Shown piece after piece: positions 1 through 64,000 of a stretch of DNA of 64,000 nt. The translations under genes and the position numbers were made by a program. The DNA comes from Macrostomum lignano (taxonomy: Eukaryota), in the NCBI GenBank assembly GCA_002269645.1, contig NIVC01000212.1, forward strand, positions 372,001 through 436,000, written 5' to 3'. The notes beneath the pieces were generated by a model, which saw only the letters and a list, made by a program, of their open reading frames with translations, did not search any database and had not been told where the DNA came from. The stretch's first letter is position 1. The number at the start of each line of letters is the position of its first letter.

Positions 1-1940
1 CAGCGACTGCCAACGTACGATAACCCTAACTAGCACTTGGCAACAGTCGGCATTGGCCTACAAAGTGAAAACTACCTGCCCAGCTGACTACAGGGTCAAG
101 CCTAGCGTTGGTCTGTTGGAGCCGGGAGCCAGCGTTTGCGTTGTAGTCACCTACAGGTGAGCTCGAAAATTTATTGCAAGCTCGAAGTTTGACTGTAAGC
201 TCGAAGTTTGACTGTAAGCTCGAAGTTTGACTGTAAGCTTGAAGTTTCATTGTAAGCTTGAAGTTTCATTGTAAGCTTGAAGTTTCATTGTAAGCTCGAA
301 GTTTTATTGTAAGCTCGAAGTTTTATTGTAAACCCGAAAATTCACTGTAAACTATTTTATCAACATCAACAAAGGCCGTCTTCAACGCCGCCGAGTCAGC
401 CGCCGGCTCGCTCTGACAAGCTGCAGCTGCTGGCGGCGCCAGTTGAATCTGGCCTGTCGCGCGAGGCCTGCCAGGAGGCGTTGAAGTCCGCTCCGTCCGA
501 GGCGCTGATGGAGCACCGGCTCCGCTGTCGGGTTGAGACGCCGAAACCGGCTGCTGGGTCGTCAGCGGCGGCATCTGGACGGCTGCCAGATGACCAGCAG
601 TTGGCCGCTCTGCGCTCCGAGGTAAGCGAGCCGTCGTGTTCGACAGAATGATGAGGACTTTGCTGTGGCACGCATGCTTATAACCGTTGATGCTGAACTA
701 CTGCAATAACTGCATGAATATCCAGTACTGATTACAGACACTACTTTAGAGATCATGTTACTGAAACAGCATAAATTGAAAGTCTGCAGAAATATTTTTA
801 CAGACACTATTGCTGACACAGCTACAGACACTGCTACAGACACTATTGCTGACACAGCTACAGACACTGCTACAGACACTATTGCTGACACAGCTACAGA
901 CACTGCTACGACACTATTGCTGACACAGCTGCAGACACTGCTACAGACACTGCTACGACACTATTGCTGACACAGCTACAGACACTGCTACAGACACTAT
1001 TGCTGACACAGCTACAGACACTATTGCTGACACAGCTACAGACACTATTGCTGACACAGCTACAGACACTATTGCTGACACAGCTACAGACACTATTGCT
1101 GACACAGCTACAGACACTATTGCTGACACAGCTACAGACACTATTGCTGACACAGCTACAGACACTATTGCTGACACAGCTACAGACACTATTGCTGACA
1201 CAGCTACAGACACTATTGCTGACACAGCTACAGACACTATTGCTGACACAGCTACAGACACTATTGCTGACACAGCTACAGACACTATTGCTGACACAGC
1301 TACAGACACTATTGCTGACACAGCTACAAACACTATTGCTGACACAGCTACAGACACTATTGCTGACACAGCTACAGACACTATTGCTGACACAGCTACA
1401 GACACTATTGCTGACACAGCTACAGACACTATTGCTGACACTGCTTCAGACACAGCTGCAGACACTATTGCTGACACAGCTGCAGACACTATTGCTGACA
1501 CAGCTGCAGACACTATTGCTGACACAGCTGCAGACACTATTGCTGACACAGCTACAGACACTATTGCTGACACAGCTACAGACACAGCTACAGACACTGC
1601 TTCAGACACAGCTACAGACACTATTGCTGACACAGCTGCAGACACAGCTACAGACACAGCTGCAGACACAGCTGCAGACACAGCTAGAGACAGTGCTACA
1701 GACACCACTCCAGACCCCCAAATCCTCGTCCCAACGCCCTCCCCCCGGCAGGTGAGCCGTCTGTCTGGCATGGTCAGCCGCCTAGCGGTGCAGCAGTCGC
1801 AGCGCCTGGCCTACACCAAGTACAGCCTGTGGCTGCTGGCCTTTGGAGTTATTTTCTTGGCCTTTCTATTGGGCTGGAGCTGCGGCCGGCAGGCCGCCTC
1901 ATCAAGTCATGCAGGCCCGCCACACTCTGCAGAGCTGTGA
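1..1940 (+). CDS. MOSPD2: Motile sperm domain-containing protein 2-like, 3' part (MSP domain + C-terminal TM anchor); exons <1-156, 375-621, 1752-1940
   Basis: Frame 2 reads ALAYKVKTTCPADYRVKPSVGLLEPGASV (MSP motif). The next exon has DKLQLLAA...MEHRLRC, matching MOSPD2 MEHRLRC. The last exon has a hydrophobic anchor LWLLAFGVIFLAFLLGW then a stop. GT-AG junctions at 157/374 and 622/1751 keep the frame. Confidence 0.8.
178..345. repeat. 19-bp minisatellite in MOSPD2 intron (ctcgaagtttgactgtaag)
   Basis: About 8 tandem units visible; each contains GTAAG. Confidence 0.85.
797..1710. repeat. 24-bp minisatellite in MOSPD2 intron (gacactattgctgacacagctaca)
   Basis: Tandem units between donor 622 and acceptor 1751; explains the TQLQTLLL and AVSAIVSV ORFs. 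Confidence 0.95.
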
Positions 1941-1966
1941 CCTCGGGGTAGTTGGGGTGGGTCGCT

Positions 1967-2016
1967 ATTGACAGACAGTCAGACAGTCAGTCAGACAGAC
2001 AGACAGACAGTCAGTC

Positions 2017-2078
<62 letters not shown>
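1967..2078. repeat. (GACA)n microsatellite
   Basis: Direct observation. Confidence 0.95.
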
Positions 2079-2079
<1 letters not shown>

Positions 2080-2479
2080 TATAATATTTCAAACAGACTT
2101 AAAGATAATAGACTCGTTATATTTTCTATTGAGCTTGTATAATGTATATTTTTCGTTTTTTAGTGAATCAACTAAACAATAGAGAATATTGTCTTCAAAA
2201 TCGATCATCAATATAATAATCATATCTATTTGCTTTGTACCGGCGCTTTCACAACACGGACTGGACTATAGAAGTCCGGCTCGATTTGCCAATTGTAATT
2301 CAAATTCAGTTACATTCTACCAATCGGAGTTTTATTTTACTGTCAGATATTGACTGCCTTTGTGTTGCTAATTACTCATATACTTCTCAAGGCCGGTTAT
2401 TAATTGCATTCGATGTTAAATTTAACATCAGTCAGTGTGCAACTTTGCCTTAGTAAAATATCGATTTTTTAACCCCTCT

Positions 2480-3400
2480 GTCTTCTCCCGTCGTTCCCTC
2501 TGCCTTCCCCTCCGCCTTGCCCTTTGGCTTCCCCTCCGTCTTTCTCTATGGCTTCCCCTCCGCCTTGCCCTCTGGCTTCCCCTCCGTCTTTCTCTATGGC
2601 TTCCCCTCCGCCTTGCCCTCTGGCTTCCCCTCCGTCTTTCTCTATGGCTTCCCCTCCGCCTTGCCCTCTGGCTTCCCCTCCGTCTTTCTCTATGGCTTCC
2701 CCTCCGCCTTGCCCTCTGGCTTCCCCTCCGTCTTTCTCTATGGCTTCCCCTCTGCCTTCCCCTCTGCCTTGCCCTCTGGCTTCCCCTCCGTCTTTCTCTA
2801 TGGCTTCCCCTCTGCCTTCCCCTCTGCCTTGCCCTCCGTCTTTCTCTATGGCTCCCTTCTGCCTTCCCCTCTGCCTTGCCCTCTGGCTTCCCCTCCGTCT
2901 TTCTCTATGGCTTCCCCTCTGTCTTCTCCTCTGATTTCCCCTCTGGCTTTCCCTCTGCCTTATCGTCTTCCCCTCTGCCTTCCCCTCTGTCTTCCCCTCT
3001 GCCTTCCCCTCTGTCTTTCCCTCCGTCTTTCTCTATAGCTTCCCCTCTGGCTTTCCCTCTGCCTTATCTGCTTCCCCTCTGGTTTTCCCTCTGCCTTATC
3101 TGCTTCCCCTCTGGCTTTCCCTCTGCCTTATCTGCTTCCCCTCTGGCTTTCCCTCTGCCTTATCTGCTTCCCCTCTGGCTTTCCCTCTGCCTTATCTGTC
3201 TTCCCCTCTGCCTTCCCCTCTGTCTTCCCCTCTGCCTTCCCCTCTGACTTTCCCTCCGTCTTTCTCTATAGCTTCCCCTCTGGCTTTCCCTCTGCCTTAT
3301 CTGCTTCCCCTCTGGCTTTCCCTCTGCCTTATCTGCTTCCCGTCTGGCTTTCCCTCTGCCTTATCTGTCTTCCCCTCTGTCTTTCCCTCTATCATCCCCT
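2480..3400. repeat. Pyrimidine-rich ~48-bp minisatellite, degenerating rightwards
   Basis: Unit ctctggcttcccctccgtctttctctatggcttcccctccgccttgcc; the overlapping ORFs have a 16-aa period. Confidence 0.9.
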
Positions 3401-4019
3401 CCATCTTCCCCTATTTTATTTTTTTTTATTTCTTTGAAAATTTGCTATTTAAGCAACAACTTCAAGCCAAATTTTTTTCTCTCTTAAGAACGAGTTTTTG
3501 TAGATAAAAATGCGACTGGTCCTACTGACTTATTGATTTGCAGTACGAGTAGAGTGGTGAACGAATATTTTTTCGATAATTTATAATCGATGCAATAGCG
3601 CTCAAGGTTTCTTCAGTAAAACAAACATAGATAAGATTATTTTTTGCAGCCCTTAATTTTTCTGCCAGCGCTCTGTTACTCGTGCCCTAGTAGTAGTGAA
3701 GCTTGTGTCACACTTCCTTTTCTACTTGAAGATTTTATAATACTTTGCAAATTCTGCATGCGAAAATTGAATTAAGTTTGATTTGGTTCAAAATAAAAGT
3801 GCTCTTCAATTATTTATCTTTACAGTGTTGTCTTTCATTCTTTGTTTTTCTCATTTTTCAAAATGGAAAAGTTTCGTTTTCAGCTAGAATAAGTAAACCA
3901 ATCCCCTTTGTTGAAAATTCCCCTTGTCTGTGAAATTCCCGTTCTCAAAAAATTCCCCTTTTTAAAAAATATTTCCCATGTCGAAAATTCCCTGTGTCAA
4001 AAATTCATCACCTCTTGAA

Positions 4020-4545
4020 TAATAAGATTCCCCTCTCTAAAGAATCCCCCTTTGATAAGACTCCCTTCTCCAAAGAATTCCACTTTGATAAGATTCCCCT
4101 CTCTAAAGAATTCCCCTTTGATACGATTTCCCTCTCTAAAGAATTCCCCTTTGATACGATTTCCCTCTCTAAAGAATTCCCCTTTGATACGATTCCCCTC
4201 TCTAAAGAGTTCCCCTTTGATAAGATTCCCTTCTCTAAAGAATTCCCCTTTGATACGATTTCCCTCTCTAAAGAATTCCCCTTTGATACGATTCCCCTCT
4301 CTAAAGAGTTCCCCTTTGATAAGATTCCCTTCTCTAAAGAATTCCCCTTTGATAAGATTCCCCTCTCTAAAGAGTTCCCCTTTGATAAGATTCCCCTCTC
4401 TAAAGAGTTCCCCTTTGATAAGATTCCCCTCTCTAAAGAGTTCCCCTTTGATAAGATTTCCCTCTCTAAAGAGTTCCTTTTTGATAAGAATTCCCCTTTC
4501 TAAAGAATTCCCCTTTGGTAAGATTCCCCTCTAAAGAATTCCCCA
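4020..4545. repeat. 33-bp minisatellite (gaattcccctttgataagattcccctctctaaa)
   Basis: Tandem units; ORFs with an 11-aa period (KEFPFDKIPLS). Confidence 0.9.
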
Positions 4546-4589
4546 TTTCACTGCATGTCCTAAACAACCAGTCGCGCCTGGCAACTCTG

Positions 4590-7500
4590 ATGGCGGAAAC
4601 GAAGCTGATGCTGGCGCCTTCGCCGTCGCCCTCGCCGTCGTCAAATATGTCAAAGACGGCAGCGGCGGCGGTCAAGCCTAAGAATCGGCGAAAACGCGAG
4701 AGCGAGTTCGCTAGCGACACCGACACTGACAGCGACGCCGACGGATCTACAGTCGACTTGAGCGTCGGCGAATTCGCCAAACTCGGCCGCGCAATGCAGG
4801 AACTGCGCGCAATCCACGCCGCTCTTCGTCGGCAACGTCGGCAACTTCGCGCTCGCGAGGCGGCCCTAGCGGCCCGCGAATCGGCCGCCGTGGCGGAGGC
4901 CGAGGCCGCCGCCGTTTCCGCCGCTCGTGCCGAGGCCGACGAGCGGGCCCGACTGGAGCTCCGGCTGCTCGCCTCCGAGGAGGCTGGCGCGTCTGCTCGA
5001 CGCGAATGCGCCCGACTGCGCGACGCGTTCAAATCGGCTCGGGAATCGTCTGCGCAGCTGCGGCGCCAACTGGCCGAGGCCGAAGCCGAGCGCGACCGAC
5101 TGGCGCGGGCCGAGCGCTCGCATCGCGCCCGATTGGCAAATCTTGGCGCCGATAATTCCAGCGCGATATCGTCATCGCCGTCGGCGGCGGCTCCTCCTTC
5201 CGCTAGGCGTCGATGCTGCGTCGATGCGGCCGGATCGAGCGGCGTCGATGTCGGAGTGCAGACTCCGGCCAAGTGGATGGCCGCCGCTGTCGCCGCTGCC
5301 GAGGCTGAGGCTGCGGCGCGCGCGGCTACGGCTGCCCTACAACTGGCCGAGGTGACTTGGCTGTGAATGTGGCATTTAATTGGTGAATGTGTTGTTTCTG
5401 TTGGTGAATACAGTGTTTGAGTTGGTGAATACAGTGTTTGAGTTGGTGAATGCAGTGTTTGAGTTGGTGAATGCAGTGTTTGAGTTGGTGAATGCAGTGT
5501 TTGAGTTGGTGAATGCAGTGTTTGAGTTGGTGAATACAGTGTTTGTGTTGGTGAATGCAGCATTTGAATTGGTGAATACAGTGTTTGAATTTGTGAATGC
5601 CGTGTTTCAGTTGGTGAATGCAGTGTTTGAGTTGGTGAATGCTGCATTTGAATTGGTGAATGCAGTGTTTGAATTTGTGAATGCCGTGTTTCAGTTGGTG
5701 AATGCAGTGTTTGAGTTGGTGAATGCAGCATTTGAATTGGTGAATGCAGTGTTTGAGTTTGTGAATGCAGTGTTTGAGTTGGTGAATGCAGTGTTTGAGT
5801 TGGTGAATGCTGCATTTGAATTGGTGAATGCAGTGTTTGAATTTGTTAATGCCGTGTTTCAGTTGGTGAATGCAGTGTTTGAGTTGGTGAATGCAGCATT
5901 TGAATTGGTGAATGCAGCGTTTGAGTTTGTGTCAAATGCAGTTTTATTCGGCGAAAACATAAACCTTAAAACTTGAATGTTTATTCACTTTAAATATCAA
6001 ATATTTTGCTTGGCTTGTGATCTTTTTCCCCGTCAAAAAAGTGCTTCATCCAAATTCGCCCTCAGTCCCTGATCTCCTGGGACAACTCTGTCGGTCGCCT
6101 GGCCTGGTCGCCAATTCCGAGTTCGCCATCGACGCCAACGCCTTCGCCGCGGCCTGTAGACGCCGAAGCCGCACTGCGCTGCATGCCGCCTCTGGTCGAG
6201 TTGCTCCAGCAGCGGCTCGGCTCGCCATCGACTCGACAGCGCAGTCAGAAGACGCATTCGGTAACCTTAGCAACAGCCTCGGCCAGTCTCCGCTTTCTTC
6301 ATCGCCTGCTGTCCACTGCTGAGCTGGGTGGCGCCGGACAGCGGGTCAGCGGCGCCGCTTGCGTTCGCCAACTGGCCGAATCGCTGGCCCAGCGCCTGCT
6401 GCCTCGTCGGGATCGAGTCGAGTGCGACCAGCTGCTGCTGCTGGCCTGTCTGCTGATTCTGCGCGCGTCGATTGGCGACTTTGAAGCCCGACAGCGGGCG
6501 GTCGAAGCGCTGCGGAAACGGCTGCTGGAGTCCAGGGAGGCCCGGCGCGTTGCCGTCAGGTATGCCTGTCCGGTGTCTGTCCGGTGCTTGTCCGGTTTCC
6601 GTCCGGTGTCTGTCTGGTGTCTGTCCGGTGTCTGTCTGGTGCCTGTCCGGTGTCTGTCCGGTGTCTGTCCGGTGCCTGTCCTTGCCTGTCCAGTGCCTGT
6701 CGGTTTCTGTCCGGTGTTTGTCCGGTGCCTGTCCGGTGCCTGTCCGGTGCCTGTCGGTTTCTGTCCGGTGTTTGTCTGGTGTCTGTCCGGTGCCTGTCTG
6801 GTGTCTGTCGGGTGTCTGTCCGGTGCCTGTCCGGTGCCTGTCTAGTGTCTGTCCGGTGTCTGTCCGGTGTCTGTCTGGTGCCTGTCCGGTGTCTGTCCGG
6901 TGATTGTCCGGTGCCTGTCCGGTGCCTGTCCGGTGCCTGTCGGTGTTTGTCCGGTGCCTGTCGGTTTCTGTCCGGTGTTTGTCTGGTGTCTGTCCGGTGC
7001 CTGTCCGGTGCCTGTCTAGTATCTGTCCGGTGTCTGTTCGGTGTCTGTCCGGTGTCTGTCCGGTGTCTCTCCAGTGTCTTTCCTGTGTCTGTCCGGTATC
7101 TGTCCGGTGTATGTCCGGTGTATGTCTGGTGTCTTGTTGGATTGTCTCTCCCGTGTCTTTCCCGTCAGTCCCGTGGCTTTCCAGTGTCTATGCCGTGTCT
7201 GCCCAATGTCCTTCCGGAGTCTGTCGGTGTCTCCAGTTTCCGTCAAAGGAGGTCAATCCCGATGTCTGTCCGTTGTTTTTACGGTGTCTTTTCAGTGTCT
7301 AGTATTTTTTCCGGTAATTTCTGATGTTTGCCCATTGCCTGTCCGGTGTCCGGTGTCCGGTTTCCGGTGTCGTTTTGGTGTCTGCCGGATATCTGATTGT
7401 AGTGTCTGTCCGGCGTTTGGTTTGGTTTGGCTTGCCTGGTTCTTATCGAATGTCAAAGTGCAGTTACATCATTGTATATCTATTTTTTCACATTTGAAAT

Positions 7501-8092
7501 GATTTATTTGGCAGGCTCACAGCTAACACAGATTTCATCTCTAAACAATCCCTAAACCCACAGATCCCTAGACGGCGGTCACTGGCTGCTGCTGGCGGTT
7601 TTGCAGTCGGCGGAGGCGCCCGCTCACCACTGGCCCGCTGCTCACCAGCGCGCCCTGCTGGACGCGGCGCTCTGTCTGGCCTGCGACGCCGAGTTTGGCG
7701 CCGAATTTTTGCGCCAACTCGTCGACGGAAGAATCGACAACGGCGTCGACGGTGGCGGCGACACGGCGACACGCCTGGCTGTCGGGCTGCTTCGCGTCGG
7801 CGCCGGCGTCGACCGCGGCGTCCAAGAGCGCGCCGCTGTTCTACTGCAAAAAGCGCGCCGATACGTTGGCGCCAGTAGGCGCCATAATCGGCGCCATTTT
7901 CTTGCGCCGGCGGCCGCCGCGGAAGCGCGTCGACTGCTGGCTGGCGTCGGACCAGATGACGACTTTTTGGCTGTCAATCTTAGGGCAATTCTGCGCCCCG
8001 GCGGTGCCGAAGCTGATGAAGAAGAGGAGTCTGCGAGTGTCCGGGGCGACGCCAACTCGGACGAGGGGCAAGGGGGAGACTTGTCCGGTTGA
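4590..8092 (+). CDS. CCDC138: Coiled-coil domain-containing protein 138-like; exons 4590-5351, 6066-6559, 7564-8092 (~594 aa)
   Basis: N-terminal Ala/Arg/Glu coiled coil. The C-terminal helical region (LRCMPPLVELLQ; CVRQLAESL; LLDAALCLACD..FL; ERAAVLLQK...FLAVNLRAIL) parallels my recollection of CCDC138 (LRRLGEDI; EKLSIILQK...FLCINLNSTL). GT-AG phases are consistent; the start codon is inferred. Confidence 0.65.
5385..5930. repeat. 21-bp minisatellite in CCDC138 intron 1 (gttggtgaatgcagtgtttga)
   Basis: Tandem units between donor 5352 and acceptor 6065. Confidence 0.95.
6565..7130. repeat. ~11-bp minisatellite in CCDC138 intron 2 (gtctgtccggt)
   Basis: Tandem degenerate units. Confidence 0.9.
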
Positions 8093-9468
8093 TTGACAGC
8101 GAAGAACTTTGGACCGATTGGTGGCCATTTAGGCATCCTGGGTTCGAATTCATCAGTTAAACGGCGCAAAATCAAATGAAATAGCAGCATCTCTAGCCTA
8201 CGCGTTTACACTGCTGATCAGCCTCTAAAATTTTAATAACCATGCAACACCAACTATTTGCTATCCGACTTCTTAATAGACTGACTTTATCAGTTGGAAC
8301 ACAAAATGTTCATATCATTTTCGGTGCCTCTTGTTTAAAATTGTTGTGCTACGAGAGTATCCTTCTTTTCCATTCCATTCCATTATTATTCGAGCTACTT
8401 GTCTGTTTCACATTAAAATGCACTCAAGCTACGATGTGTATTCTCCTAGTACGCTCGTATGTGTACATGTACATTCCCTATCAGTAGTTTTTTCAGAATT
8501 TATATTATGTTATTAATCCATGCTTAATTAATAAATAATCATAAGCTGTCGTTTTACAAGTAAAATCATCAGTCGATTGGGGATTTATTAAATGCAAATG
8601 CAAAAGTGCTACAAGAATACTTGTGGTCAGTACTATGGAACATATTGATTGCAACAAATCGTTGTTGCCAAAATTTATTACTGACAGTGCTATCACTGTC
8701 AGGCATCACAAATGCGTAGAAACGTAATGTTAAATAACAATACCAAGAATAAAGTTATTCACCCTTTACTCCATTTGGATAGCTTGCTTTAACGAGCCTG
8801 CACCGTACATGTACTGTGTATATTGTATATCTAATTGTAATTATACGAAGGTGTTACCGACGAGGTCGTAGAATTGGTTTAAAAAGCCTGTTGCAAGATG
8901 GAAGTGATTCCATGCTTCTTATAGACATTTTATGGTTGAAGAGAATTATTATATCAATTCAAGATTGTTCAGATGAAATTTTAACAGATTCCATTACCGA
9001 AAAGCAGATTTGTATTAAACTATTTTTATTAGACAAAGTCATACAAATAAAAAATATTTTGTTTTGCACATCAGAATTCATAATTTTAAGCCCAATTCAG
9101 CACAGAAGCAATGAAAATACATTATTTCTAGGTTTTAGGCGCTATTTTGAAATTTCGTATTAGGGGGCCTTTTCATAATAACCTTTTGTTTCCATAACTA
9201 GAGGGAGATGCGCGCTATAAAGTTTTTATTATTAAATGACAATCGCCAAGAAGAAAGTGAAAAATTGTGCTAAGTGAGTTTGTTAAGGCAGTCAAACATT
9301 CAACAGAATTAAATAGTTATACTGCTGTTTTTCTTGGAAGATCAGAACCGATTCTGATTCTGGAATTGGTAATATGAAAAGCCTCAGGGTGTGCAAAATT
9401 TACCTGTAAACAGTGTTGGGCACCAGTCCGTTAATAAGCGTTAATCCGTTAATAAGCGTTAATAAGCG

Positions 9469-12400
9469 TTAACCTACAGATATGACGGTTCACACTAAAT
9501 TCCTAGGCTCCTTCTTTTCTAGTGGAACGATAGTCTATGGCCAAACCTCACTAAAAAACTAAGCCTGAGAACTCAAAACGAGGCCTGTTAACCGGTTAAC
9601 AGGCCTAATAACAAGGCCTGAGAACATTTTAAAATGACTATAATTTGTCAGTTAGTCCATTAGAAGTATAAACTATCAACAGCAGTAAAGACCGATTCAT
9701 TCTTGCCGATTTACTCGAACATGATTTCTACGCTGTTGGTGTCACCGTGGACAGTCATGCGCACCTTCTTGGTAGTACCCTCAGACACGACATCTTGCTC
9801 ATTGGTCCGCCCATTAGACTCCACGGCTCCTCCGGCGTGTAGAGCGTAGGTCATACGCGAATGATCCTGGACGTCTAGCCGTATGTACCTCTCTATTGCG
9901 TTGGACGAATGTCCAGTGACACTACTATGGACTGGCGTAAGGCGCGATTTTGGAGGTGGGGTGGGTGTCAACCCTCCTCGCCTCTCATTGGCTGGCGCCC
10001 CGATCACTAGGTGATCGATACCCGTATCGATATCGGCGACTCGAACCCGCGACCCTCCCCAGCCGCAGGCGCACCTACCGATATTAGATCCCAATAAATC
10101 AATCAGATCCCAAATCAATCAGATCCCAAATCAATCAGATCCCAAGCGCACCCTCCCGAGCCGCAGGCGCCCATGCAGCAGGCGCCCATGCCGCAGGCAC
10201 CCCGAGTGTACACTCTCCCGATATGTGTGTACACCGATATGTAGTCATCGATACGGGCCTCTTCCCCTCTCTCACCTACATCTCAACTAGCGAAATCGAA
10301 CCCAGGTCGCGCCCATACTAGGACACTACACGGTTGTGGGGTATAGGGAGCGAGAAGTTTCAACCCTAACGCTGACGCAGCCCTGTACAGTGAGAGTGTA
10401 CGGGCAGAGAGGGGTGGGGCGGACAGAGAACCAGCCACTAGGTTGTTATACTGTTGAAGCATAGGGAGCGAGAAGTTTTAACCCCGATGCTGACGCAGCC
10501 CTGTACACTGAGCGTGTACGGGCAGAGGGTGGGTGGAAAGAGATGTGAATAACACAGCCTGCTGCAGGAGCCGGATAGAGAGGCGCATGCTAGGACAGAG
10601 AGGTAGTGTGAGTCACACACACCCCACAGAGAAAGCCATACAGAGGATAGAGAGCTCCCTCCCCAGTTGCAGGGGACAGAGAGGCAGGCAGGGTATGCAG
10701 GGGCATGCGAACCGTCAAGGGGCCACGCGAGGATAGAGTGGAGGAGCAGAGATGTGTTTGGACAGAGAGCCAGCCACGTGTGCGTAGTGTGAGGGAACAG
10801 AAACATATGGAGCAGGAGGGAGATAGGAAGCAAACGCGCAGGGTAAGGGAGCCATGCAGCAGGGAGCAGTGTACAGTGAGACACGGGCAGGGGTGGAGCC
10901 GTGCGTGGACAGAGCTGAACGCACGGTCAGCTGCAGGAATAGGATGATAGAGAGGCGCGGAGGGGGACAGAGAGCAGTGTGCAGGGTAGGCAGCCACGCA
11001 GGCTGGGGAACAGAGAGGCGCGTGTCAGCCAGTTACAGCCCGGGACAGAGAAGTATGAAGGGGGGCCTGGGACAGAGAAGTATGAAGGGGGGCCTGGGAC
11101 AGAGTTGCGAGCAAGGCACAGAGAGAGGTAGGGTCCGGTAGCTATGTATAGGCAGGGACCCACGCGAGGGCAGGACAGGGCATGCAAGGCATGCAAATTA
11201 CATGCAAGGGCAGTGAGGTGTGCGCGGAGGGAGACAGAGAGCAGTGTGTAGGGGTAGGTAACAGCAAACTTTAGTAGAGGCGCGTGCGGGGACGGAGAAA
11301 CCAGTCTGAGCGTACAGAGACGTTACAGAGAGGTACACAAACAGAGACCAAAGCGGGCAGAGCACGTGTAGGGACAGAGACGTGAGGGAGAATAGACCAA
11401 AACACGCTATGTATTTTCAAAAGTTGGTTTTAGTGCAGCATATTTAATAGCGGGTAGTATAATAGTATGTACATAGTAGGTATAATGGTAGTAATAATAG
11501 TAAGTATATTAGCCCAAAAGGTAGGCTAAAACAGGCTAAACTGTGTGTACGCATCCTCATCACCCCACAAGCCCCCTCTCCCGCCAGACTCACTCTACCA
11601 AACCCTCCTGTATTGCTGCATGAAGGAAAATATAGTGTAAAAATACAGATCTTAACCGTCAGACCGCTGAAATCAGGGCACACTAGAGGGGTTTCGGGGT
11701 CTGCATGCTCTATGTAAGCTGCTTGAGGAGGTTCCAAGGGCGTTGTGAGGGTTTCCATTATGTTTTGAAAAAAACTAGAGGCTTAAATACAACGTTTTAT
11801 TCAAAAGTAGGTTATTTTAATGAAATAGCTGACACAATCATTGTCGAGAGTAGAAATTTTTATAAGAAACCAGGCATTTTAGCAAAAATAAACCTTCAAA
11901 CCACATAAAATTGAATAAAAAGCAGACATTTTCAATTATAAACCGCAAGTATTTTAATAGAAAAGTAAGCAAACAAGGCACAAAACCAGCAAATTTTACC
12001 TTTTTATTTTAATGTTACTGATAAGGTAGAGAGTAGAAACTTGTGAGCTGTACGGAGTTAGAAAGTATTAACCATTATGTATCGTATGAATTATTAGTTC
12101 AGTACCAGCCATTGGTCAAGCGAGCATTTATGAAGTTATTACGAGTGATGAAGGGATAGAGAGCTATATACAGGAAGACAGTATCCTTCTAAACCACCAC
12201 GAACAGATTGCTAATAGAGATAAGCTTTGTCTGTGTGCAGTATGAGTAAGCGAAGGCGGGGCAAATACTTTTCCACATGCCGGACAGAACAGTATTGTGC
12301 TAGGATTTCTCTCGAAATCGCGGTACGTTACTAGTTTTTATCACACCATCCAGATGCGTCAACTAGTCAGCAGTAGTCATTTATATGTTATTAGAACTTA

Positions 12401-15400
12401 CAAACCCAGGTCAAGTAAATATTACAAAGAGTATATTACGTACACACGCCAACTCCGAATACCAAGCCATACTAGTCTACTTGCAGTGCTCCTGGAGGGA
12501 AGGGACGGCGGGGTGTACATCCGGCAGGGTGGGCGTCCAGCGAGTGTACATCTGACAGGATGGGTGTTCAGCAAGTGTACATCTGACAGGGTGGGCGTTC
12601 AGCAAGTGTACCTTCAGCGTCGAGTAGGTGTACACCCGTCAGTGGGAACTCAGCCCCTCCCACCAATGTCGTGTGCATGCGGTTAGTCAGTATAGTGGTG
12701 GGGTAGACGGTGCAGGAAGGAAACCCAGATGCTGACGCTGCCCTGTACAGCGAGCAACCAGCCCTCCTGTAGCAGGAGGGGGACAGAGAGTGCGTGGAGG
12801 CAGTAGGAGATAGAGGACGCTACCCGGCATGTCGCAGCACGCGGCGCGGGACAGAGAGGCAGTGTGTAAGTCACCCCCACAGGGAGAGCTGCCCTGGCAG
12901 GAGGCGCGGGACAGAGAGGCGGTGAATCACACCCCACGGAGAGAGCCGTACAGCGAGCTTCCCCACCCGAGTCCGGTAAATATTACAGAGTATTACGTGC
13001 ACACGCCAGCCCTGAATACCAAGCCATACTAGTCTACCTGCAGTGCTCCCAGAGGGAAGGGATGGTCAGGAGTTACACACCAAGAATGCATTCATACAAA
13101 GAGTACACAACTCGAGCCCAGACACCAAGTCACAGTCTACTTACAGTAGAGATGGTAGATTAATAGCAAGATTATATTACAATTAGACCTCCCTAGCACA
13201 TGAGGAGTGAAATTCAATAATAATTGAATTCAATAATAATACAACATTTAGACGTAGTAATTTAATTACAAAATACCACTAACACTGAGCCAACGAATTG
13301 TAGGTTACAAAGGAGTTGCCACTCATATGGAAAGCCAGTATAATGCAGGTGTATATTATTAAAACATAGACAAAAACGATGCAGACGTATATACACACTA
13401 TTGATTTTGTACATGTACATTTCGGCATATTACCACACATCGCAGGCACATATTATATATCGGGGATAGGTTAAAATACACACATCGTAGATGTAGAAGC
13501 AGACACAATGCAGGAAAATTATGATACGAGTGTACATATTAGTGCGTAAAAGTATCATATTATGACACCCTGTAGCACATATTGACATAATGCAGGGGAA
13601 AATATTGACAGAAATAGTACACAATTGTAGAGGTAACAACCCGCCAACTAGTAAGGACATCCAGCACTTGTTCAGGTTTTTATTATTTCGAGACGAGTGT
13701 CATGCCCCCGCAAGAGATCTTATCAGAAATTTGTTGAACTCCACTGCAACTCTCCCCAGAGCCTCCAAATGTGAGTTTTTAACCAGGGTCGAGTACAAAG
13801 GACCCGCCCACTCTTAACCCCAAGGGTGATCGTAGCGGAGACCAAGTACAGTGCGGACGGAGAGGGGTAACAGAAAGCGCTGCATCAGACCGCAGGGCTG
13901 CATTCCTCCCCGAGGTAGGCGCGTCAGCTCCCACTCCTCATTTAACCATCAAGTAAACTAAAGAAGTCAAGCAGAAAGCCTTACAATCACCCGCAACCAG
14001 CACAAGTAAGAGTACTTTCCACTAGAGAGCCATAGTGCAAGATTCGCGAGCCAAGTTGAAGAAGCACACCAAATTACACTAAAGACATATGTATTAAAAA
14101 GCATACCGGCACCTCTACAAAAACACAGTATGTACCGATTAAAGTTGCTTTTGGTGCAGTGTATTTAATAAAAGCAGGTACCTAACACAAAAGTAGGCAT
14201 CAATGCAGTGCACGGGCTAAACTGTATTTACAAACGCAGGGCAACGAACTACACACAATGTAGCGCATAGACATAATTGTACGCATAAATGTACGCAATT
14301 TCCGGTATATAGGACCAAATGTACACAATGTACACAAACACACACACACACACACTCAGGCGCATCCTGCAGCGCATCCTGCAGCACCGATCGCCGCAGG
14401 CGATGGCGCCATCGGCAGGAAGCTCTTGCTGTGAATACGCCTGAGTGTGTGTGTGTGTGTGTTTGTGTACATTGTGTACATTTGGTCCTATATACCGGAA
14501 ATTGCGTACATTTATGCGTACAATTATGTCTATGCGCTACATTGTGTGTAGTTCGTTGCCCTGCGTTTGTAAATACAGTTTAGCCCGTGCACTGCATTGA
14601 TGCCTACTTTTGTGTTAGGTACCTGCTTTTATTAAATACACTGCACCAAAAGCAACTTTAATCGGTACATACTGTGTTTTTGTAGAGGTGCCGGTATGCT
14701 TTTTAATACATATGTCTTTAGTGTAATTTGGTGTGCTTCTTCAACTTGGCTCGCGAATCTTGCACTATGGCTCTCTAGTGGAAAGTACTCTTACTTGTGC
14801 TGGTTGCGGGTGATTGTAAGGCTTTCTGCTTGACTTCTTTAGTTTACTTGATGGTTAAATGAGGAGTGGGAGCTGACGCGCCTACCTCGGGGGAGGAATG
14901 CAGCCCTGCGGTCTGATGCAGCGCTTTCTGTTACCCCTCTCCGTCCGCACTGTACTTGGTCTCCGCTACGATCACCCCTTGGGGTTAAGAGTGGGCGGGT
15001 CCTTTGTACTCGACCCTGGGTTAAAAACTCACATTTGGAGGCTCTGGGGAGAGTTGCAGTGGAGTTCAACAAATTTCTGATAAGATCTCTTGCGGGGGCA
15101 TGACACTCGTCTCGAAATAATAAAAACCTGAACAAGTGCTGGATGTCCTTACTAGTTGGCGGGTTGTTACCTCTACAATTGTGTACTATTTCTGTCAATA
15201 TTTTCCCCTGCATTATGTCAATATGTGCTACAGGGTGTCATAATATGATACTTTTACGCACTAATATGTACACTCGTATCATAATTTTCCTGCATTGTGT
15301 CTGCTTCTACATCTACGATGTGTGTATTTTAACCTATCCCCCGATATATAATATGTGCCTGCGATGTGTGGTAATATGCCGAAATGTACATGTACAAAAT

Positions 15401-18400
15401 CAATAGTGTGTATATACGTCTGCATCGTTTTTGTCTATGTTTTAATAATATACACCTGCATTATACTGGCTTTCCATATGAGTGGCAACTCCTTTGTAAC
15501 CTACAATTCGTTGGCTCAGTGTTAGTGGTATTTTGTAATTAAATTACTACGTCTAAATGTTGTATTATTATTGAATTCAATTATTATTGAATTTCACTCC
15601 TCATGTGCTAGGGAGGTCTAATTGTAATATAATCTTGCTATTAATCTACCATCTCTACTGTAAGTAGACTGTGACTTGGTGTCTGGGCTCGAGTTGTGTA
15701 CTCTTTGTATGAATGCATTCTTGGTGTGTAACTCCTGACCATCCCTTCCCTCTGGGAGCACTGCAGGTAGACTAGTATGGCTTGGTATTCAGGGCTGGCG
15801 TGTGCACGTAATACTCTGTAATATTTACCGGACTCGGGTGGGGAAGCTCGCTGTACGGCTCTCTCCGTGGGGTGTGATTCACCGCCTCTCTGTCCCGCGC
15901 CTCCTGCCAGGGCAGCTCTCCCTGTGGGGGTGACTTACACACTGCCTCTCTGTCCCGCGCCGCGTGCTGCGACATGCCGGGTAGCGTCCTCTATCTCCTA
16001 CTGCCTCCACGCACTCTCTGTCCCCCTCCTGCTACAGGAGGGCTGGTTGCTCGCTGTACAGGGCAGCGTCAGCATCTGGGTTTCCTTCCTGCACCGTCTA
16101 CCCCACCACTATACTGACTAACCGCATGCACACGACATTGGTGGGAGGGGCTGAGTTCCCACTGACGGGTGTACACCTACTCGACGCTGAAGGTACACTT
16201 GCTGAACGCCCACCCTGTCAGATGTACACTTGCTGAACACCCATCCTGTCAGATGTACACTCGCTGGACGCCCACCCTGCCGGATGTACACCCCGCCGTC
16301 CCTTCCCTCCAGGAGCACTGCAAGTAGACTAGTATGGCTTGGTATTCGGAGTTGGCGTGTGTACGTAATATACTCTTTGTAATATTTACTTGACCTGGGT
16401 TTGTAAGTTCTAATAACATATAAATGACTACTGCTGACTAGTTGACGCATCTGGATGGTGTGATAAAAACTAGTAACGTACCGCGATTTCGAGAGAAATC
16501 CTAGCACAATACTGTTCTGTCCGGCATGTGGAAAAGTATTTGCCCCGCCTTCGCTTACTCATACTGCACACAGACAAAGCTTATCTCTATTAGCAATCTG
16601 TTCGTGGTGGTTTAGAAGGATACTGTCTTCCTGTATATAGCTCTCTATCCCTTCATCACTCGTAATAACTTCATAAATGCTCGCTTGACCAATGGCTGGT
16701 ACTGAACTAATAATTCATACGATACATAATGGTTAATACTTTCTAACTCCGTACAGCTCACAAGTTTCTACTCTCTACCTTATCAGTAACATTAAAATAA
16801 AAAGGTAAAATTTGCTGGTTTTGTGCCTTGTTTGCTTACTTTTCTATTAAAATACTTGCGGTTTATAATTGAAAATGTCTGCTTTTTATTCAATTTTATG
16901 TGGTTTGAAGGTTTATTTTTGCTAAAATGCCTGGTTTCTTATAAAAATTTCTACTCTCGACAATGATTGTGTCAGCTATTTCATTAAAATAACCTACTTT
17001 TGAATAAAACGTTGTATTTAAGCCTCTAGTTTTTTTTTTCAAAACATAATGGAAACCCTCACAACGCCCTTGGAACCTCCTCAAGCAGCTTACATAGAGC
17101 ATGCAGACCCCGAAACCCCTCTAGTGTGCCCTGATTTCAGCGGTCTGACGGTTAAGATCTGTATTTTTACACTATATTTTCCTTCATGCAGCAATACAGG
17201 AGGGTTTGGTAGAGTGAGTCTGGCGGGAGAGGGGGCTTGTGGGGTGATGAGGATGCGTACACACAGTTTAGCCTGTTTTAGCCTACCTTTTGGGCTAATA
17301 TACTTACTATTATTACTACCATTATACCTACTATGTACATACTATTATACTACCCGCTATTAAATATGCTGCACTAAAACCAACTTTTGAAAATACATAG
17401 CGTGTTTTGGTCTATTCTCCCTCACGTCTCTGTCCCTACACGTGCTCTGCCCGCTTTGGTCTCTGTTTGTGTACCTCTCTGTAACGTCTCTGTACGCTCA
17501 GACTGGTTTCTCCGTCCCCGCACGCGCCTCTACTAAAGTTTGCTGTTACCTACCCCTACACACTGCTCTCTGTCTCCCTCCGCGCACACCTCACTGCCCT
17601 TGCATGTAATTTGCATGCCTTGCATGCCCTGTCCTGCCCTCGCGTGGGTCCCTGCCTATACATAGCTACCGGACCCTACCTCTCTCTGTGCCTTGCTCGC
17701 AACTCTGTCCCAGGCCCCCCTTCATACTTCTCTGTCCCAGGCCCCCCTTCATACTTCTCTGTCCCGGGCTGTAACTGGCTGACACGCGCCTCTCTGTTCC
17801 CCAGCCTGCGTGGCTGCCTACCCTGCACACTGCTCTCTGTCCCCCTCCGCGCCTCTCTATCATCCTATTCCTGCAGCTGACCGTGCCGTTCAGCTCTGTC
17901 CACGCACGGCTCCACCCCTGCCCGTGTCTCACTGTACACTGCTCCCTGCTGCATGGCTCCCTTACCCTGCGCGTTTGCTTCCTATCTCCCTCCTGCTCCA
18001 TATGTTTCTGTTCCCTCACACTACGCACACGTGGCTGGCTCTCTGTCCAAACACATCTCTGCTCCTCCACTCTATCCTCGCGTGGCCCCTTGACGGTTCG
18101 CATGCCCCTGCATACCCTGCCTGCCTCTCTGTCCCCTGCAACTGGGGAGGGAGCTCTCTATCCTCTGTATGGCTTTCTCTGTGGGGTGTGTGTGACTCAC
18201 ACTACCTCTCTGTCCTAGCATGCGCCTCTCTATCCGGCTCCTGCAGCAGGCTGTGTTATTCACATCTCTTTCCACCCACCCTCTGCCCGTACACGCTCAG
18301 TGTACAGGGCTGCGTCAGCATCGGGGTTAAAACTTCTCGCTCCCTATGCTTCAACAGTATAACAACCTAGTGGCTGGTTCTCTGTCCGCCCCACCCCTCT

Positions 18401-19475
18401 CTGCCCGTACACTCTCACTGTACAGGGCTGCGTCAGCGTTAGGGTTGAAACTTCTCGCTCCCTATACCCCACAACCGTGTAGTGTCCTAGTATGGGCGCG
18501 ACCTGGGTTCGATTTCGCTAGTTGAGATGTAGGTGAGAGAGGGGAAGAGGCCCGTATCGATGACTACATATCGGTGTACACACATATCGGGAGAGTGTAC
18601 ACTCGGGGTGCCTGCGGCATGGGCGCCTGCTGCATGGGCGCCTGCGGCTCGGGAGGGTGCGCTTGGGATCTGATTGATTTGGGATCTGATTGATTTGGGA
18701 TCTGATTGATTTATTGGGATCTAATATCGGTAGGTGCGCCTGCGGCTGGGGAGGGTCGCGGGTTCGAGTCGCCGATATCGATACGGGTATCGATCACCTA
18801 GTGATCGGGGCGCCAGCCAATGAGAGGCGAGGAGGGTTGACACCCACCCCACCTCCAAAATCGCGCCTTACGCCAGTCCATAGTAGTAGTGACGCGGGCT
18901 ATATCGTCCCTAGCCAGTCCAGCCCGATGCAACGTGCTGGCACAAGTCTTCCTTAGAGACTGGTTTGAGAATTTACCATCCGTAGACACGGGTTTGGTGA
19001 TATTCGCCACATTAATTGGAGTCGAGAGTATGCCGGCCGATAGGTAGACACAGATAGACCGCAGTCGTCTCCATGAAGCAGTAGTTTGGTTTGCCTCTCC
19101 TGAAACCAGTCCTCAAATTGCTTTAGTGCCCATCGTTCCTTCCGGCGTGTCGATTCCGGCACAGCAGCGTCAATCCTTTCAGCAACCTCGTTATCGGACA
19201 GTAAAGCAAATCTAGAAGCCTCGTTTTCTCTCAGTTCAATGTCATTCAACCAGTCGAAAGCGAGTTCCAAGTCGTGTTCCATGATTCTCAGTTCTCTCTG
19301 ATTTCCTCTAGCTGCCCAAACCTTTCCTTTCTCGCTTTTAGCTCGTATTTTAAGCATCGAATCTTTTACTTTAATTTTTGTCTATGGTTAAATGTGGGGG
19401 CTGCGCCCCCCACACCCCCGCTTTTGACGAATACCTCTCTCCCACTCCCAGTCGCTTCCAATATCTGTAGATTAA
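9469..19475 (-). mobile_element. Crypton (tyrosine recombinase transposon), internally deleted ~1-kb derivative, split by a 9-kb insertion
   Basis: Bounded by TTAA with a near-inverted 15-mer (ttaacctacagatat / atatctgtagattaa). Minus-strand pieces: RFALLSDNEV...AVPESTRRKERWALKQFEDW, PIGRHTL, KFSNQSLRKTCASTLHRAGLARDDIARV (ending ~18891), continuing TGHSSNAIERYIRLD at ~9917. These are the DUF3504/Crypton-type N-terminus and the HxLR / GH..Y catalytic boxes. Confidence 0.8.
9921..18887. mobile_element. 8,967-bp foldback (palindromic) non-autonomous element with 6-bp TSD; Polinton/Maverick-like ends (tentative)
   Basis: Left arm 9921-14362 is the reverse complement of 14438-18887, with a 75-bp spacer. 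Termini ACTACTATGG...CCATAGTAGT. Direct repeat AGTGAC at 9915-9920 and 18888-18893; removing the element restores Crypton codons ARVTGH. The family assignment is inferred. Confidence 0.85.
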
Positions 19476-19624
19476 GTACGATCTTCGTCTGTTCTTTTGG
19501 TGTCTATGGCAGAAAGACCTCGGTCGCAATTCTAAGGCCTCGGCTTCGCCTCGGCCTGAGAACAGCGTCCTCGGCCTTTCTCTGCCATAGGAACCAAAAG
19601 AACAGACAAAGATTATATACTTAA
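19472..19624. mobile_element. ~150-bp TTAA-bounded hairpin element (Crypton-associated or TTAA MITE)
   Basis: ttaagtacgatcttcgtctgttcttttggtgtctatggcagaaag is imperfectly inverted by ctttctctgccataggaaccaaaagaacagacaaagattatatacttaa; it shares a TTAA with the Crypton end. Confidence 0.6.
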
Positions 19625-19927
19625 GATTTTTCATTAACGTTAACGGACTGTCGTTAAGATTTTTTGAACTAACGGATTAACGAATTTGCGTTAAAAATTT
19701 TGTGAATTAACGATAAATTCATCGTTAACGGTAGTGTCTATGTCAATGACCAAAGACGCAAAGAAGGAACGAAAAATAGAAGTCTTACAAGAAGTTTAAA
19801 CATTACGAACGTATTTGAGCTGGCCTATATGCCTAAATATAATCTCTTTATTTATGACGATGATCATACAGACGTACATGTAATTAACAACTTCTTACAA
19901 ATAAACTTTAAAATAATGAATTAAAAT

Positions 19928-20812
19928 CAGTGTTGGGCACCGTTAATGAAAATCTTAACTTCCGTTAATAGCAAAAGCGTTAGCGTTAAAACAAAAAAAT
20001 CTTTACTTTTTAACTCCTAATTTCGTTAAGTTAACTGAAAGTTAACTGATAATCGTTAATAAGCGTTAATCCGTTAAAGTTAACACAGAAAATGCGGAAA
20101 TCTTGCACGTTTTTTTCCAAAACAGACTTCGTATTGCACGTCTAGTTGCTATTCCATCTTTTAAGCGAAACACAGAGGTCATCTAAGCGATTTGAAAGCT
20201 AAAAAAGTAATAAATAATCATTTTAAAAACTTGCATGCATAATACTACTAAAAGTAAAGCATATGGTAAAAAAAGAAACTTATTTTATTTGAAACTTAAA
20301 AGCTAATAGCGAGAAATTCATAATTAAATACGCATAGGAAGGTTGTTTCAGTACCATTAGCAGGCGCAGCAGAAAGTTGCGAAAGATTGGGACAGAAGTG
20401 AATCAAAGCGATCGATGCTCACGCGCAAGAAATAAAGTTTCACACTATTTTAATTCATTATTTTAAAGTTTATTTGTAAGAAGTTGTTAATTACATGTAC
20501 ATCTGTATGATCATCGTCATAAATAAAGAGATTATATTTAGGCATATAGGCCAGCTCAAATACGTTCGTAATGTTTAAACTTCTTGTAAGACTTCTATTT
20601 TTCGTTCCTTCTTTGCGTCTTTGGTCATTGACATAGACACTACCGTTAACGATGAATTTATCGTTAATTCACAAAAGTTTTAACGCAAATTCGTTAATCC
20701 GTTAGTTCAAAAAAATCTTAACGACAGTCCGTTAACGTTAATGAAAAATCTTAACGCTTATTAACGCTTATTAACGGATTAACGCTTATTAACGGACTGG
20801 TGCCCAACACTG
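19928..20812 (-). mobile_element. hAT-type MITE copy B (885 bp), inserted inverted into copy A
   Basis: TIRs CAGTGTTGGGCACC / GGTGCCCAACACTG; 8-bp TSD ATTAAAAT at 19920-19927 and 20813-20820; interior is the reverse complement of copies A and C. Confidence 0.95.
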
Positions 20813-21515
20813 ATTAAAATAGTGTGAAACTTTATTTCTTGCGCGTGAGCATCGATCGCTTTGATTCACTTCTGTCCCAATCTTTCGCAACCTTCTGCTG
20901 CGCCTGCTAATGGTACTGAAACAACCTTCTTATGCGTATTTATAAATTATGAATTTCTCGCTAATAGCTTTTAAGTTTCAAATAAAATAAGTTACTTTTA
21001 TACCATAGGCTTTAATTTTAGTAGTATTATGCATGCAAGTTTGCACGCGAAGGTGTATTCAGCACGCCAGTGAAGTATGAGACAGACCAGGCCTAAGGGC
21101 TACGGTCTGCGATGCTTCACGCCTGCCCCTATATTCAGCAGGTCAAGGCTGGAGAGGGAGGTCTGCACCCGCTATTTGCCACTGGCAGCCGCAGACCCCC
21201 CCCCCTCACGCTGTTTCACAAGTCGACCCAGGGTACTCGTCCCCGCGTGTGTTCAAGGCAGACCCTAGGGCTGCTGGACAGACTGGGCTCCGACGCTGGC
21301 GACCCATCCAGTGGCTTCGGCCGAATTTGGGTATGCGGGTCTGGCTTGCCAGCCTGCAGGCCGTGGTACTGCTTAACGTACCCCCTAATGCCTAAGGTGT
21401 TTGACCGTGCCGATGGGCTGGAAGGCCGGGGGGTTGTCCGGTCGCTAGCGGTCCTTTTCTTTTTCTTCTTTCCTCTTTCTTTTGTGACTCAGCTCACTCC
21501 TTCCCGCTTTCAGCT

Positions 21516-22981
21516 ATGGCGTCATCCGCCTCTTTAACCCCCGCTGAAGCCGGGGCCCCGGCAACTCCGGCCGGTGACTCTGGCACCAGCGCCGCCCCAC
21601 CGGGGGCAGATGGGCTTGCCGCCGGCTCGGCTGGTGACATGCCCGCACGCGCAACCGGGCCCTCCGCTGAAGCCCGACGCACCCGCAACCAACGCCGCAA
21701 CGAGCGGCGACGGCGACTACGGGGTACTGCGGGCCGGCCACCGGCGGAAGGGGAACCTAGGGAGGGCGGGCTGCTGTTGGGCCGAAAGGAACCACAGCAA
21801 CCCCTGCCCCCCAGGATACAACCCCCGCTGGTGTGCCACCCAGTATACCTGCTACAAGCGCGGCCGGGCCTTCGGGAACCGCCGCCACCAACTACGCCTC
21901 AAAGGTCAAGCTCCAACCGGCGGTCATCGTCTTCGGGGAAGAGCAGGACCTCACGGCCGACGAGCTCGACAGTGCCTGGCGCACCATCGATGCTGCGCTC
22001 ATCGACCAGCTCCTGGCGGGCCGCCCTGTGAGCGTGGTCAAGTCTGCCAAGACCGACGGCTGCATCTTCATCTGGTGCAGCTCGGAGGAGAGCAGCCGCA
22101 ATCTACGCGAGCTTCTGCCAAAGCTGAACTGGCCCAAGAAGCTCGGCAAGCTCGTCTTCGCCAGCGAGGGCGAACGACAGAAGACCCAGCGCTTTCGCGT
22201 CTGGATCCCGGCCGGCAGTGCCATTAAGTCCGGAGATCAGCTTAGGCAAATATTGCTAAAGCTGCACCCCGACCTTAAGGTCAACGGGCTCCTACACCAC
22301 GCCACTTCCCGCAAGGAGAAGGGGGCTACGGTGATCCTAGGGCTCTCTGATGACTGGGCTAAGCGCTTGCCGCCTAAGTCCACAATTCATATTGGTCTGA
22401 CTCAGCTGACCATCCTCCGTTGCGAGGAGCGGAAAGCTGATGAAGCCAAGAATGCCAAAGCTTCCGAAACCGGAACTGGGGCCCAGGCTCCTCCGGCAAA
22501 GAAGCCGAGGCAAACGGCCGATCCTATGCCCGGTAAGGCAGTTCGCGCTGCTGAAACCGGAAATCGCAATCGCAGACCCGCCAGGAGCACCCGGAGGTCC
22601 GGCCTGATCCAGCGCGCGCTGGACCAGGCCAAGAACCTTCGTGCGCATCGTGAGCGGGCCCGCGCTTCTCGCGCTCCACCCCAACAGCCAGAAGGCCAGA
22701 CTCTAAGCGGGGAGGCTCCGACCGACTGGTTCGAGTCTGTGACTCACCAGGAGGCTGGCGCCACCCGCATCGACCTGACCGACGAGGCAGAGGGGACGGG
22801 CAGTGACAGCACCGAAGCACGCAGGAGAGGCGACGGTAACGTCCACGCTGGGCTCACGTCCGCGGAGGACTCCACAGCCACCCTAACTGCTGAGGACGCT
22901 GAAACTCCCATGGAGGTCTGCGGGTCACCCACCACTGAAAAGGAGGAGGATGACCTGCTCAACGATTCCCCAACTGCGTGA
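21516..22981 (+). CDS. LINE ORF1 protein (DUF4780-like region); a 1-nt frameshift near 21750-21830 joins ORF 21516 to ORF 21833
   Basis: ATG at 21516. Basic low-complexity N-terminus, then WRTIDAAL...GCIFIWC..EES...RFRVWIP, resembling DUF4780 in LOA-type ORF1s. The downstream frame has a TAG at 21758, so a shift is required. Confidence 0.65.
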
Positions 22982-22983
22982 TA

Positions 22984-25900
22984 ATGATCAGCAACCAGGG
23001 AATCCATTGCCTGCAGATTAATCTGCAGCACTGCGTCGCAGCCTCGGTCAACCTTATGCGTTACGCCGAGCTCGACAAGCCGGGGCTCATCCTCGTCCAG
23101 GAACCCTGGACTCTCAGAGGTAAGCCTCAAAACGCCCCTGCTGGCTACAATTGTTTTTATACTTACCCTCGCGAGGCCAACCAGCCTCCCAGAGCTTGCA
23201 TCTTTGCGAGCAAAACGCTCAGTGCGTGGCTCAGATCGGACCTGTCCAACAGGGACATCTGCGTCATCCAATCCGAGGACCTTCTTCCTGGGAAGACCAC
23301 CCTCATTGCCTCGGTTTACCTACCAGGCGATGCTGCGGTCGTCCCCAGAGCCCTCGCTACGCTGGTAGAGCTCTGCTCTGCCAAAAACTACGAGCTCATG
23401 GTTGCCGGCGACATCAACGCCCACCACACTCACTGGGGCAGCACTGGCATTAATCAGAGAGGCGAAGACCTCCTAGCCTACGTTGCCTCTACGACCCTCG
23501 AGTTCTGCAACTCTGGGTCCACCCCTACCTTTGACAACGGACGGTGGTCGGAGGTGATCGACGCTACGCTCGCAACGCCCAGACTCTACCAGAGTATTGG
23601 GGCGTGGCGGGTGCTTCCAGTGTCCTCACTATCGGATCACAAGTTCATCTCCTTCAACCTAATGGCCGCGCGTAGCGCAACTCGTGTTACGTGGAGACGG
23701 AACGCCAGAAATACGGATTGGGAAACCTTCGGGCTCGCCCTGAAGGAATTCCATCGGTCTCCTGGCCAACCATCCACGATCACGTCGTGCCGAGAGGCGG
23801 ATGAGTGCGCGACTGTTTTGACAGAGACGCTAACCGCCGCCTTTGAGGCGTCATGCCCTTTAAAAGCCTATAAAGGGAAAAAATCGGCGCCGTGGTGGAA
23901 TCCCGAGCTCGGCAACCTCCGTCGCAGGGCTAAGAGACTCCACCGCAGAGCAACTAAAACTAAGAGCCCTGCAGACCAAACCGCCTATCATGAAGCAATT
24001 CATGAGTTTAAAAGGCAGGTTAGGAATGCAAAGGCTCAAAAATGGCGACAATACTGTGAGGAGCTAGAGGGCTCACACCCCACCTCCAGAGTTGTGAAAG
24101 CGCTCACGCTGGACAAAATGTCTAAGCTCTCCTCGGTCAAACGCACCGACGGTACGTCCACGGACAACCCAGGGGAAACGCTTGATGTAATGCTCACTGC
24201 GTTTTTCCCTAACGAGCCAGCTAACCAGACCACTCCGGATCACTCGGAGGGAGGTCACGCGCTGGCTGCATCTATCATCACGGAGGACCGCATTGTGAGA
24301 GCGGCAAATTCCTTCAAGCCTTTCAAAGCCCCAGGACCCGACGGCATTGTACCGGCCCTTCTAAGAGAGGCGGTTAAATGCCCAGGCTTCCTGCGCAAAC
24401 TTTGCAGCCTTCTTCGGGCATGCATCACGCTTGGTTATGTCCCGCAGGCATGGACCGAGGCAAAGGTGATCTTTATCCCTAAGCCAGGCCGCCCGGACTA
24501 CCATTCTATCAAATCCTTCAGACCGATCAGCTTGACCTCCTCCCTGGTCAAGCTGATGGAGAGACTGGTGCTTTGGCGCCTTCTCTCTGTTGAGCTGAAG
24601 AACAAACCTCTCAGCGAGAACCAGCACGCTTTTCGGGCGGGTCGCTCCACTGAAAGCGCGCTGCACGTCCTGGTCGATAAACTCGAGAAGGCCGTGCTTG
24701 GTAGTGGCTTTGCTCTGGGGATCTTCCTGGACATCATTGGCGCCTTCGATAACGTCCTCTTTGAGGCGTTCCGAAGAGCTCTTTGTGAGAGGCTAACGCA
24801 CTCACATCTCACCAGATGGATCATGTACATGATCAGCCATCGCACGGCCACCGCCAGTCTGCTGGGCTACCAGAGGACGGTCCCCGTCTGCAAAGGTAGC
24901 CCGCAAGGTGGGGTGCTGTCTCCAGTTCTCTGGAATATGGTCATCGATGAGCTCCTCCGGGATGTTCGGCCTGACCCCATTCTGAAAGTTGGATATGCGG
25001 ACGATGTCACCGCGGTGGCATCTGGTCCGTCCCCTGATACCCTCAGGGACCTTCTTCAGAACTTCATCTACGCTGCTGAGCAATGGGCGGACCGCTGTGG
25101 TTTAAGGCTCTCTGAGACTAAGACCGCAGCGATCATGTTCACCAGCAGGACCAAGTGGCAGATTCGGCCGCTCACGCTTTACGGAAGGGAAATCCCCTTC
25201 TGCAAGCAGACTAAATGTCTGGGTATTACCCTGGACCACAGGCTGAACTGGTCTCCCCACGTTCAAACAAAAGCCAAAAAGGCCTTCGCAGTCCTCGCGC
25301 AATTGCGCAGGGCCGTCGGCACCACCTGGGGGCTCACCCCCAAGCGCCTCTGGTGGATCTACACTGCAATGGTTAGGCCCGCTATCTCGTATGGCGGCCT
25401 GATCTGGGCTAGCGCCCTGCAGATAAAGACCTGTCTAGAGGCTCTCAGGAGAGCGCAAGGGCGCGCTTGTCGCACGATCATGAGCGCCCCTCCGTCTGCT
25501 CCTTACGATGGCCTCAACGCCTTCCTCAACATTCCTCCGCTGGACATCTTTGTCCGCAGGGAAGCGGCTAAGACTGCCCGCCGTCTAGCTGACGCTGGCA
25601 TTCGAATCCAGCCCCATAGGGCCATGGCTAAGCGCAAGCTTCTGCCCCACGCTGACCTCTGCCTCAAGGACTTGAGAGACAGCGGCGGGCTCCACGTCCT
25701 ATCTGACGGCGAACCCCGCACTCTCAACCTCTTTCAGCGCTACAAGGTCACCATCCCCTCTAGGGATGCTGCCAATGACCACTGGAATTTCCAGGAGGTC
25801 CATTGCTACACGGACGGATCCATCAAAGACGGTCGCGCCGGCTTTGGGGTCTGCATCATCATCAACGGCCGCGTAATTGCCACGCATGCCCAGCACACTG

Positions 25901-26688
25901 GTAGACTCTCTACAGTCTTCCAGAACGAAGTCCTTGCCATCAGCTCTTGCGCTGCAGAGCTAAACGCCAAGGTTACGAGAGGAAAGACTATTGTCATCCA
26001 CTCCGACAGCCAAGCGGCCTTACAGGCCCTTTGCCACACCACAACGAACTCCCGGACAGTCGCCGACTGCGCCCGGCAGCTCAACCTCCTGGCCAGAAGC
26101 AATACTGTCAGGCTGAAGTGGATCCCAGGGCACGCAGGGTTTCCGGGGAACGAGCTGGCAGACACCCTCGCCAAGAGGGGCGGCTCTGGCTCTTTTTTCG
26201 GCCCTGCCCCCCTGGTCCCTATGCCCTTGACAGTCATCAATCGTCAGATCGACGACTGGGCTGACTCCCTCCACAGGGACAGATGGGCGGGCACCCAAAA
26301 CTGCCGGCAATCTCGTGCCGCGGTTCCTTGCCCGTCTCACAGGCTCAGAAACATCCTTCTGAACCAGAATCGGAAGGATATTCGAGCCCTTGTCATGACC
26401 CTTACCGGCCATGGCTACCTCGCCAGGCACTGCTTCCTCCGAGGCGACCTCGAGAGCGAAATTTGCCCCTTTTGCGAGTGCGACAATGAAGATGCTCAGC
26501 ACTTTGTCTGTCACTGCCCTTTCTTTAACAGAGACCGGCTACGCTACCTCGGGCCGAACCCGTCCATTGACGAGGTTTGCCAGCCCGACAGCATCCCACG
26601 GCTCATCCAGTTCCTTCGGGCGACTAGACGAGCCAGTTTCTTCCCAACGGAAGATCACGCTGCAGGACGGACCGGCGGACCACCCTGA
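22984..26688 (+). CDS. LINE ORF2: APE endonuclease, reverse transcriptase, RNase H, C-terminal CCHC finger (1234 aa, uninterrupted)
   Basis: LQINLQH, LVQEPW, GDINAHH, SDH (APE); FRPISL, LDIIGAFD, GSPQGGVLSP, YADD (RT); YTDGS, HSDSQAAL, WIPGH..GNELAD (RNase H); CPFC..ED..HFVCHC. Confidence 0.96.
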   Translation: MISNQGIHCLQINLQHCVAASVNLMRYAELDKPGLILVQEPWTLRGKPQNAPAGYNCFYTYPREANQPPRACIFASKTLSAWLRSDLSNRDICVIQSEDLLPGKTTLIASVYLPGDAAVVPRALATLVELCSAKNYELMVAGDINAHHTHWGSTGINQRGEDLLAYVASTTLEFCNSGSTPTFDNGRWSEVIDATLATPRLYQSIGAWRVLPVSSLSDHKFISFNLMAARSATRVTWRRNARNTDWETFGLALKEFHRSPGQPSTITSCREADECATVLTETLTAAFEASCPLKAYKGKKSAPWWNPELGNLRRRAKRLHRRATKTKSPADQTAYHEAIHEFKRQVRNAKAQKWRQYCEELEGSHPTSRVVKALTLDKMSKLSSVKRTDGTSTDNPGETLDVMLTAFFPNEPANQTTPDHSEGGHALAASIITEDRIVRAANSFKPFKAPGPDGIVPALLREAVKCPGFLRKLCSLLRACITLGYVPQAWTEAKVIFIPKPGRPDYHSIKSFRPISLTSSLVKLMERLVLWRLLSVELKNKPLSENQHAFRAGRSTESALHVLVDKLEKAVLGSGFALGIFLDIIGAFDNVLFEAFRRALCERLTHSHLTRWIMYMISHRTATASLLGYQRTVPVCKGSPQGGVLSPVLWNMVIDELLRDVRPDPILKVGYADDVTAVASGPSPDTLRDLLQNFIYAAEQWADRCGLRLSETKTAAIMFTSRTKWQIRPLTLYGREIPFCKQTKCLGITLDHRLNWSPHVQTKAKKAFAVLAQLRRAVGTTWGLTPKRLWWIYTAMVRPAISYGGLIWASALQIKTCLEALRRAQGRACRTIMSAPPSAPYDGLNAFLNIPPLDIFVRREAAKTARRLADAGIRIQPHRAMAKRKLLPHADLCLKDLRDSGGLHVLSDGEPRTLNLFQRYKVTIPSRDAANDHWNFQEVHCYTDGSIKDGRAGFGVCIIINGRVIATHAQHTGRLSTVFQNEVLAISSCAAELNAKVTRGKTIVIHSDSQAALQALCHTTTNSRTVADCARQLNLLARSNTVRLKWIPGHAGFPGNELADTLAKRGGSGSFFGPAPLVPMPLTVINRQIDDWADSLHRDRWAGTQNCRQSRAAVPCPSHRLRNILLNQNRKDIRALVMTLTGHGYLARHCFLRGDLESEICPFCECDNEDAQHFVCHCPFFNRDRLRYLGPNPSIDEVCQPDSIPRLIQFLRATRRASFFPTEDHAAGRTGGPP

Positions 26689-27314
26689 CCGGCCCCACGC
26701 CTCTGCCTGTCTGCGGGCCTTCAGGGGCTAGCGGAATGGGCGACCCTCGCCTCCCCGCTGTGTCTACGGACCACCCTGCAGCTAAGTCAAAGTCAAGTCA
26801 GCATGCAAGTTTTTAAAATGATTATTTATTACTTTTTTAGCTTTCAAATCGCTTAGATGACCTCTGTGTTTCGCTAAAAAGATGGAATAGCAAAGACGTG
26901 CAATACGAAGTCTGTTTTGGAAAAAAACGTGCAAGATTTCCGTATTTTCTGTGTTAACTTTAACGGATTAACGCTTATTAACGATTATCAGTTAATTTTC
27001 AGTTAACTTAACGAAATTAGGAGTTTAAAAGTAAAGATTTTTTTGTTTTAACGCTAACGCTTTTGCTATTAACGGAAGTTAAGTTTTTCATTAACGGTTC
27101 CCAACACTGCCTGTAAATAATCCTAATTCTTCGGTGGTTGTACTTCGTAGTTAATTGCAAAATGCATGTCATCGTCAGGCGGTTTAGGCCATCGATGATA
27201 ACCCTCACATATAGTTTTTGTTCTGATAGACTACTTGTACTTGTAGACGCTCCAAGAAATGGAAATTCATGGCCTAGGTGGCTAGCCCTAGCGAGCGCTA
27301 GGGTAGGCCTAGGC

Positions 27315-28232
27315 CAAAGAATACTGAGCTAATACATAGAATGCCAGTGTCGTTCAAAAAGTGAAGCTGAAATGTCGATTTCTTCGGGCACTTACTTTTT
27401 GACCATAAACAAAATTTATTAAGGAAGTCATTTAATATTAAGACGTCTTTTCTGTTGGAATACAAAAACAAGTAATGTTTAAGTTCAGTCATTTAAGTCT
27501 TTAACAGCGCATTTGACTGGCATCCTTCCTGCTGCAACCATAGAACTTTGGCTACAACTTGCAAACTGCCACTTTTGTTGAATGCAGTGATGCACAGAAT
27601 ACTGAGCTAATATTAATATTAGGCCTAATATTAATATTAGCTCAGCAGGCCCCTATTCTTTGGTTGAATGCAGTTTTTGTTTTGTGTTTATATGGCAAAA
27701 GTAAACGAAGAGCTTGCGTGCATGGCCGCCGTTCACGTAAGCTCAGAATTGCGTGCACGGCAGAGCTATATCTTATACTACTATAGGCTTATACATTAAG
27801 TCATATACTATTCGAATTAATATTCAAAAAATTCAAGTTAACAAAAAAAACAATGAATTAAGATTACATTTGCAGTCCATGGTGTACGGGGGATAAAACA
27901 TTAGGCCTATAAAACAATATAGTAAAAATATTTTTTAATTAGGTTTGCCAATGCCAATGCGTGGATTTAAGGGCCCCAGGCCCGGCCAATTGCCGGCTGC
28001 CGTGCACGCAATTACAACACTAGGTGTACGGCTGCATACATGCAAATAAAGCACTAGGTAGATAGCCGCCGTGCACGCAATTCTGAGCTTACGTGAACAG
28101 CTGCCGTGCACGCAAGCTCTTCGAAAAGTAAATGCCTAAGGCTAAGGAATCAAGATTTCAGCTTCACTTTTTAAATGACACTGGATATGGCATTCTATGT
28201 TATATGTATTAGCTTAGCTCAGTATTCTTTGA
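27315..28232. mobile_element. Degenerate inverted-repeat element (old MITE/foldback) hosting a younger MITE
   Basis: caaagaatactgagctaatacatagaatgccagtgtc..aaaaagtgaagctgaaat is imperfectly inverted at ~28155-28232; no TSD seen. Confidence 0.45.
27706..28123. mobile_element. 418-bp MITE with 9-bp TSD (MuDR-type)
   Basis: TIR CGAAGAGCTTGCGTGCA...TGCACGCAAGCTCTTCG (~60 bp, imperfect); TSD AAAAGTAAA at 27697-27705 and 28124-28132. Confidence 0.8.
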
Positions 28233-28650
28233 GGTAGGCCTATGCCGCCTATATTATTTTTAAAGTTTAAACAACATTTCATATGTTGGTAGAGTCGCTC
28301 GCTTGGCGAGAAGAATAAATAGAAAGCCTAATATCAACATTTGAATATGATTGCAATTTCTAACAACTTCAACACATTTCGCACGCCATGGTGCATCGTC
28401 AGGATTTTATTAAAACGATTTGAGAAATTGAAATTGAAAGCGATTGATTAAATATTGGTTTTGCAACGTACATAGGTAAGGAGGGTAATGGGTAAGATTG
28501 AAAACAATTAATTACAACTTGGCTTTAACAACATACATAGGTATAGTAGGTAGGAGAAAGAATTATAGATTGAGATTGAAAGTTAAACCAAATGTACACA
28601 ATTCTTGTCCAGTGGTCAAAAGGCAGAATCAGGGGCGGTAGCTTAAGTAA

Positions 28651-29260
28651 TTGAACGTCAAGCTAAGTGTACACAGCATGCATGACTATGTCACTCACTG
28701 TTCAGAAAACGCGGAGAACGTGGAGAACGCAGAGATCAACAAGTTTATCTTGGACAAAATCACCAAACAAAAACCTGAGCAATCTGTTACCACTGAAGAA
28801 TTTGAACCCATTCTGCGTCTCCCCTTCCTTAGACCTCCATCTCTAGCCTTTAAAAACAGAATGCGTAGGTTATTCTTTGCCTCTTTCAATCATAACATCC
28901 GGGTCGTCTTCCACATGAACAAGATTGGAAACTTTGTTAGCAGATTAAAGTCGCGTGTTCCTTGTACTCTGCGTGCAGGTGTTGTCTACCAATTTAACTG
29001 CTCTGTGGACCAGAGTGTCTCCTACGTAGGGAAAACCAAAAGACACCTACATACAAAGATCAGGGAACACTGGCTCAAACCATCTGCTATACAAACTCAC
29101 CTCCTTGAATGCACTAACTGCAATCACTGCAAACCAGAAGAACACTAAAATCATTGACCAAAGCCATACTGATGCCAAACTTAGAATTCTCGAGGCCCTG
29201 CACATAAAAGCTCAGACCCCAAATCTCAACACCCAATTACAACATAGTGGCGCAAGTCAC
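28651..29260 (+). pseudogene. Penelope RT C-terminus/GIY-YIG endonuclease fragment, frameshifted
   Basis: LRLPF...GVVYQFNCSVDQSVSYVGKTKRHLHTKIREH...SAIQTHLLEC, then in a shifted frame KIID..LRILEALHIKAQTPNLNTQ. Confidence 0.85.
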
Positions 29261-29342
29261 ATTCTCCTTACCTGTGTACGTTGCAAAAACCAATATTTAA
29301 TCAATCGCTTTCAATTTCAATTTCTTAAATCATTCTAATAAA

Positions 29343-29380
29343 ATCCTGACAATGCACCATGGCGTGCGAAACGCGTTGAA
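29343..29380 (+). ncRNA. Minimal hammerhead ribozyme-like motif in the Penelope pLTR (degenerate); inverted sister copy at ~28368-28405
   Basis: CTGAC(A/G)A-T-GCAC catggc GTGC-GAAAC GC GTT: CUGANGA core, stem II, GAAA and a short palindromic stem III, as known for PLE hammerheads. Confidence 0.6.
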
Positions 29381-30741
29381 GTTGTTAGAAATTGCAATCA
29401 TATTCAAATGTTGATATTAGGCTTTCTAATATTTCATATCATGTCAATGTCATAAGGGCTAGTTTTAAGATAATTAGGCCTAATGGTTTGAGTTGATACT
29501 AGGCATATTTTCTATATAAATTATTTTGGCAAGAATAGATTTTGACTTTAACTTTAACTTTTAAGTTTTAACATAAATTGAATGGTATAGTATAGAATAA
29601 GATAATTTATTAGCCAGTTGATAGTCATTTTGTCTACTACCAGTTTGTTTACCACTTTTGTCTGCTAAAATATAATGCATACAGTATAGTCATTTAGTCC
29701 ACCACAAATTATTAAATAGGCCTATAATGTCAGTACCAATGTTTAGCAATAGGCCTACATATAATATTAAAAAGAAATATCTATACCTAGATATATCTTA
29801 AAAAAGAAAGATCTTTTTTAAGAAATATCTTAAAAAATACCCAGGCCTATCCTATAATATTGATAAAGATAATAAACTCGTTTTGTTTAAAAATAAAATG
29901 TATCATTAAATGTTATTTATTAAAGGACCCAAACATTGATATGACCTATATATATAAACTTTTTTGTTTATAATTGGGATGGTATAGGCCTAGTCTTGTG
30001 GCTTAGGCTTATTCAAAAATACTGGTTTATTATATTATTGATTAAATTAGAAGTGTAGTGTCTACTTTGGCATTTGTGAATGCATCTAACAAATGTGCAT
30101 CATTGATGCTAAAGTTAAGTGAAAATGATAACAGTTAAAGATATAATGTTATAGATGGCACTAGATAGCTCTAAACTACTGTCAATACTAGCTGCACTAA
30201 GCTGAAGCCATATGTTCTTAGTCTATTATAGGTTTACTAGGCCTAGTTTGCAATTGATCTATATATGAAAGAACCAGTTAATTTGGCAATAGGTTGATTT
30301 AGTGACTAGTCAATTTGGTAACAATCAGTTCAATGACATATAAGGGTATTTCAAACAAGGTGGTAATTTGTCATCTATTGCATTGAGTTCGCATGTTTAT
30401 TCTAATTCCAAAATAAGACAAAGTGATAAGCCTTACATACCACTATATATGCGTGCTTTTGCCAGTGTAAGTCACATGTCCCCTCCTGCTAATAGTAAAA
30501 CAAATGTTGTCTATTGTGTGGTGATGCATATTAATAGCTCAATGGGCCACAGAATGGTAAAGTAGAAATTAAGTTGCATTCAATTAATTTTTTAATGCTT
30601 GATTTTAATTGTAACAAATGGACCACTGCATTGTATGCTAGAAGATATATGTATATAGAACCAATTATACTGCTGCCATTGACTGTGATGTATACCACAA
30701 GTGGCAACATATAGAATGTAATTCCAGTAAGTATTTATATA

Positions 30742-31137
30742 ACAGGTGATCCAAAAAATGGACGAACTTTGTAGTGAAACTGTGCCAAAGCAATACAATG
30801 AATCTTTACAGGCTCGCAGCAGGTGAATCTTGACACCTGTAAGTTTTTTTCTGCCAACTTTGGAATGAATATTCCAAATAGTCTTTGGCTTTAAGTTGAA
30901 AGTGTCTTTGGTTGTTTTTACAATTACACATCTACTGTCTATGGCTTCAAGTTGAAAGTGACTGTTGGCTAAATTTAGAATGGCTATTTTAGGAAACTGG
31001 ATAAAGATATCCATTCCAAAGTTGGTAGAAAAAATCTTACAGGTATCAGGATTCACCTGCTGCAAGCCTGTAAAGATTCACTGTATTGCCTTGGCACAGT
31101 TTCACTACAAAGTTTGTCCATTTTTTGGATTACCCGT
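30742..31137. mobile_element. 396-bp Tc1/mariner-type MITE
   Basis: ~130-bp imperfect TIRs (acaggtgatccaaaaaatggacgaactttgtagtgaaac... / ...ttttttggattacccgt) flanked by TA. Confidence 0.7.
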
Positions 31138-31524
31138 TATGTACCACTCAAATACCAAAGTTTGGTGCTGATGTAGAATAAAATACATGAAATATAGTTA
31201 ACAAATGGTATATGATGTATAGTGGTACAAGTACGTCAATTCAATTCTGTGTGTAGACATCTCCAAAAAATAGTATGCTCGTATTAAGTCTGTTGCTTAA
31301 GTCAAGTAATGCAATGCAAGTAACAAATATAGTCAGCAAAGAGAAGTAGAAAAAATGCACTCACTCCAAGTCTAAGACTCCAAGGAGGCATACATCCTAT
31401 ATACTAAAATGCACCTCTGAAAATGTGTTATTCAGCATGATTAAAACAAAATTTTCTTACTTGAATGGCAAGGACTATAATAGCAATATTTTAAATTTTA
31501 AATAGTATACTATATAGCTTTCTA

Positions 31525-34500
31525 CACGCCTATGCAGAAGCTGAAAAATGGGGAAAGAAAATTCCCAAAGAAACTGATGCTTTTCGCAGCCCCAAGGACC
31601 TATGCAGATTTCAAAAACAGTGTCAGACAAATCTAATCGCCTTGTCAAAAATGGTAATATGAATTTTTTATATTATATGCAAATTACATGTAATATGATA
31701 GGTATTTAAGGCGAAACCCATCGATAATATTAATGTTAATATAAGTTCGTAGTTTTAATATTATTTTTAATCATTAAAGGAACGTGCAAATGTATTAGTA
31801 TTAATATTATAAAATGAGAACCATGCACTTATTATTGCTAATGTCCGTATGGAATAAAGTGCGCATGGATGTTAAGTACACAAGCTAAATCCTAGAAATC
31901 TTGGCAGGCATAAAAATGCTTGACATCAAATATGGCTGGAATTGTAGCTAACAACTGCGCGCAGCAGGCATTCTGCATACTGCACATGCCCCAGAGGCCT
32001 GCGAAACCGCTGCCACGTCAAACGAAAGTCGCTGTGTGCAGACTCGACTGCCTGCTCACTGAAGGTCCCAAGGCCTGAGTTGAATCGCTCGCAGAACTCC
32101 GGAACATGGTGGAAAAGGGCGTGCATCTTAGGTGTCGGCACCAGCTTCAGTTCAGCGCAGCAGGATTCCAGCTGGGCAATCTTCTGGCAAAAGTCGCTCA
32201 TCAGCTGTTGCCCAAAGCATGCTTGGCGAACAGCATCGAATGCCATAAGAGCAGACGCATAGCCCTGGAGCCTTGATGGCAGGTTGCTCTTGAGCTCTTG
32301 AGCTTTAAGCAGCAATCTGACACACGCAGGGCCTTCCAGACACCCGCCGTGGTACTGCTCGCGACAGATTCCAGCTGAATGCGCCCACTTGTATGCCTTG
32401 TCGTCGCCCCAAGCTGAGTTCAGCTGATCGAGCAGTTTGTTGGTCACACCAAGCATGATGTGCAGCTCTGGTGGTGGCACGAGGTCCAGCATTGGCGTAG
32501 AATCAGCCCCAGGGAGAAGAGGCCGTCTGACACAGCTTGCGTAGTTTCTTGCCAGTCGCTGGCAGCTACCAGCAGCCTCGAATGCCGTGGCCATCCGACG
32601 AATGGATCCAAGGGTTCTCATGGAACCGGCAACTTGCCACGGCGCCTGCCCCTCACAGTAGAGACAAGGATGAGCTGCGGCATGAGCATGACTTTGAAGG
32701 CCACACAGGATGTTGGCTAGCTTGAAGTCGCAAGCGACTGTGAACTTAATCGATGTCAAGTCTAGCTCATCTAGAAGTGCTCGCACATTTGCATAGTTCT
32801 CCTGGACATCCTCAGCAATCGCGATGATAAACAGTTTTTTTATGCCAAAGTTGCTTATTCGCGACTCCCTGCTCAGCTTCTTAGGTGTGGACTCTGCCTG
32901 TGGTTCGGTAGGCAGTACTGGGGCGACACTAAGGCAGATTTTTAGCGAGCCACCACCTCCGTCCATCCCTAGCTTCAATCTCACATCGAACTCACTAAAT
33001 CCTCGCTTTGAGCAAATGAAGCTCAGCAGGCCCTGCAGATCGGGGCATATGACGGAACATCTTGTGGTATCAGTAAAGCTGCCACCTGAGGACTTTTGAG
33101 TGAATTTGAGCTGCCGCATCTCAAAAAAACTCTCTGCGATGCTGCCTGCGGCTGCCAGAGCTGCCCGCAGTCCGGGTTGCACGGCCTTACGACTGCCCTC
33201 CGCCTGCCTGATAATTGTGGCTGCCATGTTTGTCTGCCGGTCACTCAGATTGAGAGATGTCTTTAACGTTACTAGTGTCTCGGTCCTCAGCGCTCTCTGC
33301 TCATTTGAATCACTTGCATGCCTCAGCTGCATTGGTGGGCCACCGGTGGCGCTGGAAATAGAAGCCGTTGATCCATGTCCTGATGCTGCTGCTGCTCTTA
33401 GCTTTTCACGCATCACGTCATGAGCGATGTGCTCTTTTGATGTAGGGCTGAGCGTGCGCAGGTACTGCAACTTGCTGGAGACGCTGCACTTGTGCCTTAG
33501 GCCTTTGCCCACAAGTGAGTGGCACCTAGTGCAGCGCTTCTCCGAGTCTCTGTCCTGGCTTCGAGTTGTTTCTGCAGGTCGTCCTTGGGGCAATTTATGG
33601 TTGGCCCGGCTGCTGTCAGACATGTATGGGTGCCAGACCGCCACCCGCTTGTTTGATGGGCTGGAAACTACCTGGCAGATACAGCAGGAGCAGTGCGGAT
33701 GCTCACGTGTGAGTTGTGGCAAAACCTCCAAATCTGCAACAATTTGAAGGTATGGCAGTCGAGCAGGCAGTTCTTGCGGTACAGGTGACGTCTGTGACTG
33801 CAATTTCTTGCTGCAGCAGCTGCACATGCCTCCTGGCAGAGTATTACGGATGTAGGCATGACAGAATTCTGGCAGGATAAATTGCTCGATGAGTTCTGCT
33901 TGAGCAGCTGAAATAACGCGATCGGCTTTGCGGAAGCAGAGGATGCAGCACCAGATACGATTCTCTTCATGTGTGCGTCGAAAGTTTGGCATCGCGAGGC
34001 CAGAGAACTGATTTGAGTACTGAGGGTAATTGTTTCAATTGACTGCAACTTTATTTTCAAAGGAAGTCTGCGTGTTAGCAAACTTGTGATAAGAGGCATG
34101 TTCTACTTTATGAATGTACATAGTCTATTCATTGTTTCTCAATCCCTTAATCACAATAGATCTCAATAAATATGTACATTTGAGTTGTCTGCCAAAATTT
34201 CTATCTAATAATGTACAGCATTTTATGACGCCCTTAAATTTATGCTCTAAACTTTGCAATTGATGCCTGCTCTTGTTACGCAATTGTTTTCACTACTTGC
34301 AATGGCGCAACTGACGAATCTAATACTGAACATGCAGCTGAGAACACATAATTTCAATTTTACATTCTATTATTTTTGGACAAGGCGATTAGATTTGTCT
34401 GACACTGTTTTTGGGATCTGCATGGGTCATTGGGGCTGGGAAAAGCATTAGTTTCTTGGGGAGTTTTCTTTCCCCGTTTTTCAGCTTCTGCATAGGCGTG
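31525..34500 (-). mobile_element. Chapaev-type DNA transposon (CMC group, Transib/RAG1-related), 2,976 bp
   Basis: ~122-bp TIRs starting CACGCCTATGCAGAAGCTGAAAAA at 31525 and ending ...GCATAGGCGTG at 34500; encloses the transposase ORF. TSD not clear (cta/ata). Confidence 0.85.
31926..33992 (-). CDS. Chapaev/Transib-RAG1-like DDE transposase, 688 aa, uninterrupted
   Basis: N-terminal H-x7-C-x2-C...P-x3-C-x2-C (Chapa-like finger); KLGMDGGGG (D1), VACDFK (D2), HPCLYC, PPPELH, PKMH, SEQAVESAH (E). Confidence 0.88.
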   Translation of the reverse strand: MPNFRRTHEENRIWCCILCFRKADRVISAAQAELIEQFILPEFCHAYIRNTLPGGMCSCCSKKLQSQTSPVPQELPARLPYLQIVADLEVLPQLTREHPHCSCCICQVVSSPSNKRVAVWHPYMSDSSRANHKLPQGRPAETTRSQDRDSEKRCTRCHSLVGKGLRHKCSVSSKLQYLRTLSPTSKEHIAHDVMREKLRAAAASGHGSTASISSATGGPPMQLRHASDSNEQRALRTETLVTLKTSLNLSDRQTNMAATIIRQAEGSRKAVQPGLRAALAAAGSIAESFFEMRQLKFTQKSSGGSFTDTTRCSVICPDLQGLLSFICSKRGFSEFDVRLKLGMDGGGGSLKICLSVAPVLPTEPQAESTPKKLSRESRISNFGIKKLFIIAIAEDVQENYANVRALLDELDLTSIKFTVACDFKLANILCGLQSHAHAAAHPCLYCEGQAPWQVAGSMRTLGSIRRMATAFEAAGSCQRLARNYASCVRRPLLPGADSTPMLDLVPPPELHIMLGVTNKLLDQLNSAWGDDKAYKWAHSAGICREQYHGGCLEGPACVRLLLKAQELKSNLPSRLQGYASALMAFDAVRQACFGQQLMSDFCQKIAQLESCCAELKLVPTPKMHALFHHVPEFCERFNSGLGTFSEQAVESAHSDFRLTWQRFRRPLGHVQYAECLLRAVVSYNSSHI

Positions 34501-34854
34501 ATATACAACATTAATACTTTAGCATACTTAGGCTTTATATATACTTCAGCATTCGCCAAATTGGCTGTCACCAAACTGACTTCTTGTTGTCGCTAATTAG
34601 CTTGTCGCCAAATTAACTCGAAGCCATATTTGATGGTCTAGCAGACTAGATAATTCAACACTAATTGTAAACAGCTTCTTAGTTGCATAATAAGTAGCTA
34701 TTTTTTAAGCCTATTAGTTTAAATTAAGATAAGAGACATGGTTATTAAAGAGAAGCCACAGAACTATTGAATAATATTACTATATTATGAAATATCTACC
34801 TTTAGATAATCTTCAACTATAGAGATATCCTATTAGGCAAATACCACAGCCCCT

Positions 34855-35251
34855 AGTGTTGAGTTTTTGTTGTTGTGCTATGTTTTCTGATGCTATTATT
34901 AGAGGCAGGGGGGTTGTGTGCACCCTGGCGCAATTTAAGCGTCATTGGCACACAATTGGCGAGAGGCATTACTGCCCATTCCGCCAACTCCCCTGAGCAG
35001 GCATACAAGCGCGTGGATACGTTACGCAGGCACACACTCACACAGGAGTGTACAATGGCCCTAACTTTATCAATTGTTAGGCATGTACACTTCACTGCGC
35101 CTTGGGGGGGTTGGCTCTCAAGGCCATTAATTGCACAAGCGAGCCAAGCCAAGATTCCAATCCAGCCCCAAATTAATGTGACTGCACTTGGAATTGAGCC
35201 TGGGTCGCGGCACACCAGAGCAGCTGCACTACTGCTGGGCTACGGCCCCCC
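34855..35251 (-). mobile_element. tRNA-derived SINE-like element; related remnant at ~43270-43400
   Basis: The minus strand starts GGGGGGCCGTAGCCCAGCAGT (A-box-like)...GGCTCAATTCC (B-box-like) and has a CAA/A-rich tail. Its core gttaggcatgtacact..ctg.gccttg recurs at ~43327. Confidence 0.5.
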
Positions 35252-37380
35252 TTTTCTGATGCTAAAAAACAGATGCATTCAATTGGCTCATATGCCAATG
35301 GCAATAGTATTGGTCATTATCTAGGCAAGTTCCATAGAAATGTGGATTGGGCTTATTTATTTACTTCCCATCATTCTTGATTTGGCCAATCTTGCTAATG
35401 CTACTTGCTGCCTTTGTTGAAGTTTGTATATGGTTGCTTAATAGCCTTGGCTAAGTTGGCTTGACAAGCGTAGCATTGGTATTGACATTGTTACTAGCAC
35501 TGCTACAACTACAAGAAGCAATTAATTAAATTTTGGCCTTAAGATAGGTAATTTAGGATAGTAAATAATATAAATGATATAACTGCCCTTGTTGCTTGTC
35601 CACTCCATTGGGAGACAAACATGATCAGAGGGGGCAATGACCATAGGCTACCTATGACTGGGCAATGACCTGACGGACCTCTAGCACCAGACTGTCTCGT
35701 CTATATGCTTGATAGCTTTGGTAGCGCTTTGTGACCAGAGGACCAAGGTCCCACATGGACCCCACCTGTAGCCAAGGTGCAATAGTTGGTCACTCGGTCA
35801 TATTATGACTGAGTGGCTACCACCACTCTATATGACCTTGGCACACCTGGATCTTACTACTAGACCTCTCAAGGCTAGAGCCCCACCTGGATTAGTTACC
35901 AAGGGATTTAGGCTAACAGAGGAGACACATGCAGCCAAGTATAGGGACTCTGCTTGGGGCATGATCGGGAACTCTGGGCTCAATCTGAAGGTGATATGGG
36001 GGGATAATTGGCACAGCAGGAGGTTGTGAAAGTGTTGCACAAGCAAACATTGAGAACAATGGGGCTAGGGTCAAGAACAAAGGAAATAGAAATTGGGGAT
36101 AATTGGGAAGAATTGAGAACAATAAAAAAGTAAACATTAAAGAAGAGGTGCTAATTAGGTACAAAAATGAGAACAAAAGAAAAAGAAAATCTGGGAAAAT
36201 TTGAATTGGTTGCAAAAAGGAGTACAAAAGAATTGAAAATGAGAACAATAGAAGTGGAGGTAGAGTGCATGTTGCATGAGAAATTTAGGAAAGAACAATA
36301 GCATGAGAAAAGGTTGCGCAAGAGAGGGAAATGAGTCATCAATGAGTCATCAAGGGGAAGGAGAGGTCACACGACTTGCGTCACCATTTGGGAGTTTGAG
36401 AAAGGATGGGAGGGACAGTGAGCACACAAAGTACTGTAAGTAGGTACCAAAAAAGGGGGAAAATGTAGGAAAAAAGTGCAAAAAAGACAATAAGATGGGG
36501 AACAAGAAAAGTACATAACAAATAGGGTAGAGTGCATAGGAGGTAGAGTAGCTGGGAAGATATAGAGAAAGACAGGGGCTCTGGAAAGGCATATATGGCC
36601 GCCTAGGAGATAGAGCCGAGGCCGCAGGGGGTGCAGCAAAGTGGGAGTCAGCAGGATTTGGTCGAGGACCTGGCCCAGTCTCGATGGCTCCATTCAGGAG
36701 GTGCACGGTGATATGAGGAACTTTTGAAAAAGTTCCCTTGCTCTATCTTGCGACCAAAGCGTGGTTACATCATAAACTTAATCAAAGATAAATTTTAAAA
36801 TGTCAATAAGCTTCATTTCAAAAGCATTACCAAAAAGATTAACTAAAGCCAAATAAAAAAAATCACTTGTCAATCAGCCTCAATCATGCATTGCATGTGG
36901 TCAATAGTTTTAGGTATTGTCATTAAAATAGGTCAGCTAGCTTGACCTTTATTTTCCAAGCTGTTTTAGCCATGCTTGAACTTGCAAAACCAGCTAGTGA
37001 CAGTGGAAATGGATGGCGCAAGGTTCAAAAAGGCAGTAGACAACCACTCGTGGCACTGGTAAAATATCAAGCCACTCTTAGAATTATGAAAAAATCATGG
37101 CACAAAAGTGTTCACAATTGAGCTCCATTGTAGTGCTGAGTTATAGACCTTGTTGAGATAAAATATGATAGTGAAAGAATGCTAACAATTAACTTTTACA
37201 TGAAACTTTAAGTATCAATGTATCATGGTAAAACTTTTTATTAAAAAAGGCTTAGAAAATATGGCCTAATTTTAATAAGCAGTCTGGCTGCAGCTAAAAA
37301 CTTCTATAGTGTCCCTAGTACTTTCTAATCCTAGTATTTAAGACTAGCAATCTAGTTCTCCCTTTGATACACCCAATAAG

Positions 37381-38261
37381 CAGTGTTGGGCACCAGTCCG
37401 TTAATAAGCGTTAATCCGTTAATAAGCATTAATAAGTGTTAAGATTTTTCATTAACATTAACGGACTGTCGTTAAGATTTTTTTGAACTAACGGATTAAC
37501 GAATTTGCATTAAAAATTTTGTGAATTAACGATAAATTCATCGTTACCAGTAGTTTCTATGTCAATGACCAAAGATGCAAAGAAGGAACAAAAAATAGAA
37601 GTCTTACAAGAAGTTTAAACATTACAAATGTATTTGAGCTTACCTATATGCCTAAATATAATCTCTTTATTTATGACGATGATCATACAGATGTACATGT
37701 AATTAACAACTTCTTACAAATAAACTTTAAAATAATGAATTAAAATAGTGTGAAACTTTATTTCTTGCGCGTGAGCATCGATCGCTTTGATTCACTTCTG
37801 TCCCAATCTTTCGCAACTTTCTGCTGCGCCTGCAAATGGTACTGAAACAACCTTCCTATGCGTATTTAATTATGAATTTCTCGCTATTAGCTTTTAAGTT
37901 TCAAATAAAATAAGTTTCTTTTTTACCATATGCTTTACTTTTAGTACTATTATGCATGCAAGTTTTTAAAATGATTATTTATTACTTTTTTAGCTTTCAA
38001 ATCGCTTAGATGACCTCTGTGTTTTGCTTAAAAGATGGAATAGCAAAGACGTGCAATACGAAGTCTGTTTTGGAAAAAACATGCAAGATTTCTGTATTTT
38101 CTATGTTAAATTTAACGAATTAACACTTATTAACGATTATAAGTTAACTTTCAGTTAACTTAACGAAATTAGGAGTTAAAAAGTTAAGATTTTTTTGTTT
38201 TAACGCTAACGCTTTTGCTATTAACGGAAGTTAAGATTTTCATTAACGGTGCCCAACACTG
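37381..38261 (+). mobile_element. hAT-type MITE copy C, uninterrupted (881 bp)
   Basis: TIRs CAGTGTTGGGCACC / GGTGCCCAACACTG; 8-bp TSD CCAATAAG on both sides; subterminal TTAACG arrays. Confidence 0.95.
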
Positions 38262-38499
38262 CCAATAAGCAAAGAACAAAAATTATTCATGAAAAATCAA
38301 CAAAAAAGCACATTTTCTTAAAAACCAATTCCTTTTTTAGTTTTAAAAATCACCTTATTCAAGTAAAATTGTCACAGACAAATGTTTGCTATGTTTGTTA
38401 TGAATCTCTTTTTTTTCCAAAATTAATAAAGAGATAATAAAATGAAGCTTTTACAAAGATAACAGACATTCCCCTAAATATAATTTAATATCCCCATGA

Positions 38500-39025
38500 T
38501 AGCAAGCATCTCCCTAGATAGCAAGCATCCTCTCAGATAGCAAGTACATCTTAGATAGCAAGCATCCCTTAATAACAAGCATTTCCCAGATGGTAAGAAT
38601 CCTACAAATAGCAAGTATCCCTTCTAGATAGTAAACATCCTTAGATAGCAAGCATTTTCCAGATAGCAAGCATTCTCCAGATAGCAAGCATTCTCTAGAT
38701 AGCAAGCATCCCTCCTAGATATAAAGTAGCTAATAAAAATATTTCCTCTGCTAATGCAATAATCAATTTCTTAAGTTGTGCAATAATCCATCTTAGCTAG
38801 TGCAATAACATCTTTTTCAGCCAGTGCAATAATCCTCTTTGCTAGTGCAATAATCCTTTACTTATCAAGTGCAATAATCATTGGCTTATCAAGTTTAATA
38901 ATCCTTGGTTTATCAAGTGCAATAGTTCTTGGCTTATATAATGCAATAATCAATGTCTTAGCAAGTGCAGTAATCTTTAAATTATCAATTGCAGTAATCC
39001 TTGGCTTATCAAATGCAACTATCAA
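38500..39025. repeat. Degenerate minisatellites (agatagcaagcat.., then gtgcaataatc..)
   Basis: Two adjacent blocks of short degenerate units. Confidence 0.65.
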
Positions 39026-42000
39026 GTAAAAAATATATAGATAGTTATCCCCTCAGCAGTTTTCAGCTGTACATGTATGCCCATAAGTCTAGAAGAACTA
39101 CCCTAGCAGTTTTCAGTTTGTCCCCTTTGTAGTCTGCATGAATGATCCTTTTGAGTTTTGACAATCTGCAATTCCCCATAGCAATCTACAGTCATTCCAT
39201 TTGCATTCTACAAATGTTCCCTTAACAATTCTCATTTAATCCCTTCAGTAGTCTGCAGTTCTCCTCTTAGCTGGCTCTTTAGTATCCTCAGCAAGCTGCA
39301 ATGATCCTCTCAATTGTTGAAAAGATGCTAGGATCAGTAATACTCAAAGCAGCTTTTACAAATCAAATTTGCTTAGTGGCTTATGACGAATAGTAAAAAT
39401 AATTAATTGTTGATTAATAAAAATGTTTCAATTGCTATTAATAAAGAAATGTTTAATAAATAAGTTGATAAACAGGCTATAAGTACATATATTAATTTAA
39501 TTTTAATTGTCCACAGCAATGCAGACTTGAACCTGGGACCTTATGCCTAGCTTAAACTTAGTCCTAGTGCCTACAATGCAACCATTCTGTCTATTGATTG
39601 GAGAGTAAAAAAATCAACCACATATGCTTGGCATTGGAGTCAAATATATAGCAGTAATATAATAGGCTATCAATATGCATAGTATACATTAGTTTCTATG
39701 CACAACCATTTCATTATGGTCATTAGTTGTGGTGTAGCTAGAAAAATAAGTGTAATTTTTATAAAGGTTTTCAATCTAAACTAAACTAAAATGAATTCTA
39801 TAAGCACTTACAGATGCCATGGCAGAAAGCGCAATATGTTGTATCTTGGTAGATGTTAATGAGATATTCATTAGGTGCTAAAAATAGCAAATTATTGTTA
39901 TGAGCCCCATCCTCCAAAGCGACGCCTATAGCTTTAACCTGTTGGAAAGCTGTGACCCCCAGGTCCCCAGTTAGAGCTCCTATCTCGTGTTCGAAGGAGA
40001 AGCAAGAAAACGACAAAGCAGAACTCATAAGCTTCCGCCCAAAAGCTGATACAATTTGCACTTGCTATGTGCTTTGGTAAACAAGTTTGTTTTGAAGTAG
40101 CCAATGATAAGACCAAAAGAATGCAAGGGCGCCGCTGTCCACTAGACAGCAAATTCATTATATTTATTATCTGACCTACAAGTACATAAATACATTTAGA
40201 ACAAATGTACGGTACAATAGGGGGAGGTGGTGCAAGGTGGTGTGACCAGTGTATGCATTGATTATTGATTGGAGAGGTGGGGTGGGGCAGACTGGAGGGT
40301 TGGGGCAGGGCAGGAGGGCAAAAAAGAACAGGATTGCACAACATAATTATATATTTAACCATTGGTAAATGTTAAAATGGCTGTGTCAATATCAAGGGAA
40401 CAAAAATACTAGGTGAAACAAGTATATCTCAAGCATTTATTAGCATATTGTCTTTTGTAAGTATGCTCAGTCATCTGTTGCATTTAAATTCAACTACGTA
40501 TAAGTAAAGCAGCAGGCTTATCTGAAAAGTACTTATGAATGACAGCAATGTAATTGCTAGTCAATAAATGTTTAAGTTTGCATCTATGCAATAGAAACTA
40601 TTAGGAGACTAGGTAGGCTTTGCATTCAATGTGCTCAGACATTGATATATTTTTAATTTGCAAGTACAACAATTAACAAATATAAATAAAAATACTAAAT
40701 TAACTACAAAATGCTTAGACAAAGAAAACATTCAACTTTGGTCAACACTCTTGCCAATAAGGGGAAATGCTGCCCAATAGGTTGTACCGTCACCTTGATT
40801 TTCTTGCAGATTTAATAAACTCCAGTGGTTAGTACATTCAAATTACATGACCCCCTAATGTACAAAGCTCGTAGTCACACTGAGCAAGTAACTAATCAGT
40901 TTCCCTAGTCCACCCTGCTGTGATTGAGTACCTGCTCCAGCTGGTGTAGAAACTCAAAAGAGGCAAGACGGCATAGCCTTAGAAGCAGAAAAGCTTTGTC
41001 TTGCAGCTATATGTACATAGCACTATATTGATAGAGAGAGCAAAGGAGGGATGCTTGAGTGTTTGACAGGCCATTTAACTGCATGATTGTATTACCTGAT
41101 TAGTAACTTTTATCAGATGAACTAAGTCAGGTAATAATGCAGGATGCATAAATAAATATTGTTTGAATACTTTGAGTGTATATCTAGTTAAAAGCTGCAG
41201 TACAATTTCATGGAATAGTTTTATAATAATTTAAGTTAAAATTTAATAAAGAGTAAAAACTACAGAAAAAACTAAAGACAAACTTGAGATAGTGCCAAAA
41301 GAACAAAACTGTGGCGGCCAGACTGTACGCGACCAGCAGCACCAGTGCAGCCACACTGGAAACCCCCCCAACCTCTGTCTAGCTGAGGTGGGGTGGGTGC
41401 GCTCCATGATAGCCGGCTCGCTAAGCCGGGGAGGGGGGGGGGATCGCCTATCACGCCACGCCACCTTTTTGTACCTCCCTAGGCCCCACAATATTGTACT
41501 GTTTGTATAAATATAAATATACGCGCAAAGCAGCGCAAGATCTTTGCTGCCATTCCATCTATTGAAACAAAAAGGCCTTCCACCTCAAAACTGCATTTTT
41601 GCATACAAAAATAAATAACTTTCTTGTTTGAGAGATGCGCAATGAATATACATGTATGCACACATTGGCACCCACTGGCAAAGGCATTCAGCTCAATTGA
41701 AAGCGTGTTTTATATAGAGATAGGTGAGAGAGATTCATTCAGAGATACTAAGTAAGACAGACAAACAGAAAGACAGGCAGACAGACAGACAGACAGAGAA
41801 CAGACAGACAGACAGTCAAACACATAAGGTAATTTTTTGTTATAGCAGTCTATTCTTATTGCGTGAGTGTTTACATACATAAAGGAAACAAACGGTTACA
41901 TTGAGTAAATACAGTACTACTTTTCTATTAACAGCAGCAAGTTGGCAAAATCATTGAAAGTAGGTCAGTTAGAGAACTGGAACGTGAACTAGAAACTCTT

Positions 42001-43535
42001 GTTGTCGAGGAATGCAGATTGCCTTGTTTGCAGGAATCGATTCATAAACACATACTCTTGTCCATCGATAGTATCCAATGCGCAACAAACTAGATGAAAA
42101 ACGACTATTGTCAAACTGGTACAAGTGCCTAGTGAATTCCAGTACAGCCCCATCCATGTGGCCCAATGCTGTGACATTTAAAACTATAACAAAGTTTTTC
42201 CATCTGGCAGAATAGCACAGTTGTTAGGTGACTCGGGTGAGAAATAGATGGTGTTTAATTCTGCGTCAGTGTAGATAGCACGGATATTCCTTAGTTAGTT
42301 TACTGAATTAAAAAAATATATGCCTTGAAGCTCTAATCCGTCGTTTGAGTAATCCAATTGGCAATTTATACAGGAAAAAAAGTGCACATATCTCTTTTAG
42401 ATTCTCTGAAATTGGCGCACCAACACAGTTAAGATTGGGTTGCTCCTATTTCTACTTGTTGCTGGGTGGCATAGCTATCATGCTTGAACTCGGTGCTTTT
42501 AGCCATAACACTCTGACCAATCGGCCTCAGAGGCTTCAGAATCACTACTGATCCTTGGCTGCTTATAAACTGGTTGTTTATCACTTGAACTGCTGTCGTC
42601 TTCAGATGATTCACTGCTGGATGCAGCAGCAGAAGCAACAGTTACTTTGCACTTTCGTCCGTGTTTCTCGCGGATCTGCTGAACAATTGGACTTACAAAT
42701 GTAGCAAGCTTCCTCAGCAATCATCCATGATGTATTTCAAATGTGTTATAAACAAAAATGTAGCAGGAACTCGACCACAGACCTTTGCAGCAATGCCTAA
42801 AAAGTCCGTCTGTCTCAGGCCTAAAATGCATTTGGGAGCATAGAAAAGCATGTGTTTTTTGCTATCACCATTGCATTTATTTTGCTAAATTTAATAGATT
42901 TAAAGCTAAGCTAAGCAAAGCTAACCCATTGAAAAAAATAAAAACAGTAAGAATTTTGCTAAAATTTCAAACTGAAATTAAGTTAAACATTAATTCTATA
43001 ATTAAACCAACTTTCTGCTATGCCTTTCTTTATGACTTACCCAAAAAAGTAGAAAAAAATGATCAGAGTTATCAATTTTCCAACTTACCTTTGGTATGTC
43101 ACTATCAAAGTTTATGCCTGCTAGGTTTGTTAGCAGTTGCACATATTTTTTATGTTTTTTTGTTAAATTCCCCATTGGCAATCTAACAAAAATAAATTAA
43201 CTCAAGCTTAGCCCTGGTGATTTTTAGCGTTAGGTCTCTGCATCTACTTTGCTTCATTAATTTGGAGGTCTATGCATAAGGTCAACCATGGGGTGGGTGT
43301 ACAGCGGTCATGTGACTTTCTAATCGTTAGGCATGTACACTCTCTCTGTGCCTTGAGGGTTAGTCCTCATGGCTGTGAATCGCATGGCAGCACCTTTTAG
43401 CCAGGTTTTAGTGTACAAATAAACCTCAAATTAATATTCAGACCGCTTGTAAAACGTTAGGGCCACTGTACACCCTGTGAGCTTGTGCTCCGGGCTTATT
43501 GCCATGTTTACCTGTGTGTCCCCCCCACCCCGCAG

Positions 43536-44845
43536 CCGAAGCCACGCTCAGCCTCTGCGGAGGCCCGCGACGCCGCCTGGGAGCTGGTCCGCGCCGCTCA
43601 GGCCATCGACAATCCGCTAGCCGCCTACCTGCCCAAATCTGCCACCTTCGAAGCTCGGCCTCGTCCCGGCAAGGCAATCTCGTCGACGACGCCGCCGCTT
43701 CGCTGTCAATTAGAATGTCGACGGGCCGACGACGTGTCGGCTGATGATCGCGATGTGATAATGCAGCTAATAAGCGACAACATGAGCGCTCTGTACGCCG
43801 AAAGCTCCTGGGGCTGGAAGGAGCGCGAGAAGAAACGGGAAATATTTGACGATCGGCATTATTTCTTATTGGCTAGGCGGGACTCCGACAAAAAGCTGGT
43901 TGGATTGGCTAATATTAGATTTGATTTGGACTTCAATGCCCCCGTGCTCTATTGCTACGAGTTACAGGTTTGTTTGTTTATTATTATAAATTGTTGCTTT
44001 TTTAGTGAAAAATTATTGAGACTTTGCACCGTGATGCATCGATTTAGAGCCACTGATTTGGAGTTTAGACATATTAATTAGGGATTTAAAGACACCGATT
44101 AGAGCTTTATGGTTTATGGGCATTGATTAGGAATTTTTTGAGACAGTAAATAGCCATTAAGAGACACTAATAAGGAATTTAGAGGCACTAATAATTAGAA
44201 ATTTAGAGAATTTATAATTAGAGATTTTGAGGCAATAATTAGGGATTTGTAGAGACACTAATTACGGATTTGTAGAGACACTAATTAGGAATTTGTAAAG
44301 ACACTAATTAGGAATTTGTAAAGACACTAATTACGGATTTGTAGAGACACTAATTAGGAATTTGTAGAGACACTAATTAGGAATTTGTAGAGACACTAAT
44401 TAGGTATTTATAGAGACAAAAATTAGGTATTTAGAGACACTTATTAGGGATTTGTAGCAACACAAATGAGGGATTAAGACACTAATTAGGGATTTGTTAT
44501 TAGACACTAATAATTAGGGTCTTAGGATCTATGAATTAAAAAATTTCGAAGTTTCTTATATAAGGTTTAACAGGTGTTATAAAGATTCAATGCTAAATAT
44601 CCCAACAACAGGTCCGCTCAGACTGCCAAGGCCAGGGTCTGGGCAAATTCCTGTTGCTATCGATGCAGATCATGGCGACCAGAGCTCGCATGGCCAAACT
44701 CATGGTCACCGTGTTCAAAGCTAACGAGCGCACCCTGAAGTTTTTCTACGACATGCGTTTTAAACGAGACGAAACTGATTTGGGCGAGCAAGGCGAGAAT
44801 GTGGATCTGGATTATGTGATCCTGTCCAAGACTACTAGCCAGTAA
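43536..44845 (+). CDS. NAA40: N-alpha-acetyltransferase 40 (NatD); exons 43536-43967 and 44612-44845; first coding exon unresolved (candidate ATG 42793)
   Basis: NMSALYAESSWGWKEREKKREI, RFDLDF..VLYCYELQ|V...QGQGLGKFL, MVTVFKANERTLKFF, DYVILSK are typical NAA40 motifs; the GT-AG intron is phase 0. Confidence 0.9.
44130..44520. repeat. ~23-bp minisatellite in NAA40 intron (gagacactaattaggaatttgta)
   Basis: Tandem degenerate units. Confidence 0.8.
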
Positions 44846-45129
44846 TAACTTCGACTGGTATGCTGCGTTGTAAACAATCCATAAGTTTATACAACAAACA
44901 TGCTATTTGTTCCGGTAAAATTCATTGCAATATTTTATTAATAGTTTATCAACACGGCATTTCGAAAGCTTTGCGTTTTTTATCAGTGGAACTAGAATAT
45001 TTGAATATTAGTATTTATTATATAACGTAATCTATTATCAAATATATTACTTTGCATTTGTTTCAACAGTTCTTCTCTGCAAATATAAGTCCTTTTGTCA
45101 TTTTTATTGTCATTTAGCCCTGTACAGTT

Positions 45130-46620
45130 GTGCCACAACCCTCAGCTCCTAGCAAACCCTGTGCCACAACCCTCAGCTCCTAGCAAACCCTGTGCCACAA
45201 CCCTCAGCTCCTAGCAAACCCTGTGCCACAACCCTCAGCTCCTAGCAAACCCTGTGCCACAACCCTCAGCTCCTAGCAAACCATGTGCCACAACCCTCAG
45301 CTCCTAGCAAACCCTGTGCCACAACCCTCAGCTCCTAGCAAACCCTGTGCCACAACCCTCAGCTCCTAGCAAACCCTGTGCCACAACCCTCAGCTCCTAG
45401 CAAACCCTGTGCCACAACCCTCAGCTCCTAGCAAACCCTGTGCCACAACCCTCAGCTCCTAGCAAACCCTGTGCCACAACCCATAAACACTACTGAGCCC
45501 TGTGACACAACCCATAAACACTACTGAGCCCTGTGACACAACCCATAAACACTACTGAGCCCTGTGACACAACCCATAAACACTACTGAACCCTGTGACA
45601 CAACCCATAAACACTACTGAGCCCTGTGACACAACCCATAAACACTACTGAACCCTGTGACACAACCCATAAACACTACTGAGCCCTGTGACACAACCCA
45701 TAAACACTACTGAACCCTGTGACACAACCCATAAACACTACTGAACCCTGTGGCACAACCCATAAACACTACTGAACCCTGTGGCACAACCCATAAACAC
45801 TACTGAGCCCTGTGGCACAACCCATAAGCACTACTGAACCCTGTGACACAACCCATAAACACAACTGAGCCCTGTGACACAACCCATAAACACTACTGAA
45901 CCCTGTGACACAACCCATAAACACCACTGAGCCCTGTGACACAACCCATAAACACTACTGAACCCTGTGACACAACCCATAAACACTACTGAACCCTGTG
46001 ACACAACCCATAAACACTACTGAACCCTGTGGCACAACCCATAAGCACTACTGAACCCTGTGACACAACCCATAAACACTACTGAACCCTGTGGCACAAC
46101 CCATAAACACTACTGAACCCTGTGGCACAACCCATAAACACTACTGAGCCCTGTGACACAACCCATAAACACTACTGAACCCTGTGACACAACCCATAAA
46201 CACTACTGAGCCCTGTGACACAACCCATAAACACTACTGAGCCCTGTGACACAACCCATAAACACTACTGAGCCCTGTGACACAACCCATAAACACTACT
46301 GAACCCTGTGACACAACCCATAAACACTACTGAGCCCTGTGACACAACCCATAAACACTACTGAACCCTGTGACACAACCCATAAACACTACTGAACCCT
46401 GTGGCACAACCCATAAACACTACTGAGCCGTGTGCCACAACCCATAAACACTACTGAGCCGTGTGCCACAACCCATAAACACTACTGAACCCTGTGACAC
46501 AACCCATAAACACTACTGAACCCTGTGGCACAACCCATAAACACTACTGAGCCCTGTGACACAACCCATAAACACTACTGAGCCCTGTGACACAACCCAT
46601 AAACACTACTGAACCCTGTG
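45130..46620. repeat. 31-bp satellite array in two blocks (switch at ~45480)
   Basis: Block 1 ccctgtgccacaaccctcagctcctagcaaa; block 2 ccctgtgacacaacccataaacactactgag. Confidence 0.95.
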
Positions 46621-47020
46621 CAATCCTGTTAATTTTTAACCTAATAAATCCAAGCAATACTGTTTATTTTCGTGCTTTTCTATACTAAAAAATTATCAAT
46701 AAATAAACCCGATCGATTCGTGGCATGATTGATTTAGTTGACGCTTTGGTTACCTTCGTTTCTCGGAAGCATCTATCGTAGTTTACATTGAATTTTTTTT
46801 ACTCAATAGACATCGGAAAGTTATTTACGAGCGTAACAGGTTAACCATATTGTCCCTGAATAATGTACTAATATTATAATGCTAATTACAACATATAATA
46901 AAAAGCAGGTCCCCGTATGTAGATCGATCTTGTTGAAGATCTAAATCTTTCAAATTCAGCCCTATTTGCCTGCTGAGACACAACTGAACTAACCGCAACT
47001 CAATTCTCTACCAATACTTT

Positions 47021-49003
47021 TTACCTGTAATTATTCAATTTTATCAACCCTTTTACCATAATTCTATCCATTCCACCCTCAAACTCATCCATTCCACCCT
47101 CAACCTTATCCATTCCACCCTCAACCTTATCCATTCCACCCTCAACCTTATCCATTCCACCCTCAACCTTAACCATTCCACCCTCAACCTCATCAACTCT
47201 ATTCTCAACCTCATCAACTCTATTCTCAACCTCAACCACTCTATTCTCAACCTCATCCACTCTATTCTCAACCTCATCAACTCTATTCTCAACCTCATCA
47301 ACTCTATTCTCAACCTCATCCACTCTATTCTCAACCTTAACCACTCTATTCTCAACCTCATCCACTCTATTCTCAACCTCATCAACTCTATTCTCAACCT
47401 CATCAACTCTATTCTCAACCTCATCCACTCTATTCTCAACCTCATCAACTCTATTCTCAACCTCATCAACTCTATTCTCAACCTCATCCACTCTATTCTC
47501 AACCTTAACCACTCTATTCTCAACCTCATCCACTCTATTCTCAACCTCATCAACTCTATTCTCAACCTCATCCACTCTATTCTCAACCTCATCAACTCTA
47601 TTCTCAACCTCATCAACTCTATTCTCAACCTCATCCACTCTATTCTCAACCTCATCCACTCTATTCTCAACCTCATCAACTCTATTCTCAACCTCATCCA
47701 CTCTATTCTCAACCTCATCCACTCTATTCTCAACCTCATCAACTCTATTCTGAACCTCATCAACTCTATTCTCAACCTCATCAACTCTATTCTCAACCTC
47801 ATCAACTCTATTCTCAACCTCATCCACTCTATTCTCAACCTCATCAACTCTATTCTCAACCTCATCAACTCTATTCTCAACCTCAACCACTCTATTCTCA
47901 ACCTCATCCACTCTATTCTCAACCTCATCAACTCTATTCTCAACCTCATCAACTCTATTCTCAACCTCATCCACTCTATTCTCAACCTCGTCAACTCTAT
48001 TCTCAACCTCAACCACTCTATTCTCAACCTCATCAACTCTATCCTCAACCTCATCCACTCTATTCTCAACCTCATCAACTCTATTCTCAACCTCAACCAC
48101 TCTATTCTCAACCTCATCCATTCTACCCCCAATCTTATCCATTCCACCCTCAACCTCATCCATTCCACCCTCAACCTTAACCATTCCACCCTCAACCTTA
48201 ACCATTCCACCCTCAACCTTATCCATTCCACCCTCAACCTCATCCATTCCACCCTCAACCTCATCCACTCTATTCTCAACCTCATCAACTCTATTCTCAA
48301 CCTCATCAACTCTATTCTCAACCTCATCCACTCTATTCTCAACCTCATCAACTCTATTCTCAACCTCATCAACTCTATTCTCAACCTCATCCACTCTATT
48401 CTCAACCTTAACCACTCTATTCTCAACCTTAACCACTCTATTCTCAACCTCATCCACTCTATTCTCAACCTCATCCACTCTACCCTCAACCTTATCCATT
48501 CCACCCTCAACCTCATCCATTCCACCCTCAACCCCATCCGCTCTACCCTCAACCCCATCCGCTCTACCCTCAACCCCAGCCACTCTACCCTCAACCCCAG
48601 CCACTCTTCCCTCAACCTCGTTCATTCTACCCCCAATCTCATCCATTCTACCCCCAACTCCATCTATTCTAACTCCCATTTCATTCATTCTACCCCCAAC
48701 TCCATCTATTCTAACTCCCATTTCATTCATTCTACCCCCAACTCCATCTATTCTACCCTCAATACCATCCATTCTATTCCCAACTCCATCTACTCTACCC
48801 TCAACCCCATCCATTCTACCCTCAACCTCCTCGATTCTATTCCCAACTCCATATATTCTACCCTCAACCCCATCCATTCTACCTTCAACTCCATCTACTC
48901 TACCCCCAACCCCATCCATTCTACCCTCAACCCCATCTATTCTAACCCCCATTTCATCCATTGTACCCTCAACCCTTTCCATTCTACCCTCAACATTACT
49001 CAT
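47021..49003 (-). CDS. Possible acidic heptad-repeat coiled-coil protein (VDEVENR)n, 660 aa; may be only a 21-bp minisatellite
   Basis: ATG-to-stop ORF built almost entirely of 21-bp units with V at heptad a/d positions; no indel breaks the frame. Confidence 0.35.
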   Translation of the reverse strand: MSNVEGRMERVEGTMDEMGVRIDGVEGRMDGVGGRVDGVEGRMDGVEGRIYGVGNRIEEVEGRMDGVEGRVDGVGNRMDGIEGRIDGVGGRMNEMGVRIDGVGGRMNEMGVRIDGVGGRMDEIGGRMNEVEGRVAGVEGRVAGVEGRADGVEGRADGVEGGMDEVEGGMDKVEGRVDEVENRVDEVENRVVKVENRVVKVENRVDEVENRVDEVENRVDEVENRVDEVENRVDEVENRVDEVENRVDEVEGGMDEVEGGMDKVEGGMVKVEGGMVKVEGGMDEVEGGMDKIGGRMDEVENRVVEVENRVDEVENRVDEVEDRVDEVENRVVEVENRVDEVENRVDEVENRVDEVENRVDEVENRVDEVENRVVEVENRVDEVENRVDEVENRVDEVENRVDEVENRVDEVENRVDEVQNRVDEVENRVDEVENRVDEVENRVDEVENRVDEVENRVDEVENRVDEVENRVDEVENRVDEVENRVDEVENRVDEVENRVVKVENRVDEVENRVDEVENRVDEVENRVDEVENRVDEVENRVDEVENRVDEVENRVVKVENRVDEVENRVDEVENRVDEVENRVDEVENRVVEVENRVDEVENRVDEVEGGMVKVEGGMDKVEGGMDKVEGGMDKVEGGMDEFEGGMDRIMVKGLIKLNNYR

Positions 49004-49218
49004 TCTTACCCTAGACCCAGCCTGCCTACCCTAACTTTATCCATTCTACCTTCTGTAGATAAAACTGGTTCTACCCGTTAACCCTATCATTTCTACCCAA
49101 CCCGTCGTTTCTACTTCTCCGCAAATCAGGAACCAAAAACGCTGCTATATAACCTACAGCGGCTTGCATTCGAATTAATTACCTTCATGACTAATTACCG
49201 CATGCCAGTAAGCGCATA

Positions 49219-51939
49219 ATGAGCGCTATCCGTCTGCCAGCAGTTGTCAACGTTACGGACTGGGTCGCAGTCAATCGGGACCAGTTTCTGCCACCTGTCT
49301 GCAACAAGATGCTGCACACTGACGGTCAGCTAAAGCTGTTCTACGTTGGCGGGCCCAACCAGCGCAAGGACTATCACATTGAGGAGGGCGAGGAGCTGTT
49401 CTATATGGAACGGGGCGATATGGAATTGAAAATGCTGATTGGCAATCGGTTTGTTAGCCAGCCAATTTTACAGGGCCAGCTGTTCTTGTTGCCTGGCAAC
49501 TTGTTTCACAGTCCGCAACGGGCGGCTGACACTATTGGATGGGTTATTGAAAGGTTTGTTATAGTCTCTGTTTAGCCTTGCCTTTTGTTTTTCTCTGTGT
49601 TTATCTTTTATCACTGTGTGTCTGTTTGTTTATCTCTGTTTATATCCATTGTGTGTTTCTCTGCTGTGTTTTTATCCAGTGTGTGTTTATCTCTGCTCTG
49701 TTTATATCCAGTGTGTATTTATCTCTGTTCTGCTTATATCCAGCCTGTGTGTTTATCTCCACTCTGTTTATATCCAGTGTGTGTTTATCTCTGCTCTGTT
49801 TATATTCAGTATGTGTTTATCTCTGCTCTGTTTATATCCAGTGTGTGTTAATATCTGCTCTGTTTATATCCAGTGTGTGTTTATCTCCGCTCTGTTTATA
49901 TCCAGCCTGTGTGTTTATCTCCGCTCTGTTTATATCCAGCCTGTGTGTTTATCTCCGCTCTGTTTATATCCAGCCTGTGTGTTTATCTCCGCTCTGTTTA
50001 TATCCAGTGTGTGTTTATCTCTGCTCTGTTTATATCCAGCCTGTGTGTTTATCTCTGCTCTGTTTATATCCAGTGTGTGTTTATCTCTGCTCTGTTTATA
50101 TCCAGTGTGTGTTTATCTCTGCTCTGTTTATATCCAGCCTGTGTGTTTATCTCCGCTCTGTTTATATCCAGCCTGTGTGTTTATCTCCGCTCTGTTTATA
50201 TCCAGTGTGTGTTTATCTCTGCTCTGTTTATATCCAGCCTGTGTGTTTATCTCCGCTCTGTTTATATCCAGTGTGTGTTTATCTCTGCTCTGTTTATATC
50301 CAGCCTGTGTGTTTATCTCCGCTCTGTTTATATCCAGCCTGTGTGTTTATCTCTGCTCTGTTTATATTCAGTGTGTGTTTATCTCCGCTCTGTTTATATC
50401 CAGCCTGTGTGTTTATCTCCGCTCTGTTTATATCCAGTGTGTGTTTATCTCTGCTTTGTTTATATCCAGCCTGTGTGTTTATCTCCGCTCTGTTTATATC
50501 CAGTGTGTGTTTATCTCTGCTCTGTTTATATCCAGCCTGTGTGTTTATCTCTGCTTTGTTTATATCCAGTGTGTGTTTATCTCTGCTCTGTTTATATCCA
50601 GCCTGTGTGTTTATCTCCGCTCTGTTTATATCCAGCCTGTGTGTTTATCTCCGCTCTGTTTATATCCAGTGTGTGTTTATCTCCGCTCTGTTTATATCCA
50701 GCCTGTGTGTTTATCTCCGCTCTGTTTATATCCAGCCTGTGTGTTTATCTCTGCTCTGTTTATATCCAGTGTGTGTTTATCTCCGCTCTGTTTATATCCA
50801 GCCTGTGTGTTTATCTCCGCTCTGTTTATATCCAGTGTGTGTTTATCTCTGCTCTGTTTATATCCAGCCTGTGTGTTTATCTCCGCTCTGTTTATATCCA
50901 GTGTGTGTTTATCTCTGCTCTGTTTATATCCAGCCTGTGTGTTTATCTCTGCTTTGTTTATATCCAGTGTGTGTTTATCTCTGCTCTGTTTATATCCAGC
51001 CTGTGTGTTTATCTCCGCTCTGTTTATATCCAGCCTGTGTGTTTATCTCCGCTCTGTTTATATCCAGTGTGTGTTTATCTCCGCTCTGTTTATATCCAGC
51101 CTGTGTGTTTATCTCTGCTCTGTTTATATCCAGCCTGTGTGTTTATCTCCGCTCTGTTTATATCCAGCCTGTGTGTTTATCTCCGCTCTGTTTGTAATTG
51201 GTTTTTGTGCTTGTCACCATTTTCCTGTGTGTGTTTATATGTGTTTAACTGTAATATATATTTTTAGCTGTGTTTATAATTTATCTACAGCTAACTCTGC
51301 TATGACTAAAACCAAACTGCAATCACTAGAGAGCGCCTGGCCAGCGAGATGGACGGACTGCGCTATTTCCTAGAAACGGCCGACGGAACGCCCACTCTGA
51401 GGCCGCTATTCGAGCGCTACGTGCATATGAGAGATTTGGGCTCCCAGGTGGCCGAGATAATTGCCGAGTACCGCCGCTCCGAAGAGTTCCGTACCGGACA
51501 GCCGAAAAAGTCTGCGTCGGACAATGCCGACACAGCAGCCGTAGCCTACAAGCCCGAGCTTCGGCCGCTGCCCCCGGTCACTTTGGCCGATTGGCTGGAC
51601 AAGCATCAACAAGAACTTGACAACGCTGAAGTCAAGAATGGCAGCTCGTCCTTGGAGGTTTTTCCTAGCCAGTGCGGCTACCAGTTTCTAGTTGAAGTTG
51701 TCGGTCGAAGCGATGGTCGGCAAGAATTTGTCGAGTACAACTGCGAGACCTGGCTGCTGCAACTGGTGGGAGAATGCTCGGTGACGTTCTACGTTGAAAA
51801 AGGTCAAACAGCGACAGCTAGGCGATTAGGCGAGAAAGATTCACTTTTAGTGCCAGCTGGAGTCGCCTTTGGTGTGGTGCAGTCAGCCGGTTGTCGGCTA
51901 CTCAAGGCTAGCCAGGACCCAGGTCGGAAAGGCTACTGA
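49219..51939 (+). CDS. HAAO: 3-hydroxyanthranilate 3,4-dioxygenase; exons 49219-49553 and 51330-51939 (314 aa)
   Basis: FLPPVCNKMLH, VGGPNQRKDYHIEEGEELFY, HSPQRAADTIGWVIER|ERLASEMDGLRYF, DLGSQV; includes the C-terminal second cupin. Confidence 0.95.
49620..51195. repeat. 32/34-bp minisatellite filling the HAAO intron
   Basis: Unit (cc)tgtgtgtttatctccgctctgtttatatccag. Confidence 0.95.
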
Positions 51940-52489
51940 CTCACTGGCTGAAACTGAGCGTACGAGCGTAATTCCCCCTTTTTGCGGACACCCATCAATG
52001 GAAGGTTTTTGTCCATAAACAAATCAAGCATTACTTTTTATAATTCATCTTTTGAGTTCACACCATACATGTGGGTACGAGTGCTTAAAATTGTTTGGTG
52101 ATGTTGAAATTATTGATTTCTTTTTGATTATATACACCATATATATTTTAATTAGTTTTAGTGCGTTATATAATTGATTTTTATTGAAGGTTTTTGCCTT
52201 CAAGCTGAGTTTAGTGCTTTTTTCCATTATCTTATCTGCTGTGAAATCCAATTTTGCATTACGGATCTATCTTATCTATACGGTAGTTTATATTTGCCAA
52301 AACTGATTTTATTATGATTTTAGGCGCAAGTTTGTTGTGTACTTTTTTGAAGAAATAAATTTATTGATCTTATGAATGAATTCAGCTTATGGTTTTTTAT
52401 CATTTTATGGTGCTTTTTAAGCTAAAGCCTAGTATTTTTAACCCACCTCACTCCCCGTTGCGCCCATTCAAACTTTATCTGAGCTATTT

Positions 52490-53600
52490 TAACTTCCGTT
52501 AGACACCCGCCTCACCCCCCGTCAAACAGCTACCCTCGCTTCGCCCATCCTAACTTAATTTCTAATTCCACCCTCGTTGGACACCCACCTCACTCCACGC
52601 CAAACAGCTACCCCTCGCTGCGCCCATCCTAACTTAATTTAATTCTAATTCCACCCTCGTTGGACACCCACCTCACTCCACGCCGAACAGCTACCCTCGC
52701 TGCGCCCATCCTAACTTAATTTAATTCTAATTCCACCCTCGTTGGACACCCACCTCACTCCACGCCAAACAGCTACCCTCGCTGCGCCCATCCTAACTTA
52801 ATTTAATTCTAATTCCACCCTCGTTGGACACCCACCTCACTCCACGCCAAACAGCTTCCCCTCGCTGCGCCCATCCTAACTTAATTTAATTCTAATTCCA
52901 CCCTCGTTGGACACCCACCTCACTCCACGCCAAACAGCTACCCCTCGCTGCGCCCATCCTAACTTAATTTAATTCTAATTCCACCCTCGTTGGACACCCA
53001 CCTCACTCCACGCCAAACAGCTTCCCCTCGCTGCGCCCATCCTAACTTAATTTAATTCTAATTCCACCCTCGTTGGACACCCACCTCACTCCACGCCAAA
53101 CAGCTACCCTCGCTGCGCCCATCCTAACTTAATTTAATTCTAATTCCACCCTCGTTGGACACCCACCTCACTCCACGCCAAACAGCTACCCTCGCTGCGC
53201 CCATCCTAACTTAATTTAATTCTAATTCCACCCTCGTTGGACACCCACCTCACTCCACGCCAAACAGCTACCCCTCGCTGCGCCCATCCTAACTTAATTT
53301 AATTCTAATTCCACCCTCGTTGGACACCCACCTCACTCCACGCCAAACAGCTACCCCTCGCTGCGCCCATCCTAACTTAATTTAATTCTAATTCCAACCT
53401 CGTTGGACACCCACCTCACTCCACGCCAAACAGCTTCCCCTCGCTGCGCCCATCCTAACTTAATTTAATTCTAATTCCACCCTCGTTGGACACCCACCTC
53501 ACTCCACGCCAAACAGCTTCCCCTCGCTGCGCCCATCCTAACTTGATTTCTATTTTCACCCTCGTTGGACACCCACCTCACTCCCCGCCAAACAACCACT
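52490..53600. repeat. 82-83-bp tandem repeat, ~13 units
   Basis: Unit ccaccctcgttggacacccacctcactccacgccaaacagctaccctcgctgcgcccatcctaacttaatttaattctaatt. Confidence 0.95.
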
Positions 53601-53860
53601 CCTCGCTTCGCCTATCCTAACTTTATCTCTATTTCTACCCCCGCTAGACACCCACCTCACTCCCCACCAATCAACTACCCCCTCCCTGCGCCTATCAAAA
53701 AATTCAATGCAATTAGTGACAGTTTAATTGGGTACATAGTCTTTTTAATTAAAATAAATGTTTGAAACGATTCAACATTATTGTTTCAGTATAGTGGCTA
53801 ATGGGGGATTTTTTGTAAGCATAATCCGATAAAAGCTGCTCAGACTCTATCCAAAGAAGA

Positions 53861-56744
53861 ATGTCCGGCTTAAAGCGACTATGGCAGGGCGTGATTGGCC
53901 TGGAGGTTCACGCGCAAATCTCGAGCGCATCGAAGCTGTTCTCAGCGTCTCCGACAGCGTTTAATATGCCTGTTAATACGCAGGTCAGCCTGTTTGATGC
54001 CGCCATACCGGGCACTCTGCCGGTAAGTCAGCTGTCTGTCTGTATTAGCCTTTCTGTCTGTCTGTCTGTCTGTCTTAGTGTCTGTCTGTCTTAGTTTCTG
54101 TCTGTTTGTCCTAATGTCTGTTTGTCTTTCTGCCTGCCTGCCTGCCGGCCTATGCAATGTCCAACCTTGTCAATTCTCATTAACTCGCCCATCAGGTACT
54201 AAACCAGCGCTGCGTAGAGCTGGCCCTGAGAACAGCCCTGGCACTGAACTGCCGTATTAACGACGTCTCAGCATTCGACCGGAAGCACTATTTCTACGCG
54301 GACATGCCTGTAAGCCTGCGTCAGTCTTTATTTGTTGTCGTGACTTGTCGTATAAAATACGAGCTTAGCTCCTTTCATTTTTCTCTTTTGTCTACTAGGC
54401 AGGCTACCAGATCACTCAGCACTTCCGGCCCCTAGCCAACCATGGCAGGCTGGAATTCTACTGGCAGCCGGACGATAACGACCCGACCTCGATCGCCGAG
54501 TCCGTGGCTGACATTGTGCAGCTTCAGTTAGAGCAGGACAGCGGCCGAAGTCTGCACGATTCTGAGCGACAGCTCAGCCTGATCGATCTTAATAGGGCCG
54601 GTAAGATTAGGTATCCTGTGTTCAATACCCTGTTCCTCCAAACCAGACTCTCGGTCTCATGATCCTTTGAGAATGATATGTCCCGGTCTCATGATCCCCT
54701 TTGATAAGTCCCGGTCTCATGATCCCCTTTGATAAGTCCCGGTCTCATGATCCCCTTTGATAAGTCCCGGTCTCATGATCCCCTTTGATAAGTCCCGGTC
54801 TCATGATCCCCTTTGATAAGTCTCGGTCTCATGATCCCCTTTGATAAGTCCCGGTCTCATGATCCCCTTTGATAAGTCCCGGTCTCATGATCCCCTTTGA
54901 TAAGTCCCGGTCTCATGATCCCCTTTGATAAGTCTCGGTCTCATGATCCCCTTTGATAAGTCCCGGTCTCATGATCCATTTGATAATGATAAGTCCCGGT
55001 CTCATGATCTCCGTGATAAGTCCCGGTCTCATGATCTCCGTGATAAGTCCTAATCATCGAGCTAATACAGCTTCCCAATTGTCAATTCTCCCAATCCTCA
55101 GGCGTGGCCCTGATGGAGTTGATCACCGGGCCAACTCTCACCTGCGGCGCTGAAGCGGCTGGATTCGTTCGAGAGCTCGTCGACCTGCTCCGCTGCCTCG
55201 GCGCCTGCACTGGCAGTCTGGCCGAGGGCGCCTTGCGAGTCGACGCCAACGTCTCGTGCCGACCGGCGCCCCCTGCCGCTGGCGATTCGGGTCTGGGCGT
55301 TCGGACTGAGATTAAGAATATCAACAGTTTGGCTGCGCTGGCCCGGGCCATCGATTTCGAGGTGGCCAGACAGGCTGCTGTGCTGGACGCTGGCGAGGAG
55401 GTGAGTGTTGCTGGGCCAGCCTCCCAGATCATCAGTTGCTGGGCCAGCCTCCCAGATCCTCAGTTGCTAGGCCAGCCTCCCAGATCCTCAGTTGCTGGGC
55501 CAGCCTCCCAGATCCTCAGTTGCTGGGCCAGCCTCCCAGATCCTCAGTTGCTGGGCCAGCCTCCCAGATCCTCAGTTGCTGGGCCAGCCTCCCAGATCCT
55601 CAGCTGCTGGGCCAGCCTCCCAGATCCTCAGTTGCTGGGCCAGCCTCCCAGATCCTCAGTTGCTGGGCCAGCCTCCCAGATCATCAGTTGCTGGGCCAGC
55701 CTCTCAGATCCTCAGCTGCTGGGCCAGCCTCCCAGATCCTCAGTTGCTGGGCCAGCCTCCCAGATCCTCAGTTGCTGGGCCAGCCTCCCAGATCATCAGT
55801 TGCTGGGCCAGCCTCTCAGATCCTCAGTTGCTAGGCTAGCCTCCCAGATCCTCAGTTGCTAGGCTAGCCTCCCAGATCCTCATCCCTCAAAACCCAACAC
55901 CCGCTGACGGCCCTCTTCAATCCGGCAGGTGATCAACGAGACCCGAGCCTTAGCCGACGACGCCACAGGCCGCAGCGTGAGCATGCGCGACAAGGAGCGA
56001 GTCCAGGACTACCGGTTCATGCCGGAGCCGAACCTGCCGCCGCTCTTCCCATCCGACCTGCTGCCGGCGGCCTCCGTCGACCTGCCGCCGCCCGACCAGC
56101 TGCCGCCGGGTCTGCGTCGAAGGCTTCGGCAGGAGTTGGGTTTCTCCTATCAGCACCTGGCCTCCTCGGTGGTGGCCGCCAGACCCCTGGCTGATTGGCG
56201 CTATCTGGATGCCGCCGTGACAGCTGCTAAGTTGTCCAGGCCAGTAACCTCTCCCCACCTGGGCCGCTGGTTCGTTCACTGTTTCCTTGGCAACTGTTTC
56301 CGTTTACTAGGCGAATCCGCCGCCGCTGAGGATTCCGGTATCAGCGTTGAGTCGTTTGGCGCCTTTCTCAGCCTGGCAGTGGATTGCGCAATGATTAGCG
56401 AAGAGGTTGGCGAACGGTTATTAGAACGGATGTTCGCCCAGCCAAGTATGGATCCCCTGGCTGAGGTCCAGCGACTCAACTGGTTTCTAACTCGCAATCC
56501 GACTGAGGTAGCCAGCAGATTTTCTCAATTCTTTCATCGCCAAGATATTGCTAGCAAAAATCTCGACCAGCTGGTCAAGTATGGCAAATTCAAATTGCGT
56601 GGCAATTCTAAGAAAGCCTCGGTGATTGAAGAGCGGTTCCTGGCGCTGTTTATGGAGGCTGCAGAGTATACTGTTGATAGAACTGTGGCCGCGAAAGTTG
56701 TGGCCGATATACTTCAGAGCGGTGTGGCGCCTCCTCCATCGTGA
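53861..56744 (+). CDS. GATB: Glu-tRNA(Gln) amidotransferase subunit B, mitochondrial type; exons 53861-54022, 54196-54309, 54399-54600, 55102-55400, 55929-56744
   Basis: [14 protein letters not shown]|[15 protein letters not shown]|[65 protein letters not shown]; all introns are GT-AG with consistent phase. Confidence 0.96.
54670..55050. repeat. 28-bp minisatellite in GATB intron 3 (gtcccggtctcatgatcccctttgataa)
   Basis: Tandem units. Confidence 0.95.
55405..55880. repeat. 28-bp minisatellite in GATB intron 4 (gttgctgggccagcctcccagatcctca)
   Basis: Tandem units. Confidence 0.95.
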
Positions 56745-56934
56745 ATTCAGTAGAAAGATTTAAGGCTCCTGCATTTTAGTAGCTTAGTAATTAAATGTAA
56801 AACGTTAGTGAAATATATTAGTAGAATTACAATCGCAATTTATTATCCTGTTGATTTTCAAGATTTACTTTTTCTACTTTGAAGTTCTTTTTTATTAAAG
56901 TACAAATGTGATTTTTCGTGTTATAGACTCGGTG

Positions 56935-57960
56935 AAACTCCTTGTCACTCTCAGCTGTCACTCAGTGCGACTCCCTGTCACTTTTTCAGCTGTCACTCAG
57001 TGAAACTCCCTGTCACTCTCTCAGCTGTCACTCAGCGTGACTCCCTGTCACTTTTTCAGCTGTCACTCAGTGAAACTCCCTGTCACTCTCTCAGCTGTCA
57101 CTCAGCGTGACTCCCTGTCACTCTCTCAGCTGTCACTCAGCGTGACTCCCTGTCACTTTTTCAGCTGTCACTCAGTGAAACTCCCTGTCACTCTCTCAGC
57201 TGTCACTCAGCGTGACTCCCTGTCACTCTCTCTGCTTTCACTCAGTGAGACTCCCTGTCACTTTTTCAGCTGTCACTCAGTGAAACTCCCTGTCACTCTC
57301 TCTGCTGTCACTCAGTGAGACTCCCTGTCACTCTCTCAGCTGTCACTCAGCGTGACTCCCTGTCACTTTTTCAGCTGTCACTCAGTGCGACTCCCTGTCA
57401 CTCTCTCTGCTGTCACTCAGTGAGACTCCCTGTCACTCTCTCTGCTGTCACTCAGTGAAACTCCCTGTCACTCTCTCTGCTGTCACTCAGTGAGACTCCC
57501 TGTCACTTTTTCAGCTGTCACTCAGTGCGACTCCCTGTCACTCTCTCTGCTGTCACTCAGTGAGACTCCCTGTCACTTTTTCAGCTGTCACTCAGTGCGA
57601 CTCCCTGTCACTCTCTCTGCTGTCACTCAGTGAGACTCCCTGTCACTTTTTCAGCTGTCACTCAGTGAAACTCCCTGTCACTCTCTCAGCTGTCACTCAG
57701 TGAGACTCCCTGTCACTCTCTCAGCTGTCACTCAGCGTGACTCCCTGTCACTCTCTCAGCTGTCACTCAGTGGAACTCTCTGTCACTCTCTCAGCTAGCA
57801 CTCAGACTCCCTGTCACTCTCTCAGCTGTCACTCAGTGAAACTCCCTGTCACTCCCAGCTGTCACTCAGTGAGACTCCCTGTCACTCTCTCAGCTAGCAC
57901 TCAGACTCCCTGTCACTCCCTCAGCTAGCACTCAGTGAAACTCCGTCACTCTCTCAGCTT
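56935..57960. repeat. 35-bp minisatellite (ctccctgtcactctctcagctgtcactcagtgaga)
   Basis: Tandem units between GATB and GUCD1. Confidence 0.95.
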
Positions 57961-58041
57961 TGCTCTCATATTTGCTTCAAATTCAATGCTCGCTACTTCA
58001 TGTAGTAACAAATACATCAATCAATCTATATATACGAGCGT

Positions 58042-59162
58042 ATGTCTAGTCCAGACCCGACTTCAAACGACCTACACGTCAATAACAAAGACTATATTGA
58101 TGGCAACAAAGAGGCCGAATATTTAGCCCTAATTAATCGCGGCGCTGTGCTACTCAGCCGCTATCCGTTGGTGCCGCAGTCGGCCAATCACGATTGCGGC
58201 ATCGCCTGCTTGCGAATGGTGCTACGAGGCCTTGACGTGCCGCAGGCGGAAACCCTCCTAGCCGAGGCTATGGAAGCTAGCGATCTGGGAGAGAGCGTCT
58301 GGACTCCCGACTTGCTGCGTATACTGCTGCACTGCGGGCTTCGGGCTCAACTGTACAGCATCTGCCTGCTGCCTAACCCTGGCTATGCTCAACTGGTTGG
58401 TTTAAAGCGAACCTCATCGCAAATCTGTGACTGTTTATTTAATAAAAACGCTCTCCAAGTCCATCTCAAGGATAATCGCCCTTCAAATCCCCTTTCACAG
58501 GATAATCCCCTTTAACTCCCATCTCAAGAATAATCCCTTCAAAATCCTCTCTCATAGGATAATCACTCTTCTCAAAATTCTCTCTCACAGGATAATCCCC
58601 TCCAAGTCCCCTCTCACAGAATAATCCCCTCCAAGTCCCCTCTCACAGGATAATCCCCTCCAAATCCACTGTCACAGGAAAATCACCTCTAAATCCCCTC
58701 TCAAGAATAATCCCTTCCAAATCCTCTCTCATAGGATAATCAATCCCCTCAAAATCTCTCACGGAAAAATAAAAAAAATCGCTGTTTAATTACACAGGTG
58801 TTGTAGCTACCTTAATACGAGCGTATTTTAATTTAGTTATTTATTCGATCACTACATATCGGTAGCTATACACCCTCGTATAACTACAATACTCGCGCGT
58901 AGAACTTCTATCGCGACAAGTTCTCATCAGATCAGCAGCGAGTTGCTCGCAATTTAGATTGGATCAGCCAGATTGATCCCCAAGCCGCTGTGCAGCAATC
59001 TCTACCCCTTAGCGCTGTGCTGGATCACCTGTCCGCCCGGCTGGGACCCGTCATCTGCCTTATTGACGCTAACAATACTGATGCTGCCAGACTGCGGGTG
59101 AGCATTTGACTGATTCTACGGTAGATTATGCGTAGACAAACAGACACACAGACAGACAGCAA

Positions 59163-59194
<32 letters not shown>

Positions 59195-59223
59195 GCAGAC
59201 AGACAGACAGACAAACAGACAGG

Positions 59224-59271
<48 letters not shown>

Positions 59272-59295
59272 GGTAGACAAACAGACAGGTAGACT

Positions 59296-59329
<34 letters not shown>

Positions 59330-59401
59330 GGTAGACAAACAGACTGGTAGACTGACAGACAGACAGACAGAGACTGACAGACAGACAGACAGACAGAGAC
59401 T

Positions 59402-59451
<50 letters not shown>

Positions 59452-59455
59452 GACT

Positions 59456-59493
<38 letters not shown>

Positions 59494-59516
59494 GACTGAC
59501 AGACAGACAGACAGAC

Positions 59517-59557
<41 letters not shown>

Positions 59558-59853
59558 GACAGACAGACAGACAGATACAAGCGGACAGGCAGACAGAAAC
59601 TTCAAGCCTCATCGCCACCCCGCAGTCCTGCATGCACTGCAACTGCCTGTCGCTGTCTTCGCCCTGCTGCGGAGGCGGCCCCTACCAGGGGCACTACATC
59701 CTGCTGTGCGGCTATCTTCCAGAGGAGCGCCGTCTTATCTATCGGGATCCGATGAGCCGAATTAGCGAATACAAATTGATGTCTTTCAAAGAATTCGACC
59801 GAGTTCGAACCGCGTATGGCACTGATGAAGATTTATTATTTGTGTTTGGGTAG
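58042..59853 (+). CDS. GUCD1: Protein GUCD1 (peptidase C39-like fold); exons 58042-58395, 58903-59097, 59626-59853
   Basis: [58 protein letters not shown] match GUCD1 motifs; phase-0 GT-AG introns. Confidence 0.9.
58440..58740. repeat. ~29-bp degenerate minisatellite in GUCD1 intron 1
   Basis: ggataatcccctccaagtccctctcaca-type units. Confidence 0.75.
59135..59580. repeat. (AGAC)n microsatellite in GUCD1 intron 2
   Basis: Direct observation. Confidence 0.95.
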
Positions 59854-60169
59854 CCTCCGGGTCTCTGCTTTGTCCATATTAGCGCATGGCTGAATGTTAA
59901 TTATATCGAAAACTTAATGACATTTTTTTACGTTTTTCCCTCATTTGTTGGCTTTTAGAAAATCTTTTAATTACCTAAGAATTTGATTTTTCAAAATTCT
60001 TTTAGATATAAGATTAGATCTAGATCTAGGATTAGATATTGACAGGATGGCGCACGGAACTGAACCCGGGGGTCGCAGCGCCAGTCAGACGCGTTCAGAG
60101 CCGAGCTTCTTAGAGTCAGACTAGCAATCTGGTGCCCCCCCCCTTCGGGGTGGCCAATAAGCAAGGAAC

Positions 60170-60810
60170 AATAGATAGCCAGCACCCCCCCCCCCAGATA
60201 GCAAGCACCCAACCCCCCAGATAGAAAGCACCCCCTCAGATAGCAAGCACCCCCAGATAGCAAGCACCCCCAGATAGCAAGCACCCACCCAGATAGCAAG
60301 CACCCCCAGATAGCAAGCACCCAACCCCCCAGATAGAAAGCACCCCCCTCAGATAGCAAGCACCCCCAGATAGCAAGCACCCCCAGATAGCAAGCACCCA
60401 CCCAGATAGCAAGCACCCCCAGATAGCAAGCACCCCCAGATAGCAAGCACCCACCCAGATAGCAAGCACCCACCCAGATAGCAAGCACCCACCCAGATAG
60501 CAAGCACCCACCCAGATAGCAAGCACCCCCAGATAGCAAGCACCCACCCAGATAGCAAGCACCCCCAGATAGCAAGCACCCCCAGATAGCAAGCACCCAC
60601 CCAGATAGCAAGCACCCACCCAGATAGCAAGCACCCACCCAGATAGCAAGCACCCACCCAGATAGCAAGCACCCCCAGATAGCAAGCACCCACCCAGATA
60701 GCAAGCACCCCCAGATAGCAAGCACCCACCCAGATAGCAAGCACCCACCCAGATAGCAAGCACCCCCAGATAGCAAGCACCCACCCAGATAGCAAGCACC
60801 CCCAGACATC
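60170..60810. repeat. 17-21-bp minisatellite (cccagatagcaagcacc)
   Basis: Tandem units differing in C-run length. Confidence 0.95.
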
Positions 60811-60911
60811 AAAAAGGCAGTCAAATAGATGCCTTGGTAAAAGTTTTTTAGCGGTAAAAGTTTCCAGGCTCAAGTCTTCTATTATTTACTTTTGTGGTTA
60901 CATTTTTTCAG

Positions 60912-61410
60912 CCGCTACTCAGCCGTCATTGCTTCCGTCTGAGCAGCTCCTTGCCTGCTCGTCGACGATCTGACGCTGTCGGGGCGGATTGTCAGCGACC
61001 GCTGGATCTGGTGCTGAGGGATCTGCCAGCCGGCTGTCAGCTGGACACCGTCAGACGGGCTCTGGGTCGGTTTGGCGAGGTGGCCAGTCTGTATAGAGTT
61101 GGCTTCAGCAAGGCTGGTTCTACGTGTATGGCTAGGCTAATCAGGTTGGTTGGATTGTTTGTTAGTTAGCACTTAGTCACTTAGTCACTTCGTCACTAAG
61201 TCACTTAGTTAGTTTGTCAGTCAGTTAGTCAGTCAGATAGTTAGTTAGTAAGTTAGTTGGTTAGTCAGTTAGTTAGTCACTTAGTTAGCCAGTTAGTTAG
61301 TTAGTTAGTCAGTTAGTTAGTCACTTAGTTAGCCAGTTAGTTAATTAGTCAGTTAGTCAGTTAGTCAGTTAGTTAGTTAATCAGTTAGTCAGTTGGTTAG
61401 TTAGTCAGTA

Positions 61411-61449
<39 letters not shown>

Positions 61450-61470
61450 CAGTTAGTTAGTTAGTCAGTA

Positions 61471-61509
<39 letters not shown>

Positions 61510-61714
61510 CACTTAGTTAGTTAGTTAGTTAGTTAGCCAGTTAGTTAATTAGTCAGTTAGTCAGTTAGTTAGTTAATCAGTTAGTCAGTTGGTTAGTTAG
61601 TTAGTCAGTTAGTTAGTTAGTTAGTTAGTCAGTTAGTTAGTTAATCAGTTAGTTAGTTAGTCAGTTAGTTAGTCAGTTAGTTAGTTAATCAGTTAGTCAG
61701 TTGGTTAGTTAGTC

Positions 61715-61749
<35 letters not shown>

Positions 61750-64000
61750 CAGTTAGTTAGTTAGTCAGTTAGTTAGTCAGTTAGTTAGTCAGTTAGTTAG
61801 TTAGTTAGATAGTTAGTTAGTTAGTTAGCCAGTTAGTTAGTCAGTCAGTTAGTTGGTTAGTTAGCCAGTTAGTTAGTTAGTCAGTTAGTTAGCCAGTTAG
61901 TTAGTCAGTTAGTTAGTTTGTTAGTTAGTTAGTCACTTAGTTAGCCAGTTAGTTAGTTAATCAGTTAGTCAGTTGGTTAGTTAGTCAGTTAGTTTGTTAG
62001 TCAGTTAGTTAGTCAGTTAGTTAGTTAATCAGTTAGTCAGTTGGTTAGTTAGTCAGTTAGTTAGTTAGTTAGTTAGTTAGTTAGCCAGTTAGTTAGTCAG
62101 TTAGTTAGTTAGTTAGTCACTTAGTTAGCCAGTTAGTTAGTTATTTAGTTAGTAATTGTTTCCCTGATTATTTATGTCGGGCAGTGTACACGCCCCCGCG
62201 AACTCGAACCCTCAACCTCCACCCTTGCTTCCTGGCCAGATACCAGCCGGAAGCCGCCCATCAGCTGGTGGGCCGTGACCTCCTGCTATCCGGTCGCAGC
62301 CAGGCGCAGGTGTACCTACGCTGGGAGACGCCGCTGCTGCCGCCGACTTCCCCAACTCTGCTAGCCGCCGAGCTGTCAACATCGCCAACATCGGCAGTAC
62401 AGCGAGCCGTACGAGACTTTTTTACCAGTCGACTCGGCAGAGTTCAGTGCTTGTCAGTCTGGCGCGACTGCTCCATTGCTGTCCGGTTGCTGGCGAACAG
62501 GATTTTAATAAGGAAGCAGCGTTGAACTTAGTCGGCGAATGCCTGCAGCTGGCACCCGGCCTGAGCGCCCCGGTGCTCTGGGCTCCTGGCCGGTGTCCAG
62601 GCGATGGCTCGTTCAGTTTTAGTCGACTTCGCCTGCGGCAGGTCAGCTCCGGCTGCTGGCAGCGGCCGGTGACCGTTCGCGATGTGCACTCGCGCTTTCA
62701 TGGACGCATCGGCCGGGTGACATCGGTTGCCTTCAGTAGCCGCGGCTTTATCGAAGTCTGGCTGGAAAATGATGATGATGGGCAGCGGAGTCGTCGGCGA
62801 CTGTCCAGTGAACTCGCCGGGCGGAGCTTCCAATTGGCTACCGGAGTCGAACTGGTGGTCGTGGATGATTCCGACAACGACTATAGCTGTCGAACTCTAT
62901 TGGCTTCATCTAGAGCTTCTTCCGCTCTCTACTCGTCAAAATCCGCTCCCTACCCAACTGCATCCGCTCCCTCTCCAATCGCATCCGCTCCCTCCCCAAT
63001 CGCATCCGCTCCCTTCCCAATCGCATCCGCTCCCTCCCCAACTACATCCGCTCCCTCCCCAACTACACCCGCTCCCTCAACAACTTCATCCGCTCCCTCC
63101 CCAACTTCATCCGCTCCCTACCCAACTTCATCCGCTCCCTACCCAACTTCATCCGCTCCCCACCCAACTTCATCCGCTCCCTCCCCAACTACACCCGCTC
63201 CCTCCCCAACTTCATCCGCTCCCCACCCAACTTCATCCGCTCCCTACCCAACTTCATCCGCTCCCTACCCAACTTCATCCGCTCCCTACCCAACTTCATC
63301 CGCTCCCTCCTTAACCACATCCGCTCACTCCCCAGCCCCATCCTTCCACACGGACGGGTTCGTACCATCAGGCGGCATCTGCCTGCTTCTCTCTGTCCCA
63401 CGCGGCGGACTTCTCACGCCCGACTCGGCACTCAGCTGCCTAGAGCGACTACTCAAGCATCAGTCGATTAAGTCGAACCTCCGTTGCTTAGCAACTCGCC
63501 GCATCGGCGCCGGCCTTGTCGAAGTGGCCCTGCCGGCGGAATTGTCAAACTCCGCCCTCGCTCTGGTCGGTCGGCGCTACAGATTACTCAATGAAGGTCA
63601 AACGGAAGTCGGCATCGAGCTTGGCCGGTCCTCGCTTCCGGCCTCGACTGTGCAGCTGACTGTGAAAAATCTTCCGTTTGGTACCAGCGTCGAGGACGTC
63701 GCTGAGGCGCTGCGTCAGCGCGGCTGTCGCGTCTTGCGCTGCTTTCTACCATTCAAGGACGAAGCAATGGCCACCGTGACTGAGCTAGTCGACGACGTTG
63801 AATGTAGCGTCGAAATGTCGGTACAGCGTCGCCTTGTCGGCTCCCTGCTGACGGTGGCTGGCGTACAGTGTCCGGTTTTTCTCTCGCTGGAGTCGCTGCC
63901 GCCTACGGCGCGACAGTTCATCGCTGAAACGACATCCGACATGTCGGAGGCGTTGGCGGAGACGGCGGCCAAGTCGACGGCAGTGCAAGCGGCGCTGACT
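60912..64000 (+). CDS. Uncharacterised multi-RRM-like protein with an S/P/T/A heptad repeat; exons ~60912-61144 and 62240->64000 (1-nt shift near 62488); open at the 3' end
   Basis: LVLRDLP..LDTVRRALGRFGEV and VQLTVKNLPFGTSVEDVAEALRQRG resemble RRM beta1/alpha1. The frame starting at 62531 has no stop to the window end, so the ORF track misses it. The start exon was not found. Confidence 0.55.
61165..62150. repeat. (AGTT)n microsatellite intron
   Basis: Direct observation. Confidence 0.95.
62940..63330 (+). repeat. Coding 21-bp repeat (SAPSPTS / SAPYPTS)
   Basis: About 18 units in frame with the surrounding exon. Confidence 0.75.

What the first reader, a model, noticed from the sequence alone, without database searches (positions are those of the whole stretch)
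9915..18893. A 9-kb near-perfect palindrome that inserted as one unit with a 6-bp TSD: candidate snap-back Polinton-type element
Seen: arms of 4,442 and 4,450 bp with a 75-bp spacer. The only arm differences I spotted are homopolymer lengths (e.g. near 10919, 11770, 13463, 13785, 13910). Ends are ACTACT...AGTAGT, with AGTGAC duplicated on both sides. Excising the element restores the Crypton codons ARV-TGH, so the palindrome arrived as a unit. No transposase, integrase or polymerase is recognisable. Established: Polintons/Mavericks make 6-bp TSDs with a retroviral-type integrase and have short tandem repeats at the termini, as used in protein-primed replication; their canonical ends are usually described as 5'-AG, which differs from here. 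Inference: this may be a head-to-head (snap-back) defective genome of a linear protein-primed element, retaining two integrase-competent ends and mobilised in trans, i.e. a giant foldback family.
Basis: partly seen in the sequence, partly recalled or inferred. Interest (0 to 1): 0.88.

Follow-up and report, generated by a model that had tools for sequence, protein, structure and literature searches.

The report
Nine-kilobase palindromic mobile-element insertion, flatworm
A 9-kb stretch of non-coding DNA made of two mirror-image 4.4-kb halves inserted as one piece into an older transposon of the flatworm Macrostomum lignano. Its ends and 6-bp footprint resemble those of Maverick/Polinton virus-like elements, but it carries none of their genes and no second copy could be found.

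Summary
Arms 9921-14362 and 14438-18887 are reverse complements with no substitutions. They differ only by 8 single-base homopolymer gaps. A 75-nt spacer separates them, and AGTGAC flanks both ends. The insert sits in frame in a short Crypton-like element, itself nested in a hAT MITE whose halves and 8-bp duplication match across the region, so both junctions are real. The host is Macrostomum lignano.

The arms are non-coding: six-frame Pfam and one frame against 5.8 billion proteins gave nothing.

The Polinton reading is partly supported. Published vertebrate Mavericks have perfect 6-bp duplications and 6-bp ends built of reiterated units, including an AC...GT type. Here the ends are (ACT)2...(AGT)2. 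But there are no Maverick genes, the arms are three times the published TIR maximum, and the host genome could not be searched for relatives.

A rival parse gives a 4-bp duplication (GTGA) with a CAC end. This matches a RAG1/Transib-fold transposon family shown here to be recently active in this genome. It needs a terminal mismatch and two flank coincidences.

Best reading (confidence 0.5): a young, trans-mobilised, non-autonomous element with Maverick-type ends, formed by fold-back copying of one end. Family status is untested.

The parts
9915..9920 (.). Left copy of the flanking duplication AGTGAC. Alternative parse: GTGA at 9916-9919.
   Evidence: identical 6-mer on both sides, directly next to the ends of the inverted repeat.
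9921..14362 (+). Left arm, 4,442 nt, non-coding. It starts with (ACT)2A.
   Evidence: reverse complement of the right arm, with no substitutions; no Pfam family in any of six frames at E<=0.1; the longest open stretch is under 200 codons. The one frame searched against 5.8 billion proteins was that of the right arm plus spacer.
9921..9927 (+). End motif ACTACTA: a trinucleotide repeated 2.3 times at the exact terminus. It is mirrored at 18881-18887.
   Evidence: It has the same form as the published Maverick end-motifs (PMC8097293) but different letters.
10086..10202 (+). Subterminal short tandem repeats (16-bp unit x3.1 and 15-bp unit x2.7). They are mirrored at 18606-18712. They are candidate protein-binding repeats.
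   Evidence: Tandem Repeats Finder. The binding role is inference.
14363..14437 (.). Non-palindromic 75-nt centre. It is partly self-complementary, holds a 12-bp unit x2.2, and is bordered on both sides by (CA)n/(TG)n.
   Evidence: folded with 20 nt of arm on each side, MFE -41.4 kcal/mol, z = -6.6.
14438..18887 (-). Right arm, 4,450 nt. It is the reverse complement of the left arm and is longer by 8 homopolymer bases.
18888..18893 (.). Right copy of the flanking duplication AGTGAC.
9473..19620 (-). Host of the insertion: a short (about 1.2 kb without the palindrome) Crypton-like element given as one part. It is flanked by TTAA on both sides and has no TIRs. Its tyrosine-recombinase-like reading frame is broken by one large insertion (the palindrome) and at least one frameshift, and it is much shorter than an autonomous element.
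   Evidence: Short direct repeats without TIRs are the Crypton hallmark (PMC3212892). Pfam was negative on the separate pieces, so the assignment is probable, not proven.
9399..27119 (+). Outer context: one copy of an 887-bp hAT-type MITE (ends CAGTG...CACTG, 8-bp duplication CCTGTAAA). It is split by three nested insertions: the Crypton-like element with the palindrome, a second MITE copy at 19928-20816, and a LINE at 21043-26800.
   Evidence: The MITE pieces continue in register across each insert, which ties the two sides of the palindrome together.

Best explanation
This is a real and very young insertion of a non-coding, non-autonomous mobile element in the Macrostomum lignano genome.

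Shown:
- One 8,967-bp unit, made of two identical 4.4-kb inverted arms around a 75-nt centre, entered a Crypton-like element.
- A short flanking duplication was created, most simply 6 bp.
- The unit has no gene of its own.

Inferred:
- The enzyme that inserted it makes 6-bp staggered cuts and recognises the ends (ACT)2...(AGT)2. That form of end (a reiterated unit, AC...GT, with a perfect 6-bp duplication) is the published signature of Maverick/Polinton elements. The most likely helper is therefore a Maverick-type integrase supplied in trans.
- The palindrome arose when a molecule carrying only one such end was broken or left incomplete. It folded back at a short internal self-complementary stretch, with the 75-nt centre as the loop. 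It was then copied back to the end, giving a molecule with two identical, integration-competent ends.
- Such snap-back copying is what linear, end-primed replicons are known to do. It could also happen during repair synthesis of a cut-and-paste element.
- The absence of any substitution between the arms means either very recent formation or re-homogenisation each time the molecule passes through a hairpin form.
- The arm interior is not Maverick coding sequence. At most the terminal part derives from such an element.
For: - Structure and junctions.
- Both junctions are tied together by two layers of nested hosts.
- No coding capacity.
- Published Maverick features: perfect 6-bp TSDs and reiterated end-motifs including an AC...GT type, with the reiteration linked to jumping-back in protein-primed replication (PMC8097293). 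6 bp is stated as the characteristic Polinton TSD (PMC10045372).
- The other 6-bp superfamily described there, IS3EU/GingerRoot, has TA..TA ends, which are not met here.
- A terminal trinucleotide repeat arises by chance about 1 time in 64, and a 6/6 flank identity 1 time in 4096.
- The centre is self-complementary, so it could serve as a fold-back site.
Against: - No pPolB, integrase, ATPase, capsid or protease signal in six frames at E<=0.1.
- The arms are about three times longer than the published TIR maximum of 1,500 bp, and the element is smaller than the published 13-25 kb.
- The end letters differ from every published motif.
- No paper in the library reports Mavericks in Macrostomum or other flatworms.
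- No second copy in the window, in 152 kb of other M. lignano DNA, in IMG/VR or in JGI metagenomes.
- The left end plus one flank base (CACTACT...) matches 10 of 16 positions of the end of a RAG1/Transib-fold transposon in the same window (p about 0.006). That family makes 4-bp duplications.
- Everything rests on a single copy.
Confidence: 0.5

Rival explanations
1. It is a foldback-type, non-autonomous derivative of an unidentified cut-and-paste (DDE) superfamily that makes 6-bp duplications and is unrelated to Mavericks. The long arms would arise when repair synthesis after excision switched template and copied the new strand back to the same end. The ACT repeat at the tip would be chance.
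For: - Long-armed non-coding elements with subterminal short repeats are typical of foldback derivatives (established knowledge; repeats).
- No Maverick gene in the element or elsewhere in the window.
- No Maverick reported in flatworms.
Against: - The 6-bp superfamilies described in the literature read here are Polinton and IS3EU/GingerRoot. The latter has TA..TA ends, which are not met.
- The terminal reiteration would be a 1-in-64 coincidence.
- No candidate transposase was found.
Confidence: 0.2
2. It is a non-autonomous member of the RAG1/Transib-fold transposon family that is active in M. lignano. On this reading the true ends are C-ACTACT...AGTAGT-A and the duplication is the 4-bp GTGA.
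For: - Related elements in GCA_002269645.1 all start with CAC and have perfect 4-bp duplications (ATCT, TTGC, AACC, CTCG, GTCA, CAGT, CAAT), with near-identical copies.
- Their protein models onto the RAG1 core and HzTransib.
- One member lies 13 kb away in the window, at 31525-34500.
- The palindrome's left end in that register matches its end at 10 of 16 positions. That is within the 9-14 of 16 seen between the families themselves (p about 0.006).
Against: - The right end would read TAC, not CAC. That would be the only substitution in 8.9 kb, and it would sit exactly at the terminal base.
- Two extra flank coincidences are needed to mimic a perfect 6-bp duplication (1 in 16).
- All eight observed copies of this family have perfect CAC...GTG ends.
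- No remnant of the family's protein in the arms.
- My rough likelihood estimate favours the 6-bp parse about 10 to 1 (inference).
Confidence: 0.1
3. It is a circle integrated by a tyrosine recombinase (Crypton-like). The two AGTGAC copies would be the crossover core shared by element and target, not a duplication made by staggered cuts. In the circular form the two inverted ends would flank a 6-bp core, which is the layout of a recombinase site.
For: - Cryptons are bounded by 4- or 6-bp direct repeats regarded as recombination substrates (PMC3212892).
- The host element itself shows TTAA on both sides.
- The circular junction would have the form inverted repeat, 6 bp, inverted repeat (read directly).
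Against: - Cryptons lack TIRs.
- No recombinase gene in the arms.
- The target flanks show no similarity to the element ends.
Confidence: 0.05
4. The junctions are real but the interior is mis-assembled. The true element would have shorter inverted ends and a different middle, and the perfect palindrome would be a long-read assembly product.
For: - The only arm differences are homopolymer lengths, all shorter in one arm. That looks technical rather than biological.
- Perfect multi-kb palindromes are hard to assemble and to polish.
Against: - A fold-back read artefact would also invert the flanks. Here the flanks are contiguous host sequence, tied together by the Crypton reading frame, the TTAA pair and the MITE register.
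- The centre is a unique 75-nt sequence of ordinary composition inside the contig, not at a contig end.
Confidence: 0.08

Closest known systems
Maverick/Polinton virus-like elements (as described for vertebrates in PMC8097293 and summarised in PMC10748475 and PMC10045372)
   Same: - A perfect flanking duplication, most simply 6 bp.
- Terminal inverted repeats.
- A 6-7-nt end made of a reiterated short unit.
- AC...GT termini, which have a precedent in the Monopterus albus type.
   Different: - No pPolB, integrase, capsid, ATPase or protease.
- 9 kb instead of 13-25 kb.
- Arms of 4.4 kb instead of TIRs of 100-1,500 bp.
- The arms make up 99% of the element.
- The end letters (ACT)2 are not among the published motifs.
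- No Maverick is known in the host.
Foldback-type elements of animals (Drosophila FB; Galileo of the P superfamily). From my own knowledge, not tested against sequences here.
   Same: The element consists almost wholly of two long inverted arms with a short centre, is non-coding, has short subterminal repeats, and is moved in trans.
   Different: - From memory, those make 9-bp (FB) or 7-bp (Galileo) duplications; here it is at most 6 bp.
- FB arms are built of tandem arrays. Here the arms are mostly unique sequence with only four short arrays.
- The arms here are perfectly identical.
Snap-back or hairpin-derived defective genomes of linear protein-primed replicons (adenovirus symmetric recombinants, hairpin derivatives of yeast linear killer plasmids). 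From my own knowledge.
   Same: Two copies of the same genome end face outward around a large inverted duplication with a small asymmetric centre. The interior need not be viral sequence.
   Different: Those are extrachromosomal or packaged molecules. This one is integrated in a germ-line genome with a target duplication. Replication by protein priming is not shown for it.
RAG1/Transib-fold transposons of M. lignano (window 31525-34500; L001-L008). By memory probably Chapaev-like.
   Same: Same genome and same window. The left end in the shifted register starts CAC and matches 10 of 16 positions. A 4-bp duplication is a possible parse.
   Different: The right end would start TAC. The simplest duplication is 6 bp, not 4 bp. 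There is no protein remnant, and the arms are 12-35 times longer than that family's TIRs (127-371 bp).

Membership tests
Maverick/Polinton | [quoted passage not shown] | tested here: not met
   Six-frame translation of one arm plus spacer against Pfam at E<=0.1 gave 0 families. One frame against 5.8 billion proteins gave 0 hits. The element could at most be a non-autonomous dependant, not a member in the strict sense.
Maverick/Polinton | Capsid (major and minor), packaging ATPase and protease genes | tested here: not met
   Other window ORFs were also negative.
Maverick/Polinton | Perfect 6-bp target site duplication | tested here: met
   AGTGAC on both sides. Caveat: 4-bp and 5-bp parses of the same letters exist.
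Maverick/Polinton | Conserved end-motif of a reiterated di- or trinucleotide | tested here: inconclusive
   The ends are (ACT)2A//T(AGT)2. The form matches the published motifs (AGT)2//(ACT)2, (AG)3//(CT)3 and (AC)3A//T(GT)3, but the letters match none of them.
Maverick/Polinton | TIRs of 100-1,500 bp and total size of 13-25 kb | tested here: not met
   Arms of 4,442 and 4,450 nt and a total of 8,967 nt, against the ranges quoted in PMC10748475.
Maverick/Polinton | An autonomous partner with the same ends in the same genome | not testable with these tools
   No tool searches the M. lignano genome by DNA. Only about 152 kb of GCA_002269645.1 could be fetched, and it held no match.
Foldback-type non-autonomous TIR elements | The element consists almost entirely of two long inverted arms and has no coding capacity | tested here: met
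Foldback-type non-autonomous TIR elements | A dispersed family of copies with different flanking duplications | not testable with these tools
   Only one copy is visible.
RAG1/Transib-fold CAC family of M. lignano | Both ends start CAC (CAC...GTG) | tested here: not met
   In the shifted register the left end reads CAC and the right end TAC. All 8 reference copies have CAC at both ends.
RAG1/Transib-fold CAC family of M. lignano | 4-bp target site duplication | tested here: inconclusive
   GTGA on both sides is a possible parse. The full 6/6 identity is then left to chance, 1 in 16.
IS3EU/GingerRoot | TA..TA termini with 6-bp TSD | tested here: not met
   The ends are AC...GT. The family features are from PMC10045372.
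Crypton (for the palindrome itself) | A tyrosine recombinase gene, no TIRs, and short direct repeats as crossover sites | tested here: not met
   No gene, and the element is nothing but inverted repeats. Only the 6-bp direct repeat fits.

The most novel reading that the evidence does not exclude
The element is an integrated snap-back (hairpin-derived) defective genome that depends on a Maverick/Polinton-like virus of flatworms. It would be a non-coding palindromic satellite that keeps only two copies of one replication and integration end. That would be sequence-level evidence that such elements replicate as linear, end-primed DNA and can carry foreign DNA into the germ line. It would also be the first sign of Mavericks in Platyhelminthes.
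Probability: 0.3. Interest if true: 0.8.

Novelty: new variant of a known kind. Interest (0 to 1): 0.5.

Why it matters
Perfect multi-kilobase palindromes with short centres are unstable in most genomes. One that arrived as a mobile unit shows how they can be seeded.

If the ends are truly of Maverick type, the element would be a rare non-autonomous dependant of a virus-like transposon. Its snap-back form would be indirect evidence for the linear, end-primed replication that has been inferred for Mavericks but never observed.

If instead it belongs to the RAG1/Transib-fold family found next to it, it would show that family producing giant foldback derivatives.

In either case the case is decided by one simple tabulation: the flanks of other copies in the host genome.

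Tried and rejected
- Other copies: none by BLAST of the arm against the rest of the window, by the terminal 22-mer with up to 3 mismatches, in 152 kb of other M. lignano DNA or in an ENA metagenome contig.
- Public scans: the terminal 22-mer gave 0 in IMG/VR and 0 in JGI metagenomes. The subterminal repeat gave 0 in JGI metagenomes.
Translations with X at stops were used instead. One right-arm frame against 5.8 billion proteins gave 0 hits. Six frames against Pfam gave 0 families. tblastn of all fetched proteins against the element gave only noise.
- RNA: Rfam at gathering threshold found none and no tRNA was found. At E<=1 there were only sub-threshold miRNA hits caused by the (CA)n hairpin at the centre, which I rejected as spurious.
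- Same locus in another assembly: exact look-ups of 12 different window ORFs (2 by contig look-up, 10 by cluster look-up) were all absent from the collection. Neither an independent assembly nor an empty homeologous site could be fetched.
- Pfam on the separate Crypton-like pieces was negative.
- Composite-transposon idea (two 4.4-kb elements around a centre): rejected, because the inner and outer ends of an arm share no similarity.
- Fold-back read artefact: rejected for the junctions, because the flanks are contiguous host sequence.
- CACTA/3-bp and 7-bp parses: rejected, because the letters do not allow them.
- Two homology searches timed out. The search succeeded on the C-terminal half of the protein.
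Full report
**What is in the sequence**

- The arms are 9921-14362 (4,442 nt) and 14438-18887 (4,450 nt).
- The centre is 75 nt, at 14363-14437. It is not palindromic as a whole.
- The arms show no substitution. They differ by 8 single-base gap columns at six homopolymer runs, and all 8 are shorter in the left arm.
- The element begins ACTACTATGG and ends CCATAGTAGT. The hexamer AGTGAC lies directly outside both ends.
- Complementarity stops exactly at the ends.
- The terminal 22-mer occurs nowhere else in the window, even with three mismatches.

**Where it is**

A GatB exon in the window is 100% identical to a UniRef protein of Macrostomum lignano, so the window is flatworm nuclear DNA. The surroundings form a nest of transposons, and this settles whether the junctions are real.
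- One copy of an 887-bp hAT-type MITE spans 9407-27111. It has CAGTG...CACTG ends and the 8-bp duplication CCTGTAAA at 9399-9406 and 27112-27119.
- The MITE was hit three times. A 10.1-kb insert lies at 9473-19620, bounded by TTAA on both sides. A second copy of the same MITE lies at 19928-20816, with duplication ATTAAAAT. A LINE lies at 21043-26800, with a 12-bp duplication.
- Without the palindrome, the 10.1-kb insert is a 1.2-kb element with no TIRs.
- Its minus strand reads ...NQSLRKTCASTLHRAGLARDDIARVT to the right of the palindrome and VTGHSSNAIERYI... to the left, in the same frame.
- That pattern (SLR, TGH, a tyrosine) and the 4-bp direct repeats without TIRs fit a decayed Crypton (PMC3212892). 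Pfam does not recognise the separate pieces, so I call it Crypton-like.
- Its reading frame is broken by one large insertion and at least one frameshift.

The two sides of the palindrome are therefore joined by a reading frame, by a TTAA pair and by the register of the MITE. The two junctions cannot be the product of a fold-back read, which would have inverted the flanks as well.

**What the arms contain**

The arms hold nothing that can be read as a gene.
- The longest open stretch is under 200 codons and of low complexity.
- A full one-frame translation of the right arm and spacer (X at stops) found no relative among 5.8 billion proteins.
- All six frames of the left arm plus centre gave no Pfam family, even at E<=0.1.
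- There is no tRNA and no Rfam family. The sub-threshold miRNA hits at the centre come from the (CA)n/(TG)n hairpin.
- The arms carry four short tandem arrays, two of them subterminal, and a few degenerate internal repeats.

**The ends and the duplication**

The simplest reading is a 6-bp target duplication with perfect inverted ends, AC...GT. The end is a trinucleotide repeated twice, (ACT)2A.

The literature says otherwise.
- Barreat & Katzourakis (PMC8097293) report that vertebrate Mavericks have perfect 6-bp duplications and conserved 6-bp end-motifs made of reiterated units.
- The motifs are (AGT)2//(ACT)2, (AG)3//(CT)3, and (AC)3A//T(GT)3 in the swamp eel. The authors link the reiteration to jumping-back in protein-primed replication.
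- Kojima (PMC10045372) gives 6 bp as the characteristic Polinton duplication. The other 6-bp superfamily, IS3EU/GingerRoot, always has TA..TA ends, which is not the case here.

The form of the ends and the footprint are therefore those of a Maverick, with letters not seen before.

The same bases can be cut differently: a 4-bp duplication GTGA with ends C-ACTACT...AGTAGT-A. This matters because of what lies 13 kb away.
- At 31525-34500 there is a TIR transposon with 127-bp TIRs that starts CACGCC. It carries an intact 688-codon ORF with no Pfam or PDB sequence match.
- Its relatives in M. lignano and in many metagenome contigs allowed a confident model (pLDDT 82.5).
- The only significant structural matches of that model are the RAG1 core (E 4e-11) and the HzTransib transposase.
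- Three related families fetched from GCA_002269645.1 all start with CAC. All have perfect 4-bp duplications, and their copies are 99.7-100% identical.
- In the shifted register, the palindrome's left end matches the end of the window member at 10 of 16 positions. That is as much as the more distant of these families share with each other (p about 0.006).

Three points count against this reading.
- The right end would start TAC. That would be the only substitution in 8.9 kb, sitting exactly on the terminal base.
- Two further flank coincidences (1 in 16) are needed to imitate a perfect 6-bp duplication.
- The arms hold no remnant of that family's protein.

My rough weighing favours the 6-bp reading about ten to one. 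That figure is inference, not measurement.

**How it most likely works**

- Shown: a gene-less palindromic unit was inserted with a short staggered-cut footprint, so both ends were recognised by a protein made elsewhere.
- Inferred, formation: both ends are the same sequence because the molecule was made from one end only. A molecule with a single end folded back at a short self-complementary stretch. The centre is strongly self-complementary when folded with 20 nt of arm on each side (z = -6.6). It was then copied back to the start.
- Inferred, setting: this is the classical route to snap-back defective genomes of linear end-primed replicons, and also to foldback derivatives made during repair synthesis. 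The structure alone does not tell the two apart.
- Inferred, age: zero substitutions in 4,442 aligned bases put the divergence below about 7e-4 (95% bound). The palindrome is therefore very young, or it is re-homogenised whenever it passes through a hairpin form.
- Unexplained: the eight homopolymer differences, all on one side, look like residual long-read error in a repeat that short reads cannot polish. I could not test this.

**Comparison with what is known**

The element works like a foldback element and like a snap-back defective genome. It cannot be filed as a Polinton.
- The defining genes are absent.
- The arms are three times the published TIR maximum, and the size is below the published range.
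- No Maverick is reported from Macrostomum or other flatworms in the library searched.

It meets the footprint criterion and, in form, the end-motif criterion. 'Dependant of a Maverick-type element' is therefore a hypothesis with about even odds, not a classification.

**Limits**

- None of the tools searches the M. lignano genome by DNA.
- The protein route to other copies failed because nothing in the arms is called as a gene.
- Only about 152 kb of the species' assembly could be fetched.
- Copy number, the existence of a parent and the true duplication length therefore remain open.

**Verdict**

This is a real, young, trans-mobilised palindromic element whose superfamily is undecided: Maverick-type ends are most likely, and a RAG1/Transib-fold family is the main concrete rival. 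Interest is moderate. It would be high if the Maverick link holds.

Noticed in passing
window 31525-34500 (ORF 31926-33992, minus strand); relatives at L001-L005 9417-12873, L006/L007 5110-8881, L008 4871-8211: A TIR transposon with an intact 688-codon ORF that has no Pfam or PDB sequence match. Its predicted structure (pLDDT 82.5) matches only the RAG1 core and the HzTransib transposase. Related M. lignano families all start with CAC, make perfect 4-bp duplications (not the 5 bp I recall for Transib/RAG) and have 99.7-100% identical copies, so they were recently active. By memory they are probably Chapaev-like. Homologues are common in metagenome and Logan contigs of 2-3 kb.
   Followed up: yes
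window 9399-27119; also 37377-38263: A transposon nest. An 887-bp hAT-type MITE (CAGTGTTGGGCACC... ends, 8-bp duplications CCTGTAAA and CCAATAAG) was hit by three later insertions, one of them a second copy of the same MITE with duplication ATTAAAAT.
   Followed up: yes
window 21043-26800: A non-LTR retrotransposon with two open reading frames. ORF2 is 1,236 codons and has endonuclease, reverse transcriptase and RNase H domains. It has a 12-bp target duplication GCATGCAAGTTT and a short AAGTC-type tail, and looks recently inserted.
   Followed up: partly
window 9473-9914 and 18894-19620: A 1.2-kb Crypton-like element bounded by TTAA, with no TIRs. Tyrosine-recombinase-like motifs are visible by eye but Pfam does not recognise the separate pieces.
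   Followed up: partly
window 10920, 11767, 13461, 13782, 13823, 13907 and their mirror positions: All eight arm-to-arm differences are homopolymer lengths, and all are shorter in the left arm. With random errors in either arm, a fully one-sided split has a probability of about 0.8%. The cause may be one-sided polishing, but it is unexplained.
   Followed up: no
window 953-1771, 2435-3247, 4466-5976, 6584-7324, 46955-49003, 49578-51373, 59025-60824, 61054 to about 62000, 62727-63314: Very many minisatellite arrays, for example about 96 copies of a 21-bp unit at 46955-49003. They produce long spurious ORFs on both strands.
   Followed up: no
window 55104-55862: Next to GatB exons, an ORF carries about six tandem copies of a unit of roughly 27 codons ([27 protein letters not shown]). 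This may be a minisatellite inside or beside the GatB gene.
   Followed up: no
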